Origin: Schmidtea polychroa
Taxonomy: Eukaryota
Length of the DNA: 64,000 nt
Direction: 5' to 3'
NCBI GenBank assembly: GCA_044892525.1
Contig: CM097885.1
Coordinates: 8,806,001-8,870,000, forward strand
Numbering within the stretch: the first letter of the stretch is position 1; every line of letters begins with the position of its first letter. This document shows positions 1 to 64,000 of this stretch, piece by piece. Both the position numbers and the translations under genes were made by a program. The notes beneath the pieces are model-generated. The model had not been told where the DNA came from and made no database searches. It saw only the letters and a program-made list of their open reading frames with translations.

Positions 1-2290
1 AAAATTTATTAACAAAAAGTTGAAGGTGTTTGAGAATTGAAATTTTTTAATGAAAATTTTTATGGAATAATTTTTTAAGTAATTTTTAATGGAAATTTTT
101 ATGAAATAACTTTTTAAGTTAATTTTTAATGGAAATTTTTATGAAATATTTTTCAATGATAATTTTAGATTGAAATTTTTAAGATAATTTTTAATGAAAA
201 TTTTTATGAAATATTTTTCAAAGACAAATTTTAATAATAATTCAACAACAAACCAACAACTTAGTACCAACAACCAGTAACGTACGAACATGTATTAACA
301 ACCAGATACCTACAACTAGTTACTAACAACTAGATACCAAGTACCTACAACTACCTACCCATTAACTAGCAACCAAGTACTAACAACCAGGTCTCAAACA
401 ACTAGATACTAACAAACAGTTACCAAGTACCTACAACCACCTAGCCATTAACTAGCTACAACCACCTACCCATTAACTAGCTACCAAGTACTAACAACCA
501 GGCCTCAAATAACTAAATACTAACAACCAAAAACATGCAACCAACTTGCTACCAAGTACTAACAACCAACAACAACCAGGTACTAAGCATTAATTACCAA
601 CTACTAAGTACCTACAACCTACAACTAGATACCAAGTACTATCAACCAAAAACAACCAACCAACTAGGTACTAGATACCAAGTACTCACAACCGACAACA
701 ACCAAGTACTAAGCATTATTAACCAACTACTAAGTACCTACAACCTACAACTAGATACCAAGTACTATCAACCAAAAACAACCAACCAACTAGGTACTAG
801 ATACCAAGTACTCACAACCGACAACAACCAAGTACTAAGCATTATTAACCAACTACTAAGTACCTACAACTAGATACTAACAACCAAAAACAACCAACCA
901 ACTAGGTACTAGATACCAAGTACTAACAACCTACAACAACTAGGTACTAAGCATTATCAACCAAGTACCTAAAACCACCTAACAAGTACATACAACCAAC
1001 ATCAACCAAGTACTAAGCATTAATTACCACCTACCCATTAACTAGCTACCAAGTACTAACAACCAGGTCTCAAACAACTAAATACTAACAACCAGTTACC
1101 AACTACTAAGTAGCTACAACCAACTAGTTACCTGATACCAAGTACTTACAACTAAATACTAACAACCAGTTACCTGATACCTAGTACTTACAACCAACAA
1201 CAACCAAGTACTAAGCATTATCAACCAACTAAATACTAAACACTAACAACCAACCAACTAGGTACTAGATAGCAAGTACTTACAACCAACATCAACCAGA
1301 TACCTACAACTAGATACTAACAACCAGTTACCTGCTACCAAGTACTTACAACTAGATACCACGTACTAACTAACTCTCAACCCCACCTACCCATTAACTA
1401 GCTACTAAGTACTAACAACCAGCTAACAACTAGATACCAAGTACTTACAACCAACATCAACCAGGTACTAAGCATTATCAACCAACTAAATACTAAGTAC
1501 TAACAACCAACCAACTAGGTACTAGATACCAAGTACTTACAACCAACATCAACAAGGTACTAAGCATTATCAACCAACTACTAAGTACCTACAACCAACT
1601 AGCTACCACCTACCAAGTACTAACAACCAGTTACCTGATACCAAGTACTAACAACCTACAACAATTAGCTAACAACTAACTACCACCTACCAAGTACCTA
1701 CAACTAGATACTAACAACCAGTTACCCATTAACTAGCTACAACCAGCACTCAACTAGCTACCAACTACTAAGTACCTACAACCAACTAGCTACCACCTAC
1801 CAAGTACTAACAACCAGTTACCAACTACTAAGCATTAATATCCTACAACTAGTTACTAACAACTAGATACCAAGTACATACAACCAGACACTAAGCATTA
1901 TCAACCAAGTACTAACAACCAAGTAACTTGCCTAGTACTAAGCACTGTCAACTAGATACCAAACACTTACAACCAGATGACCACATGAAATTATTGGTTA
2001 AATATGAAAATAAGGATTATATTTAGTTGTTAAGTAAATTATGGTGTAAAATTAAGAAATAAAGAATAATTAGGTAAATTAAGGATAAGTAAATTAAAGT
2101 TAAAAATTTTAAATTAAAGAAAACAATGGTTCAAAATTTAAAATTAAGTATCCAATGGTTCAAATTTTAAATTAAAGCTAAATAAGTAAATTAAAGTAAG
2201 ATTTTTAAATTTATTATCAAAAGATTGAATAACCACCAACTTTTTTGAGAAATGTAATTTATAATGAGAATTTAAATGGAAATTTTAATG

Positions 2291-2351
<61 letters not shown>

Positions 2352-4411
2352 TCAACAGTTCCCAACAATCGGTTACTAAATATTTTTAACTAGATGCTAA
2401 CAAATAAATACCAAATACTTTCAACATGATCCCACATACTAACTAACTAACTCTCAAACAACCAAGTAAAAACAATCAAGTACCAACAATCAACTAAATA
2501 TTCTTTATTGTATTTTATGAATTGTATTTTTTATACAGCTTCTATAATAATTTTAATTACAATCAGTAGAAAAACCTTTTCAAAATGTCTAAATTTAACA
2601 AAAATGTTGATTTTCATCAAAAAACCACAGCTCAATCACTTTAAAACACCACGTGAAATTCAAAATAATTTAAATTACAATGAAAGACTAATGAATTCTA
2701 ATTTACAAAACATTCTTCTTTTAAATGATAACTACTGACTTATTATTGCAATGTAAAAATCGCATTCAATAAATACTTATTGTTGATCAGTTTTATTATA
2801 TATACTCTGAGTTTATCCGACAGGATGTTTTGACCCCCTAAGGGTACAGGTCGTAAGGGTACTGGTCGTAAGGGTATTAGTCGTAAGGGTACTGGTCGTA
2901 AAGGTACTAGTCGTAGGGGTATTGATCACTCTCAATCCCCACCTACTCATTAATTAGCTACCATGTACTAACCACTAGGTTTCAAACAACTAAATACTAA
3001 ACACTTACAACCATGTACTAACAAACACCATCAAAACCCATCGAGAAATTAACAAATATCAACCTACAACTAGATACTTACAACCAGATACCTGCTACCA
3101 AGTACCAACAATCAACTAACCACACATAAAAATAATAGCAATTAAATACAAAATATTCTTCATCACATACAATATCTTCTTATCAAAATCTAAAAAGTCA
3201 ATCAGATACCAACTACCAAGTACCAAGTACTAACAACCAACTACCTAGAACCAACAACTATGTACTAACAAATTGATCTTTAAAAGAAAAATACTCATCA
3301 CTTGAAAAATTAGATGGAAAATTAATTGAACTCAAGGCATCAATAACTAGGTAAAAATTGATTAAATTATTGTAAAAATTTAAAATATTCGAAATAAATA
3401 TCATAAAAATTTAATTAATGGTCAGGAAAAAATTCTAGTCATCAAGTAAATAAAAAAAATATTGATCATTCAAGTTGAATCAACTAAGATAATAAATTAA
3501 TAAGATAAGATCTAGTAGATAATTGATTTAGATTGAATAAATTAATTGAAATAAAATTAATTTTAAGTATTTTTTTAAAAGTAATACATGTACTCAAATT
3601 GATTGACTGATTTCTCAATATATTCAAAAAAAAATCAGTATAAATTCATTACAATTATCAAAGTCAGCAATCTACAATAAAAATAATTATCATAAAATTC
3701 CAAAAGAGACTGATAACTAATGATAACATCTAATAAACCAGTAAATTTATTTAAATGACAATAATTGGTATATCCTAGTGAATTCTCCAATTTCTCATTT
3801 CCTCCCAAATATATCAATATGTAAAGATTGGTATTGTAATGATAAATACTTGTTAAAGATCATATATTCACCTCAAACTAACAAGATTCCTTAAAATCCC
3901 TTAAATGACTATATTTCTATCCTTAATTCATATTATTACAAATATTTCACTAAAATCATCTAAAAAGCATCAAATTTCATTGAAATAACTCTATCTTTTA
4001 AGATTGATATTTTAATGATAAGTACTTGTTAAAGATCATATATTCCCCTCAGACTAATAAGGTTGCTTAAACTCCCCTTTAAATGACTATAATTCTAACT
4101 TTAATTCCTATTATCATACATGTTTCACTATTGATAAAACCAGTTATAATTAAATTTTTGTTAATCACTGTAAATTTTTGTAAATCACTGTACTTGAAAT
4201 TTAAAATAAATATAACTGACTAGGTCCCATTGAAAGATTAAATTTATCCATTCAATAAAATATATTTCTTCAAATGGTCAACTTTTGTCGTTGTCCGTCT
4301 AAATAAAGATAAAATTAATTTAAAGTTGATATCAATCCCATTTATCTGTAAAGTTTTCATCGTCAAAACCAAGTAAATCGATCATTATCCCTACTTAATA
4401 GAACATTGTTC
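1..4411 (+). repeat. Long non-coding dispersed repeat containing an AC-rich satellite-like block (about 241-1980); left end runs off the window
   Basis: Reverse-complement homologue at 53392-57170, e.g. pseudo-ORF 2508-2738(+) matches 55524-55769(-) and 4281-4411 matches 53392-53520. Partial diverged copy at 51520-52610. Confidence 0.85.
2840..2925 (+). repeat. 15-bp tandem repeat (agggtactggtcgta)n
   Basis: About 5 units visible; inverted homologues at 55185-55280 and 55345-55420. Confidence 0.9.
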
Positions 4412-4539
4412 TAAAACATAAATCTAAATTAATATACAATGAATTAATCACAAACTAATAAAACAATATAATTATTATTGATACATAACTGACTAATTGA
4501 CATTTCCCTTAAAACAATGATATTTTACCAACATCACCA

Positions 4540-4850
4540 TTAAAAAAATCATATATTCCCATCTTAACCCATGTCTCATTAAATTTAACCGACTATATTC
4601 CCATCTTAACCAATCCTTCATTAAATACAATCGACTATATCTCCCTTACAATGATATATTCCTACCTTATCCGATCTCTCATTAAATTCAATCGACTATA
4701 TCTCCCTTACAATGATCTATTTCCATCTTAACCCATCCTTCATTAAATCTAACCGACTATATCTCCCTTAAAAGATCATATATTCCGATCTTAACCGATC
4801 TCTCATTAAATCTCACCGACAATATCCCATCTTAACCGATCTCTCAGCAA
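4540..4850 (+). repeat. Degenerate tandem repeat (ttaaat..aaccgactatat..cccatcttaacc)
   Basis: Recurring cgactatat and cccatcttaacc words. Confidence 0.7.
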
Positions 4851-5543
4851 ATATTTCTACCCTTTTAAACATCTATCCGATTATATCCCTTATTTTCCCT
4901 AAAGATTCCACCCACTTGAGCCCTTTAATATATATCAATCCTCTTAAAATCCTCAGAGAACTTCAAAAATCTGACTTTTAATTAATTGTTATAGGAACCA
5001 GACAAATAATAAGAGCCCACTAAAAGATCAAAATTCAATAAATTTTCTACAAATATTTACCATCAAATACTGGAGATGATATATATTGTTTGATCATAAT
5101 TCTTCAGCTATTCAACCAATCATTTTCAAGCAATAACAGCAAACTAAATTTAACGTCCTTGATAAAGTTAACTGGTTTCTTAGCTTATGTTTTTAAAGAT
5201 CATCAATGTGTAAATATTCTTAGAAAATTATTGAAAAAAATTATCTAGTCAAATATATTACAAAGTTATCATCAAAAATTTATTCTATCACTTAATTATA
5301 CCTAATTGTCAATGAAATTAATTTTTATTTAAAAACTATTCAATAAAATACAACTAATTATCAAGAAATTAATTAAATTTATCAATTAAATTTATCACCA
5401 TTAAAACTTTTAATCAGTCAACCTGAAATTCTTAGAAAATTATTCAATATCCTCATAAAAATTTATCCTACCACTTGATTATTGTACAAACTCTAATTAT
5501 TAACCTCATTAAAAATAATTTTTATTTAAAATTAAAAATACAA

Positions 5544-6859
5544 CTAGTTGTAAGTACTTGGTAGCAGGTAACTGGTTGTTAGTATCTAGTTGTAGGTATC
5601 TGGTTGATGTTGGTTGTAAGTACTTGCTATCTAGTACCTAGTTGGTTGGTTGTTAGTGTTTAGTATTTAGTTGGTTGATAATGCTTAGTACTTGGTTGTT
5701 GTTGGTTGTAAGTACTAGGTATCAGGTAACTGGTTGTTAGTATTTAGTTGTAAGTACTTGGTATCAGGTAACTAGTTGGTTGTAGCTACTTAGTAGTTGG
5801 TAACTGGTTGTTAGTATTTAGTTGTTTGAGACCTGGTTGTTAGTACTTGGTAGCTAGTTAATGGGTAGGTGGTAATTAATGCTTAGTACTTGGTTGATGT
5901 TGGTTGTATGTACTTGTTAGGTGGTTTTAGGTACTTGGTTGATAATGCTTAGTACCTAGTTGTTGTAGGTTGTTAGTACTTGGTATCTAGTACCTAGTTG
6001 GTTGGTTGTTTTTGGTTGTTAGTATCTAGTTGTAGGTACTTAGTAGTTGGTTAATAATGCTTAGTACTTGGTTGTTGTCGGTTGTGAGTACTTGGTATCT
6101 AGTACCTAGTTGGTTGGTTGTTTTTGGTTGATAGTACTTGGTATCTAGTTGTAGGTTGTAGGTACTTAGTAGTTGGTTAATAATGCTTAGTACTTGGTTG
6201 TTGTCGGTTGTGAGTACTTGGTATCTAGTACCTAGTTGGTTGGTTGTTTTTGGTTGATAGTACTTGGTATCTAGTTGTAGGTTGTAGGTACTTAGTAGTT
6301 GGTAATTAATGCTTAGTACCTGGTTGTTGTTGGTTGTTAGTACTTGGTACCTAGTTGGTTGCATGTTTTTGGTTGTTAGTATTTAGTTATTTGAGGCCTG
6401 GTTGTTAGTACTTGGTAGCTAGTTAATGGGTAGGTGGTTGTAGCTAGTTAATGGCTAGGTGGTTGTAGGTACTTGGTAACTGTTTGTTAGTATCTAGTTG
6501 TTTGAGACCTGGTTGTTAGTACTTGGTAGCTAGTTAATGGGTAGGTGGTTGTAGGTACTTGGTATCTAGTTGTTAGTAACTAGTTGTAGGTATCTGGTTG
6601 TTAATACATGTTCGTAAGTTACTGGTTGTTGGTACTAAGTTGTTGGTTTGTTGTTGAATTATTATTAAAATTTGTCTTTGAAAAATATTTCATAAAAATT
6701 TTCATTAAAAATTATCTTAAAAATTTCAATCTAAAATTATCATTGAAAAATATTTCATAAAAATTTCCATTAAAAATTAACTTAAAAAGTTATTCCATAA
6801 AAATTTTCATTAAAAAATTTCAATTCTCAAACACCTTCAACTTTTTGTTAATAAATTTT
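5544..6859 (-). repeat. Near-perfect inverted copy of 1-1355 (foldback arm)
   Basis: 5544 ctagttgtaagtacttggtagcagg is the reverse complement of 1331-1355, and 6820-6859 is the reverse complement of 1-40. Pseudo-ORFs 535-873(+) and 6026-6364(-) differ by one residue. Confidence 0.95.
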
Positions 6860-6989
6860 AAAATCTTACTTTAATTTACTTATTACATTACTTTAATTTA
6901 CTTATTTAAAAATTATTACTTTAATTTACTTTAATTTACTTATTTAAAAATTATTACTTTAATTTACTTATTTAACTTTAATTTAAATT

Positions 6990-8690
6990 TTTACCATTGA
7001 TTACTTAATTTAAAAATTTTGACCTTAATTTACTTTATTTTAATTTTTTAGAACCTTAATTTACTGTAATTTAATTTTTTGACCCATAATTTACTGTATT
7101 TGAAAAATTTGGACCATTATTTACTTTAATTTAATTTTTAAGAACTTAAATTTACTTTAATTTAAAAATTTGGACCATTATTTACTTTAATTCAATTTTT
7201 AGAACCATAATTTACTTTAATTTAAATTTTTGGACCATAATTTACTGTAATTAAAAAATTTTGGCCATAATTTACTGTAATTCAAAATTATTGACCATAA
7301 TTTACTGTAATTCAAAAATTTGGACCATAATTAACTGTAATTTAATTTACTGTAATTTAATTTTTTAGGACCATAATTTACTTTTAATTTAATTTTTAGA
7401 ACCATAATTTACTTTAATTTAATTTTTAGACCCAAAATTTACTGTAATTCAAAAATTTAGACCCATAATTTACTTTTAATTTAATTTTTAGAACCATAAT
7501 TTACTTTAATTTAATTTTTAGACCCAAAATTTACTGTAATTCAAAAATTTTGACCATAATTTACTTTAATTGAAAAATTTGGACCATAATTTACTGTAAT
7601 TTAATTTTTTAGGACCATAATTTACTGTAATTGAAAAATCTGGACCATTATTTACTGTAATTTAATTTTTTAGACCCATAATTTACTGTTATTCAAAAAT
7701 TTGAGCCATAATTTACTGTAATTTAATTTTTAGAACGATTATTTACTGTAATTTAATATTTTAGAACCATTATTTACTGTAATTTAATTTTTAGAACCAT
7801 AATTTACTGTAATTTAATTTTTTAGGACCATAATTTACTGTATTTGAAAAATTTGGACCATAATTTACTGTAATTTAAATTTTTAGGACCATTATTTACT
7901 TTAATTTAATTTTTAAGAACTTAAATTTACTTTAATTTAAAAATTTGGACCATTATTTACTTTAATTCAATTTTTAGAACCATAATTTACTTTAATTTAA
8001 ATTTTTGGACCATAATTTACTGTAATTAAAAAATTTTGGCCATAATTTACTGTAATTCAAAATTATTGACCATAATTTACTGTAATTCAAAAATTTGGGC
8101 CATAATTAACTGTAATTTAATTTACTGTAATTTAATTTTTTAGGACCATAATTTACTTTTAATTTAATTTTTAGAACCATAATTTACTTTAATTTAATTT
8201 TTAGACCCAAAATTTACTGTAATTCAAAAATTTAGACCCATAATTTACTTTTAATTTAATTTTTAGAACCATAATTTACTTTAATTTAATTTTTAGACCC
8301 AAAATTTACTGTAATTCAAAAATTTTGACCATAATTTACTTTAATTGAAAAATTTGGACCATAATTTACTGTAATTTAATTTTTTAGGACCATAATTTAC
8401 TGTAATTGAAAAATCTGGACCATTATTTACTGTAATTTAATTTTTTAGACCCATAATTTACTGTAATTCAAAAATTTGAGCCATAATTTACTGTAATTTA
8501 ATTTTTAGAACGATTATTTACTGTAATTTAATATTTTAGAACCATTATTTACTGTAATTTAATTTTTAGAACCATAATTTACTGTAATTTAATTTTTTAG
8601 GACCATAATTTACTGTATTTGAAAAATTTGGACCATAATTTACTGTAATTTAAATTTTTAGGACCATTATTTACTTTAATTGAAAAAATT
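6990..8690. repeat. Tandem array of about 30-bp units (ccataatttactgtaatt...) with an approximately 775-bp higher-order duplication
   Basis: Dozens of units; the block starting at 7111 recurs at 7886. A shorter version lies at 57270-57700. Confidence 0.9.
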
Positions 8691-9201
8691 TACCACGTTT
8701 TTTAGTGTAGACCACCTTTTTCTCAGGACCAAGGAGACTCACCTCACTATAGTCTGAAAAATCCTTGGCTTTTTTAGTGTAGACCAGCTTTTTGTATTGA
8801 AAAAATCCTGAGACCTTAAATTACCATGCTTTTTTAGTGTAGACCAGCTTTTTGTATTGAAAAATTTTTTTTGTATTGAAAATCCCAGGACCAAGGAGAC
8901 CCACCTGAATTGACCTAGAAAAATCCATGCTTTTTTAGTGGTAGTCGGATTTTTGTATTGAAAATCCCAGGACCATCGAGACCCCCGCACTATAGTGTGA
9001 AAATTCCATGCTTTTTTAGTGGTAGTCGGATTTTTGTATTGAAAAAAATTTATTTGTATTGAAAATCCCAGGACCATCGAGACCCCCTCACTATAGTCTG
9101 AAAATTCCATGCTTTTTTATTGGTAGTCGGATTTTTGTATAGAAAAAATTTTATTTGTATTGAAAATCCCGGGACCATCGAGACCCCCTCACTATAGTGT
9201 G
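8690..9201. repeat. Subterminal repeats (about 70-100 bp) ending in CACTATAGTG; possible transposon terminus
   Basis: Repeated ccatgcttttttagtg...gtattgaaaatcccaggacc...gagaccccctcactatagt units. The homologue at 57700-57770 stops at ggaccaaggagac. Confidence 0.6.
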
Positions 9202-9421
9202 GAACAATTGCGTAATAAAAAGTTGCAACAAAAAAAAATCGTGCAACAACCCCCCCTTTATTATTATTATTATTTTTATTATTAATAAAAAATCCTATCA
9301 ACAGATAAATAATGTTGCGTGCCCACTGCAACACTATTACACAATAAAAATATAAAATTTCTAACAAAATTCTTTCAAAAGTTCTGTCATCAGGATCCAG
9401 ACGAATATCATCATTAACAAA

Positions 9422-9503
<82 letters not shown>

Positions 9504-9822
9504 AAAAAATCCTATCAACAGATAAATAATGTTGCATGCTCACTGCAACACTATTACACAATAAAAATATATTATTATAAAAATTCTTACAAAAGTTAAC
9601 ACTTGTGTGAAATAATAAAATTTTTATATATTTATACAAGCGTTTAACTGTTGTAAGAACCTTGAAAACTATCACCAGTTTTCAATAAAACGAAATAAAA
9701 CAATATAAAGACTATTTTTTTAAAAATATATTAAAACACAAATTAATCTGATAAAATGACATCGTCAATATCGATGCCGATTTCTCTAATAAAAATGTCT
9801 GAGTCTTCATCAAAATCGGGGC

Positions 9823-12220
9823 TCAAGCCACCAAAAAGCGGCCAATCTCTTCGAATATCTGACCAGGAATATCAGGATTATCAGGATCCGAGTCATCGTC
9901 AAAGTCTGGACTCAAGCCACCAAAAAGTGGTCCTACTTCAGAAAATATCTGACCATCATCAGTTTCGTCAAATCCTAAATAATGCCCATATGCCAGACTG
10001 GAATTAGGCCCCACCCATAGTCTCTTGTCATCGTTGTTCGACAAGGCTATTTTACTGTTCTTAAAAGTAAAGAGCTGGTGGTTACGAGTCCCTATTCTAG
10101 TTTGTGGCACCGTATATACTACGCTGTTGTTGTAGCAGTCTAAATAAGACTGGTGCCCTATCTCAGTATTACCAAGCTGAACTCCCTTAGCCCTAAGTGT
10201 TGCCTTATCTCCTAACAAACTATAACACTTAGGGCGCAAGAAAACCCACTCCTTATAACCAAGCCCTTTACTTTCGTCCTTAAATTTACCTATCACAGAA
10301 TCCAAACTCTTTGAATACAAAGGATGAGCAGGATCATAATTGCTGGTATCTAGAAGATTATCACGAATCATTGCCGGCAAAAGAGTGTCAAGCTTACAGT
10401 GCTTTATCTCTAAGAAAAAGCAGTCGGTGTCGCCGGCAACGATATTTATATCACAGTTAAACTCTAAACGATATTTTGCCAATTCTATATACTGTAACTG
10501 GTACATCCTCAGTTTAGACAGGTCTAGCACAGATTGGCCAATGTAGCTAGGCCTGTCTAAACATATAGAATCCTTATTTAGATGTGCAGCAATCAAGTCA
10601 TCAGCAATTTTGATTGATTTCTTGAAAGTCGGCTTTGAAGCATATACAGTCATCTTTTCAGCTGAATTGCATAGCCTCAAATTCATCCGTTTTTTAAGGT
10701 TTTCCACGGATTTCTCATACAGACTATTATTAAATAATTTATATAAATCTCTATGCAGCTCGCATGTAGAATTTGAGCGCAAATTAGTATTAGTCGATAT
10801 GTAATCTTTAAAAATGGGTGCATGTTTAAATTTAATTGCCCTATGTACATTTTTAATTACAGCCCCCAATTCTATATACAACTTGAGAAGTCGTCAATGA
10901 AGAACATGGTTCTTCTTCGGCCAATGCGTGAGCATCAGCTTCTCAACTTTCGAATCTGGCGGGCACATTTTTTCCAGAGCAATCGGAAAATCATTCAAAA
11001 AATCGTGCACACACTGAGGGATATCAATATCCACTTCCATTGTATATCCATATGGAAGATTTTCAATATCCTCATTCATACATTCATTCAAGACAGAATC
11101 AAGATCATCATACACCCATTCAAAGTCAGCATACGGAAGCTTTTGGCTTAAGGCCCAACCATACAAGTTATTTATGTCAATATACAAGAGTTCTGTGTCT
11201 TCAGAACTTACAACATAATGTTTGTTAACAAATGTTAACCCACCCCGTATCCCTCATTCATAGAAATTAAACATTTCCATGTCCTGCAGAAGTTCAATGG
11301 GTTCCGTTAATGTCATAAGCGCTGAGGCCCATGACATACCGGGAATGCCATAGAAATTAAGAGGCTCCAGATCATTGTAAGCAATGGCCTTTTCACGGAA
11401 TTGAGTAAAATAATCGTCAAATTAACGTCAAACCTTAGATTTTTTCTAGCCCCCTTAAAATCTATTTCTATTTCTGGTTCGTCATCTATATTGACTGAAC
11501 CATGTATTGACCCACCTATTTGCTTATTAATTTGGATATTTATTTCATCACCACCATTAACTTTAATAACTTTAGATCGTATACAAGAGTCTTGAATAAC
11601 AGCAGGCCGTTTATTATTGACATTTTTATTTACATTTTTATTTAGATTATTATTTACATTTTTAATTATATGTTCTTCGCTAATCGCATCATTATTTACA
11701 GTTTTAATTATATGTTCTGCGCTAATCGCATCATTATTTACAGTTTTATTTACAGTTTTATGTTCTGCGCTAATCGCATCATTATTTACAGTTTTATTTA
11801 CAGTTTTATTTACAGTTTTATTTACAGTTTTATGTTCTGCGCTAATCGCATCATTATTTACAGTTTTAGTTACAGTTTTATTTACAGTTTTATGTTCTGC
11901 GCTAATCGCATCATTATTTACAGTTTTATTTACTGTTTTATTTAAATTTTTATGTTCTGCGCTAATCGCATCATTATTTACATTTTTATTTGCATTTTTA
12001 TTTATCCGTTTAAAGAGAGTAAGTTTCTTTATAAAAAACTGATTAAGATGGTTACTATGGGTTTTGTAAAAATCAGTATATTTTATATGTTGGGAAGTCT
12101 GGCATGATGGACATAAATAGTATTTGAGTCCATAGAATTTATGGCCATAATATTTTTTCATTGTCTTATGACAAGATTTTGAATGTCCAGAAGCCTGGCA
12201 GTATCGTGGATATAATTTAC
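9823..12220 (-). pseudogene. Polinton family B protein-primed DNA polymerase, copy B1 (internally deleted, nonsense codons)
   Basis: Motifs YIDINNLYGWAL, KLFNNSLY, AGDTD, GKFKDE, LRPKCYS. In-frame TGA in FYE*GIRGG and VLH*RLL. The N-terminus (ORF 11313-12161) joins the pol region at about 11410, and the exonuclease part is missing. Confidence 0.93.
11620..12000 (-). repeat. Coding tandem repeat (NNDAISAEHKTVNKTV)n inside the B1 N-terminal region
   Basis: Six copies of gctaatcgcatcattattta plus 12-bp acagttttattt units. Confidence 0.9.
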
Positions 12221-12540
12221 CTAATAATGATAAATCCTTAAATATTATTTGAATATTTTTCTAAATATTTATTACCAATTGTTAGTAGTTAATCCGTTTT
12301 TATTATATAATAATTATAAAACGGATTAATTATTAACAATTAATAAAATTTGGTATATTATTATAAGATAATGTAGAATAAAAGGTTATTATTATTATTA
12401 TCATTATTATTATTATTATTATTATTAGAGATATATGTAGCTGCATGCTCACTGCAGACTACATTAAATGATGAAAAATATTATTATTAGAGATATATGT
12501 AGCTTCATGCTCACTGCAGACTACATTAAATGATGTAAAA

Positions 12541-12600
<60 letters not shown>

Positions 12601-12929
12601 GGGGGCCATCTGGATCAGGACTCCGCTGGACCACATACCCCATCACCCCCACTCTAGGGGAAATTTTTAAAATTATTTTCAAGGTCAAATTTTTTAATGT
12701 AAAGTTCATTTTTTTTTTTTTTTTTTAAATTTGAAATTTGAGAGTTCCCGACAAGAGATATTATTATTATTTGAAAATAAAGGTCTTTGAAACACAGGGA
12801 TTATTATTACATATATCCTAGTCTATCCGACAAAATATTCTGTCCCCTTATGGGTACTGCTCACAAAGGTACTGGTCATATTCCACATGTCGCAAGGGTA
12901 TTATTAAACAAATCAACATTGTATTTTTA

Positions 12930-12960
<31 letters not shown>

Positions 12961-13074
12961 TTATTTTATTTTTTTTTTATTTATTTTTTTTTCTAATATT
13001 TTAATTTTTATTTTTTATTTATTATTTATTTATATTTTTTATTTTTATTATTTATTTATATTTTTATTTTTATT

Positions 13075-13075
13075 A

Positions 13076-13163
<88 letters not shown>

Positions 13164-13177
13164 ATTATTATTATTAA

Positions 13178-13210
<33 letters not shown>

Positions 13211-13228
13211 CAATATTATTATTATTAA

Positions 13229-13271
<43 letters not shown>

Positions 13272-13300
13272 TTCATTATTATTATTATTATTATTAAGAT
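13075..13300. repeat. (AAT)n microsatellite; others at about 2293, 9424, 12541, 31560, 32890, 35140, 47375 and 55922
   Basis: Directly visible; explains the poly-N and poly-I ORFs. Confidence 0.97.
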
Positions 13301-13468
13301 TTACAAAATTATTATTAGTTTTCATAATAAATTAAGACATTAAAAGATATATTGAATCACAGATCAATTCGATAACAATACGTCATCTATATCAATATCA
13401 TTGGCATCATTGGCTTCATTGTCATCATCATTGAAATCTGGACTCATTCCGCTAAAAAGTGGACGAAT

Positions 13469-15913
13469 TTATGAAATTACTTGATCAACATCTGGAACAT
13501 CGACTCCTAAATAATGTCCATATGCGAGACTGGTATTAGGACCCACCCAAAGGCGCTTGTCATCGTTGTTCGACAAGGCTATTTTATTATTTTTAAAAGT
13601 AAAGAGCTGGTGGTTTCTTGTTCCTATTCTCGTTTGTGGCACCGTATATACTACGCTGTTGTTGTAGCAGTCTAAATACGACTGGTGTCCTATCTTAGTA
13701 TTACCAAGCTGAACTCCCTTTGCTTTTAAATGATCTTTATCCCCTAACAAACTATAACACTTAGGTCTTAAGAAAACCCATTCCTTATACCCTAAACCTT
13801 TACTCTCATCCTTAAACTTCCCTATCACAGAATCAAGGTTTCTAGAGTATAAGGGATGTGCTGGGTCATAGTTGCTAGTATCTAAAATATTATCACGAAT
13901 CATTGCCGGCAAAAGAGTGTCAAGCTTACAATGCTTTATCTCTAAGAAAAAGGAGTCAGTGTCACCGGCAACGATATTTATATCACAATTAAATTTAGAC
14001 CTGTACTTGGCCAATTCCACATATTGTAGTTGATACATTCTTAGTTTAGACAAATCTAACACTGTTTGACCAATATAGCTAGGCCTGTCTAAACATATAG
14101 AATCTTTATCCAGATGAGCCACAATCAAGTTCTCATCAATTCTGATTGATTTCTTGAAAGTTGGCTTTGAGGCATATACAATCATCTTTTCAGCTGAATT
14201 GCATAGTCTCAAATTCATCCTTTTCTTTAAGTTCTCAACGGATTTCCCATATAAGCTGTTGTTATAAAGCTTAAACAAATCTCTATATAACTCACTGGTG
14301 GATTGTGCTCTTAATGTTGTGTTTTTATCAATGTACGATTTAAAAATGGGTGCTTGCGTGAATTTAACTGCTCTATAAATTTTAACCACCGTCACACCGA
14401 GTGAAAGATAAAGTTTAAGAAGTCTCCAATGAAGAACATAGTTCTTCTTTGGCCAATGCGTGAGCATCAGCTTCTCGACTTTGGAGTTCGGTGGACACAT
14501 CTTTTCCGCAGCAATAGGAAAGTCATTAAGGAAGTCATGCAAGCATTCTGGTATATCGATATCAACTTCCATAGTATACCCATATGGAAGGTTATCAATA
14601 TCCGAATTCATACATTCATAAAGTACAGAATCCAAATCATCATATACCCATACAAAGTCAGCATAAGGCAGATTTTGGCTTAAGGCCCAACCATACAAAT
14701 TATTAATATCTATGTACAAGAGTTCAGTGTCTTCAGAACTTACAACATAATGTTTGTTAACAAATGTTAACCCACCCCGTATCCCTCATTCATAGAAATT
14801 AAACATTTCCATGTCCTGCAAAAGTTCAATGGGTTCCGTTAATGTCATAAGCGCAGAGGCCCATGACATACCGGGAATGCCATAGAAATTAAGAGGCTCA
14901 AGACCATTATATGCAATGGCCTTTGCACGGAATTGTTGAAAATAATCTGCGAGGAGAAACACGTCTAATTTAAGGTAAGTTAACATGTAATCTAACATGT
15001 TGTTGCAATTTTGCTGAGTCCAAATAACTTGGGCTAATGCATACTCATCATTAGACACAGAATCCCAGATCGGAGGTAGTTCAAGAGTCGATTCCAGAAC
15101 CTCATGCGATGTAGCACAGTCATAAGGAAAGATACCTTTGGCTCGAACAATTGCACCATCAAAAACAGAAGAAGTTAAAGGCAGATCGGAAAGAGTCTTA
15201 ACCGCTTTTGCTAAAGATGAATTAACAAACTGCATGCTGTCAATAAAACGAACAGGCAATTTGTTAATATACGCAATGAGGGAGATGGATTTTTCAGTAG
15301 TAGTCGGAATAATATTTAATTCCCAAGAAGGAAAATTATTCAAACCATACTTCAAAATATGATGGAGATCATATCCCCTCAAATTGTGAAAAACAACAGG
15401 TAACTGTCTCTGAATTCGTCGCGAAACATTACATTTCCTACAAGCAGCACCAAGATACTTGCCTGAGAAGTGACAATGATCCCTAACTCTATCTCTAATG
15501 AATTTTTTACACAGATAACAGGTTCTGGAATCTCTATATGCCCGCTGTTGAACGAAACACAAAGTTTGAATAGGTTTTCGCCCATTAATTGCGTAATATG
15601 GCAGGACAATTGTGACAGCAATTTCCTCCACTTACGCAAGAAAGACAACACACAATCATCACCAACAAACTCATAATAAAATCTAGTTTTATTATAATTA
15701 TTAATTAATAACATGCCTGCTGTTATTGGCAAGTGCTTTTGATGGTGTATTATATCCTCAGGTAAAATTGCCTCAAAATCGGCATATATCACGAATGGCG
15801 GGGTGATTGTCTTCGCATAATTTTGAAAAATTAAATTTTTCTCCTTAGGTAGTGTGTATAATGTAGTACCTATCTGGTTTTTTATGCATAAGGCGACATG
15901 AATATCAGTAGTG
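13469..15913 (-). pseudogene. Family B pPolB, copy B2, 3' part (exonuclease, endonuclease VII-like Zn module, polymerase)
   Basis: YADFEA, CYLC...RDHCHFSGKYLGAACRKCN, FHNLRGYD, FIDS, KGIFPY, YIDINNLYG, KLYNNSLYGK, AGDTDS. One frameshift near 15600 and TGA at 14786. Interrupted by element A. Confidence 0.95.
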
Positions 15914-15919
15914 AATATC

Positions 15920-16284
15920 AGTAGTGTGTTTATATCCCTAACCAAAACAGCTGTACCAACAAAACATGCCTCCATTTCACTTAAACCATTAGAAAAACAA
16001 CCTAAAACTTATACTTTTATAGTATTTTAACCCTATATTTTGAAAACAACCACCCTTAATGGCCCTAACTGTTTTAATCTTTAAAGCCTCAAACTCAAAA
16101 GCTTCAAACTAAAAACATAAAGAGAATAGAAAAGAAAAAGGTATTATGAAAAAGTTAGAGGGCTATTTTGGTTAGGATATAAACACACTACTTGAGGCAT
16201 TGTTTTGATCGTAATCAAACTCCGGAGTTGATCTTTATCAGATTATTAATTTTAAATTATATAAATTAAAAAAATTTATGAAAA
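15920..16284 (+). repeat. Left TIR of element A (outer self-inverted module 15920-16192 plus inner part)
   Basis: 15920-15992 matches the reverse complement of 29873-29946, and 16203-16284 matches the reverse complement of 29775-29855. Contains palindrome aactccggagtt. Confidence 0.9.
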
Positions 16285-19200
16285 CAGGGTATCCAATAAA
16301 AATTTTTTTTCTAAAAATGAATTGTAATATTTGTAATAAAGTTTTTAAAAATAAAACTGGATTGATTTCTCACTGTAAATCGAAAGCTCACTTATTAAAA
16401 GCCAATAATCTTAATGCCACAAATTCAAAAGTTTGTCCTAAATGTAAAGGAAGATTTCTACATTCTGGATATAATAAAAATTTTGAAAATTGTATCGGGA
16501 AAATTAGAGAAATATTTACATGTTCTCACTGTAACTTTTCAACAAAAGTAAATTTCTATTATTTAGAACATATAAAAGAATGTAAAAATAAAAAACAAAA
16601 TTCTGACGATGAAGAATGTCATTCAGAAGGAGAACCTGATTGTGTTGAAAGAGAAAAATATAACTGGGATGATTTTAATCATGTAGATGAATTTCAATTA
16701 GAAATCAATGGACCTGCAATTCCTGGAGAATATATAAATAAAAATAAAACAAATATTAAAAATTCTTTCACTGAAGCTTTAAAAAATTATAAACCAACAA
16801 GGTATAATGTTATAAAATATAAAATTATAATCAAAGCAAAATATTGGAGAGGAGCAGAAGAAAACACAACTCCTTTAGATGTTGAAATTGGAATACCCTT
16901 TAAATATTTATTTTCAACTAAAGGATTTGATAAAAACATCAAAGAAATAATTCAAGTAGTAGAAGCAAAACAAGAAGAGGTTGAAAATGAATTAGGAGAT
17001 TCAATCTTAGTATTCAACTCTTTCCAAACTTTAGTGATTGATTATTGGAGAGGATTACCACCTAATCCTAAATCTTATATTCCTACACCCTTTACATCTA
17101 AAAATGTTATAAATGTACAGAATAATGATAACAAATGTTTTCAATGGTCAATACTTGCACATTGACATCCTCAAGAATCAAACCCTCAAAGAGTTTCAAA
17201 ATACAAACAATATGAAAATGAATTAATATTTCCCAAAGGATTCAAACATCCAATGAAACTAGAAGACATTCCAAAATTTGAAAGTTTAAATAATCTTAAA
17301 ATTAATATTTATGAACATGTTAAAAGTAGAGAAATTATTCCAATTTACATTTCTGATAGTGGAACCAAGGATAACGAACCCCAGGATAACCCTAGAGAAA
17401 TATATCTTTTAATCTTGGAACAACAAAATAATCAACACTATGTTTTAATAAAAAACTTTCAAGCTTTTACATCACCAGAGAATCCAACTAGTGGAGGAGG
17501 AACATGTAAAAGATGTCTTCATTATTCATCAACTAAAAACTCTATGAATAAACATACTAGATTTTGTGAAAAAGATGATCCAGCTTTAATTAAAATGCCT
17601 AATAATCCCAAGATGTATTTTAAAAACTTTTCAAATTTACTACAAACAGTAGGAGTGCTTTATGGAGACTTTGAATCTATAAATCGTAAACAAGATTTGG
17701 TTAAACAATATTTAAAAATAATAGAAAAAAATAAACTCATGGATTCATGGAACTCCTCAGGAGAGAAGATGAAACCAGAGAGGATGAAAGCCTTTCTAAG
17801 AAAAAGAAATAAACCTAATAGTGTTAAAAAACTAAACAATTACCATCTGCTTATAAATTATTATTTAAAAGTAATTATCCTGAACTCATAGAATCTAGAG
17901 AATATACATTTCAAGGAATTTCAGAAACAGAAGTCTTGAATCACTTTACTAAAAGTATAAATGATTTAGAACATGAAATATATAAAATATTAAAAACAAA
18001 CTATCCTCAAAATATTTCTAATCAACAACAACAAGAATATGAAAATACTTCCAACTGTTGGATGTGTAAACAAGACATTCTTCCTGATGATAAAGTTAGA
18101 GATCATGATCATTTTAAAAGTGAAAATAATTATCGAGGAGCAGCTCATAAACATTGTAATCTTAATTGTCATACTCCTAAATTTGTACTTGTTATATTTC
18201 ATAATCTTTTTGGTTATGACATACATCTATTTATTAAACATTTAGCAGCAAATGCTAAAAACTCTTTCAAAGTAATAGGACTTACAAAGGAAAAATATAA
18301 ATCAGTTGAATATGGAAAATTAAAATTTATAGACTCGTTAAACTTTCTCCAAATGTCTCTAGATGCAGTAGCAAAAACAATGAAACCAGAAGATTTTAAA
18401 ATCACTCGAGAATTCTTGGAAAAAAATAATATTCCTCTAGAAGAATATCCTACATGTTTAGCAAAAGGAATATATCCTTTTGACTATGTTGACTCGTTCG
18501 AAAGATATAATGAAACAAGTCTTCCTAGCCAAGAAGATTTCTTTTCACAACTTCAAAAATATCATATTACAAATCAAGAATATTCTCGAGCAAATAAAAT
18601 GTGGGAATTATTCAAGTGTAAAACTTTAGGAGAATATACAAGTATGTATTTATCCTTGGATGTTTATATTCTAGCAGATTGCTTTGAAGAATTTACAAAG
18701 TCTTTTGTTCTTAAACCTTACAATTATATAACAGCACCCTCTTTAGCTTGGGATACTTTATTATATACCATTTGGACTTCAAATATAGAAGAAGGTGATA
18801 AAATTATAGAGCTTTTAACCGACCTCAATATGTTTAACCAAATTAAAACAAACATTAGAGGAGGAGTCTCTTCAGTAATGGGGAATAGAGAAATAAAAGC
18901 TAGAAATGCAATAACTACTAGCCGAAGACTCTCTAAACACCCTAATGATCCATATATAAAAATTAACAATGAGGAATTAAAAGAATTGTTGGAAACAATG
19001 AAAAATCCTATATTTATACTTTATATAGATGCAACAGCTCTATATTCTGGTATAATGACTCAATATTTACCAATGGGTGATTTCACTGAAATATATCCTC
19101 CAGAGGGACTTCCAGAGGGACTTCCAGAGGATTCACTAAAGACTCTTGTAAAAGAAATACTTTCAACACCTAAAGATTCTCCAATAGGTTATTTTATAGA

Positions 19201-20641
19201 ATGTGACTTATTATATCCAGATGATATAAAATCAGGAACAAGATATTTTCCTTTAGCTCCTATAAGAAGAAGGGTTGATATCAACGAACTTTCTGAATGG
19301 CAAATCTCACAAAATAAACCCCCAACAATGAAACTTCTTTGTGATCAAACAGATCGAAGATTTTATCTTTGTCACTATAGACTCCTCCAATTTTACCTCT
19401 CACGAGGAATGATACTAAAAAAGATTCATAATGTCATAAGATTTAAACAGACTCCATTCATGAAAGCTTTTATCGAGGAGAACATTAGGTGTCGAAACAT
19501 TGCAAAAAGAGAAGGTAACCTTTTTAAAGATATGAATTGTAAACTTTTAAACAATTCAGTCTTTGGGAAAACAATGGAGAATGTTGATAAATATACTCAT
19601 ATTGAACTCCTAACAAATACTACCAAAGATATTAAGCGTTATAATCGTATGCTAGGAAAGCCTACATTTAAAAACGCACAAGTATTTTCTGAAAATCTTA
19701 CTGCAGTAGAACTAAAGAATTTTGAGAAAACATACAATAAACCAATATTTATAGGGTTTACAATTTTAGAACTCTCAAAATTACAAATGTATGAGACATA
19801 TTATAACATCTTTCAACCTATATATGGTCCTAATATATCAATGCATGCAATGGATACAGATTCAATGTTTTTAACAATAAGAACTCATGATTTACAAAGA
19901 GATATAGCTGAAAATCCTATACTTTCAAATTTAATAAATTCATCTGGAGAACTATTTTCATTTAAAGATGAAAAACCTTTTACTCCTATAGAAAATGGAA
20001 TATTTATTCGTGCTAAACAATATTCATACGAAACATTTACAAATCCTAAATTTGAAACTCGAAAAATTATAGTTAAAAACTTGGAGGGATTAGAGGAATC
20101 TTTTACATATAAATATCCTATATTCCCTGAAGAAGAAAAACCTGTAAAGGATAACAGATGTAAAGGAATACAGAAATCAGTTGCAAAGAATCTTTCTCAT
20201 CAAGATTATATAGATACATTAAACCCAGGTCATAAAGATAAAATTGATGAAGTGTATCAGATTAAAAGTGAAAAGCATGATATTCACTTGATAGAATCTC
20301 AAAAAGTATCATTATCAAATTATGATGATAAGAGATTCATACTAAGTGATTTAAAGACAACTCTACCTATTGGAAATAATTTAATCCCTATAATAAAAAA
20401 TCTAGAAAAGTTGAATAAGTTATATGATACAAATATTATCGATCTTGATATTTATAATGTTGAAATCATTTATCCCGAGAGAGAAATCGAGAAGCCTTTA
20501 TATTCTCAAGTTTTTAATCCTATATGTTTAGAACTTAAATATTTTAATACTGATCCTGAATATATAAAAGGTCTAAGTGATAAAGAATTTAAAGATCATA
20601 AATTAATGATTCAACAAGTACAGTCAATCTCAGTCAGTTAA
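16278..20641 (+). pseudogene. Element A protein-primed family B DNA polymerase with N-terminal zinc fingers; one nonsense codon and one frameshift
   Basis: CNIC..H..H finger, INVQNNDNKCFQWSILAH*HP (in-frame TGA 17163-65), YGDFES, RDHDH, FHNLFGYD, KGIYPFDY, YIDATALY, KLLNNSVFGK, MDTDS. Frameshift near 17830. Confidence 0.95.
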
Positions 20642-20972
20642 AGTTATTTTTTCCTTAAAAAAAATGTCAACAATGAAAATAGAAAATTAATTTTTATTAG
20701 TATAATAATCATCATTGGAATTTATTTATCTTTTAAATTTTTAAAAGATGGTATCATAATACTTCTTACTCCCTTTTTTAAAATGGTTTTCATAATCAGA
20801 TTCTTCCGATTCTTCAGATTCTTGTTCTAATCCAGAGACTAGGTTCCCAGGGGTTGGATTCCCAGGGGTTGGATTCCCAGAGGCTAAAAATTGAAGTCTC
20901 TTTCTTTTTATCCTTTAGGTCTTTATCCTTTAGGTCTTTTAAAAAATCAATCATTTTATAAATAAGAATTTT

Positions 20973-21551
20973 TCAATAAGAATTCTTTAACCATTTTTCC
21001 CGTTTAATTATTTTAGAATATTCATTAGTTATAACATTAGCACTTTTTAATTTATTAATATTATTTTTAATATCTTGTATTATTTGATTTGATTTCATTA
21101 TTTCATCATCACTCAAGATTCCATCTTCTAAAGCTTTTAATTGAAATAAAAATAATTTAGAGATTCCTAATTCTATTGACAAACAAACTTCACGATATAA
21201 ACTTTTCTTTTTAGAAGTATAAGATAATGAAACTATTTCAGTTAGGAAACCATCAGCTACAGAAATACTTCCAAGTATTACTGGTGCAATTGTTAAAACT
21301 GGTAAAGTTATAGGTAAAATAACTGTTAATATTGCAGATGCAAATCCTAAAGAATAACCTATAACTTTTAAAACTGTATTCCCTTTATTCCATCTATTTT
21401 TAATTTTTTTATAATGCTTTAATAAATCTTGTAAATGTAAGGTTTCTGATTTAAATTCTTTTACTCTCATAATTTCAAGTTCTGTGGGAGCCGAAGGTTT
21501 GGGGGAAGCTCTCAATTCTGGGTAAATTTTTTCTTCTCTTACTTCTTCCAT
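20973..21551 (-). CDS. Predicted membrane protein with N-terminal YPEL and PSAP motifs
   Basis: 192-aa ORF with a long central hydrophobic segment (VIGYSLGFASAILTVILPITLPVLTIAPVILG) flanked by helical regions. Confidence 0.8.
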   Translation of the reverse strand: MEEVREEKIYPELRASPKPSAPTELEIMRVKEFKSETLHLQDLLKHYKKIKNRWNKGNTVLKVIGYSLGFASAILTVILPITLPVLTIAPVILGSISVADGFLTEIVSLSYTSKKKSLYREVCLSIELGISKLFLFQLKALEDGILSDDEIMKSNQIIQDIKNNINKLKSANVITNEYSKIIKREKWLKNSY

Positions 21552-21559
21552 TTTAATAA

Positions 21560-22540
21560 TTAAAAAAATAAGACTTTATTCTTCTGAGCACCATCTGGTA
21601 CCAATACTCGGATATCAAAAGAAACTCTTGTTGAGAGAATGTCTTTATATAATTCCATCAACGCATTACGAACTCTGTCAACATCAACTTTTTTTTCATA
21701 AAATATTAAATCTATATATTGTACAAGTGTGCTTTTAAAAATAATATTCTTACTTTTAACTTTATGTAATCCATGCGAATGAGTATTAACATGCCAATTT
21801 TCGTGTGGTAAATTATAAGCAGTAATTATAACATCACCCTTTTCAAACTTACTATTATAATCACATTTCACAAACCATTTCATTCTTTCATTATCATCAT
21901 CAAATAAAAAGAAATAAGGATCAATAATCTTTACAACCATAAAAACACTCCATTCTTTACTATTTGTTGTTATTAAAGTTGGTTCTATAAAATGTTTATA
22001 TGTATGGGGTAATAATGTTTTATTCTGTTCTAATTCAGCAGCTGTTTTTCTAATACTATGTGTGGTGTTAATATGTGTTGTATGAGACTCTAAATTTGAA
22101 AGTCTTTTATTAAATGATGTAATCATCTCATTTATTATATTATATATTGTATTAATTTTATTATCCATAAGTTGTTTATGCATAAGTCTTTTATTTTTTA
22201 AAATTGATATTGTATCAGTTAACCTTTGAGTTTCTTCAGCTATCTTTTTAGCTTCTTCATTTAACTGGGTTTGTAATTTATTTATTTTAGATTCTAGTTT
22301 AGATTCTAAAGAATTATTAATATCAAGTTTTAAATCTTTGAGTTTGAGATCTACATATTTTTTATTTACTGCATCAAAATCATCAGTTGGATAAGCTAGT
22401 TCTTTTATCCTATGTCCATTTAAAATTAAATCTCCTTTCATGGAATCACCTTTTTCATTAATATATTTTTTTTCTGTTAAGCTTAAAACATCTTCATCTT
22501 TTAATCCTTCATTATATAAACCAAATTTATTATAATTCAT
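21560..22540 (-). CDS. Fibre/spike-like protein
   Basis: KGDSMKGDLILNGHRIKELAYPTDDFDAVNKKYVD resembles the trimeric fibre/YadA-stalk-type repeat. It is followed by a coiled coil and a beta-rich C-terminal domain. Confidence 0.7.
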   Translation of the reverse strand: MNYNKFGLYNEGLKDEDVLSLTEKKYINEKGDSMKGDLILNGHRIKELAYPTDDFDAVNKKYVDLKLKDLKLDINNSLESKLESKINKLQTQLNEEAKKIAEETQRLTDTISILKNKRLMHKQLMDNKINTIYNIINEMITSFNKRLSNLESHTTHINTTHSIRKTAAELEQNKTLLPHTYKHFIEPTLITTNSKEWSVFMVVKIIDPYFFLFDDDNERMKWFVKCDYNSKFEKGDVIITAYNLPHENWHVNTHSHGLHKVKSKNIIFKSTLVQYIDLIFYEKKVDVDRVRNALMELYKDILSTRVSFDIRVLVPDGAQKNKVLFF

Positions 22541-22631
22541 TTATTTACTAATAAAATCCTGATAGTTTAGCCTGACTAGGTTATCAATCCTCGATAGTTT
22601 AGCCTGGCTAGGTTATCAGACCTTGAAAATC

Positions 22632-23369
22632 CTATACCTGTCTTAAAGATAAACACATTGAAATCTTTTCTCCATTAAAACTAATCAATTCTCCGTTTTC
22701 ATCAACAATTTTAAAACTTATACTCATTATGTTTTTTCTACATATTGGTAAATAATTTGGAGGATTCATTCTTTGAACCATTTTATATCCAACTCTTACA
22801 ATGTTTGAAGGAAAAGAATATAAAATATTTGCATGTTTACCATTATTATATGAACCTGTTATACAATCACATTCAATATTTATAGAATTTGTATTTGTAA
22901 TCTGTATAATATTTTTAGATTTAAAGGTTCCAGAGGTTGTTCCAGGTGTATACTCTTTAGCTTCAAAACCTAAAATAGTATGAAAGAAACTAGAAGTATT
23001 AAAAGAAAGTCCAACATTTTTTAAAGTTAATATACATTTAGAGGTTTGAAAATCTGCTTTTATTTCTACATTTCCATTTGTTTCTTTTGAAATTACTTTT
23101 GCTAAATCTAAGATTTCATATGATCCAGGTTCAATTCGTATAATATTATTATTACTCTCAAGTATAAATTTATTATTATTAGAGTTTATATTAAAAATAG
23201 TATTAAAACATGAAAACCACAAGAGTCCTAATTCATAATTTAAATCTTTATCTAAATTTATTGAGTCTTCAAAATTTATAGTAAAATCTGATTCATTTGA
23301 ATTTATTAATAAACTTCTTGAATATTTATTAGACATTATGTTTACCATTTTTTTTAAATCATCTTCCAT
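22632..23369 (-). CDS. Minor capsid protein (penton)
   Basis: SDFTINFEDSINL..YELGL; IEPGSYEI; INIECDCITGSYNNG...ILYSF; ISFKIVDENGELISFNGE. Confidence 0.85.
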   Translation of the reverse strand: MEDDLKKMVNIMSNKYSRSLLINSNESDFTINFEDSINLDKDLNYELGLLWFSCFNTIFNINSNNNKFILESNNNIIRIEPGSYEILDLAKVISKETNGNVEIKADFQTSKCILTLKNVGLSFNTSSFFHTILGFEAKEYTPGTTSGTFKSKNIIQITNTNSINIECDCITGSYNNGKHANILYSFPSNIVRVGYKMVQRMNPPNYLPICRKNIMSISFKIVDENGELISFNGEKISMCLSLRQV

Positions 23370-23377
23370 TTATTATA

Positions 23378-23881
23378 TCAAACTTTCAGACTTTCAGAGA
23401 TTAAAGGTTCTAAACTATTATAAATTTCTTGGATTATAGATTTAAAATCTTGATCTCTATTTAGTTTATAAAGGACATATAAACTTAAAATACCACATAT
23501 TTTAGTATTATTAGGTTGAACTTGTATATTATTAAAAGTATAATCTTTGGAACAACCTTTGGAGGAACCTTTGGAAGTCCCTACGGAAGTGTCCCTAGAC
23601 TCAAGATAGTCTTGTACTTCTTTAGTAGGTTTAATACCAAAAGAATCAAAGTATATAGACTTGTGGAATGAATCTTGAAATATACAAACCCAATGAGATC
23701 CTTTTTCATTTGAATTTTGATAGTTTATAATAATATTATTCTTTTTAGTTTTTCCAATCTTGTATAATTCATCATTCATTAATATTTTAATTTTTAAATT
23801 TAAATAATCTGCATAATCTTTCAAATCAAAATTTGTTTTTTCATTTATTTCAAAAGTTTTTAAAAAATCTAGTATAGACAT
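23378..23881 (-). CDS. Adenain-like cysteine maturation protease
   Basis: GSHWVC, YFDSFG, QVQ...ICG (His/Asp/Gln/Cys catalytic set). Confidence 0.92.
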   Translation of the reverse strand: MSILDFLKTFEINEKTNFDLKDYADYLNLKIKILMNDELYKIGKTKKNNIIINYQNSNEKGSHWVCIFQDSFHKSIYFDSFGIKPTKEVQDYLESRDTSVGTSKGSSKGCSKDYTFNNIQVQPNNTKICGILSLYVLYKLNRDQDFKSIIQEIYNSLEPLISESLKV

Positions 23882-23934
23882 TTCTATATTTAAAACTTTG
23901 TATCTTTAGACTTTGTATCTTGAAACTTTATATC

Positions 23935-24768
23935 TTAAAACTTTGTATACTTTAAAAATTTATCTTTTGTAATCATTCCTTGATTTAATAATTCTTTTGA
24001 AATCTTTAAAATATCAGAATTTAAATTATTATGTCCTGCTTTTTTAGCTCCTAATAATTTTCTTAATTCAATAAAAAGATTGATAGGATTATTGAACCCC
24101 TTACCTTTGAACTTTGTACCTTTGAACTCCGTACCTTTGAACTCCGTACCCTCTGTAACAATATAACCCCTTTCATTTTTATTCTTTAACTCTTGAATAT
24201 ATTTTGAATTTGAACTAGCTCCTATTAATTTCATTAAACTTAAATATTTTTTAATTTCATCTGAGGAATCATCCTCTAGGGGATATCCACAAATTAATCT
24301 TAAAAAAACATCTGAAAATTCAAGGTTTAAATGTTTATTATTATAAACATTTTGTGAACGAATGTGTGAATTATTTTCTGGATCTAAATATAAAGTAAAG
24401 TTTTGTTTATTAATTGTTATTATTTGATATCCATGATCATTAATAATAAATGAGGGTTTAATTGAAGGACTCAAACCTTGATTAATTTTAGGATCAACGA
24501 TAAGAGGTTTCATCATCTCAAGGGGCTCTAATTAAAAAGGTTGTTCCAGGGGTTTTAATCCTGAAGGTTTTAATTCTAAAGGTTTTAATCCCAAAGGTTG
24601 TTCCAAAGGTTTTAAAGTCTCTATGGCTTTAATGGTTGGTTGTTGTTGTTGCATCATCACTTCATTTAATATCAGAGATTCATTCTGTAGGTTTAAATTT
24701 TTTTTATTATAGTTGTTTTGTTCAGATTGTAATTTTTTTAAAAGAGCCAACCTTTCTTCATATACCAT
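23935..24768 (-). pseudogene. Polinton uncharacterised protein; two in-frame ORFs split by one TAA at 24532
   Basis: ORFs 24532-24768 and 23935-24516 share a frame and read LKPLEQPF*LEPLEMMKPL across the stop. C-terminal LLGAKKAGHNN resembles a motif common in Polinton core ORFs. Confidence 0.65.
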
Positions 24769-24790
24769 TTTTATACCATTTTTATACCAT

Positions 24791-25321
24791 TTATACCTCC
24801 CAGGGTTTCAGGTATAATCCTATACCATTTTTAGTTTTACACATGCACCCATTTTTTAGGGATTTACATATTTTTTTAAAATCCTCTTTATCCTTTGGAG
24901 ATAAAGAATTAGATGATGAAATTTGATTCTTTAAAAAATCATTTAAACCTCTACCTTTATAAGGATCAAGATAAAGACCTTTTCCAACGGACCCTTTCCC
25001 CTTCTTCTTCATTGAATCGATTTCAGTTTGTAGTTTTTCTTTTTCTAGGTCTGTCTTTTGAGATTCTTTAGCTTTTTGAACTGTAGTTGCAATTCCTCCA
25101 GCTATTCCAGCAGCACCTGATAAACCAGCAATGATTGCAGGTATTAAAGCAGCTAATGGAAGAAAACCACCCTCTTTAGCTTGCTCCTTCTGTCGCTCTT
25201 TAACTTGTTCCTTTACATGTTTTCCAATAAAATATTTTTTACCATCAATTACTACTGATTTACTTTTATTTGAATTTATTAATTCTTGCAAAGATTCCTC
25301 CGAAGGTTCCCATGTTGTCAT
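24791..25321 (-). CDS. Adenovirus pX(mu)-like virion core/membrane-active precursor
   Basis: GGFLPLAALIPAIIAG resembles the adenovirus pX C-terminal GGFLPALIPIIAAAIG motif. Repeated GxG-L motifs. Confidence 0.75.
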   Translation of the reverse strand: MTTWEPSEESLQELINSNKSKSVVIDGKKYFIGKHVKEQVKERQKEQAKEGGFLPLAALIPAIIAGLSGAAGIAGGIATTVQKAKESQKTDLEKEKLQTEIDSMKKKGKGSVGKGLYLDPYKGRGLNDFLKNQISSSNSLSPKDKEDFKKICKSLKNGCMCKTKNGIGLYLKPWEV

Positions 25322-25337
25322 TTTTTAAATAATAAAA

Positions 25338-26128
25338 ATGGATACTTGGAAACCAATTTTAACTCGACACAAGAGTAAATTTAATAATAAGGTATTTCCT
25401 GATAATTTTAGATTATTAATTGTTGGATCTTCTGGATGTGGCAAGAATGTACTTCTTTTGAGGATGTTACTTGAAGATGCTTTTCTAGATTATAATAATT
25501 TAATATTTTATTCTACAACCATTAATCAACCGGAATTACAACTTTTGAAATGTGGATTTGAAAATAAATTAACTAAAAAAGGAATGATTGACATTTTTAA
25601 ACATCAAGAGGAGTGTCCTAAAGAAGTTTTTCAACCTTGTGATATGGTAGACTGGTACAAGGAAAAGATCATGGAATCGGATATTAATAATAAAAATGAT
25701 TATATCTGCGAGAGCCAAGGTGAGACAATTCAAGTTTATTCTCTAATAAACCTGAAGATGTAATACATTGTGATTTACTTCCTAGAAATAAAAAGAATTT
25801 AGTTATATTTGATGATGTTGTCAACATGAAAAACCAAGAGATTCAAAAGAGTTACTTTACACGAGGACGGCATAATAATTGTAATGTTATTTATATATCT
25901 CAAACTTATTATGCTTTGGATAAAAACTCTATAAGAAATAATTCCAATTGTTTTATATTTTTTAAATTAGATCGACGGGACAAGAATATGATTTATAATG
26001 CTTTATTTTCAAATGTTGAACCTGATAAGAATATGTTTGATATGTTTGTAGATAATCATTGGAAAGAAAAATATAATTATATTTATTTGGATAGAGAAGA
26101 AGCTGAAATATGGAAAAGTTTGTTTTAG
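25338..26128 (+). pseudogene. A32/FtsK-like genome packaging ATPase, frameshifted near 25730
   Basis: Walker A IVGSSGCGKN; Walker B LVIFDD at about 25800 in the second frame; FTRGRHNN, ISQTYY, IRNN. Confidence 0.92.
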
Positions 26129-27537
26129 AAATCTGTTTTCTGTAGTTCATTATTATAAAATCTACCTAATATTTTTTCATTATTTAAATCAAAGATGCTA
26201 TATGTTATTGGAGTTGTATATTGTATTTTATTTATAATAAAAATTTCATTTGTCCATTTTTTTGTGAATCCTTTTTCAAATTTATTTTTATATGTAAATA
26301 TTCTTACTCGGTCACCAATTTTAAACTTTGGTTTTTCAATAACATCATTTTCAATATTTACCACTTTAATGGTTTCAGGCTTCAAGGAAGCATTTAAAGG
26401 TGTTGATTTTATAGAACTATGAACATCATTATTATATTCATTTACAATCTTTTGTAACAATTCATTGTTCCATTTTTGTTTTCCAATAGCAGTAAAATAT
26501 TTCCACATTTTATTTTTTAATGTTCTATTTAATCTTTCAACTACGACTGGTTTTCCTTCGTTTTCTGTTGAATATAATTTAATATCATTTTCATTTAAAA
26601 ACTTTGTAAAAACTTTGTTATAAAATTCTGTTCCTTTATCACACCATAAATATTTTGGAATTCTTTGATATTCTTCAAATATATTTTCAAATGCTTCTGT
26701 AATGGAATATCCTGTTTTATTTTCTAAACATCTTGCAAAAGCAAATCTTGTATATAAATCTCTTACTGTTAAAATTATTTTATATTTTTCAGGGTCTGAT
26801 GATTTGCGCATAAAGACTAAATCAGCAGACCATGTTTGATCTTTTTCATGTACTTGAACTTTTAAATATTTTTTATTTTTTCTAAATTCATGGTGTAATT
26901 CCTTTGCATATTTTATTTCTGATTCTGTTGGGGTTTGTAAACTAGTCTTGGCTGTACTCTCGAGGGATCTTTCAATCTCTGCTTGTTCGATAATCTTTTT
27001 ATAAGCAACATCTTTTGCTTTCCTAGGAAGTCTTGCACCCATGGTGATCGGACTGTGTCCTAAGCCTATGAAAATCTTACCTTTCATTGCTAATTTAACT
27101 AGAGCTCTTTGAATCTTTTCTTGGGTTGATGGATTTTGGATACTATTTAAATCATGTATTAAATTCACATCTGCAACATGTCTATCTCTAAGATTTGTTG
27201 AATTGTATGCAATGTCATGTTTTAAAGCTGCTTGATCAATTCTATTTATTGGTTCTTCTCCTTGTTTGGGATTATTATTTTCATCTAATCTAATATCTAG
27301 ACGTGTTCCTGGTCCAGTATAGTTGTGTTTAAATAAATGTCTTTCACCTGGATATTTTTCTGTAGTAAAAGGTTTTAATATTGAAGATGTTGTTTTTGAA
27401 GATTGCAAATCGCCTCCAGCTCGTGGAATTAGGTCACCTACTGTATGTTTTTTAGTTTTAAGATGACTTGCTTTATGATGTCTTGTAACTTGACAATTAC
27501 AAGTTTCACATCTCCAATAGGGTTTATTTAAAGACAT
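26125..27537 (-). CDS. Zinc finger + parvovirus-type phospholipase A2 + RVE integrase fusion
   Basis: CETC...HLKTKKH; NYTGPGT...RIDQAALKHDIAY...RHVAD; DDE triad WSADL, WCDKGTEF, VVERLNRTLK; PKFKIGDRVRI. Single uninterrupted 470-aa ORF. Confidence 0.93.
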   Translation of the reverse strand: MSLNKPYWRCETCNCQVTRHHKASHLKTKKHTVGDLIPRAGGDLQSSKTTSSILKPFTTEKYPGERHLFKHNYTGPGTRLDIRLDENNNPKQGEEPINRIDQAALKHDIAYNSTNLRDRHVADVNLIHDLNSIQNPSTQEKIQRALVKLAMKGKIFIGLGHSPITMGARLPRKAKDVAYKKIIEQAEIERSLESTAKTSLQTPTESEIKYAKELHHEFRKNKKYLKVQVHEKDQTWSADLVFMRKSSDPEKYKIILTVRDLYTRFAFARCLENKTGYSITEAFENIFEEYQRIPKYLWCDKGTEFYNKVFTKFLNENDIKLYSTENEGKPVVVERLNRTLKNKMWKYFTAIGKQKWNNELLQKIVNEYNNDVHSSIKSTPLNASLKPETIKVVNIENDVIEKPKFKIGDRVRIFTYKNKFEKGFTKKWTNEIFIINKIQYTTPITYSIFDLNNEKILGRFYNNELQKTDF

Positions 27538-27554
27538 TTTAAAATGTTAAAATA

Positions 27555-28847
27555 TTAAGAATCTCCCCTAACATTTTCAATAATTGAAATCTTTCCACCA
27601 TATAATTTCATTTCTATTTTCTTTTCTTCTAATATTAATGTATATACTTTAGCTTTAAAATTAGAATCCTTTGTTACATGAAGTGTAACATCAACATTAT
27701 TTATGGCTAATCGATCATCTTGGTCTGATACATTTATACAAAATATAGAATATAAATTTTTGAAATCTTCTAGACTTAATTGTGGTTCAACTTTAAAATC
27801 ATGACATGTTTCAATATAATTTAGATATGGGAATATGTTTTCATTTTTTTCAATATTAAATTCCATTTTATTTATAGGATAATAGGAATTATTTAATTGA
27901 ATTTGAATTGTTTTTAAATTATCATCTTGAATCTTTTGAATAAATAGATTGTTATTTTTTTGGAAAGATGAATCTGTTTCTTTGAATCCAATCAAGATAT
28001 ATCTTGGTCGGTATGCTAAATTTGCTACCTTTATAGAATATGTTGAACCCTCTGTCATACTAAATTCACTACAGATTCTATTTAAATAATTTACATTTAT
28101 AGACTTGTTGGAATTTAATCTTTCAAGGAGTTTAATCTCAGAATGTGGGTTTAATGTCCATTCAGGTATATGTAATTCAAGTGTTGATAATTTTAATTTA
28201 GCTTTTGTATCTACAGCTCCATAGAACAATCTTTTATCACCTTCTACTCTATTACAGATGAATTCTATAAAAACATTATGAAGTATACGATTATAGTTTT
28301 GAAGGAATCCAAACAAGTGTTTTAATTCAAAATAACCTTCAAATTTTTTAGATTTATAAAGTTCAGCTCTTTTATGGTAACCATGGTTTACATCTAAACC
28401 ATCTTTATCTAAATCCCCTTTATTAACATCAGGAATCCAACCTGTTAATTCACCATATTCGTTTTTATAATCACAACCAGTCAAAATAAAATTTAACATT
28501 GTAGAATATACTCCCGGATGCAAAACAGTTTCAATTTCTGATGATCCTAGTTTTAATCTCATGTTGGAGAATAAATTTGGAAAGAAATTATTTTCTAGGG
28601 TTATATCTTTGTTTGCTTCAATTTCTAATTCTACTTTGTAATATAATTTGGCATTACAAATATCTATTGGGTTTGATGTTTGAAGAGATTGAAAAACTAT
28701 ATCACCCCTACGATTTAAGTTTGCAATAGATCCTGAAGTTGGCGAGATTTTTAAAATATCATTTTTTTTAATTTCATGAGTAAATTCTTTATTATAATCA
28801 AGATTTAATTTATTTTTTTCTTGAATTTTAAGATTTATATTATTCAT
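27555..28847 (-). CDS. Major capsid protein (double jelly roll)
   Basis: About 430 aa from the AAAATG start at 28847; NNFFPNLFSNMRLKLGSSEIE, LKHLFGFLQNYNRIL, RPRYILIGF, YSIFCINVS. Confidence 0.88.
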   Translation of the reverse strand: MNNINLKIQEKNKLNLDYNKEFTHEIKKNDILKISPTSGSIANLNRRGDIVFQSLQTSNPIDICNAKLYYKVELEIEANKDITLENNFFPNLFSNMRLKLGSSEIETVLHPGVYSTMLNFILTGCDYKNEYGELTGWIPDVNKGDLDKDGLDVNHGYHKRAELYKSKKFEGYFELKHLFGFLQNYNRILHNVFIEFICNRVEGDKRLFYGAVDTKAKLKLSTLELHIPEWTLNPHSEIKLLERLNSNKSINVNYLNRICSEFSMTEGSTYSIKVANLAYRPRYILIGFKETDSSFQKNNNLFIQKIQDDNLKTIQIQLNNSYYPINKMEFNIEKNENIFPYLNYIETCHDFKVEPQLSLEDFKNLYSIFCINVSDQDDRLAINNVDVTLHVTKDSNFKAKVYTLILEEKKIEMKLYGGKISIIENVRGDS

Positions 28848-28933
28848 TTTTATATATAAAAGTTGATAAAAATAAAAGTTGAAAAATAAAAATAAAAATA
28901 AAAGGGAATTCAATAAAAAAATAATTTATAAAA

Positions 28934-29155
28934 ATGATTGACTTTATTGAAAGAATGAGAAATGAATTGAATGAAGTTAAACTTAAGAGAATAAAAAGAA
29001 GAGAAGAAGAACCATTAGAATACATTAAAGAGTTGGTGGTAGAGAATGAAAAGTATCGACATTTTTACATGAATGCAGTAGAAGTAGCTGAGAAAAGATT
29101 AGATAAAATAAAACAATTACAGGAAAGAATAAAAGAACTTGAATCGATTATTTAA
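28934..29155 (+). CDS. Small charged coiled-coil protein
   Basis: 73-aa E/K/R-rich ORF with an AAAATG start, divergent from the capsid gene. Confidence 0.55.
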   Translation: MIDFIERMRNELNEVKLKRIKRREEEPLEYIKELVVENEKYRHFYMNAVEVAEKRLDKIKQLQERIKELESII

Positions 29156-29174
29156 AAAAATGACAAAAAATCCA

Positions 29175-29258
29175 GACCTTGATGGCGCAGTGGGCTAGAC
29201 TCACACAGTGGTTCAAAATGCTAGCGGTTCAAATCACATCTGAGGTTAGTTTTTTTTT
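29175..29258 (+). ncRNA. tRNA-like RNA polymerase III unit 1
   Basis: A box TGGCGCAGTGG, B box GGTTCAAATC, end pairing GACCTTG/TGAGGTT, T9 terminator at 29250-29258. Anticodon stem does not form properly. Confidence 0.7.
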
Positions 29259-29421
29259 CAACATAAAATAATATTAAAAATTTGAAAATAATATTGAAAA
29301 TAGTGTGGGTATCTTATATTTATAAAGTACTTGTATATTTTATTTTATTTATTTTATTTTATTTTATTTTTTTATTAATTAATTATTTTTAAAACATAAA
29401 TATGAAAAAAAAAATATTGAA

Positions 29422-29501
29422 ACGGGTGATGGTGGCGAACCGGTAATTATCCCCACCAGTCTTTCGAACACACCCGGATCGATCCCTTTCTCAGTTGTTT
29501 T
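29422..29501 (+). ncRNA. Candidate Pol III unit 2
   Basis: A-box-like TGGCGAACCGG (29433-43), B-box-like GGATCGATCCC (29476-86), TTTT at 29498. Stems GGGTG/CACCC and TGGTGG/CCACCA. Confidence 0.45.
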
Positions 29502-29710
29502 CGGACCTCTTTCGGATTCGCTTTCGAATTCATTTGTACTTTCGAGCAGCACACTTAAAACGCCGATGAAATCGTATTCGAGCGAGAAGCGAATAATAAG
29601 GTGTGCTGCTATTATCGAATTGATTCTGATTATGAGCCTGGCCAGCTTGTATATTGGAAGAGATTTGATAAACGAAAGAGGTTGAATAAAAAAAAATGAT
29701 CCGGATCAAA

Positions 29711-29769
29711 AAAACTGTTGAGAGGACAGTGAAAAAAAAAAAATACCACTGTCCTCTCAGAGCAGTTTT
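29711..29769. other. Stem-loop adjacent to the right TIR
   Basis: Perfect 13-bp stem tgagaggacagtg/cactgtcctctca, extended by aaaactg/cagtttt, with an A-rich loop. Confidence 0.8.
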
Positions 29770-29774
29770 ACTAT

Positions 29775-29946
29775 TTTTCATTTATTTTTTAATTTATATA
29801 ATTTAAAATCAATATTCTGATAAAGATCAACTCCGGAGTTTGATTGCGATCAAAAGTAGTGTGTATATAGCCCTAATGGTTTAAGCGTAATGGAGGTATG
29901 TTTTTGTTAGGAGGGCTGTTTGGGTTGGGTATATAACCACACTACC
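29775..29946 (-). repeat. Right TIR of element A (internally shortened relative to the left)
   Basis: gatcaactccggagtttgattgcgatcaaa followed by agtagtgtg...cacactacc. Confidence 0.9.
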
Positions 29947-31342
29947 TATACCAAATGCATTTTTATGTCTAAAACCATTGAGACAATGGGGACACCAGTT
30001 CACTCTAATCCAAAGGTTGCAGGAGCTACTGGGATGTGAGTTCATTAATTTTTGTAAGTTAAAAACTGCGGTATAATGGAAATTATCACCGTCTTCCAAT
30101 AATAATAAATATATGGGTTCACCACCTATAACCTTAGATCGGTGAATAATATCTAAATGAGGATGATGGGGAATATAGTTACTATCATCGTTTTCTATAG
30201 GCTTAGCTGGGGTCTTTTTATAAATTAAAACATTTATTGATAAATTTAAATCCTTGTTTTTCCTTTCAAATTTAGGGATATCACATAATTTCATGGGGAA
30301 ATCATCTATTGGGTCAAAATTTAACTCGTCAAGATAATTTTCATAGGAACTAGCACGATTTCTATGATGACGTATAACATTACGTTTTAACAGTGCTAAA
30401 ATACTATAGATAAAGCACATATCGTCGGTGTTTTGACGTTTACTATTGCTTTTTTAAAATTTAAAGCTGATGGGGTGGGTATATAACTATGTCCAGCTAG
30501 CCTATTCATATGGGTAAATTTTGTTAATATAAAATCTATCTCTTTGATTTTAACCACTCGCCATCCGCTACCCAAATATGTGAATTTTTCTATTTTCTCA
30601 TTTAACTTAGTGATACCCTTTACTAGAAAATTATCTGAAAAAACTTCGGCGTTATTGGAGAAAAAATTATCTCGGATTTCGCCATCTTTCTCAAATTGGA
30701 TTAAAACGGTGAATTGTATTTTAACTGTGCCCATACCGTTTATTTCGGTAATTAATTTATTTGTCATCTTATTTGTAATGAAAACTTGTACCAAGTTATC
30801 TTTTTCCATATTAAATCGTAAATTCTTTCTAGCCCCCTTAAAATCTATCTCAATTTCAGGTTCATCGTCAATATCGATCGAACCACCTATTTGATTATAT
30901 ATTGAATCACCAGTTGTATTAATTTTAACAATTTTAGAGGGAACACCAGACCCAAAACTAACAGCAGGCTGTTTATTATTATTTAGAATATTATTTATTT
31001 TAGTATTTAGATCCGTATTTAGATTAGTATTATTTACATTATTATTTACATGTTTTGTATTATAATTATAATTTATAGGTTTTGTATTTAGGTGTTTTGT
31101 AGTATTATGTGTTGACTGTTGTATTTTGATAAACAATTTCTTTTTATTTAAAGAAAACAGATTTAAATGTGATTTGTGAATATTATAAAACTCTATATAT
31201 TTAATGCTGTGGGAAGTCTCGCATATTGGACATATAAAGTAGTTTATGCCATAGAATCTATGACCGTAGTATTTTTTCATATTTTTATGGCATATATTTG
31301 TATGATCATTTGATGACATGCAGTAGCGGGGGTATAATTTAC
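29947..31342 (-). pseudogene. Family B pPolB, copy B2, 5' part
   Basis: GSGW, SYIPTP...KKAIVNV, CFIYSILA, FPMKLCDIPKFERKN, HYTAV, WCPHCLNGF. Frameshift near 30425. Continues on the other side of element A. Confidence 0.92.
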
Positions 31343-31578
31343 CTGATAAATTATAAATATATATCAAATATATTAATAGATTTAAAAATTAATAGTTAAT
31401 TGCATTTATATTTAATGTCTTTATTAACAATTCTTAAGCAGTTTTTATCGCATAATAATTATAAAACGGAATAATAATCGGAATACATATATAATTTATT
31501 GTAATATTTTTATTATCAAAGGTATAAAATATGGGAGATATGAAATCATAAATATTATTATCATTGTTATTATTATTG

Positions 31579-31637
<59 letters not shown>

Positions 31638-32091
31638 TTTAAATATTATTATAAAAGAGAGTAGTTGCGTGCTCAATGCAAACTATGTTTGACAATTAAT
31701 ATTTTCAAAGTATTATTTCTATTCAATAATTATTTTTATAACAACTTATTAATTTCAACATCATTTTCAGGAACATATTCATATTTGTCATAATTTTCAG
31801 ATTTTTCATAATTATCTTCAGAAAGATTTTCATAATTTTCAGGAACATTTCGTGATTTTCATAATTATTTTCAGAAACATTTTCATATTTTTCATAATTT
31901 TCAACATTTTCATAATTTTCAGCATTTTTTCATAAGTTTCTGGAACATTCTCATAATTTTCAACATTTTCATAATAATTTCAGGAATATTTTCATCATTT
32001 TCAACATTTTCATAATTTATATGTGGTTATTAAACAAATTAATTATCAAACACAATTTTAAATTAATTTAAAAAATAATAATAAAATATAA

Positions 32092-32587
32092 CTAACATTT
32101 TGATTCTATATCGGAATCATCCTCAGATTCATCCCCATAAGAAACGGAGGCATGATTAATTTCCTCCTCAATTGATGTGAGGGCATATTCATCAGAAACA
32201 ACATTAATATTTGGGGCATATTCAACATTCGAGGTATCATTACCTAAAGTTTTTGTAATTCATTAATTAAATAAAATAAATTTACCCGTTGATTCCATGA
32301 TAATATCTCGGGTATTGTCCTCAATAACATTTTCACCATCATTAATTGTTTGATCAACTAAACAATTTTTCATTTCAATTAAATTTTAAAAATAAATTTA
32401 CTTAATAAAAGATCTTCTTCATTGTCACTAATAATGATTGGCAGATCTTGATTATAGTTGTCGGCCTCGGTGACTTCATACCATAAATTCTCTAAAATAA
32501 TAAATAATAATAATAATAAAAATAAAATAATTTACCGTTTTCTCCAGCCAACATGGCGCGTAAAATATTATCTAATTCACTGTCCAT
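32092..32587 (-). CDS. Spliced 4-exon acidic protein (121 aa), paralogue 1
   Basis: Exons 32587-32536, 32491-32402, 32357-32286, 32243-32092. GT-AG introns of 44, 44 and 42 nt, all phase 1. Reads MDSELDNILRAMLAGENENLWYEVTEAD...ESEDDSDIESKC*. Confidence 0.75.
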
Positions 32588-32918
32588 TTTTAATCGAAAT
32601 TTTTTTTTTTAGTCGAAAAATTGCAAAATTTAAAAATAATTGTGACGATTTTGAAAATTGTAACTGTTTATAAAGAAAATGAATATTTTCCGGTCCAATC
32701 AAAATCAAGGAAGGGATAGGACAAAAATACATTACGTTGCGGTATTTTAAAATTTAAATATATTTTAAAAACACATTTTGACATTAAAGTTGATTTATTT
32801 AAAATTTTCATAATTTGCATTAATTTCATGATTATTTTCAATATTTTCATGATTGTTTTCTTCAAAATCTTATTTTATTTACAAATTATTATTACTATTA
32901 CTATTATTATTATTATTA

Positions 32919-32964
<46 letters not shown>

Positions 32965-33255
32965 CATTATTTTTATTATTATTATTAATATTATTATTAT
33001 TATTAATATGATTATCATTATTATTATTTATTTATTTATTTATTTATTTTTTAATTATTTTTATTTATTTATTTTTTTTTTATTATTATTATCATTATTA
33101 TTAATTTTTTTTTTATTATTTTTTATTTTTATTGTTATTTTTATTATTTTTATTATTATTACTTTTATTATTTATATTATTATCATTATTATTTTATTAT
33201 TATTATTATTATTATTATTAATATTATTAATATTATTTTTATTATTATTATTATT

Positions 33256-33560
33256 AAACATGTGTGTATTATACATAAAACAAGATACATAAATTTTAAT
33301 CAAGCTATTTTATAGAAAATTAAATTTTATCTATATAATATATGAATAAAAATCCAAGAAAATTACGTTAACCGCGCGAAAATTACAAATTTATTGTAAA
33401 AACATGTGTGTAATATATACAAAACAAGATACATAAATTTTAATCAAGCTATTTTATAGAAAATTAAATTTTATCTATATAATATATGAATAAAAATCCA
33501 AGAAAATTACGTTAACCGCGCGAAAATTACAAATTTATCGTAAAAACATGTGTGTATTAC
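33256..33560. repeat. 144-bp tandem duplication carrying E2F-like TTTTCGCGCG
   Basis: aacatgtgtg recurs at about 33257, 33401 and 33545; each full unit has cgcgcgaaaa. Confidence 0.85.
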
Positions 33561-33693
33561 ACACAAAGCGACAAACTAAAGTTTTAATTGCGCCATGTTG
33601 TAGAGAATTAAAATTCTGCCTATACATGGTTACACTTAAATCTCGATCAGACCTGTTAAAAGTGACAAAAAGAGTAAAAACAGTAGAGTAGGG

Positions 33694-33883
33694 TAATGTG
33701 TGGAGTCGGGAACAAAGACATATGACGTCATCGATGACGTCACAAAGACATATGAGTCATACCCTCCGGGGGGGAGGGGGTATTTTTTATTAACAAAGAC
33801 ATATGACTCACCGTGATGACTCACCGTGATGCCTCATCGTGATGACTCATCAAGGTCATATGACTCACCGACTCCACACATTA
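33694..33883. promoter_or_regulatory. AP-1/CRE site cluster bounded by a 16-bp perfect inverted repeat
   Basis: 2 x TGACGTCA, 5 x TGA(C/G)TCA, 3 x ACAAAGACATATGA; ends taatgtgtggagtcgg / ccgactccacacatta. Confidence 0.6.
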
Positions 33884-34280
33884 ATTTTCGTCATTTTCAT
33901 CATTTTCTTCATATTTTCAGAATTTTCATAATTTTCGTCATAATTTTCATCATATTTTCATTATCACAATTGTCGTCATATTTTCATCATATTTTCATCA
34001 TCATAATTTTCGTCATTTTCATTATTTTCGGCATTTTCATAATCATTTTTATTTTCGTCATCATTTTCTTCATATTATCTTATTCGTCATTTTCTTCATA
34101 TCATCTTATTCCTCATATCTTCATTTTTCTTCATATCATCATTTTTCATCATATTCTTCTTATCTTCATAATTAATTAAAATTTAATAACATTACAAAAA
34201 TTTTTATGCAAATGTTTAAAAAGTGATTACGAAAATTGTTTAATTTTTAAAAAAAAAATATATACATATAAATAAATAAA

Positions 34281-34785
34281 TCAATTCTTACATTGAGGTT
34301 CCTCATCGGAATCATCCTCAGAGAGGCCATTATCATTTTCTGCTACCACCTCCAAATTGAGGGTATCTTCTGCTACCACCTCCAAATTGAGGGTATTTTC
34401 TGCTACCTCCTCTAAACTGAGGGCATTTCCACCATTATCCAAGTCCACATTAAACTCTAAATGATTTTTTAAAAATAATATACAAAAAATAAAATAAATT
34501 TACTTTCAGCATCATTTTCTCTTACATTAGGGGCATCAGTTTGCCCAATAAACACGACATCATCGTCGTCACTAATTGTAATCGGTTCAAAAAAACAAAA
34601 TTAATTTCATAAAAATTAGAATAATAAATTTACCAAAAATTCGATCCACATTCAATAACGTCTCATCCTCGGTTACTTCTAACCAGTCAAATGAATCTAA
34701 ATAAAAAAAAATAAAAATAGAATAATAATAAAAATAATAATTTACCAGTTGACAAAAGTCCTCGAAAAATATTGTTGTTCGACAT
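34281..34785 (-). pseudogene. Spliced 4-exon acidic protein, paralogue 2 (second acceptor reads TG instead of AG)
   Basis: MSNNNIFRGLLST|DSFDWLEVTEDE...|EPITISDDDDVVFIG...|KFNV...LSEDDSDEEPQCKN*. Same phase-1 intron layout as 32092-32587. Confidence 0.68.
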
Positions 34786-35169
34786 TTTGGTTTGTTGTTG
34801 AAAAATTTTATATGGTTTGTTGTTGAAAAATTTTAAAATAATTGTGACAAATTTGAGATTTGTCAATGTTTATAGAGAGAATGAATATTTTCCTGTCCCA
34901 GCCAATGAGAGTTTAGGCACACACACATAGACACTGAATATTTTACTCACTCAACCAATCACACGCATGCATGTATGTAATGTAAATCACTCAGAAATTA
35001 CATGTGACTGCCTTTGTTAGTCATGCCTTTGTTAACTTGCACTGTGCATGCTTCAGGCAAAGGTGGTCTTTATGTAGAATTAATAATATTTATGTAAATA
35101 ATAATAAAATTAATTAAAAATAATAATATCTTTCAAAATAATAATAATATTAATAATATTAATAATAAT

Positions 35170-35281
<112 letters not shown>

Positions 35282-35294
35282 TTAATAATAATAA

Positions 35295-35325
<31 letters not shown>

Positions 35326-35370
35326 CACAACAACAAAGGAAAGGATACATTTATTAAACATCAAATTTTA

Positions 35371-35760
35371 TTAAACATCAAATTTTTTGTACAATAACCA
35401 ACCTAAACAATGTTGACCACATGTTTGAGTCAAAGGATTTTGAAACATAGTTTTATTATACACAATAGGTTTTCCCATTGTTTGTAGTTTTGATATCAAC
35501 AAAGCCGGGTAATAAAAACCCATAGGATCGAACACGAATATATTACCAGGTTTCATATATATAGCTATCCAATGTTCTCCACTAAGATGAGACGATTGAG
35601 TATTGACGATTATTGCTTGATTATTACTCAAATATGGAATTTTATCAAGAGGAAAAACTCCAACAAATTCATTTCCCAATATCTGTTTTCCGATTTTATT
35701 GACCTGAACAGAACTACTTAAATAAATCCAGAGTATAAAAAACAACTTACTCCATGACAA
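35371..35760 (-). CDS. Family B adenain-like protease, variant a
   Basis: GVFPLD, IVNT, GEHWIA, FDPMG, FQNPLTQTCGQHC. The 5' end is possibly spliced. Confidence 0.88.
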   Translation of the reverse strand: MSWSKLFFILWIYLSSSVQVNKIGKQILGNEFVGVFPLDKIPYLSNNQAIIVNTQSSHLSGEHWIAIYMKPGNIFVFDPMGFYYPALLISKLQTMGKPIVYNKTMFQNPLTQTCGQHCLGWLLYKKFDV

Positions 35761-35783
35761 CTTTTTGGTGTTTCTGTATACAT

Positions 35784-36103
35784 TTATACCAACACTGTTC
35801 TATTTGCAGTAATTTGAACTTCATTTTCAAATACTCCATATATTATAACATCTACTGGTTCAGTAATAGCTTTTGCAAACTTTATATCCAGTCGTAAATT
35901 TCCATTTTGTGATAGTTGACTCTGATTTAAATCAAACTCGGGGGCTAAAACAAATGTGAAAAATGGGTATTTGATTTTACATTCTTCAAGAGTTATTCCA
36001 CAATTCAAGTTTTTATCTAAATAAATCAGATTTCTAACAATACTTTGCATATATGTAGCACAGTAATTATCACTTTCGAAATCTTGAGTATATGTTTCTC
36101 TAT
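35784..36103 (-). pseudogene. Family B major capsid C-terminal fragment (repeated at 39244 and 42704)
   Basis: FTFVLAPEFD...QNGNLRLDIKFAKAITEPVDVIIYGVFENEVQITANRTV, a typical Polinton MCP C-terminus. Confidence 0.85.
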
Positions 36104-36449
36104 ATTCATACTTTTTAAATATATTACGTTGCGTTATTTTAATTTTAAATATATTTTAAATACTTATTTTGACGCTAAAGTCGACAGAAAAAAATTATTG
36201 CATATACTTTGCACATACTTTGCAATATTATTATTATTATATATAGTCTGAGTTTATCCGACAAGATATTCTGTCCCCCTATGGGTACTGCTTACAAAGG
36301 TACTGCTAAAAAATATTCAAGGCAAAACTTTAACATATTATTATTACACACACACACACACATATAATGTATAAAAAATTGTTCACAAAGGTACTGCTAA
36401 AAAACTCAAGGCAATAAAATCAATACATTTATTAAATAATTTAACCACA

Positions 36450-38653
36450 TCATCGAAAATAATCATGTCCAAAATAATTATCATCTGCTGGATCATGGAA
36501 ATCATCTGGATCATCTGCTGAGACAGCTTCTGTTGAATCTATAAATATATCGGTGTCACCTCCCCTATAATGGCCATATGCCAAACTTTGAATTTTATCC
36601 ACCCAATTTCGCTTATCATCTCTACATGTCAAGGCTCTTTTATTATTTTTAATACCAAAAAGTTGGTGATTTTTCGATGTTATTCTAAATTGAGGGACTG
36701 TGTATATTTTATCGTTTAAATAACAATCTAGATACGACTGATGTGTTAGTCCCTTAGCCTTCATACTTTCATCATCACCCATTAAACTGTAACATTTAGG
36801 TCTCAAGAATACCCAATCTTCATATAATAAACCTTTATTCTCGTCTTTGAATTTACCAATGACAGAATCAAGGTTCCTCCTATATAAAGGATGATTTGGG
36901 TCAAAATTCGAAGTATCTAATAATTGATCTCTAATCATCGCAGGTAAAAGAATGTCAAGACTACAATGTTTAATTGCCAAGAAGAAGGAATCTCTGTCCG
37001 CAGAAACAATATTAATTTCGCAGTTGAATTCGTCGCGATATTTTTGCAACTGTTCATACTGCTGCTGGTACATCCTGAGTTTGGATAAATCTAGTACAGT
37101 TTGAGCAATGTAACTAGGTCTATTCAAACAGATACAATATTTCCTCAATAAAACCGAAATCAGGTCATCATCTATTTTCGTGGATTTTCGAAAAGTTGGT
37201 TTCGAACAGAATGTTAATAATTTCTGTGAAGAATTACACAGACGTAAATTAATACGTTTTTTTAAGATTTTCAACTGTCTTGCCGTAAAAGACTGTTGTT
37301 TAATAATTTATAAAAATTTTTATCAAGTTTATTTCTCGGCGCTGCTCGTAACACCGTATTTGTGTTAATATAATTTTTGAAAATTTTATCTTGTTTAAAT
37401 TTAATTGCTCTATGAGTTTTTGATATTTTAACACCTAATTTAATAAATATTTGCAGAAGCCTCCAATGAAGAACGTAGTTCATCTTGGGGCTGTGTGTAA
37501 GCAACATCTTCTCTATTTTCGAACCCGGTACACACATCTTTTCAGCGGCAACGGGAAGATCGTCCAGTTTGTCGTGAATTGACGTCGGTATTTCTAAATC
37601 CACGTCTATGGTATAACCATAATCAAGTAGATCTAAATCTACCGTTGTGCACTCAACAATTATATTATTTAATAAATTATCATCTGTAACCCATTAAAAG
37701 TCAGTGCAAGGTAATGGTTGACTTAAAGCCCAACCATATAAATTATTTATATCTATGTAAAGCAAAGCGGTATCCATCATGTAATCAAAAAGTGAAGTAA
37801 ATGAAGTTTCAAGCCAAATTCTCTGAGCTGTCTCATATTCAGCGGGAGTCACATCTTTCCAAATAGGAGGTAACTGACGAGTGTTATGCAAAACCTCTAA
37901 TGAAGTTGTGGCATCATAAGAAAAAAATCTCTTTGCAGTTATTATTGTACCCTGAAATTCTGATTCGGTCAAGGGTAAAGATGATAAAGTTTTGACAGCA
38001 TTATTTAAAAACTCGCTTACAAATTGATAAGAGTCTATAAATTTAACGGTTAATGAGTCAATCCTAGCAAAAAGACTAAGAAATTTCTCGCTGGTTAAAG
38101 GAATACAGCTTATATTCCATGAATGATATTTTGAAAGGCCAAATTTCAAGATATGATGCAGATCATAACCCTTTAAATTATGAAATACTACAGGAAGGAT
38201 ATGTCTAATTTGCCTTGACAGATTACAAACCGTACAAGCGGCACCAAGATATAGACCGGTAAAATATTCATTGTCCTTAACTGGGCTAACTGAAGGCTTA
38301 TTGCACAAATAACATGATGTGCTGTTTGCAAACATTAATTGTTGTTCATCTGTAATTATCATTTTCTTTTGATAATGTTTATAATAATAAGGTGTTACAA
38401 TATATTTCCCTATCATTTCAATTTCAGTAAGAAATTGATCGACGCAATCTAAACCGGTGAACGAGTTATTAATTTTTACGCCGGTAAAATTATTAATAAA
38501 AAGCATATCAGCAGAAATAAGCAGATGACGTTGAAAGTAGCGAGTGTCTTTAGGTAAGATAGCCTCAAAGTCGGTGTAAATAACAAACGGAGGAGTGACT
38601 GTTTTACTCCAATCAGTAAATTCTAAATATTTATTTTTAGGCAATGTATACAA
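36450..38653 (-). pseudogene. Family B pPolB fragment B3, unit 1
   Basis: YTDFEA, FHNLKGYD, YIDINNLYG, KLLNNSL, SADRDS (degenerate DTDS). Internal deletion, stop and frameshift. Confidence 0.92.
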
Positions 38654-38830
38654 TGCCTTTATTACTCAGTGCTTTGTTACTTTGCACTGTGCATGCACTG
38701 AACATGTAATAGTATGACATAATAATTTTAAACATAAAATAATAATATTTAACAAATAATAATAATATTTTTTAAATTAATTATATATCTTTGTCAACAA
38801 ATAAAAAACAAATGATACAGTATACATTTA

Positions 38831-39220
38831 TTAAGCATCAAATTTTTTATACAACAACCATGCCAAACAGTGTTGACCGCATGTTTGAGTCAATGGATTT
38901 TGAAACATAGTTTTATTATATACAATAGCTTTCCCAATTGTTTGCAGTTTAGATATCAACAAAGTAGGATAATAGAAACCCATAGGATCGAATACGAATA
39001 TATCACTAGGTTTCACACATATAGCTATCCAATGTTCTCCACCAAGATGATACGAATGAGTATTGACGATTACGGCTTGATTATTGCTCAAATAAGCAAT
39101 TTTATCGATAGGAAAAACTCCTAAAAATTCATTTCCTAATATTTGTTTTCCGATTTTATTGACCTGAACAGAACTACTTAAATAAATCCAGAGTATAAAA
39201 AACAACTTACTCCATGACAA
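38831..39220 (-). CDS. Family B protease, a/b chimera (identical copy at 42291-42680)
   Basis: 5' part matches the 35371 variant and 3' part matches the 45751 variant. Confidence 0.85.
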   Translation of the reverse strand: MSWSKLFFILWIYLSSSVQVNKIGKQILGNEFLGVFPIDKIAYLSNNQAVIVNTHSYHLGGEHWIAICVKPSDIFVFDPMGFYYPTLLISKLQTIGKAIVYNKTMFQNPLTQTCGQHCLAWLLYKKFDA

Positions 39221-39909
39221 CTTTTTGGTGTTTCTGTATACATTTATACCAACACTGTTCTATTTGCAGTAATTTGAACTTCATTTTCAAATACTCCATA
39301 TATTATAACATCTACTGGTTCAGTAATAGCTTTTGCAAACTTTATATCCAGTCGTAAATTTCCATTTTGTGATAGTTGACTCTGATTTAAATCAAACTCG
39401 GGGGCTAAAACAAATGTGAAAAATGGGTATTTGATTTTACATTCTTCAAGAGTTATTCCACAATTCAAGTTTTTATCTAAATAAATCAGATTTCTAACAA
39501 TACTTTGCATATATGTAGCACAGTAATTATCACTTTCGAAATCTTGAGTATATGTTTCTCTATATTCATACTTTTTAAATATATTACGTTGCGTTATTTT
39601 AATTTTAAATATATTTTAAATACTTATTTTGACGCTAAAGTCGACAGAAAAAAATTATTGCATATACTTTGCACATACTTTGCAATATTATTATTATTAT
39701 ATATAGTCTGAGTTTATCCGACAAGATATTCTGTCCCCCTATGGGTACTGCTTACAAAGGTACTGCTAAAAAATATTCAAGGCAAAACTTTAACATATTA
39801 TTATTACACACACACACACACATATAATGTATAAAAAATTGTTCACAAAGGTACTGCTAAAAAACTCAAGGCAATAAAATCAATACATTTATTAAATAAT
39901 TTAACCACA

Positions 39910-42113
39910 TCATCGAAAATAATCATGTCCAAAATAATTATCATCTGCTGGATCATGGAAATCATCTGGATCATCTGCTGAGACAGCTTCTGTTGAATCT
40001 ATAAATATATCGGTGTCACCTCCCCTATAATGGCCATATGCCAAACTTTGAATTTTATCCACCCAATTTCGCTTATCATCTCTACATGTCAAGGCTCTTT
40101 TATTATTTTTAATACCAAAAAGTTGGTGATTTTTCGATGTTATTCTAAATTGAGGGACTGTGTATATTTTATCGTTTAAATAACAATCTAGATACGACTG
40201 ATGTGTTAGTCCCTTAGCCTTCATACTTTCATCATCACCCATTAAACTGTAACATTTAGGTCTCAAGAATACCCAATCTTCATATAATAAACCTTTATTC
40301 TCGTCTTTGAATTTACCAATGACAGAATCAAGGTTCCTCCTATATAAAGGATGATTTGGGTCAAAATTCGAAGTATCTAATAATTGATCTCTAATCATCG
40401 CAGGTAAAAGAATGTCAAGACTACAATGTTTAATTGCCAAGAAGAAGGAATCTCTGTCCGCAGAAACAATATTAATTTCGCAGTTGAATTCGTCGCGATA
40501 TTTTTGCAACTGTTCATACTGCTGCTGGTACATCCTGAGTTTGGATAAATCTAGTACAGTTTGAGCAATGTAACTAGGTCTATTCAAACAGATACAATAT
40601 TTCCTCAATAAAACCGAAATCAGGTCATCATCTATTTTCGTGGATTTTCGAAAAGTTGGTTTCGAACAGAATGTTAATAATTTCTGTGAAGAATTACACA
40701 GACGTAAATTAATACGTTTTTTTAAGATTTTCAACTGTCTTGCCGTAAAAGACTGTTGTTTAATAATTTATAAAAATTTTTATCAAGTTTATTTCTCGGC
40801 GCTGCTCGTAACACCGTATTTGTGTTAATATAATTTTTGAAAATTTTATCTTGTTTAAATTTAATTGCTCTATGAGTTTTTGATATTTTAACACCTAATT
40901 TAATAAATATTTGCAGAAGCCTCCAATGAAGAACGTAGTTCATCTTGGGGCTGTGTGTAAGCAACATCTTCTCTATTTTCGAACCCGGTACACACATCTT
41001 TTCAGCGGCAACGGGAAGATCGTCCAGTTTGTCGTGAATTGACGTCGGTATTTCTAAATCCACGTCTATGGTATAACCATAATCAAGTAGATCTAAATCT
41101 ACCGTTGTGCACTCAACAATTATATTATTTAATAAATTATCATCTGTAACCCATTAAAAGTCAGTGCAAGGTAATGGTTGACTTAAAGCCCAACCATATA
41201 AATTATTTATATCTATGTAAAGCAAAGCGGTATCCATCATGTAATCAAAAAGTGAAGTAAATGAAGTTTCAAGCCAAATTCTCTGAGCTGTCTCATATTC
41301 AGCGGGAGTCACATCTTTCCAAATAGGAGGTAACTGACGAGTGTTATGCAAAACCTCTAATGAAGTTGTGGCATCATAAGAAAAAAATCTCTTTGCAGTT
41401 ATTATTGTACCCTGAAATTCTGATTCGGTCAAGGGTAAAGATGATAAAGTTTTGACAGCATTATTTAAAAACTCGCTTACAAATTGATAAGAGTCTATAA
41501 ATTTAACGGTTAATGAGTCAATCCTAGCAAAAAGACTAAGAAATTTCTCGCTGGTTAAAGGAATACAGCTTATATTCCATGAATGATATTTTGAAAGGCC
41601 AAATTTCAAGATATGATGCAGATCATAACCCTTTAAATTATGAAATACTACAGGAAGGATATGTCTAATTTGCCTTGACAGATTACAAACCGTACAAGCG
41701 GCACCAAGATATAGACCGGTAAAATATTCATTGTCCTTAACTGGGCTAACTGAAGGCTTATTGCACAAATAACATGATGTGCTGTTTGCAAACATTAATT
41801 GTTGTTCATCTGTAATTATCATTTTCTTTTGATAATGTTTATAATAATAAGGTGTTACAATATATTTCCCTATCATTTCAATTTCAGTAAGAAATTGATC
41901 GACGCAATCTAAACCGGTGAACGAGTTATTAATTTTTACGCCGGTAAAATTATTAATAAAAAGCATATCAGCAGAAATAAGCAGATGACGTTGAAAGTAG
42001 CGAGTGTCTTTAGGTAAGATAGCCTCAAAGTCGGTGTAAATAACAAACGGAGGAGTGACTGTTTTACTCCAATCAGTAAATTCTAAATATTTATTTTTAG
42101 GCAATGTATACAA
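39910..42113 (-). pseudogene. Family B pPolB fragment B3, unit 2
   Basis: Translations identical to 36450-38653. Confidence 0.92.
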
Positions 42114-43369
42114 TGCCTTTATTACTCAGTGCTTTGTTACTTTGCACTGTGCATGCACTGAACATGTAATAGTATGACATAATAATTTTAAACATAAAAT
42201 AATAATATTTAACAAATAATAATAATATTTTTTAAATTAATTATATATCTTTGTCAACAAATAAAAAACAAATGATACAGTATACATTTATTAAGCATCA
42301 AATTTTTTATACAACAACCATGCCAAACAGTGTTGACCGCATGTTTGAGTCAATGGATTTTGAAACATAGTTTTATTATATACAATAGCTTTCCCAATTG
42401 TTTGCAGTTTAGATATCAACAAAGTAGGATAATAGAAACCCATAGGATCGAATACGAATATATCACTAGGTTTCACACATATAGCTATCCAATGTTCTCC
42501 ACCAAGATGATACGAATGAGTATTGACGATTACGGCTTGATTATTGCTCAAATAAGCAATTTTATCGATAGGAAAAACTCCTAAAAATTCATTTCCTAAT
42601 ATTTGTTTTCCGATTTTATTGACCTGAACAGAACTACTTAAATAAATCCAGAGTATAAAAAACAACTTACTCCATGACAACTTTTTGGTGTTTCTGTATA
42701 CATTTATACCAACACTGTTCTATTTGCAGTAATTTGAACTTCATTTTCAAATACTCCATATATTATAACATCTACTGGTTCAGTAATAGCTTTTGCAAAC
42801 TTTATATCCAGTCGTAAATTTCCATTTTGTGATAGTTGACTCTGATTTAAATCAAACTCGGGGGCTAAAACAAATGTGAAAAATGGGTATTTGATTTTAC
42901 ATTCTTCAAGAGTTATTCCACAATTCAAGTTTTTATCTAAATAAATCAGATTTCTAACAATACTTTGCATATATGTAGCACAGTAATTATCACTTTCGAA
43001 ATCTTGAGTATATGTTTCTCTATATTCATACTTTTTAAATATATTACGTTGCGTTATTTTAATTTTAAATATATTTTAAATACTTATTTTGACGCTAAAG
43101 TCGACAGAAAAAAATTATTGCATATACTTTGCACATACTTTGCAATATTATTATTATTATATATAGTCTGAGTTTATCCGACAAGATATTCTGTCCCCCT
43201 ATGGGTACTGCTTACAAAGGTACTGCTAAAAAATATTCAAGGCAAAACTTTAACATATTATTATTACACACACACACACACATATAATGTATAAAAAATT
43301 GTTCACAAAGGTACTGCTAAAAAACTCAAGGCAATAAAATCAATACATTTATTAAATAATTTAACCACA

Positions 43370-45573
43370 TCATCGAAAATAATCATGTCCAAAATAATTA
43401 TCATCTGCTGGATCATGGAAATCATCTGGATCATCTGCTGAGACAGCTTCTGTTGAATCTATAAATATATCGGTGTCACCTCCCCTATAATGGCCATATG
43501 CCAAACTTTGAATTTTATCCACCCAATTTCGCTTATCATCTCTACATGTCAAGGCTCTTTTATTATTTTTAATACCAAAAAGTTGGTGATTTTTCGATGT
43601 TATTCTAAATTGAGGGACTGTGTATATTTTATCGTTTAAATAACAATCTAGATACGACTGATGTGTTAGTCCCTTAGCCTTCATACTTTCATCATCACCC
43701 ATTAAACTGTAACATTTAGGTCTCAAGAATACCCAATCTTCATATAATAAACCTTTATTCTCGTCTTTGAATTTACCAATGACAGAATCAAGGTTCCTCC
43801 TATATAAAGGATGATTTGGGTCAAAATTCGAAGTATCTAATAATTGATCTCTAATCATCGCAGGTAAAAGAATGTCAAGACTACAATGTTTAATTGCCAA
43901 GAAGAAGGAATCTCTGTCCGCAGAAACAATATTAATTTCGCAGTTGAATTCGTCGCGATATTTTTGCAACTGTTCATACTGCTGCTGGTACATCCTGAGT
44001 TTGGATAAATCTAGTACAGTTTGAGCAATGTAACTAGGTCTATTCAAACAGATACAATATTTCCTCAATAAAACCGAAATCAGGTCATCATCTATTTTCG
44101 TGGATTTTCGAAAAGTTGGTTTCGAACAGAATGTTAATAATTTCTGTGAAGAATTACACAGACGTAAATTAATACGTTTTTTTAAGATTTTCAACTGTCT
44201 TGCCGTAAAAGACTGTTGTTTAATAATTTATAAAAATTTTTATCAAGTTTATTTCTCGGCGCTGCTCGTAACACCGTATTTGTGTTAATATAATTTTTGA
44301 AAATTTTATCTTGTTTAAATTTAATTGCTCTATGAGTTTTTGATATTTTAACACCTAATTTAATAAATATTTGCAGAAGCCTCCAATGAAGAACGTAGTT
44401 CATCTTGGGGCTGTGTGTAAGCAACATCTTCTCTATTTTCGAACCCGGTACACACATCTTTTCAGCGGCAACGGGAAGATCGTCCAGTTTGTCGTGAATT
44501 GACGTCGGTATTTCTAAATCCACGTCTATGGTATAACCATAATCAAGTAGATCTAAATCTACCGTTGTGCACTCAACAATTATATTATTTAATAAATTAT
44601 CATCTGTAACCCATTAAAAGTCAGTGCAAGGTAATGGTTGACTTAAAGCCCAACCATATAAATTATTTATATCTATGTAAAGCAAAGCGGTATCCATCAT
44701 GTAATCAAAAAGTGAAGTAAATGAAGTTTCAAGCCAAATTCTCTGAGCTGTCTCATATTCAGCGGGAGTCACATCTTTCCAAATAGGAGGTAACTGACGA
44801 GTGTTATGCAAAACCTCTAATGAAGTTGTGGCATCATAAGAAAAAAATCTCTTTGCAGTTATTATTGTACCCTGAAATTCTGATTCGGTCAAGGGTAAAG
44901 ATGATAAAGTTTTGACAGCATTATTTAAAAACTCGCTTACAAATTGATAAGAGTCTATAAATTTAACGGTTAATGAGTCAATCCTAGCAAAAAGACTAAG
45001 AAATTTCTCGCTGGTTAAAGGAATACAGCTTATATTCCATGAATGATATTTTGAAAGGCCAAATTTCAAGATATGATGCAGATCATAACCCTTTAAATTA
45101 TGAAATACTACAGGAAGGATATGTCTAATTTGCCTTGACAGATTACAAACCGTACAAGCGGCACCAAGATATAGACCGGTAAAATATTCATTGTCCTTAA
45201 CTGGGCTAACTGAAGGCTTATTGCACAAATAACATGATGTGCTGTTTGCAAACATTAATTGTTGTTCATCTGTAATTATCATTTTCTTTTGATAATGTTT
45301 ATAATAATAAGGTGTTACAATATATTTCCCTATCATTTCAATTTCAGTAAGAAATTGATCGACGCAATCTAAACCGGTGAACGAGTTATTAATTTTTACG
45401 CCGGTAAAATTATTAATAAAAAGCATATCAGCAGAAATAAGCAGATGACGTTGAAAGTAGCGAGTGTCTTTAGGTAAGATAGCCTCAAAGTCGGTGTAAA
45501 TAACAAACGGAGGAGTGACTGTTTTACTCCAATCAGTAAATTCTAAATATTTATTTTTAGGCAATGTATACAA
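43370..45573 (-). pseudogene. Family B pPolB fragment B3, unit 3
   Basis: Translations identical to 36450-38653. Confidence 0.92.
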
Positions 45574-45750
45574 TGCCTTTATTACTCAGTGCTTTGTTAC
45601 TTTGCACTGTGCATGCACTGAACATGTAATAGTATGACATAATAATTTTAAACATAAAATAATAATATTTAACAAATAATAATAATATTTTTTAAATTAA
45701 TTATATATCTTTGTCAACAAATAAAAAACAAATGATACAGTATACATTTA

Positions 45751-46136
45751 TTAAGCATCAAATTTTTTATACAACAACCATGCCAAACAGTGTTGACCGC
45801 ATGTTTGAGTCAATGGATTTTGAAACATAGTTTTATTATATACAATAGCTTTCCCAATTGTTTGCAGTTTAGATATCAACAAAGTAGGATAATAGAAACC
45901 CATAGGATCGAATACGAATATATCACTAGGTTTCACACATATAGCTATCCAATGTTCTCCACCAAGATGATACGAATGAGTATTGACGATTACGGCTTGA
46001 TTATTGCTCAAATAAGCAATTTTATCGATAGGAAAAACTCCTAAAAATTCATTTCCTAATATTTGTTTTCCAATTCGATTAACCTGAACAGAACTACTGT
46101 AATAAAATTAAACAGTATCAAAAACACTAACTCCAT
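45751..46136 (-). CDS. Family B adenain-like protease, variant b
   Basis: GGEHWIA, FDPMG, QTCGQHC. The 5' end needs a short intron or is frameshifted. Confidence 0.8.
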
Positions 46137-46163
46137 GACAAATTTCTATATTTCTGTTTACAT

Positions 46164-46540
46164 TTATACTAGCACGGTTCTATTTGCAGTAATTTGAACT
46201 TCATTTTCCAATACTCCATATATAATAACATGTACCAGTTCTGTAATGGCCTTTGCAAACTTTATATCCAGTCGTAAATTGACGTTTTGTGATAGTTGAC
46301 TCTGATTTAAATCAAACTCGGGGGCTAAAACAAATGTGAAAAATGGGTATTTGATTTTAAATTCTTCAAGAGTTATTCCACAATTCAAATTTTTATCTAA
46401 ATAACCCAGATTTCTAACAATACTTTGCATATATGTAGCACAGTAATTATCACGTTCGAAATCTTGAGTATATGTTTCTCTATAATCAGTAATTTTAGAC
46501 AAAGTCAATGAAGTAACACCAAAGTTTTTGAAAATTGAGC
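46164..46540 (-). pseudogene. Family B major capsid C-terminal part
   Basis: FKNFGVTSL...YMQSIVRNLG...NCGITLEEF...NLRLDIKFAKA. Confidence 0.82.
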
Positions 46541-46589
46541 TGGAAGCAGTATGAGATCTTTTGAAATAAATCTTACATTGACTATAAAA

Positions 46590-46748
46590 TAGGAATGTGT
46601 TGTACACGAATGTAAAATCTTGCAGTGCAACTTCTCAGTCACTATTTAAAGAAATCGGATTCTGGAGATTGACCATAAATTTGCTGGCCTGATTATCTGG
46701 ATGAATTAATGGGCAACTATTGCTTGGTAAAATAGTATAAAAATTCAC
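46590..46748 (-). pseudogene. Family B penton N-terminal fragment, fused by deletion to the capsid remnant
   Basis: Manual translation NFYTILPSNSCPLIHPDNQASKFMVNLQNPISLNSD*EVALQDF matches the Polinton penton start FYxxLPSN...WEVAL. Confidence 0.8.
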
Positions 46749-47372
46749 TTTACAAGGTCCTTTTTTGATATCCATGATGGGTTTTGATATCCATGCCACT
46801 TGACATAGTATTGTTTATCCTTGCCGACCTTTTTAGTTTTCAATATCTTTTGAATTCTAAATACTTTTGGAGGAGGAATAACTTGTAATTCTTGCTCATA
46901 AAATTTTCCTTGTACAATATTATTATCATTGTCTTTGATGACAATCATTACAGGACTCTGGCTAGTATTTACTTTTGAAATTACAAAGACTTCATCATTC
47001 TAATTTGTATCGAAATGTTTAATAAATGGTGATGCACTAATTTTACTAATTCTAACATGGTCACCTACTTTATATTTAGGTTTTGTAATTTTTACAGGTT
47101 TTGTAGAATAGAATGTTTTTGAAGTGATATCAATCGGCATTAATCTATTCAGTCCTCGATGTGATGAATGATTATAACTGGTTATTATTTTTGGTAAAAC
47201 CAATATCCATTTTTTATTACCTTGATGTACAAAGAATTTCTTTAATCTATCTCTCAATGTTCATTTAAATCTTTCAACATGAGCAGCTTTGTATTGATAA
47301 TGTACCGAGTAATGGTTTATTTTCAATTTATTGAGGATTTGCTTGACTTTACTGTTGTAGAATTCTTTACCT

Positions 47373-47440
<68 letters not shown>

Positions 47441-47840
47441 TTTAATAATATTACCTAAATCCGTTTGCAAGTTATTAGGATGTCCTTTTTAAATAAATTA
47501 TTAACAGCTTTTGACATTTCATCTGCAGATTTTGACCTTGACTGGTATTGCTCGAGCAAACCAACTGAATACGTCAATACATGTTAAAATATATTTATAC
47601 CGAATGTTAATTTTCGAATAGGGTATCATCTCCATCAAATCCATTTGCCATAAATCATTTATTCCATGTTTTATATGCTCTTGTTGGAAATCGTTTCTGC
47701 ATTGGTTTGTTCAAACTGTACGCAAGCTGGTCTGATAACCACTTCTGGGTTTCCTTTTTCGAATTCGGAACTCTTTTCTTTATTTTTGCGACTCCACCAA
47801 AACCGGCTTCGTCTTCGGGGTTCGTCCAAATCTTATCCAT
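46745..47840 (-). pseudogene. Family B RVE integrase with C-terminal chromodomain, frameshifted
   Basis: NPEDEAGFGG, WQMDL, CIDVFS, QTDLG|KEFYN, KAAHVERF, PKYKVGDHVRI, GKFYEQELQ, YYVKWHGY..SWI. Confidence 0.92.
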
Positions 47841-47901
47841 TACAACAAGAAGATTTAATATTAAATTTAATGTCGGGTAATGAAGGATTAGCACTCATTG
47901 T

Positions 47902-48240
47902 TTATGATCGACTTCCTATTATTCCACTTAATAATGATATTGCTAAAGGTATCAATGCACCGATAAATTTCCCTTGTTGTTTATATATAATTTTTCTCAT
48001 TTGTTGACGATTTTTATTATTTACTAATGATAACAAAGGTTTTCTTTACTCAGTAATTGCTTTTTAGATTTACTGATTTTAATCTTGCCTTTGACTACTT
48101 TAAGTATAATATCGACAATATAATTTGGAAATGATTGCAAAATACTGTTTCTTTTCATACTTGGTGCCTTTAACAATGTATTAAAAAACGGGAAACTCCG
48201 ATGATTTTTAACAACTTTTACTTTCTTACTTGTTTTACTT
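47902..48240 (-). pseudogene. Family B small basic pX-like protein
   Basis: Manual translation ends RKIIYKQQGKFIGALIPLAISLLSGIIGSRS*. Confidence 0.6.
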
Positions 48241-48394
48241 TTAGGTTAGAGGTTTAGGATTTTTCGAAATAAGATTCATTGCAGAAATATTTTCTGTAAT
48301 AAGTTCTTTAGATGGAGTATAACTAGTTGTTGGTGGAACTTTTAGTTGTTTTTAACCTGATATCCTTGTTTTTGAAAACATGATTTATATGTTT

Positions 48395-48985
48395 TCAAAT
48401 TTGTTTTGAACTTTGTTTATAAACCATGGCACCTTTTGGGTTGAAAATATCTGTTTTTATCCGTATATCATCAGGACATTGTTGTGTGAAATCGAGAAAT
48501 ATATATCCATGCGGTATTTTCGTAGCAACTTGAAATGCTTTGATAAGAAAATTACGGTTATTAGGGTAAGCTTGACGTGCAAGAAAATCAATCAAGTGTT
48601 CGATGTGCACCACCTTGATGAAATAAATTTTGTGTTATGAAAATAACTGTTACACCAACACAGGAACTATTATTGATTCACTATTTCCCCTATTGTAATT
48701 TCATCATAAAACATTTCCAATAAAACTTCACCCATTTAAATATTCAAAAGATTCCACCAGTCCCTCACCAAATATTTTGACCCATTTAAACATCCAACCG
48801 TCTACAGTTTTTACAATAATCAAGTGATTGGATATTTCTCTTAATTTTGATGATGACTTTATAATGATATTGAATTTTACTAAAGAATTTTTTCAATAAT
48901 TATATTTTCCAGAGACTGAAACCGAACCCGAACCCGAAACCATCCAATCAACATTGAATATGGTTACAACTGATCCACAGCATAC
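48395..48985 (-). pseudogene. Family B packaging ATPase, degenerate
   Basis: C-terminal FLARQAYP...ATKIPHGYIFLDFTQQCPDDIRIKTDIF; remnant PYSMLIG...SGK near 48915-48965. Confidence 0.8.
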
Positions 48986-49130
48986 TAATGTTGCAATTAG
49001 TTTATAATTGGCCAAATGCATCAATAAACTGATTTTTTAAAAATGTTTTTTTAACAAATATTTCCAAAATAATAAAACTGATGAAAAGCCAAAATAAATC
49101 AATTTTTATTGAAATGCTTTTTTAAATTTC

Positions 49131-50222
49131 TCATAATTTTTCAATTCTGCATCTGAGCAGCAATTTATTATTTTTGGCTGCAAATTCATAGATTGAGACA
49201 TCACAATGATAAATGCCAATTGAATCATTTCTGTCCTTTGACGGTTTCTTCCATCCGGCATCACGAGGGCGATCTGAATAATTTGTCGACTGACTCTTAT
49301 AAATGTTGCCATTTGCTGGATCGATCACATCGATTGTCACAGATTGTTTGAACGGCCAATCCAACTGCTTATCATTTTCCCCACGCATCAAACAGAAACC
49401 AACCCAAATTGCATCCCCATGACCCTTAGAAACCCTAATCATCATCCTCAAGCACATTTTGTAACCAACTAGCCCTGAATAAAATGACTCGCTGTAAATA
49501 TATTGACTTCTCTTTTGTTGTGATAATTTATCGATGTTCCATTCAAAAAATCCATAATTTATATTTTTTTCATTTGTGCATTTCGTCATTTCAAGCTGCA
49601 ACTGAATCGAAAATTCAAATATTTCAATAATAATTCAATAATTAACCTTTTCATTTTCCTGTTGCAGACGCTGCTCGCATTTCTTTTTCGTCTCATCAAC
49701 TTGCTGTCTGATCTGCTTCGCATCAATAACAAATCAATAACAAATCAAATAAATAATCAAACTTGATTGGTTGATCCAATATTTGTCTCCATCTTCATTC
49801 TCAATGAGTGATTGTCATTCTTCACTGCCACCATTTCCTCATTCAATTTATCGAATTCCCCTCTGTTGTGCACTTCTTCCCTTTCAATATTGCACAATTT
49901 CATCTCCAATTACAAATACAAATAAAATTAATTACAAATAAAATTTTACATTGATATTATTAAATTGTTGTTTGAATTGCGTGATTTCTCCTTTCAATTC
50001 AATAACTTCGTTAGGCAAATGCATATTCTCATCTCTCATTGATTGCATCTCATTGCATAAATTACTGATCTGATCAATCAATAATTTGCTATGGCTTTCA
50101 ATGTTCTCATTGAGATGGACTTTCATTTCGTTATTCACCACTTCATTCATTTCGCATCCAATTTTATTAAATGGACATCTGATTGGCTGATTGTTATCGA
50201 ATTTAAATTTATTGCTCTTCAT
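49131..50222 (-). CDS. TRAF-like gene (TRAF Zn finger, coiled coil, MATH domain); spliced, possibly a pseudogene or 5'-incomplete
   Basis: CPFNKIGC...HLNENIESH; FEWNI..YSESFYS..GYKMCLR..LMRGENDKQLDWPF. Introns 49602-49646 and 49713-49762. The acceptor near 49910 reads TAA. Confidence 0.85.
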
Positions 50223-51092
50223 TATTCCTATTACATTTATAAATTTTTAACATTTAACAACATTCATAAATCTTACTTATTATATTAATTATTTCCTCTG
50301 ACGTTTACAATTTTAATATTTTTAATTTGTATTTTAATGTAGATAAACAAACAATTTATAAATATTTTATTTTAGCATTGAGCGAAATTCGATATTTTAT
50401 TAATGTTAATTTTCAGTGTTTATTTTAAATATTCATTTATTTTAAATCTTATAAAATTATTTAAATTAAATTTTTATAACAAAAAGTAAAATTTTTATGG
50501 AAATTTAAAGAACATTTTTAAACGGAAAATACAAATTAAAAATAGATCAAAATATAAAAATAAACATTTTTCATAAAATATTATTGGGAAACACTAAACG
50601 GGTTGTTAATGTATTCAGAAATGTTTGGGTTTTGGTCTTTGAAATAATGATTTCGTTATGGTTATAAATATTGGGAATGATCCACATTGGATAAGGATAT
50701 TTCACTGATCCAAATATTAGAATATAATTCACTCAGAAGATTTAATATAAATCTTGAATCAAGAATTTTATGAAATAATTAAAATAAGTCAATCGGGATA
50801 ATGAAAATTTGTAGTAAAACGAATAAATAAATAAAATAATTATTCGTGAAAATGTTAAAAATGCAAATATTTTGTCTTATTCAAATAAGTTTCGAATCAA
50901 TAATTATGAAAAAATCAATTAAATATTTCATTATGAAATTATTAAAATATTTCAAATTTTTTCATGATAATTATAAATATAGACAAATACTCATCGATGA
51001 CTCATCGTTTAAAATTTCTATTTATTGTTGTTGATAAAATCATTGAATCCGAAAATTAATGTGCAGAATGCAGTAATAATTTTTTTGTATTC

Positions 51093-51512
51093 ATTTTAAG
51101 CACTATCTCTACGGAAGAAGATTCACGCTATGGACAGATCACAAGGCGATCACGTTTATGATGACAACCAAAAAGCCAATTACTTCTCAATTCCAAACCT
51201 GGATCAATTATTTGAGCAGTTTGGATATAATCGTTGAATATAGAAAGGGTGTTAATCACCAAAATGCAGACATGGTGTCCAGAACTAAATGTGAAACGTG
51301 TGTTCAATGTCAAATGGCTCACGAAGAATTTAAGAAAGGAAAGATAAAAACTAGATTACTAGACTCGATCAGAGAAGAAGGTAGGGGCACCAATCAACAA
51401 ATAAATTTGGAAGAAGAATTACGAAAGAAAACGATGATACCTGAAAACGAGATACAAGAAACCATAAAGGAAATACATCGACTATTGTGTCATGCTGGAG
51501 TCGAGAAGATAG
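51093..51512 (+). mobile_element. Ty3/Gypsy pol fragment (RNase H end to integrase Zn-binding start)
   Basis: FKHYLYGRRFTLWTDHKAI...WINYLSSLDIIVEYRKGVNHQNADMVSR...IHRLLCHAG. Confidence 0.88.
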
Positions 51513-51519
51513 ATGAGAA

Positions 51520-52610
51520 TCCTAATAATAGTAATAATAATTCAACAACTAGATACCAACAACAACCAAGTACTTAAAACTAGATACCAAGTACCATGTG
51601 CTAACAACCAACAAAAAACTAGATACTAACAGATTAGTGTCAACCACTAGGAACTAACAACCCACCAGATACTTACAACCAAATACTAACAACTATGTAC
51701 TTCTAACAAACAGCTTTCCACTAGATACTATCTTGGTACTATTTACAATCAAACACCAAGTACCAACTATCAGCTGCTAAGAATTTTTAACTAGGTACTA
51801 ATAAATAAGTACCAAATACATACAACTAAGTACTTACAACCGGATACTTACTACCATGTACTTAAAACCATTTACCAACAACTAGGTACCAAGTACTAAC
51901 AACCAACAACAAATCCAATCGAGAAATTAACAAATACCAACCTACAACTAGATTACAACAACCAACAAACAACTAGATACCAACAATATATCCTCACAAG
52001 CAACCAACTAAATACCAAATACAAAGTACTAACTCTCAAACATCTAGATACTTAAAACTTTCAACTAACTAAATATTCTTCATTGTATTTTATCAAATAC
52101 TTTGCAAATAAATAAAATTTTTTATTTGTGTTAGAATTCATAAATATTTTGAATTACAAACAGTAGAAAAAACCTTTCTAAGAAAAATGTATAAATTTAT
52201 CAAAAATGATGATTTTCGTTAAAAAAATGAATAATTGTCAACTCAGCCACTTTAAAACACCACATGGAATTGAAAATAATTTAAATATTTTAAAATTACA
52301 ACGAAAGACTATAGAATTATAATTTTTATTCACAAGAGATCTGCTTAACTTTTAATTGATTACTAACATACGTACTGATTTATTATTGCAAAGTAAAAAT
52401 TTCATGCTTATTCAATAAGTAGTCATTGTTAATTCGATTTATTATATATAGTCTGATTTTATCCGACAGGATGTTTTGTCCCCTATGGGTATTGGTCGTA
52501 AGGGTATTGGTCACACTCAACCCCTCCCAACCTACCCATTAACTAGATACTAAGGATCAGTTAACAATTAGATACCAACAACTAGCAACTAGATACCAAC
52601 AATGTATTCA
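51520..52610 (+). repeat. Diverged partial copy of the AC-rich repeat
   Basis: caactagataccaa units; 52070-52545 is homologous to 2490-2960. Confidence 0.8.
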
Positions 52611-53391
52611 AATCATAATTAAAAAACAGCTTATTTTTCCAAAAATTATTTAAATCAATATTTTAATTGAATATATTTTAATTAGAAAATGCAAATTAAA
52701 AATATTTCGAAGTCTAAAATAATTAAAAAATAAAAAAGTAAAAATTAAAAATATTTTACCATTAGTTTATTTGAAACGAAGAAACATGAAGGAAAATGCG
52801 AAGAATTCAAATTCAATTCACTGAAAGAAAAATAGCAAAAAGATGCGAGAAATAAATAAAATGGAAGAGAAAGAAAAGTAATAACCAGATACTCGGATGA
52901 AGTCATATCTACTGGTGGTAAGTCTGAAAACTTCAATAGCGCTTTACGCTTATTTAAAAAAAAGCAGTTATAGCATGTATCAAATGGCGAAATTTGGCCA
53001 TGACGTAATGCCTTACATATCGGAGGTGGCCCTTCAATCCAAAAAAGTCGGGATTTTGGTCAGGAAGTGTAGAAGGCTATTAGCAACATGGTTACGATGT
53101 TCACAAGTTATATAAAAAATTCCACACAATCGAGAAGTGTCTAGTCTAGGTTCAAGGGATCACTTGTGATTTCTAGATCACAATCCGAAAGCAGATACAG
53201 AAGATTATCGATTTTCGTGTCGGGATACACACGGACGGTTCACTGCTATCGCATCATCTATCTCAGGAACTCCTGCGGCAGTTCCGATCATCAAGAAGCC
53301 ACGTAAAGCAAGGTCCAGTAAGTTTGAGTGATAGAAGATTAGAGAATTAGGAACGGATAAGAATGTCAAGCACGAGAAATGATAAAACACC

Positions 53392-55921
53392 GAACAATGT
53401 TTTATTAAGTAGGGATAATGATCGATTTACTTTTGACAATGAAATCTTTACAGATAATTGGGATTGACTTCAACTTTAAATTATATTTATCTTTATTTAG
53501 GCGGAGAATGACAAAAGTTGAAAAATATGGACCTAAAACATCGACAACTAAATAAAATTGATCTTTATTTGAAGAAATCTATCGATTGATTTTAATTAGT
53601 AAATAAATCGGTTGAATATCGATAAAATGATCATTTAAAGAAATATATTTGAAGAAATATATTTTATTGAATGGATAAATTTAATCTTTCAATGTGACCT
53701 AGTCAGTTATATTTATTTTAAATTTCGAGTACAGTGATTAACAAAAATTTAATTATAACCAGTTTTATCATTAGATTTTATAAATTATTTAGGGTTAATG
53801 ACCAATTTATTTTACATGTTTTATAGGTAAATATTCGTGATAATATGAATTAAAGTTAGAATTATAGTCATTTAAAGGGGATTTTAAGCAATCTTATTAG
53901 TCTGAGGTAAATATATAACCTTTTAAGGATATATATCGATAAAATACTAATCTTTAAAGATAGAGTTATTTCAGGGAAATTTGATGCTTTTTAGATGATT
54001 TTAGTGAATTATTTGTAATAATATGGATTAAGGGTAGAAATATAGTCATTTAAGAGATTTTAAGGAATCTTGTTAGTTTGAGGTGAATATATGATCTTTA
54101 ACAAGTACTTATCGATAAGATACTAATCTTAAAAGATAGAGATGATTCTTTTTAGATGATTTTATTAGAGAATTCGCTTGAATATACCAATTATTGTCAT
54201 TTAAATGAATTTTCTGGTTTGTTAGATGTTATCATTAGTTTTCTAGTCTCTCTTGAAATTTAATGATAATTATTTTTATTGTAGATTGACGACATTGATG
54301 ATTGTAATGAATTCATATTGATTTTTTGAATATATTAAGCAATCAGTCAATCAATTTAAGTACATGTATTACTTTTACAAAAATAATTAAAAATAATTTT
54401 ATTTCAATTAATTTATTCAATCTAAATCAATTATCTACTAGATCTTATTTCAAAGATTTTTTATTAATTTATTATCTTAGTTGATTCAATTTGAATGATC
54501 AAATATTTTTTTTATTTACTGGATGATTAATGATTAGAATTCATTCTTGTCCATTAATTACATTTTTATAATAATTATTTGGTATATTTTGAATAATTTA
54601 AATTTTTACAAAAATTTAATCAATTTTTACCTAGTTATTGATGCCTTGAGTTCAATTAATGTTTCATCTAATTTGTCAAGTGAAGAGTATTTGCTTTTAT
54701 AGATCTATTTGGTAATACATAGTTGTTGGTTGTTAGTAGTTAGTACTTGGTAGTTGGTATCTGATTGACTTTTTAGATTTTGATAAGATATTGTATGTGA
54801 TGAAGATTATTTTGTATTTAATTGCTATTATTTTAATTGTTGTTAGTTGATTGTTGGTACTTTATATCTGGTTGATAGTTTTTTGCTGATAGTCTTGGTA
54901 TCTTGTTGTAAGTACTTAACTGATAGCGTTTGGTATATTGTTGTAAGTACTTGGTATCTAGTTGAAAATACGTGTTTATAGTTACTGGTAGATGATATTA
55001 AGTTGTTGGTATCTTGTACTTGGTAGTTGGTGCGGTGTTGTTAGTATCTAGTTGTAGGTTGATATTTGTTAATTTCTCGATGGGTTTTGATGCTGGTTGT
55101 AAGTACTTGGTATCTAGTTGTTAGCTGGTTGTTAGTACTTAGTAGCTAGTTAATGGGTAGGTGTGGGGATTGAGAGTTAGCAATATCCTTACGACCAGTA
55201 CCCTTACGACTAATACCCTTACGAATAGTACCTTTACGACTAATACCCTTACGACCAGTACCCTTACGACCTGTACCCTTAGCTGGTTGTTAGTACTTAG
55301 TAGCTAGTTAATTGGTAGGTGGGGGGTTGAGTGTTAGCAATATCCTTACGACCAAAACCCCTACGACTAGTACCTTTACGAATAGTACCTTTACGACTAA
55401 TACCCTTACGACTAGTACCCTCAGGGGGTCAAAACATCCTGTCGGATAAACTCAGAGTATATATAATAAAACTGATCAACAATAAGTATTTATTGAATGC
55501 GATTTTTACTTTGCAATAATAAGTCAGTAGTTATCATTTAAAAGAAGAATGTTTTGTAAATTAGAATTCATTAGTCTTTCATTGTAATTTAAATTATTTT
55601 GAATTTCACGTGGTGTTTTAAAGTGATTGAGTTGTGGTTTTTTGATGAAAATCAACATTTTTGTTAAATTTAGACATTTTGAAAAGGTTTTTCTACTGAT
55701 TGTTATTAAAATTATTATAGAAGCTGTATAAAAAATTAATTTAAAAAAAATACAATTCATAAAATACAATAAAGAATATTTAGTTGATTGTAAGTAGTTA
55801 GTTGTAAGTATGTGGTTGTTTGAGAGTTAGTTAGTACGTGGTATCATGTTGAAAGTATTTGGTACTTATTTGTTAGCACCTAGTTAAAAATATTTAGTAA
55901 CCCATTGTTGGTAACTGTTGA

Positions 55922-55972
<51 letters not shown>

Positions 55973-57770
55973 TCATTAAAATTTTCATTAAAAATTAACT
56001 TAAAAAATTATTTCATTAAAATTTAATTTAAAAATTAACTTAAAAAATTTTACATTTAAAATTAACTTAAAAATAGTTTCCATTTAAATTTTCATTAAAA
56101 ATTACATTTCTCAAAAAAGTTGGTGGTTATTCAATCTTTTGATAATAAATTTAAAAATCTTAGTTTAATTTACTTATTACATTACTTATTTAAAAATTAT
56201 TACTTTAATTTACTCATTTAGCTTTAATTTAAAATTTAAACCATAGTTTTCTTTAATTTAAAATTTTGAACCTTAATTTTCTTATTTAAAATTTTTAACT
56301 TTAATTTACTTAACCTTAATTTACCTATTTATCCTTTATTACTTAATTTTACACCATAATTTACTAAACAACTAATTATAACCCTTATTTTCATATTTAA
56401 CCAATAATTTCATGTGGTCGTCTGGTTATAAGTACTTGGTATCTAGTTGACAGTGCTTAGGACTAGGTATCTTGTACTTGGTTGTTAGTACTTGGTTGAT
56501 AATGCTTAGTACCTGGTTGTTAGTTGATTGTTGGTACTTGGTAGGTGGTAGCTAGTTGTTAGCTGGTTGTTTGAGAGTTAGTTAGTACGTGGTAATTTGT
56601 AGCTAGTTGTTAGCTTGTTTTTTTAGTTGTTAGTACTTGGTAGGTGGTTGTAGGTACTTAGAAGTTGGTTGATAATGCTTAGTACCTGGTTGTTGACGGT
56701 TGTGAGTAGTTGGTATCTCGTACCTAGTTGGTTACTTGTTTATGGTTGTTAGTACTTGTTAGGTGGTTGTAGGTACTTAGTATCAGGTAACTGGTTGTTA
56801 GTAACTAGTTGTAGGTTGTAGGTACTTAGTAGTTGGTTGATGATGCTTAGTACCTGGTTGTTGACGGTCGTGAGTACTTGCTAGGTGGTAGCTAGTTGGT
56901 TGCATGTTTTTGGTTGTTAGTATCTAGTTGTAGGTATCTGGTTGTTAATACATGTTCGTAAGTTACTGGTTGTTGGTACTAAGTTGTTGGTTTGTTGTTG
57001 AATTATTATTAAAATTTGTCTTTGAAAAATATTTCAAAAAAATTTTCATTAAAAATTATCTTAAAAATTTCCATCTAAAATTATCATTGAAAATTATTTC
57101 ATAAAAATTTTCATTAAAAAATTTCAATTCTCAAACACCTACTATTATTCCAACTTTTTTTTAATAAATTTAAAAATCTTACTTTAATTTACTTATTACA
57201 TTACTTATTTAAAAATTATTACTTTAATTTACTTATTCAACTTTAATTAAAAATATTTTACCATTGATTACTTAATTTAAAAATTTGGACCTTAATTAAC
57301 TTTAATTTAATTTTTTAGAACCTTTATTTAGTTATTTGAGCCCATTCATTACTTTAATTAAAAATTTGAACCATTATTTACTTTAATTTAAAAATTTGAA
57401 ACTTAATTTACTTTAATTTAAAAATTTGAACCTTAATTTACTTAATTGAGCCCTTAATTAACTTTAATTTAAAAATTTGAACCATTATTTACTTTAATTT
57501 AAAAATTTGAACCTTAATTAACTTATTTGAGCCCATTGATAACTTTTATTCAAAAATCTAAGCCAATAATTACTTTAATTCAAAAATATGAACCTTAATT
57601 TACTTATTTGGACCATAATTTACTTTAATTCAAAAATCTTAGCCCATAATTTACTGTAATTCAATTTTTTAGACCCATAATTTGCTTTATTTTAAAAAAT
57701 TTACCACGTTTTTTAGTGTAGACCGCCTTTTTCTATTGAAATTCTCAGGACCAAGGAGACGTAAATCCCG
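53392..57770 (-). repeat. Second long copy of the AC/GT-skewed repeat
   Basis: Inverted relative to 1-4411; 56900-57770 is co-directional with 6560-8738. Confidence 0.85.
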
Positions 57771-58038
57771 GTCCGATCCTGGTCCAAGGGAGCGACCTTC
57801 ATCCAAACTACTCTCGTTCCACAGCACTATTTCGTTGCCATAATTGCCAAATCAATCATACAGGACTTTGCAAGATAGAAAAACCGAAAAAATATATATT
57901 GATACCGAAAAACACAGAATACATCATTACGAACAATGGATTAAAAACGTTCGGACAATTTGAGTCAGGTAGTATTATCAAAATTTACAAGTTGAGTCGC
58001 AATCCAAAGGAAAATCGAGATCGACTGTAGATTATTTT

Positions 58039-58800
58039 CTAAGCAAAGTTTTCTCCGTCGGCGATTATCTCGTCGATGTCGACAGGTAATCGACAATCCG
58101 AGAGGAATCTGATACCGTTGGCCGGAACAATACGGAAAACTTCTTTCGAGGGGATCGAATGAGTGGATGTTATTTCCGTTATTTTCGACTGCGCCGCAAA
58201 TAAGGACGCTTCGAGTGCCTTCATTGCATTCCTGCGTTTTGTGTTCTTCTCGGCCCTGGTCGGATGCTTGCGTTTACGAGGTGGCGGAATTTCTCCTACA
58301 GTTGTGGTGATGGTAGGTGCCACAAGAATTGGAGCCAGAATTGGGTCAGAAAGACCGCCTTTCATCGGTAGATAGCCCGACAGCACCGGAGCTGGGATGG
58401 GCGGCAGATGCGAGCCGTGCCCTTGACAATTTGAAGTGGACGACGTTGATGGCTTGTGATGGAGAGGAAAAACGTTCGATCCATCCAAGACGGGATATTC
58501 GCGTACCCGCTTAGCTGATTCTGCCTCCGTGTAGACCTTGTGGAGGGCTTCGGACTGTGCCTTTATTGCGAGTCTTTGACAGCGGCTCTCCTCCAGGAGG
58601 CTGTCTCTGCAATGCTCTAACCTGAGGATCTTACTTCGTTCCTCTTTCATTTGTGGCGGGGAGAACCACGAGCCTTCATAAAGGTCTATGCGCTTCTTTA
58701 GAGCCCCGATATATAAATGGAGTTGAGCGATGTCCGCGTTCTTGTCAGCACAAGAAAAACACGGTCGAAGTTCTTTAACCTTGTTGGACGGTGTAGGCAT
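58039..58800 (-). CDS. Orphan 253-aa ORF (CxxC, coiled coil, Pro-rich region, basic NLS-like motif)
   Basis: Long ORF in a visibly GC-richer island; PCFSC, PPPRKRKHP. No family recognised. Confidence 0.5.
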   Translation of the reverse strand: MPTPSNKVKELRPCFSCADKNADIAQLHLYIGALKKRIDLYEGSWFSPPQMKEERSKILRLEHCRDSLLEESRCQRLAIKAQSEALHKVYTEAESAKRVREYPVLDGSNVFPLHHKPSTSSTSNCQGHGSHLPPIPAPVLSGYLPMKGGLSDPILAPILVAPTITTTVGEIPPPRKRKHPTRAEKNTKRRNAMKALEASLFAAQSKITEITSTHSIPSKEVFRIVPANGIRFLSDCRLPVDIDEIIADGENFA

Positions 58801-61631
58801 CTAGAAAATTAATCATGTTTCATACGTAGCCGCAATACTTATTAACGTATTATTTGCAATTTAGAACCTAGACTCAAAGATTCCATTCATCCTACCACCC
58901 AACCGCACATGCTAAAACGACTCATTTCACATATCCCGACGCTCCACATTCATTCGGTTATGAAACAACATTCCAGTCGATTTGTTCATTCCTGATAATT
59001 GAGAGAAGAAAACGGGGGAAAATCTTCGAATTTAATTTACTCAGCATAAAAATTAACATTCATACTCGGGTCGGATAACCACCACCTATTGCATTTTTAG
59101 TTAATTATTATCATCAATTTTGTCCTCTTTCGTAAAATAAAAAGAAATCTAAAATCCAATCTTTGGGATCGTGGTTTGTTGATTTGTATCTACTTAATGT
59201 TACCGAGTCGAATGAGAGTTCATTTCTATTTATTGTGCACGGTTAATTCTGATTGACGTGAAAACTTTAAAATATATACTATCAGATAATGCATCATAGA
59301 TTAGACTATCACGCTTTTCAAAAATGTGCTGTATTTGTCGCCATAGTGACGCCTTCTCGTGGGTGTGTGTGTTATATTTAATTTTCGTTAAGTGGACTAG
59401 TATGTGCTGCTGCGTTAGTCAGAATTCAAACCTCTCGTGAGCTATCATCTATCTAGGTTGGACTAGGAAATTTAGTGCCTTGTTACTTTACTGTGACTCG
59501 TTCTACTGTTCTGAGCAATTATAAACATTATTATGCAAAAGTGATGTCATAGAATAGTCTTCTGGATTTATTCACCATTCTACTGGGAGGAATCTCACTA
59601 TAGGTGTGCATGTAGGTGTGTATTTGTGAGACGCAGTAGATTTGAATTTTCATCAGACATTATATGGGTAACAGCCTGAGCCTGTGTGTGTCAACTTCAG
59701 AGAATAGCGATTGAATCAGAACTACTAAGCTAAGTTCTTATCACACTGTCGGCCAAAGACAACTATCACCCACGCATTAACCGAACAAGTGGTTTGTTAT
59801 CATCTCTATTAGAGTTTTGTCGGTTACTCAATTCGGTTGGTTATCCTCTGACTGAAATTCATTCACCAATTTACTGATAACTCCTACAGCGGTTTCTCAA
59901 TTCAATTAGCAATTAGTCGATAAGTCTGTCAGCGATTTCTTTCCTTTTTACCGTGAGTAATCTGATAACTTCTCCCGATTTATTTTTCCTCTTTTCAGAA
60001 AAGCGATGCTTATCAACTATTCAAAGTCAATAATCTAGCCTAAAAGTACATCGTAAGTGGGTTTTGGCGCTAACGCTCTGGCGATCTAAATCAGATGACG
60101 TCCCAAAAGGCATTATATTGCAGAAATTCGTTGGATTTATTCGTAAGTGATGATCGACAAGGTCCTCTTCCAATCACTCTAATCGACAAGCTGAGAATCA
60201 AGAAAATATTCCTCTGTCTATGTAGACTTTTCCTAATTAGTGCGAATGTAAATGTGATTCTCAAATCCGAATTGTCCCTTTTTGAAAATCTAACACGTCT
60301 CAGGAATTATTGGAAAGTTCGATGTGACGGAATAATCGATGGAGCATCCTATGAACGATCGCGATCGGTGAAGGAAATTTTCACTTCCCAACTGAATTTT
60401 TCAAACTACTGAGTCTCTTCACCCCTCATGACACACCCAAGAAGGCATTCATTGCTGCCGCCATTCTTGCACCGTCATGAGGGACCAATCGACTCTTTCA
60501 TATTCAATAAAAGGATAATTTGCACATAATCACAAGCATATAAAAATTAGATGAATAAATAAAATTTACCCGGCGACCATATCGTTTGGGCTCCAAGTAT
60601 GATGTCTCTTTTCCATACTATCACATATCCGGTCACAATATTAATGAACATCTCATTGATCATTATCGCATTCTACAAAATTCTAATTTCCTCTCAACTT
60701 CTTCTGGATGCATATCATGAAGATTTCTCGCGGCCGTGTTCTCCACCGTGGCCTACTCCTTGCTCGTCCACATCATACTTGAAACTCTCAGACAATACAG
60801 TCGTCGGCACCATGAAGAAAAACTATTTGCCTTTAAATAAATTTATTGCATTAAATTGTTCTTGTTATCTTCCTAAAAGTTTACTAAATTGGTTCATAAA
60901 TAACTCAGCATAAAATTTAACCATAATTAATGCAACATAAAATCAAACCGTAAACAACTCGACATACCTTGAGTTTTCGAAAACTGAATTCAATCTGTAG
61001 AAGTCAAAGGTTGTCCTGAATCGTTGAGTTATTATAAATTTCTGCTTAGAGTTGCTTTAGTAGTTCGTTGGTCTAGTCTTCCGTAATATACTTCAAGTAT
61101 AGGTTCTGAAATTTGCAAAGTCTGCGATCGTGGATTAAAAGTGGTTTCTGTTAATCAATATCGTCCCTGTAATAGTTTGGTTAAAAGTGGTATTCTATTA
61201 ATTTTTCGCGTTTCTTATATACTATTTCTCGTCCAATCAGGGCTCAGTTAGGTTGTAATTTTTAATATTTATTATTATTTTATGTTTTTATTATAATATA
61301 TTAGCTTTTAATAACTTAACTTATTTCTTATTATAATTTTATTTATTTTTATTATTTTTATTATTTTTCTCCTATTTTTCCTGCTGATTTATGGCTACTT
61401 TATTGCCATATGATTTTTTGTTTTAATTAGGCTTAAAGATATTTTTATTTTTATTTATTGCTTTAATTTCTCGTTTATTTTCTCTCACTTTTTCGCTTAT
61501 TCTATTTCTACTTTATCCGCTGGGTGTTTTAAATCCTTTCTCTTTTGTCTTCTTCCCAAATCTTAGGGGTTTTATTTATTTATTACTTATTCTTATTTCT
61601 TTTTATGGGTATTTTATTGTTTCCTTATTTA

Positions 61632-62369
61632 CTGGGAATTCAGCCGCTGCTTTCGTATCACCACTTACTGCTTCTCCTGTAATGTTTATGATGTGAGGAT
61701 TATTTCGATGTTTAAATCTACTAGCAACGAAAGTTGCACTTATGTCACTTGCCTCAGCTTGATTGTAATTAACAATTCTTTTAGCTTTTTCTATTATGAT
61801 AGATTAACTTAATGGCATATTGCGTTTATTTTCGTCTTCAATCCATATAGACAGTCGTTTTTCCATTTCCTCTATAATGTAATTTCTAGAAAGGGTAATT
61901 CTAGTTGCAGAGTTTGACGTAGTTGCAGTTGCCGATGACATTATTTTTTAATTAAGTTGTCTTTATTGTTAAAGTTGCCAAATTCCATGCAGCACTAATT
62001 TGAGATTGACGTTCACCAGAATCTAATCTTCTAATCACTTGCATTTTAGTTTCCAGTGAAATGATTTTTCTGGTTGCTTTATTTTCTTATTTTTCATTAT
62101 CACCTATGATAAAAACTAAAGAGCATAATATTTGTCAATGTATTAATCGTTATAGTATTATATAAATTTATACTCACAATAATGTCAACAAATGTTTCAA
62201 ATAATAAAAATCCTCATGTAACACCGCACCAAACAAAAAACACAACTGTACTGTTTCGTGGCGAATCCCCATAGTTCTACGAGCAATTTCGAGGATTTCC
62301 TGCGTTGAAATAAAAGAGTGCTAAACCGAAACAGCGCTAAACGAAACAGCGTTAAGCGGCGTTTTACTG
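61632..62369 (-). mobile_element. Tigger/pogo DNA transposon 5' fragment
   Basis: TA|CAGTAAAACGCCGCTTAACG terminus at 62369. Manual translation RKIISLETKMQVIRRLDSGERQ (psq HTH) and EMEKRLSIWIEDENKRNMPLS*..EKAK..FVAS..GEAVSGDTKAAAEFP (CENP-B HTH). Confidence 0.88.
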
Positions 62370-62789
62370 TATTCCTAGAATAATTTGAAAATCGAATATG
62401 AATTGATTTAATATTAAACTCAATGCAATTGGATCAAATGAATAACTGTGTAATATGAACAGCTACAATATAGTATGTTAACGGAATCGCAGATAATTCA
62501 ACAGAAAGCACTGATTATTATCTCACATTTTCCAATTCTTTGAATCTTGTGAAATTCTGTGAAATGTTTAACATAGGAGTCCAAGGTAGACAGCAACGAG
62601 CAAGGGATTGGGTAAATCATAAATCATAGAAATGGCTGAATAGAAATCTGGAAATTTGACCAATAGAAAGAGAGAAACTAGCAAACTGCTGTAGAATCAA
62701 TCAAATACAATTCATTAGGAAATTATTAATCAGTGAACTGTACCAGTAGGTAGACATGTCATCAGGACATTGATTTTTTCTTTTTTTTT

Positions 62790-62920
62790 ATATAGGTCAA
62801 TCAACTATAAACATGTCACCTCTAGGACACTATATAAAATAAGTAGGTCAAGCCAAAAATATGTAGGTCAACTCAAGAATTATATAGGTCAACTCAAAAA
62901 TATATAGGTCAACTCAAAAT
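62790..62920 (+). repeat. About 20-bp tandem repeat (taggtcaactcaaaaatata)
   Basis: Five TAGGTCAA units. Confidence 0.75.
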
Positions 62921-63144
62921 TTTTGAATATGCATGACTTTCTCATGGTCTTTTACGAAATTTTCCTAAGTTTGTATGAAATTCAACCGATTTTATCGATT
63001 TTTCACAAATTTTCTGTTTTTATGTATGTCAAGGTGAAATTTTATTTTTTAAAGGTTATATTGATCGATGGCTTATTTTAAAACCAGCTGCAAGACCTTT
63101 TTAATGAGCTGTAGATATCATTATTATCATTAGTAGTTTTAAAG

Positions 63145-63517
63145 GAGAACAGGATACTTCCCCCTTGGACATTTCACCCCTGTCATTCTTCCCTGGACAT
63201 TTACCCCAAGGATATTCACCCCATGAAATTTAAAATAAAATATAATGATCAATATAATGAATGACAGAGGGGAAATGTCCAGGGGGAAATATCCTGTTCC
63301 CAATAAAAATATATACCATTGCGACATTTTGAGTGTGTTATGTTACATTCAAAAGGCTGGGGGAAATGTCCAGGGGAGAATGATAAGGGGAAAATATCCT
63401 GGGGGAAATGTCCAGGGGAAAAGGTATGAGGGGAAAGGCTGGGGAGAAATTTCCAGAGAAGAATGACAGGGTGGAAATGTATGGGGGAAATGTCTAGGGG
63501 GACAATATCCTAGACTC
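63145..63517. mobile_element. MITE, probably Mutator (MULE) type
   Basis: Imperfect TIRs gagaacaggata.. / ..tatcctagactc, subterminal ggggaaatgtcc repeats, and 9-bp flanks gttttaaag / tttttaaag (8/9). Confidence 0.72.
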
Positions 63518-64000
63518 TTTTTAAAGATATTAACAATTGATGACTAGTATCTTTTTCAAGGTCATATTATTATTTTTCAAGGTCATATTATTATTTATTT
63601 AAGGTCATATTTTAAAATTTTAAATTTTCAGACTTCCCATCAATGGATTCTATTGATTGATGGTTCATTCGAAAGGTATTTGAGAGGTAAGTATGACGGT
63701 CAGACCGTCAAAGGCTATTTTTCAAACCTTATAAAATGTATATCAACACATGGTATACTCTGAGTTTATCTGACAACATATTTTGTCCCCATATGGGGAT
63801 TGGTGGCAAGGGTACTGGTCACACTCAACATGTCACAAAAGTATATTATTATTACATTTATTATTTTTTCAAGGTCATATTTTCAAAATTAATATTTTAT
63901 GAGTTCACGACCATGGACTTTATTGAACAATAGCTCATTTTAAAGGTTGTTCAAAAGGCTTCACATGAAAATATTGTTAATAATAGTATTATTATCACTA

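Follow-up and report, generated by a model that had tools for sequence, protein, structure and literature searches.

How does one Polinton come to lie inside the polymerase gene of another, and was the site struck by chance or chosen? The question arises in Schmidtea polychroa, where, within the 64,000-bp stretch of DNA that we analysed (the window), a Polinton/Maverick element, A, splits the DNA polymerase gene (pPolB) of a second lineage, B (Table 1).

The left boundary of A is marked by AGTAGTGTG, which begins at 15920, and the right boundary by CACACTAC(C), which finishes at 29946. Its terminal inverted repeats (TIRs) carry the (AGT)2 (AGTAGT-type) end motif, with a deviating terminal base on the right, and match at 83.6% over the outer 73 bp and 92.7% over the inner 82 bp. 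Together with these TIRs and a 6-bp target-site duplication (TSD), the pPolB, rve integrase, ATPase, protease and major capsid protein identify A as a Polinton/Maverick. The initial annotation had called the element complete. All of the genes are indeed present, but the copy is mutated: pPolB has a stop at ~17165 and a frame change at ~17830, and the ATPase gene and one ORF have the breaks listed in Table 1. With its pPolB and ATPase frames broken, A is not an intact, potentially active copy.

Table 1. Features of element A, the polymerase gene B and neighbouring relics (window coordinates)
Feature	Position	Strand	Evidence or remark
Element A, mutated Polinton/Maverick of 14,027 bp with full gene set	15920..29946	.	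end motifs, TIR match, Pfam
A pPolB, three reading-frame pieces, N-terminal C2H2 finger	16215..20641	+	PF03175 E 7e-13
A conserved hypothetical protein, hydrophobic middle	20973..21575	-	match in locus L028; unnamed clusters, score 0.93
A coiled-coil-like ORF	21560..22540	-	sub-threshold domain matches only
A probable minor capsid (penton) protein	22632..23369	-	tblastn matches in 6/116 loci; unnamed viral clusters 0.98
A adenain-like cysteine protease	23378..23905	-	PF00770 E 5e-4, just under cut-off; matches in 18/116 loci
A ORF, two in-frame pieces, probable premature stop ~24533 between	23935..24807	-	ORFs
A protein with adenovirus pX-like stretch	24791..25324	-	PF05829 E 2e-4, under cut-off
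A packaging ATPase (A32-like), frame change ~25740 splits gene	25329..26128	+	PF04665 on both pieces
A integrase (open frame) with Zn finger, PLA2-like domain and rve core	26125..27546	-	PF00665 + PF08398
A major capsid protein (double jelly roll)	27555..28925	-	PF21738 E 1e-25
Left TIR, inner segment	16203..16284	+	92.7% to 29855-29775
Right TIR, inner segment	29775..29855	-	TIR match
Left fold-back cassette, 273 bp, outer end motif + inverted inner copy	15920..16192	+	motif scan
Right fold-back cassette, 92 bp	29855..29946	+	motif scan
TSD left copy, AATATC	15914..15919	.	size set by homologues' Zn-motif spacing
TSD right copy, TATACC, 4/6 match	29947..29952	.	hexamer comparison
13-bp tandem duplication across left junction	15899..15924	+	sequence
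12-bp exact match to A end motif within B coding sequence	15849..15860	+	distance to A's first base 71 bp
Upstream half of B pPolB, frame change ~30430	29947..31388	-	homologues, tree
Downstream half of B pPolB, frame change ~15630 and stop ~14786	13469..15906	-	homologues, tree
B2, second B-family pPolB relic, internal deletion covering junction site	9823..12260	-	83% nt over 1.5 kb; B's sister in tree
C, sister-lineage relics	35371..48200	-	3 x 3,460-bp unit: pol fragment, MCP C-terminus, protease

Scores fell below the Pfam curated cut-offs for PF00770, PF05829 and PF04665 on one ATPase piece, and the weak PF03175 scores may hint at a divergent adintovirus class of PolB. An ORF that has neither a Pfam match nor a named family (22632..23369) is presumably the minor capsid (penton) protein, given its position and motifs, and the coiled-coil-like ORF next to it we take, by resemblance, to be perhaps fibre-like. 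The rve core of the integrase (PF00665, E 6e-11) contains a DDE triad, D239/D300/E334, that is invariant across 26 aligned sequences; neither this protein nor any of the 80 relatives listed as closest gave a chromodomain match. The idea that its PLA2-like domain represents a novel fusion was rejected, because PF08398 and PF00665 occur together in 108 of 120 listed relatives. None of the 116 comparison loci, which were retrieved using the integrase of A and B-type polymerases as queries, is close (<=52% identity throughout). Motif scans for the end of A gave 0 matches in viral_contigs and 0 in metagenome_contigs, and no relative of its capsid protein was found in viral_contigs.

In content A resembles the animal 'adintovirus' type of Polinton/Maverick, for which the portions consulted of two papers give a pPolB, rve integrase, ATPase, adenain-like protease and double jelly roll capsid, a length of ~14 kb, the (AGT)2 motif, a 6-bp TSD and decay of most genomic copies (PMC8097293, PMC8502044). 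Mavericks as a rule have a 6-bp TSD and (AGT)2 ends (PMC8097293), and PLA2-like and pX-like domains have been described in the 'adintovirus' group (PMC8097293, PMC8502044). However, A has PLA2 fused to the integrase and pX as a separate gene, versus the single PLA2X gene of PMC8502044; in PMC3671162, the PLA2 domain appears solely in a figure legend. Unlike the 'adintovirus' Polintons as these excerpts describe them (PMC8097293, PMC8502044), A shows no chromodomain match and has an inverted second end motif in each TIR.

On either side of A lies B, the broken polymerase of a dead element. Its upstream half closes with ...CPHCLNGFRHKNAFGI and its downstream half opens with DIHVALC; these are the two parts of a Zn motif that A interrupts, as the initial annotation had recognised. 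B is typed by PF03175 (E 5e-10 on one piece), with <=66% identity to full-length relatives, and its polymerase and that of A, at 28% aa identity, belong to different lineages. When aligned to the intact homologue P0001, the upstream half of B ends at residue 420 and the downstream half takes over at 421. Both halves keep the linear order of intact homologues, with an overlap of 6-bp size between them, which supports the proposed nested insertion into another lineage's pPolB. The accompanying claim that excising 15920-29946 restores the frame does not hold literally: read outward from A, the left flank gives D-I-H-Y-stop, with the stop supplied by the 13-bp duplication, and B has further breaks (Table 1).

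Two unrelated pPolB fragments might instead have been placed around A by rearrangement or mis-assembly. The region is heavily rearranged, as seen in the deleted B2 and the triplicated C unit, and among the 15/568 joints, 24/5,822 loose ends and 32/~141,000 pieces listed (from 4 of 24 runs and as contigs only), neither junction is bridged by any read or contig and no empty-site joint occurs. Against this, the B halves are continuous to the residue, with a two-codon overlap, and they share both relatives and tree position. They rank 82 full-length homologues alike (Spearman 0.84-0.92, compared to 0.59 and -0.58 for controls with A's polymerase), although the homologue panel was gathered with the downstream half, which favours such agreement. 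In separate trees of 28 of the 120 homologues, after rows with <60% query coverage were dropped, both halves fall beside P0001-P0004, P0006 and P0011; branch support is moderate (upstream half 91/87), and the downstream half was placed by a quick tree only. With closest relatives common to both, the halves give no indication of different subfamilies, the result that had been named as evidence against an insertion. In addition, B2 matches the upstream and the downstream piece of B within one stretch. We find a rearrangement or mis-assembly scarcely credible as the source of this arrangement.

The hexamers that flank A, AATATC and TATACC, agree at 4 of 6 positions, as had been reported for a decayed TSD. 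By themselves they are weak evidence (P(>=4/6)=0.053), and thus the match is not significant unless the spacing in homologues is added. Other registers gave 1/5 (5 bp), 1/7 (7 bp) and 2/8 (8 bp); a 4-bp register reaches 3/4 by sequence alone but clashes with the codon spacing. The Zn motif, C-x2-C-x12-H-x3-C, is spaced by 12 residues in 73 of 120 homologues (of the remaining 47, 5 were scored as 15 only because an earlier Cys was taken as the pattern start, 12 were spaced otherwise and 30 yielded no motif). This spacing means that two codons are doubled at the B junction, which supports a TSD of 6 bp. The reported 13-bp tandem duplication spanning the left junction is also present and, since it contains both flank and element end, would have arisen at or after integration.

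The surroundings of this insertion are rich in Polinton remains. The capsid, protease and integrase fragments found at 35.4-48.2 kb accompany the pPolB of relic C, which is 51-65% identical to B in aa sequence; the integrase, at 46.6-47.8 kb, is broken, and the integrase and capsid pieces of C are located 4-16 kb from B. Contrasts in capsid, integrase and gene order that had been drawn between A and B are in fact contrasts between A and C. For B itself, no capsid, integrase or ATPase was found in the window by tblastn with the proteins of A and C, and no ends were found by motif scan. Polinton relics make up 38% of the 49,973 bases outside A, and pPolB-derived sequence 26%, generous figures in that B itself and the C triplication are counted. 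Both families are present in very many copies: in run X1, 110,923 contig pieces fall on the 18-kb stretch, on A and B alike, and each site has dozens of contig variants. B has 3 breaks in ~3.9 kb and A 3-4 in ~11.6 kb, counts that are consistent with B being older but too few to tell if B was dead before the insertion.

We consider it likely that A represents an ordinary pile-up of Polintons in a crowded region, in which a chance integration into B pPolB was followed by decay of both elements. One copy of the abundant A family would have been inserted, by its own rve integrase, into a pPolB of the B lineage in opposite orientation, the target presumably being a chromosomal copy of B rather than an episome. 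Staggered strand transfer and gap repair is the established TSD mechanism for the Polinton class, and would have doubled 6 bp at the target of A. The site was most likely struck by chance; in a Polinton-crowded region, insertions would be costless to the host and would persist. Later the TSD copies would have drifted to 4/6, a 13-bp slip would have doubled the left junction, the right end cassette would have lost an internal piece, and the A and B polymerases would have acquired their breaks. This order of events, and the absence of targeting, we infer.

The sequence next to the junction nevertheless offers an argument for targeting. The 12-bp match to the end motif of A within B coding sequence is the only such match in the 49,960 bases outside A, and the site is the only other GTAGTGTG in the window. 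The last bases of the right end of A, together with two bases of flank, match it in inverted form over 11 bp. A match 71 bp from the junction has a chance of ~0.3% by position and of 0.08-0.2% under codon-usage randomisation of that stretch. The integrase of A might then bind end-like sequence in B-family pPolB (Y-T-L-P codons), insert the element close by and so preferentially knock out B polymerases. Element-in-element preference has a precedent in Ngaro retrotransposons, which reside in endogenous EMALE virophages, in one case within pPolB (PMC8547959); there, however, the excerpt reports a counted preference (91% of type 1) and a tyrosine recombinase, whereas A provides one event, spotted post hoc, and an rve integrase. 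Moreover, other end-like matches exist (11 bp at 30477 and 13/16 at 56416), Mavirus-like rve integrases are described in the same excerpt as lacking sequence specificity (PMC8547959), and the local Polinton background is high. Given this background, the multi-copy families and the lack of a chromodomain match, targeting is unsupported beyond the one post-hoc hint, and we think it unlikely. Our literature search found no report of transposase tethering to end-like sites, and in the literature searched the target choice of Polinton integrases is essentially unmeasured.

A feature overlooked in the initial annotation is an inverted second end motif within both ends of A. In the left cassette, the first 16 bases of the inner copy match the outer end motif at 16/16, and the predicted DNA fold (-31.3 kcal/mol, z -4.3) was equalled in stability by 0 of 200 shuffles. 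The right cassette folds weakly (z -1.6; 15 of 200 shuffles equally stable) and, as judged from the alignment, looks like the left one after an internal deletion. The ability of each end to fold back is the single unusual trait of A. The cassette was seen in 0 of 116 related loci, but this gives no background rate, because only 7 of them showed an end-like motif close to the end of a contig. That the fold-back is functional in its own right seems to us doubtful.

Inverted AGTAGT-type motifs bound each cassette, and the two might therefore be separate MITE-like mini-elements (273 and 92 bp) around a core, such that A is a composite or the cassettes arrived independently. In run X13, depth, which is not copy number, was ~60x higher in the left-end bin than in the next bin (3,046 vs 48). 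However, a contig from that run spans 15972-16222, running from mid-cassette across the inner motif and on into the inner TIR with 8 other letters. Furthermore, the cassettes alone lack a flanking duplication (AATATC/TGAGGC and GATCAAA/TATACC), whereas the whole of A has the 6-bp overlap, and the cassette is placed identically at both ends. We give the mini-element origin a very slim chance.

Polinton nesting as such has already been published (PMC12289875; bioRxiv 10.64898/2026.07.28.741278). Like A in B, Mavericks of the protist Trichomonas vaginalis are nested, in a passage that gives neither junction-level analysis nor a targeting test (PMC12289875). In Halocafeteria seosinensis, 5 PLVs and 9 virophages lie inside other viral elements, and palindromes in TIRs beside the TSD led to a model of hairpin-primed replication that is unproven in the preprint (bioRxiv 10.64898/2026.07.28.741278). 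A terminal palindrome of this type, adjoining the TSD, is present in A, clearly on the left and weakly on the right. Those of Halocafeteria are short, 52 nt for the example given, and occur mainly with non-pPolB replication genes (bioRxiv 10.64898/2026.07.28.741278), whereas A, a Polinton encoding pPolB, folds back over 273 nt with a long loop, and the end motif recurs in the inner arm. Set phrases for nested Polintons or Mavericks were not found in the literature searched, where supplements may hold further cases: by term search, 'nested' is absent from PMC11131425, PMC10120064, PMC10748475 and PMC8502044, and neither 'Polinton' nor 'Maverick' occurs in PMC11410931, while the part consulted of PMC12220804 has nested retrotransposons only.

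A bolder combination, in which A prefers an end-like motif in a rival polymerase, thereby disabling that lineage, and in which its fold-back ends, where the integrase/origin motif recurs inverted, self-prime or spawn mini-elements, appears less likely still than targeting by itself. If true, a bias towards the polymerase of a rival family would amount to a novel kind of conflict between viruses within a genome. Through fold-back ends of a pPolB-encoding element, the notion of hairpin priming would reach beyond the protist elements, mostly without pPolB, for which it was put forward; the displaced single strand would prime itself even though A encodes a protein-primed polymerase, and such ends could account for gene-less palindromic derivatives. 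As it stands, A in B is a clean, well-resolved case of Polinton-in-Polinton nesting in an apparent animal genome. The nesting provides a relative age, with A younger than the B copy at 13469..31388, and a caution for annotation pipelines, for which nested Polintons yield chimeric or doubled gene sets.

The window is AT-rich, repeat-dense eukaryotic DNA. Element A had been called a complete Polinton in the initial annotation, and its gene content is indeed full: pPolB lies on the plus strand in the left part, followed on the minus strand by two hypothetical ORFs, a probable penton, an adenain-like protease, a split ORF and a pX-like protein, with an A32-type ATPase (plus), a PLA2-rve integrase (minus) and a double-jelly-roll capsid (minus) in the right part. 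The copy is not intact, however, since pPolB carries one stop and one frame change, the ATPase one frame change, and a further ORF a probable stop. A fits the Polinton definition in each tested feature but intactness, the penton ORF being only a probable assignment. At both breaks in pPolB, the window copy differs from most or many of the other contigs in the sequencing runs, which suggests that these breaks are private to it. The integrase has an open frame, retains D239/D300/E334 and is 93.6% identical to the database protein P0244; the PLA2-rve fusion was present in 108 of 120 among the relatives listed, and differs from the PLA2X gene described in the available text of PMC8502044. The first bases of A are AGTAGTGTG and the complementary motif closes the element with its last base altered. 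The two copies of its terminal inverted repeat (TIR) share 83.6% of positions in the outer 73 bp and 92.7% in an inner stretch of 82 bp.

Positions of element A, the pPolB gene B, relics of B and C, and other features
Feature	Position	Strand	Remark
Inverted repeat	83-1355 / 5544-6816		1,273 bp at 99%
Inverted repeat	2513-2940 / 55322-55749		428 bp at 93%
Dispersed repeat, ~100 bp	2793-2864; 12800-12906; 36230-36348 (x3); 63754-63856		
Satellite arrays	6970-8681; 57230-57700		30/31-bp AT-rich units
Relic B2	9823-12260		second B-family pPolB
Coding minisatellite	11596-12042		12-bp unit
Imperfect palindrome	12252-12362		kin sequence at ~31400-31480
B pPolB	31388 to A right end, then A left end to 13469	-	
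Element A	15920-29946	both	Polinton gene set
A end motif	15920 (+); 16192 (-); 29855 (+); 29946 (-)		
Kindred AT-rich stretches	32080-32700; 34290-34900 (-)		
GC-richer island	33690-33880		short palindrome, 13-bp tandem repeats
Triplicated unit	35252-46496		3,460 bp, 98% identity
Lineage-C integrase, broken	46500-48200	-	34% identical to A's
TRAF/MATH-domain gene piece	49131-50246	-	PF21355, E 1e-21
LTR-retrotransposon RNase H fragment	51080-51577	+	PF17917

The two halves of B were compared separately with 120 natural homologues. On homologue P0001 the alignment of the upstream half stops at residue 420, and that of the downstream half begins at 421. Over 82 full-length homologues, a panel collected with the downstream half and therefore biased toward agreement, the scores of the halves correlated at 0.84-0.92 (controls from pieces of the A polymerase, 0.59 and -0.58). 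Separate trees with 28 of the 120 homologues clustered the upstream half with homologues P0001-4, P0006 and P0011 (support 91/87); in a quick tree the downstream half grouped with relic B2 (95) and the sister-lineage relic C (97), beside the same homologues. The A polymerase, 28% identical to that of B, formed a long branch in both. Because the halves share relatives and tree place, and B2 matches both upstream and downstream parts of B, these comparisons make a rearrangement or assembly chimera unlikely; among the matches listed, contigs of four runs, no record spans the A/B junctions. The observation is largely right: with halves that are residue-continuous and have the same relatives in scores and trees, the nesting of A in another Polinton's pPolB is real.

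Removal of A had been said to rejoin the gene in frame. The halves are colinear, but the gene is not open, as the flank adjoining A's left end reads D-I-H-Y-stop because of the reported 13-bp tandem duplication, which we found at 15899-15924. This duplication dates from integration or later, since both flank and element end lie inside it. Elsewhere B carries two frame changes and one stop. As for the proposed decayed 6-bp target-site duplication (TSD), the flanking hexamers alone match at 4/6 positions (chance P=0.053), with two mismatches compatible with 7-16% TIR divergence (P 0.07-0.26); its size is backed by the Zn motif. The spacing from second Cys to His is 12 residues in 73/120 homologues and 11, 13, 14 or 16 in 12/120; the printed rows show that five more were scored 15 solely since the pattern began at an earlier Cys, and no motif was recovered in 30/120. 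At the break in B there is room for two residues, yet two are present on either side, so six bases occur twice. Independent support for a 6-bp TSD comes from this spacing; the available text of PMC8097293 gives Mavericks that same size, as well as an (AGT)2 end motif.

B was recovered as a polymerase only, and no integrase, ATPase, capsid or end motif was found beside it. The pieces of capsid, protease and integrase found at 35.4-48.2 kb belong with another polymerase, C, which compares with B at 51-65% (amino acids) and 67% (nucleotides). The C capsid piece had no significant match to the A capsid. The described contrast between A and B in capsid, integrase and gene order is in fact one between A and the sister relic C, and reaches B only by extrapolation. 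The tail of the broken C integrase presumably resembles the chromodomain type, and motifs nearby are taken to mark a penton gene start. The triplicated unit, which carries a lineage-C pPolB fragment, the MCP C-terminus and a protease in near-perfect copies, reflects local amplification or assembly expansion. The dispersed repeat comes after the B and C polymerase gene ends, and in other places too. Directly upstream of the B2 polymerase start lies the imperfect palindrome, a possible promoter or origin element, with its kin upstream of B; the minisatellite is expanded in the N-terminal part of the B2 polymerase. The island upstream of B may be what is left of the terminal region of a B-family element. 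The AT-rich stretches between B and C contain short acidic pieces that look like coding sequence, as well as possible splice donors, and could be accessory genes that are spliced.

Outside A the window has 49,973 bases, of which Polinton relics make up 38% and pPolB-derived sequence 26%; these are upper figures, as B and the triplication are counted in. That the two families exist in many copies is clear from contigs of four runs, each from a different study: 110,923, 21,784, 1,348 and 37,403 contig pieces matched 13420-31400, 30/30 bins were covered, and A and B alike showed dozens of contig variants at each site, although contig depth is not copy number. We therefore consider it probable that A entered B by chance. 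Integration biased or targeted toward the B site, to which we give little credence, is favored by a 12-bp exact match to one of the four 20-mers taken from A's ends, the sole one of that length in the 49,960 bases beyond the element. This match, at 15849, lies inside the Y-T-L-P codons of B, 71 bp from the junction (~0.3% by position), and under random synonymous codons a match arose in 0.08% (12-mer) to 0.2% (8-mer) of draws. However, it was spotted post hoc and is a single event, another match of 11 bp lies at 30477, and neither the A integrase nor its 80 closest among the relatives listed had a chromodomain match. The available text of PMC8547959 describes a measured bias of Ngaro retrotransposons toward virophages as targets, but no sequence specificity of the virophages' own rve integrase. 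For A in B there is one event. Targeting by A is unlikely on present evidence.

Each TIR of A opens with a self-foldable cassette, since the end motif is present four times, inverted in pairs. The left cassette (273 nt) folds at -31.3 kcal/mol (z -4.3; 0/200 shuffles equally stable), and the right one (92 nt), which by its sequence looks like the left minus its middle, at z -1.6 (15/200). No target duplication specific to either cassette was found at the left or right one. A contig from run X13, which bears a different species label, follows the window colinearly over 15972-16222 at a depth of 1,340, crossing the inner motif and reaching the inner TIR. Judged from this one contig among the matches listed, the cassette probably characterizes family A; run X5 has variants with internal deletions of the cassette. 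If a single strand is displaced, its 3' end could anneal to the inner motif, with either of two outcomes: a duplex origin rebuilt locally, or self-primed synthesis. The integrase could also use the inner motif as a second end and so free mini-elements. An equally plausible origin of the cassette is a snap-back accident during replication that TIR copying then fixed. Palindromes within TIRs, adjoining the TSD, are described in the available text of the Halocafeteria preprint (bioRxiv 10.64898/2026.07.28.741278), which proposes hairpin priming chiefly for elements lacking pPolB, whereas A encodes it. Both large inverted repeats of the window are of fold-back type, made of short tandem units.

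Main texts of the open literature yielded no report of Polinton-in-Polinton nesting in animals. Nesting of this type is already known, from Trichomonas vaginalis Mavericks (PMC12289875) and from the Halocafeteria elements of the preprint cited above; the example added here involves two abundant families, each represented by a decayed copy. Two leads deserve counting across the genome, namely the fold-back ends and the end-like motif close to the insertion site.

Follow-up and report, generated by a model that had tools for sequence, protein, structure and literature searches.

The window analysed here is a stretch of 64,000 nucleotides from Schmidtea polychroa (contig CM097885.1, positions 8,806,001 to 8,870,000), and it contains a whole Polinton/Maverick copy whose features are collected in Table 1. 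The arms of its inverted ends form two pairs, matching at 84% and 93%, with the termini AGTAGT. A 6-bp target duplication is a feature of Polintons/Mavericks, and here 4 of the 6 bases agree, judged by eye. AGTAGTGTG and its reverse complement enclose each of the two ends (15920-16194 and 29856-29946), giving it the look of a small unit with inverted termini of its own. From the flanking frames, we infer that the copy sits within the PolB gene of another Polinton family. It has a C5 protease, an A32 ATPase and a double jelly-roll capsid. The protease carries the motifs GSHW, FDSFG and Q..CG; the identity of protease and ATPase, whose Pfam scores are below the cut-offs, is backed by motifs and by BLAST to related loci. 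The frames of protease, capsid and PLA2-integrase are open; those of PolB and ATPase are broken, and this copy may be silent. A weak partial PF03175 match hints at the divergent adintovirus class. The Adeno_PX match falls on a separate ORF, and the PLA2 studied here is followed by the integrase, not by a pX-like domain.

Table 1. Features of the Polinton copy (positions in the window; residues refer to the 470-aa ORF; ↓ marks a candidate cut)
Feature	Position	Strand	Evidence
Whole Polinton/Maverick copy, about 14 kb	15920..29946	.	inverted repeats beginning AGTAGT
Protein-primed PolB, three frames (broken here)	16278..20641	+	DNA_pol_B_2 E 5.9e-15 at 18062-20641
C5-family cysteine protease, intact frame	23378..23881	-	Peptidase_C5 E 4e-4, just under cut-off
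pX-like core protein	24791..25321	-	Pfam profile match; without PLA2 domain
A32-like packaging ATPase, two frames (broken here)	25338..26128	+	Pfam, under curated cut-off
PLA2-integrase ORF, 470 aa: finger - PLA2 - linker - integrase	26125..27537	-	translation, Pfam
rve integrase, D239/D300/E334, C-terminal beta domain, without chromodomain	26128..26925	-	Pfam, AlphaFold, fold matches
Variable linker, in frame, without slippery heptamer in this copy	26926..27057	-	alignment; place of the -1 shift of relatives
Downstream candidate site K154-x-x-h-G158-L↓G160 (IGLG-H, 157-161), end of last PLA2 helix	27055..27078	-	alignment, AlphaFold
Parvovirus VP1u-type PLA2 domain, about residues 64-157	27067..27348	-	Pfam, fold matches
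Upstream candidate cleavage site RAGG↓D, residues 39-43	27409..27423	-	segment with pLDDT below 50
Putative C2H2-type finger (C10, C13, H25, H31)	27445..27510	-	sequence pattern
Feature next to the PLA2-integrase ORF	27555..28847	-	E 9.6e-26

What does the long ORF encode? The preliminary description had read it as one intact frame joining a C2H2-type finger, a VP1u-type PLA2 and a DDE integrase, with no chromodomain, unlike the family B integrase, and most of this reading is borne out. The 470-aa frame has no internal stop. Residues 67-148 match Phospholip_A2_4 (E 4.4e-9) and residues 230-322 match rve (E 5.9e-11), both above the curated cut-offs. The features of a parvovirus-type PLA2 (PF08398), namely the calcium loop Y-x-G-P-G, the HD dyad and the downstream Asp, are all present (Y73-T-G75-P76-G77, H107-D108, Y111, D123), and the integrase triad is complete. 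The finger fared less well: residues 1-40 have no Pfam family match, and it is seen as a Cys/His pattern which AlphaFold models as a hairpin plus helix. The pattern is common to 11 homologs, two of which weakly match C2H2 families (E 0.08-0.1). As for the chromodomain, no Pfam match was found in the ORF at E<=1.

The AlphaFold model, built with 37 alignment rows, has a mean pLDDT of 83.6 and a pTM of 0.52, and pLDDT falls below 50 in segments 34-54 and 160-170, which is the expected picture for domains joined by flexible tethers. In fold searches the whole model resembles foamy-virus and other retroviral integrases. For the PLA2 part the nearest fold is a rice PLA2 with a middling score (Z 7.5, rmsd 4.2, 92 aligned), and the top matches include entomopoxvirus and densovirus PLA2s. 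Reads on the ORF point to a very high-copy family, no single piece covering it whole, and no common indel at the PLA2-integrase junction was found among the read matches listed. One contig, from a run only guessed to be RNA, covers 26992-27094, and expression is not thereby proven.

Breadth of the fusion and frames at its junction

Is the fusion a peculiarity of this locus? The homolog search matched 499 proteins, and the counts below rest on the best 120 listed, with the query counted in row tallies. Since the search was limited to lengths of 258-823 residues and ranked fusions first, these counts give breadth, not frequency. In a test set beforehand of whether the fusion is open elsewhere, both catalytic sets (PLA2 H/D/D and DDE) proved to be kept in 113 of the 120 listed homologs, which are divergent (39-91% identical), and 108 bear both Pfam labels; indeed the PLA2 + rve architecture is already visible in precomputed Pfam labels. 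The fusion, as judged from these sequences, is thus not specific to the window locus. A chromodomain label is found on 28/120, together with PLA2 on 27/120, so that the missing chromodomain, true as it is of the window ORF, does not set the fusion apart. Among the listed homologs, 11 have a C2H2-like N-terminal extension, 12 have C4/DUF5679, and the rest neither; on these alignments the finger may be absent or exchanged for another type (C2H2, C4/DUF5679 or none). Of 104 loci (L001-L104), 32 have the PLA2 either fused to the integrase or immediately ahead of it, 10 carry it as its own gene, and in the other 62, many of them short, no PLA2 was seen. A single-protein scan of viral contigs gave no match.

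The frames were broken at the PLA2-integrase junction in a number of these 104 loci. The mapped breaks comprise 16 -1 shifts in 14 loci, five +1 shifts and three stops. In the -1 loci the shift lies directly after the Gly site at the end of the PLA2, the integrase frame being -1 relative to that of the PLA2. An in-phase slippery heptamer (X XXY YYZ), most often A AAA AAC, lies within the frame overlap in 11 of the 14, and a canonical heptamer is missing in the other three. As background, 19 heptamers occur in 3618 integrase codons, and none in 10 delimited in-frame linkers, the one in the window among them; L001 and L041 were left out of this linker control (scanned segment reaching the core; no motif). 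The integrase frame has no Met ahead of its first conserved (ELH) motif in 11 of the 14 -1 loci and has one in three, and unlinked integrases mostly have a Met there. L038 and L064 have perfect stems, set 5 and 7 nt past the heptamer (z -4.2), these stems coming from five loci picked after a first hairpin survey. For all 11 heptamer loci the mean z is -1.2, vs -0.4 to 0 in segments further downstream. The integrase tree groups 9 of the 12 -1 rows with three in-frame rows in a single clade of support 89; the window lies within a clade of 19 in-frame rows, and 7 state changes are required. The heptamers, the missing Met and the two strong hairpins together suggest a gag-pol-like programmed frameshift in the relatives, and we consider it probable from these sequences that programmed -1 frameshifting is real in at least some lineages. 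The occurrence of -1 joins in many relatives strengthens the parallel with retroviruses.

One might argue instead that the -1 junctions of the relatives are decay or homopolymer assembly errors, and that the in-frame fusion is the sole real form. There are A-runs at the junctions of the -1 clade, +1 and stop junctions also occur, and a strong hairpin is absent in 8 of the 11 heptamer loci (strong in 2 and moderate in 1-2, in a search for simple hairpins). Moreover, one multi-copy family (P0454-P0466, P0468-P0495) with a long A-run includes full in-frame fusions as well as 173-aa PLA2-only frames ending after a poly-Lys junction, and since both forms are found there, A-run indels do occur in these elements. 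Against this, among 11 loci broken at the junction and nowhere else, 10 are -1 and one is +1; the three copies of L062 are all -1; the 24 A/T runs of at least 6 in the same integrase frames are all unshifted; A6 runs are in slippery phase at 7 of 9 junctions vs 4 of 19 inside integrase frames; and the two strong hairpins stand at the correct spacing (5-9 nt downstream). We hold indels and errors to be the main competing explanation, a live one with roughly one chance in four, and it would touch the relatives alone, leaving the in-frame fusion of the window as it is.

A search with a DNA pattern for the shifted junction gave 0 matches. At L064:1395-3007(+) the PLA2 is linked to a different integrase type through a -1 slippery site followed by a hairpin of 9 bp, possibly a join of independent origin.

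Glycine motifs on either side of the PLA2

The second place where the preliminary description made specific claims is the pair of Gly motifs, RAGG↓D and IGLG-H, which were said to bracket the PLA2 and to resemble the GG-F and GxG-L motifs of the pX-like ORF, with adenain named as an enzyme that cleaves at Gly-containing sites. They do bracket it, both adjoin the segments of pLDDT below 50, and both are conserved. At the downstream site K154 and G158 are invariant in the 120 listed rows, and from G158 on there are 95 GxG, 11 GG-x, 4 GGG, 9 G-x-Ala/Ser and 1 other, so that GG↓x or Gx↓G is found in 110/120, compared with a background of 16 GG/GxG in 3618 integrase 8-mers. The linker that follows, from G158 to E213, varies in sequence as well as in length (6-55 residues in 119 of the 120 listed rows, 253 in one). 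At the upstream site, the 86 listed homologs with an extension have GG in 65, GxG in 3 (together 68/86) and neither in 18, and 26 further listed homologs begin with Met at the same Asp/Ile position as the upstream cut. In stand-alone Polinton PLA2s the downstream motif is terminal in 9 of 10, the tenth being truncated.

The likeness to adenain sites holds in part. According to the available text of PMC4246237, the cleavage consensus of adenain is (M/I/L)XGG↓X or (M/I/L)XGX↓G, and the spacing GG↓x / Gx↓G fits; the Met/Ile/Leu rule at P4 does not carry over, this residue being Lys/Arg in 86 of the 120 listed rows and Phe in the window copy. The sites thus match the looser virophage pattern: cleavage by the mavirus protease falls at GG↓X and GY↓G, in the portion of PMC6048507 at hand, and the downstream site shows such a substrate pattern, an exposed stretch with GG↓X or GX↓G. 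It is likely, on these patterns, that the C5 protease of the element cuts the PLA2-integrase at both Gly sites. Across the proteins of the element overall, GG/GxG shows no enrichment over Gly content; in the pX-like protein, where Gly content alone predicts 3.7 such motifs, there are six.

PDB alignments of parvoviral VP1 end before the Gly site, and for this reason small viral contigs were taken as controls. Of 32 such contigs 31 were aligned and 2 of these were truncated, leaving 29 complete PLA2s from contigs without a detected protease, which are short and may be incomplete. Some mollusc database proteins lack the motif at G158; as these may be spliced gene models, they were excluded. GG/GxG at the aligned position was found in 0/29, the first Gly (G158) alone in 13/29, and a GxG three residues further on in 5. 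Because of these counts G158 by itself may be a helix cap, and the second Gly goes with protease-bearing elements, as far as the control sequences tell. Many of the 2.3-3.5-kb viral contigs L117-L126 and L130-L160 have a stand-alone PLA2 related to that of Polintons, with no protease detected.

Could the fusion stay whole, K-x-x-h-G-x-G being a structural or membrane-binding end of the PLA2, which would then anchor the uncut integrase to the core or the membrane? G158 indeed caps the last PLA2 helix in the AlphaFold model and recurs in the protease-free controls, P4 is unlike the adenain consensus, and several PLA2 frames stop a few residues from the motif. The swap between GG and GxG, which gives a Fisher value of 3e-7 by row count, is not significant on independent tree pairs (3 same, 1 opposite, 2 unchanged; p 0.625). 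Yet the second Gly is lacking at the aligned position in 29/29 controls, the upstream GG falls where shorter homologs have their Met start, and the same GxG is found at 4/4 in-frame protease-integrase joins, where no PLA2 fold requires the motif, as well as between PLA2, pX and protease modules. An uncut fusion is thus unlikely in our judgement, at roughly the odds of one in five, and cleavage at the two Gly sites is the reading we carry forward.

The protease-integrase joins are the C5 in-frame fusions at L012:2740-4248, L046:274-1803, L060:128-1471 and L068:535-1899 (all +), with two integrase types. At L010:471-1502(-) and L005:340-1338(-) a PLA2, a pX-like segment and a protease are in one frame with GG/GxG between the modules.

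A proposed packaged precursor compared with known systems

How might the integrase travel with its element? We propose, with a probability of about 0.7 and on sequence grounds, that the PLA2-integrase is a precursor packed via its PLA2 half and cut by the C5 protease at the two Gly sites. The preliminary description had likewise proposed an integrase packaged with the entry enzyme and released by the element's protease, and this reading is supported in part. First, the PLA2 would be a virion core protein, as with the stand-alone Polinton PLA2X. Second, the integrase would enter the particle as a C-terminal extension of the PLA2. Third, maturation would cut at GG↓D43 and L↓G160, leaving the PLA2 with the N-terminus seen in homologs that start Met-Asp-Ile, and the integrase with one like that of stand-alone integrases. 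Fourth, and in the relatives only, a -1 shift after the Gly site would likely yield much PLA2 and little PLA2-integrase, in the manner of Gag and Gag-Pol; in its counterpart, the clade of the window would yield PLA2 and integrase 1:1, in frame. The freed PLA2 would then breach the endosome on entry, and the freed integrase would insert the genome.

The entry role of the PLA2 is drawn by analogy with parvoviruses (available text of PMC4642659 and PMC8502044), which lends some room to the idea that the enzyme, expressed from the integrated copy, acts in egress or in host signalling and that the fusion only co-ordinates expression. Sites of maturation-protease type on both sides of the PLA2 and its linkage to pX elsewhere favour a virion core protein, and we find egress or signalling quite improbable. 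Least credible of all is that the relatives splice out a short spliceosomal intron at the -1 junctions or that the integrase has its own start, for which a Met in the integrase frame at 3/14 loci could speak, since 11/14 have none and an in-frame GT..YAG of at least 25 nt sparing the first integrase motif exists in 2/14 only, the gap being 17-62 nt.

In retroviruses and LTR retrotransposons, the integrase is made as the C-terminal extension of a structural protein in Gag-Pol, in frame or by a -1 shift, and is released by the protease. The precursor proposed here is alike in that the integrase is a C-terminal extension of a carrier protein, in frame or -1, with putative release by a protease. 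It differs in that it belongs to a DNA virus with a jelly-roll capsid, its carrier is an entry enzyme rather than Gag, and the protease is a separate C5 cysteine protease; beyond the rve fold, the likeness reflects convergence and not homology. Whether the Gag-Pol design has arisen by convergence in a large group of animal Polintons, with the integrase as the tail of the entry phospholipase, -1 or in frame, and freed by the protease at G-x-G, while others use the protease as carrier, we would put at even odds from the sequences.

Mavirus offers a precedent both for packaging an integrase and for cuts of the GG↓X / GY↓G kind. Among its virion proteins are the integrase MV02 and MV13, a predicted hydrolase that is split and has a GK↓G site, in the portion of PMC6048507 at hand. 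Common to both systems are a clan CE protease, GG↓X and GX↓G sites, cut in mavirus and candidates here, and an integrase together with a hydrolase, found in virions there and encoded here. In mavirus, though, the two are separate genes, the hydrolase is of alpha/beta type and not a PLA2, and the same portion describes no frameshift. The parvovirus VP1u PLA2 (PF08398) has the calcium loop, HD and D in common with the window PLA2; it is tethered to a capsid protein, and in PDB alignments the similarity stops before the last helix and the Gly site.

Among Polintons, a PLA2 is known as a separate gene from the available text of PMC8502044, PMC5803895, PMC4642659, PMC3671162, bioRxiv 10.64898/2026.06.19.733378 and PMC11296320. 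The PLA2X of adintoviruses (Alpha, Mayetiola-class; PMC8502044) and the 'CAP' of the Sf Maverick (PMC5803895) are, in these partial texts, parvovirus-type PLA2s of Polintons with protease, ATPase and capsid, and they share the K-x-x-h-G-x-G end with the window PLA2. In the same text, PLA2X stands as a gene of its own with a pX-like C-terminus, apart from the integrase; in the window, by contrast, PLA2 and integrase are joined, while the pX-like gene lacks a PLA2. The adintovirus integrase has a C-terminal chromodomain (accessible part of PMC11071296), which the window protein lacks. That part of PMC11071296 proposes -1 frameshifts for Penton and Hexon-Adenain only, which is the same idea in other genes, and mentions no PLA2-integrase join.

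Neither the PLA2-integrase fusion nor a frameshift at its join appeared in the openly readable article texts searched; an earlier record of the fusion may exist in Repbase, in GenBank annotations, in subscription papers, in bioRxiv supplements or in figures. Term searches of the available text of PMC11131425, PMC11161782, bioRxiv 10.1101/2023.08.22.554363, PMC2836005, bioRxiv 10.64898/2026.10.13.758929 and PMC4061559 did not find the fusion. Polinton particles have not been observed, according to the abstract of PMC8097293. A conserved join of entry enzyme and integrase flanked by protease sites is sequence evidence for the integrase as virion cargo, and it bears on how Polintons move between cells and hosts. 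If the Gag-Pol-like reading is true, the integrase travels in the particle and the elements integrate upon entering a new cell. If the frameshift is true, such a shift ahead of the integrase would make a DNA virus a clear example of convergence on gag-pol, and many annotated 'broken' Polinton integrase genes are predicted to be intact. Candidate substrates of the Polinton protease and short junctions for frameshift reporters are supplied here, both testable without virus.

Other parts of the window hold further repeats and Polinton remains. A second-family integrase at 46745-47710 (-) is broken, with a chromo-like end (E 9.2e-5, below the cut-off) and an ATT run inside its core. Near the second-family Polinton genes lies a TRAF/MATH-domain ORF (49131-49589, -; E 1e-21), possibly Polinton cargo. 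Three near-identical tandem units of 3460 bp each, with PolB fragments, occupy 36450-45426, and positions 83-1355 and 5544-6816 form an inverted repeat of 1273 nt, 99% complementary, with a spacing of 4188 nt.
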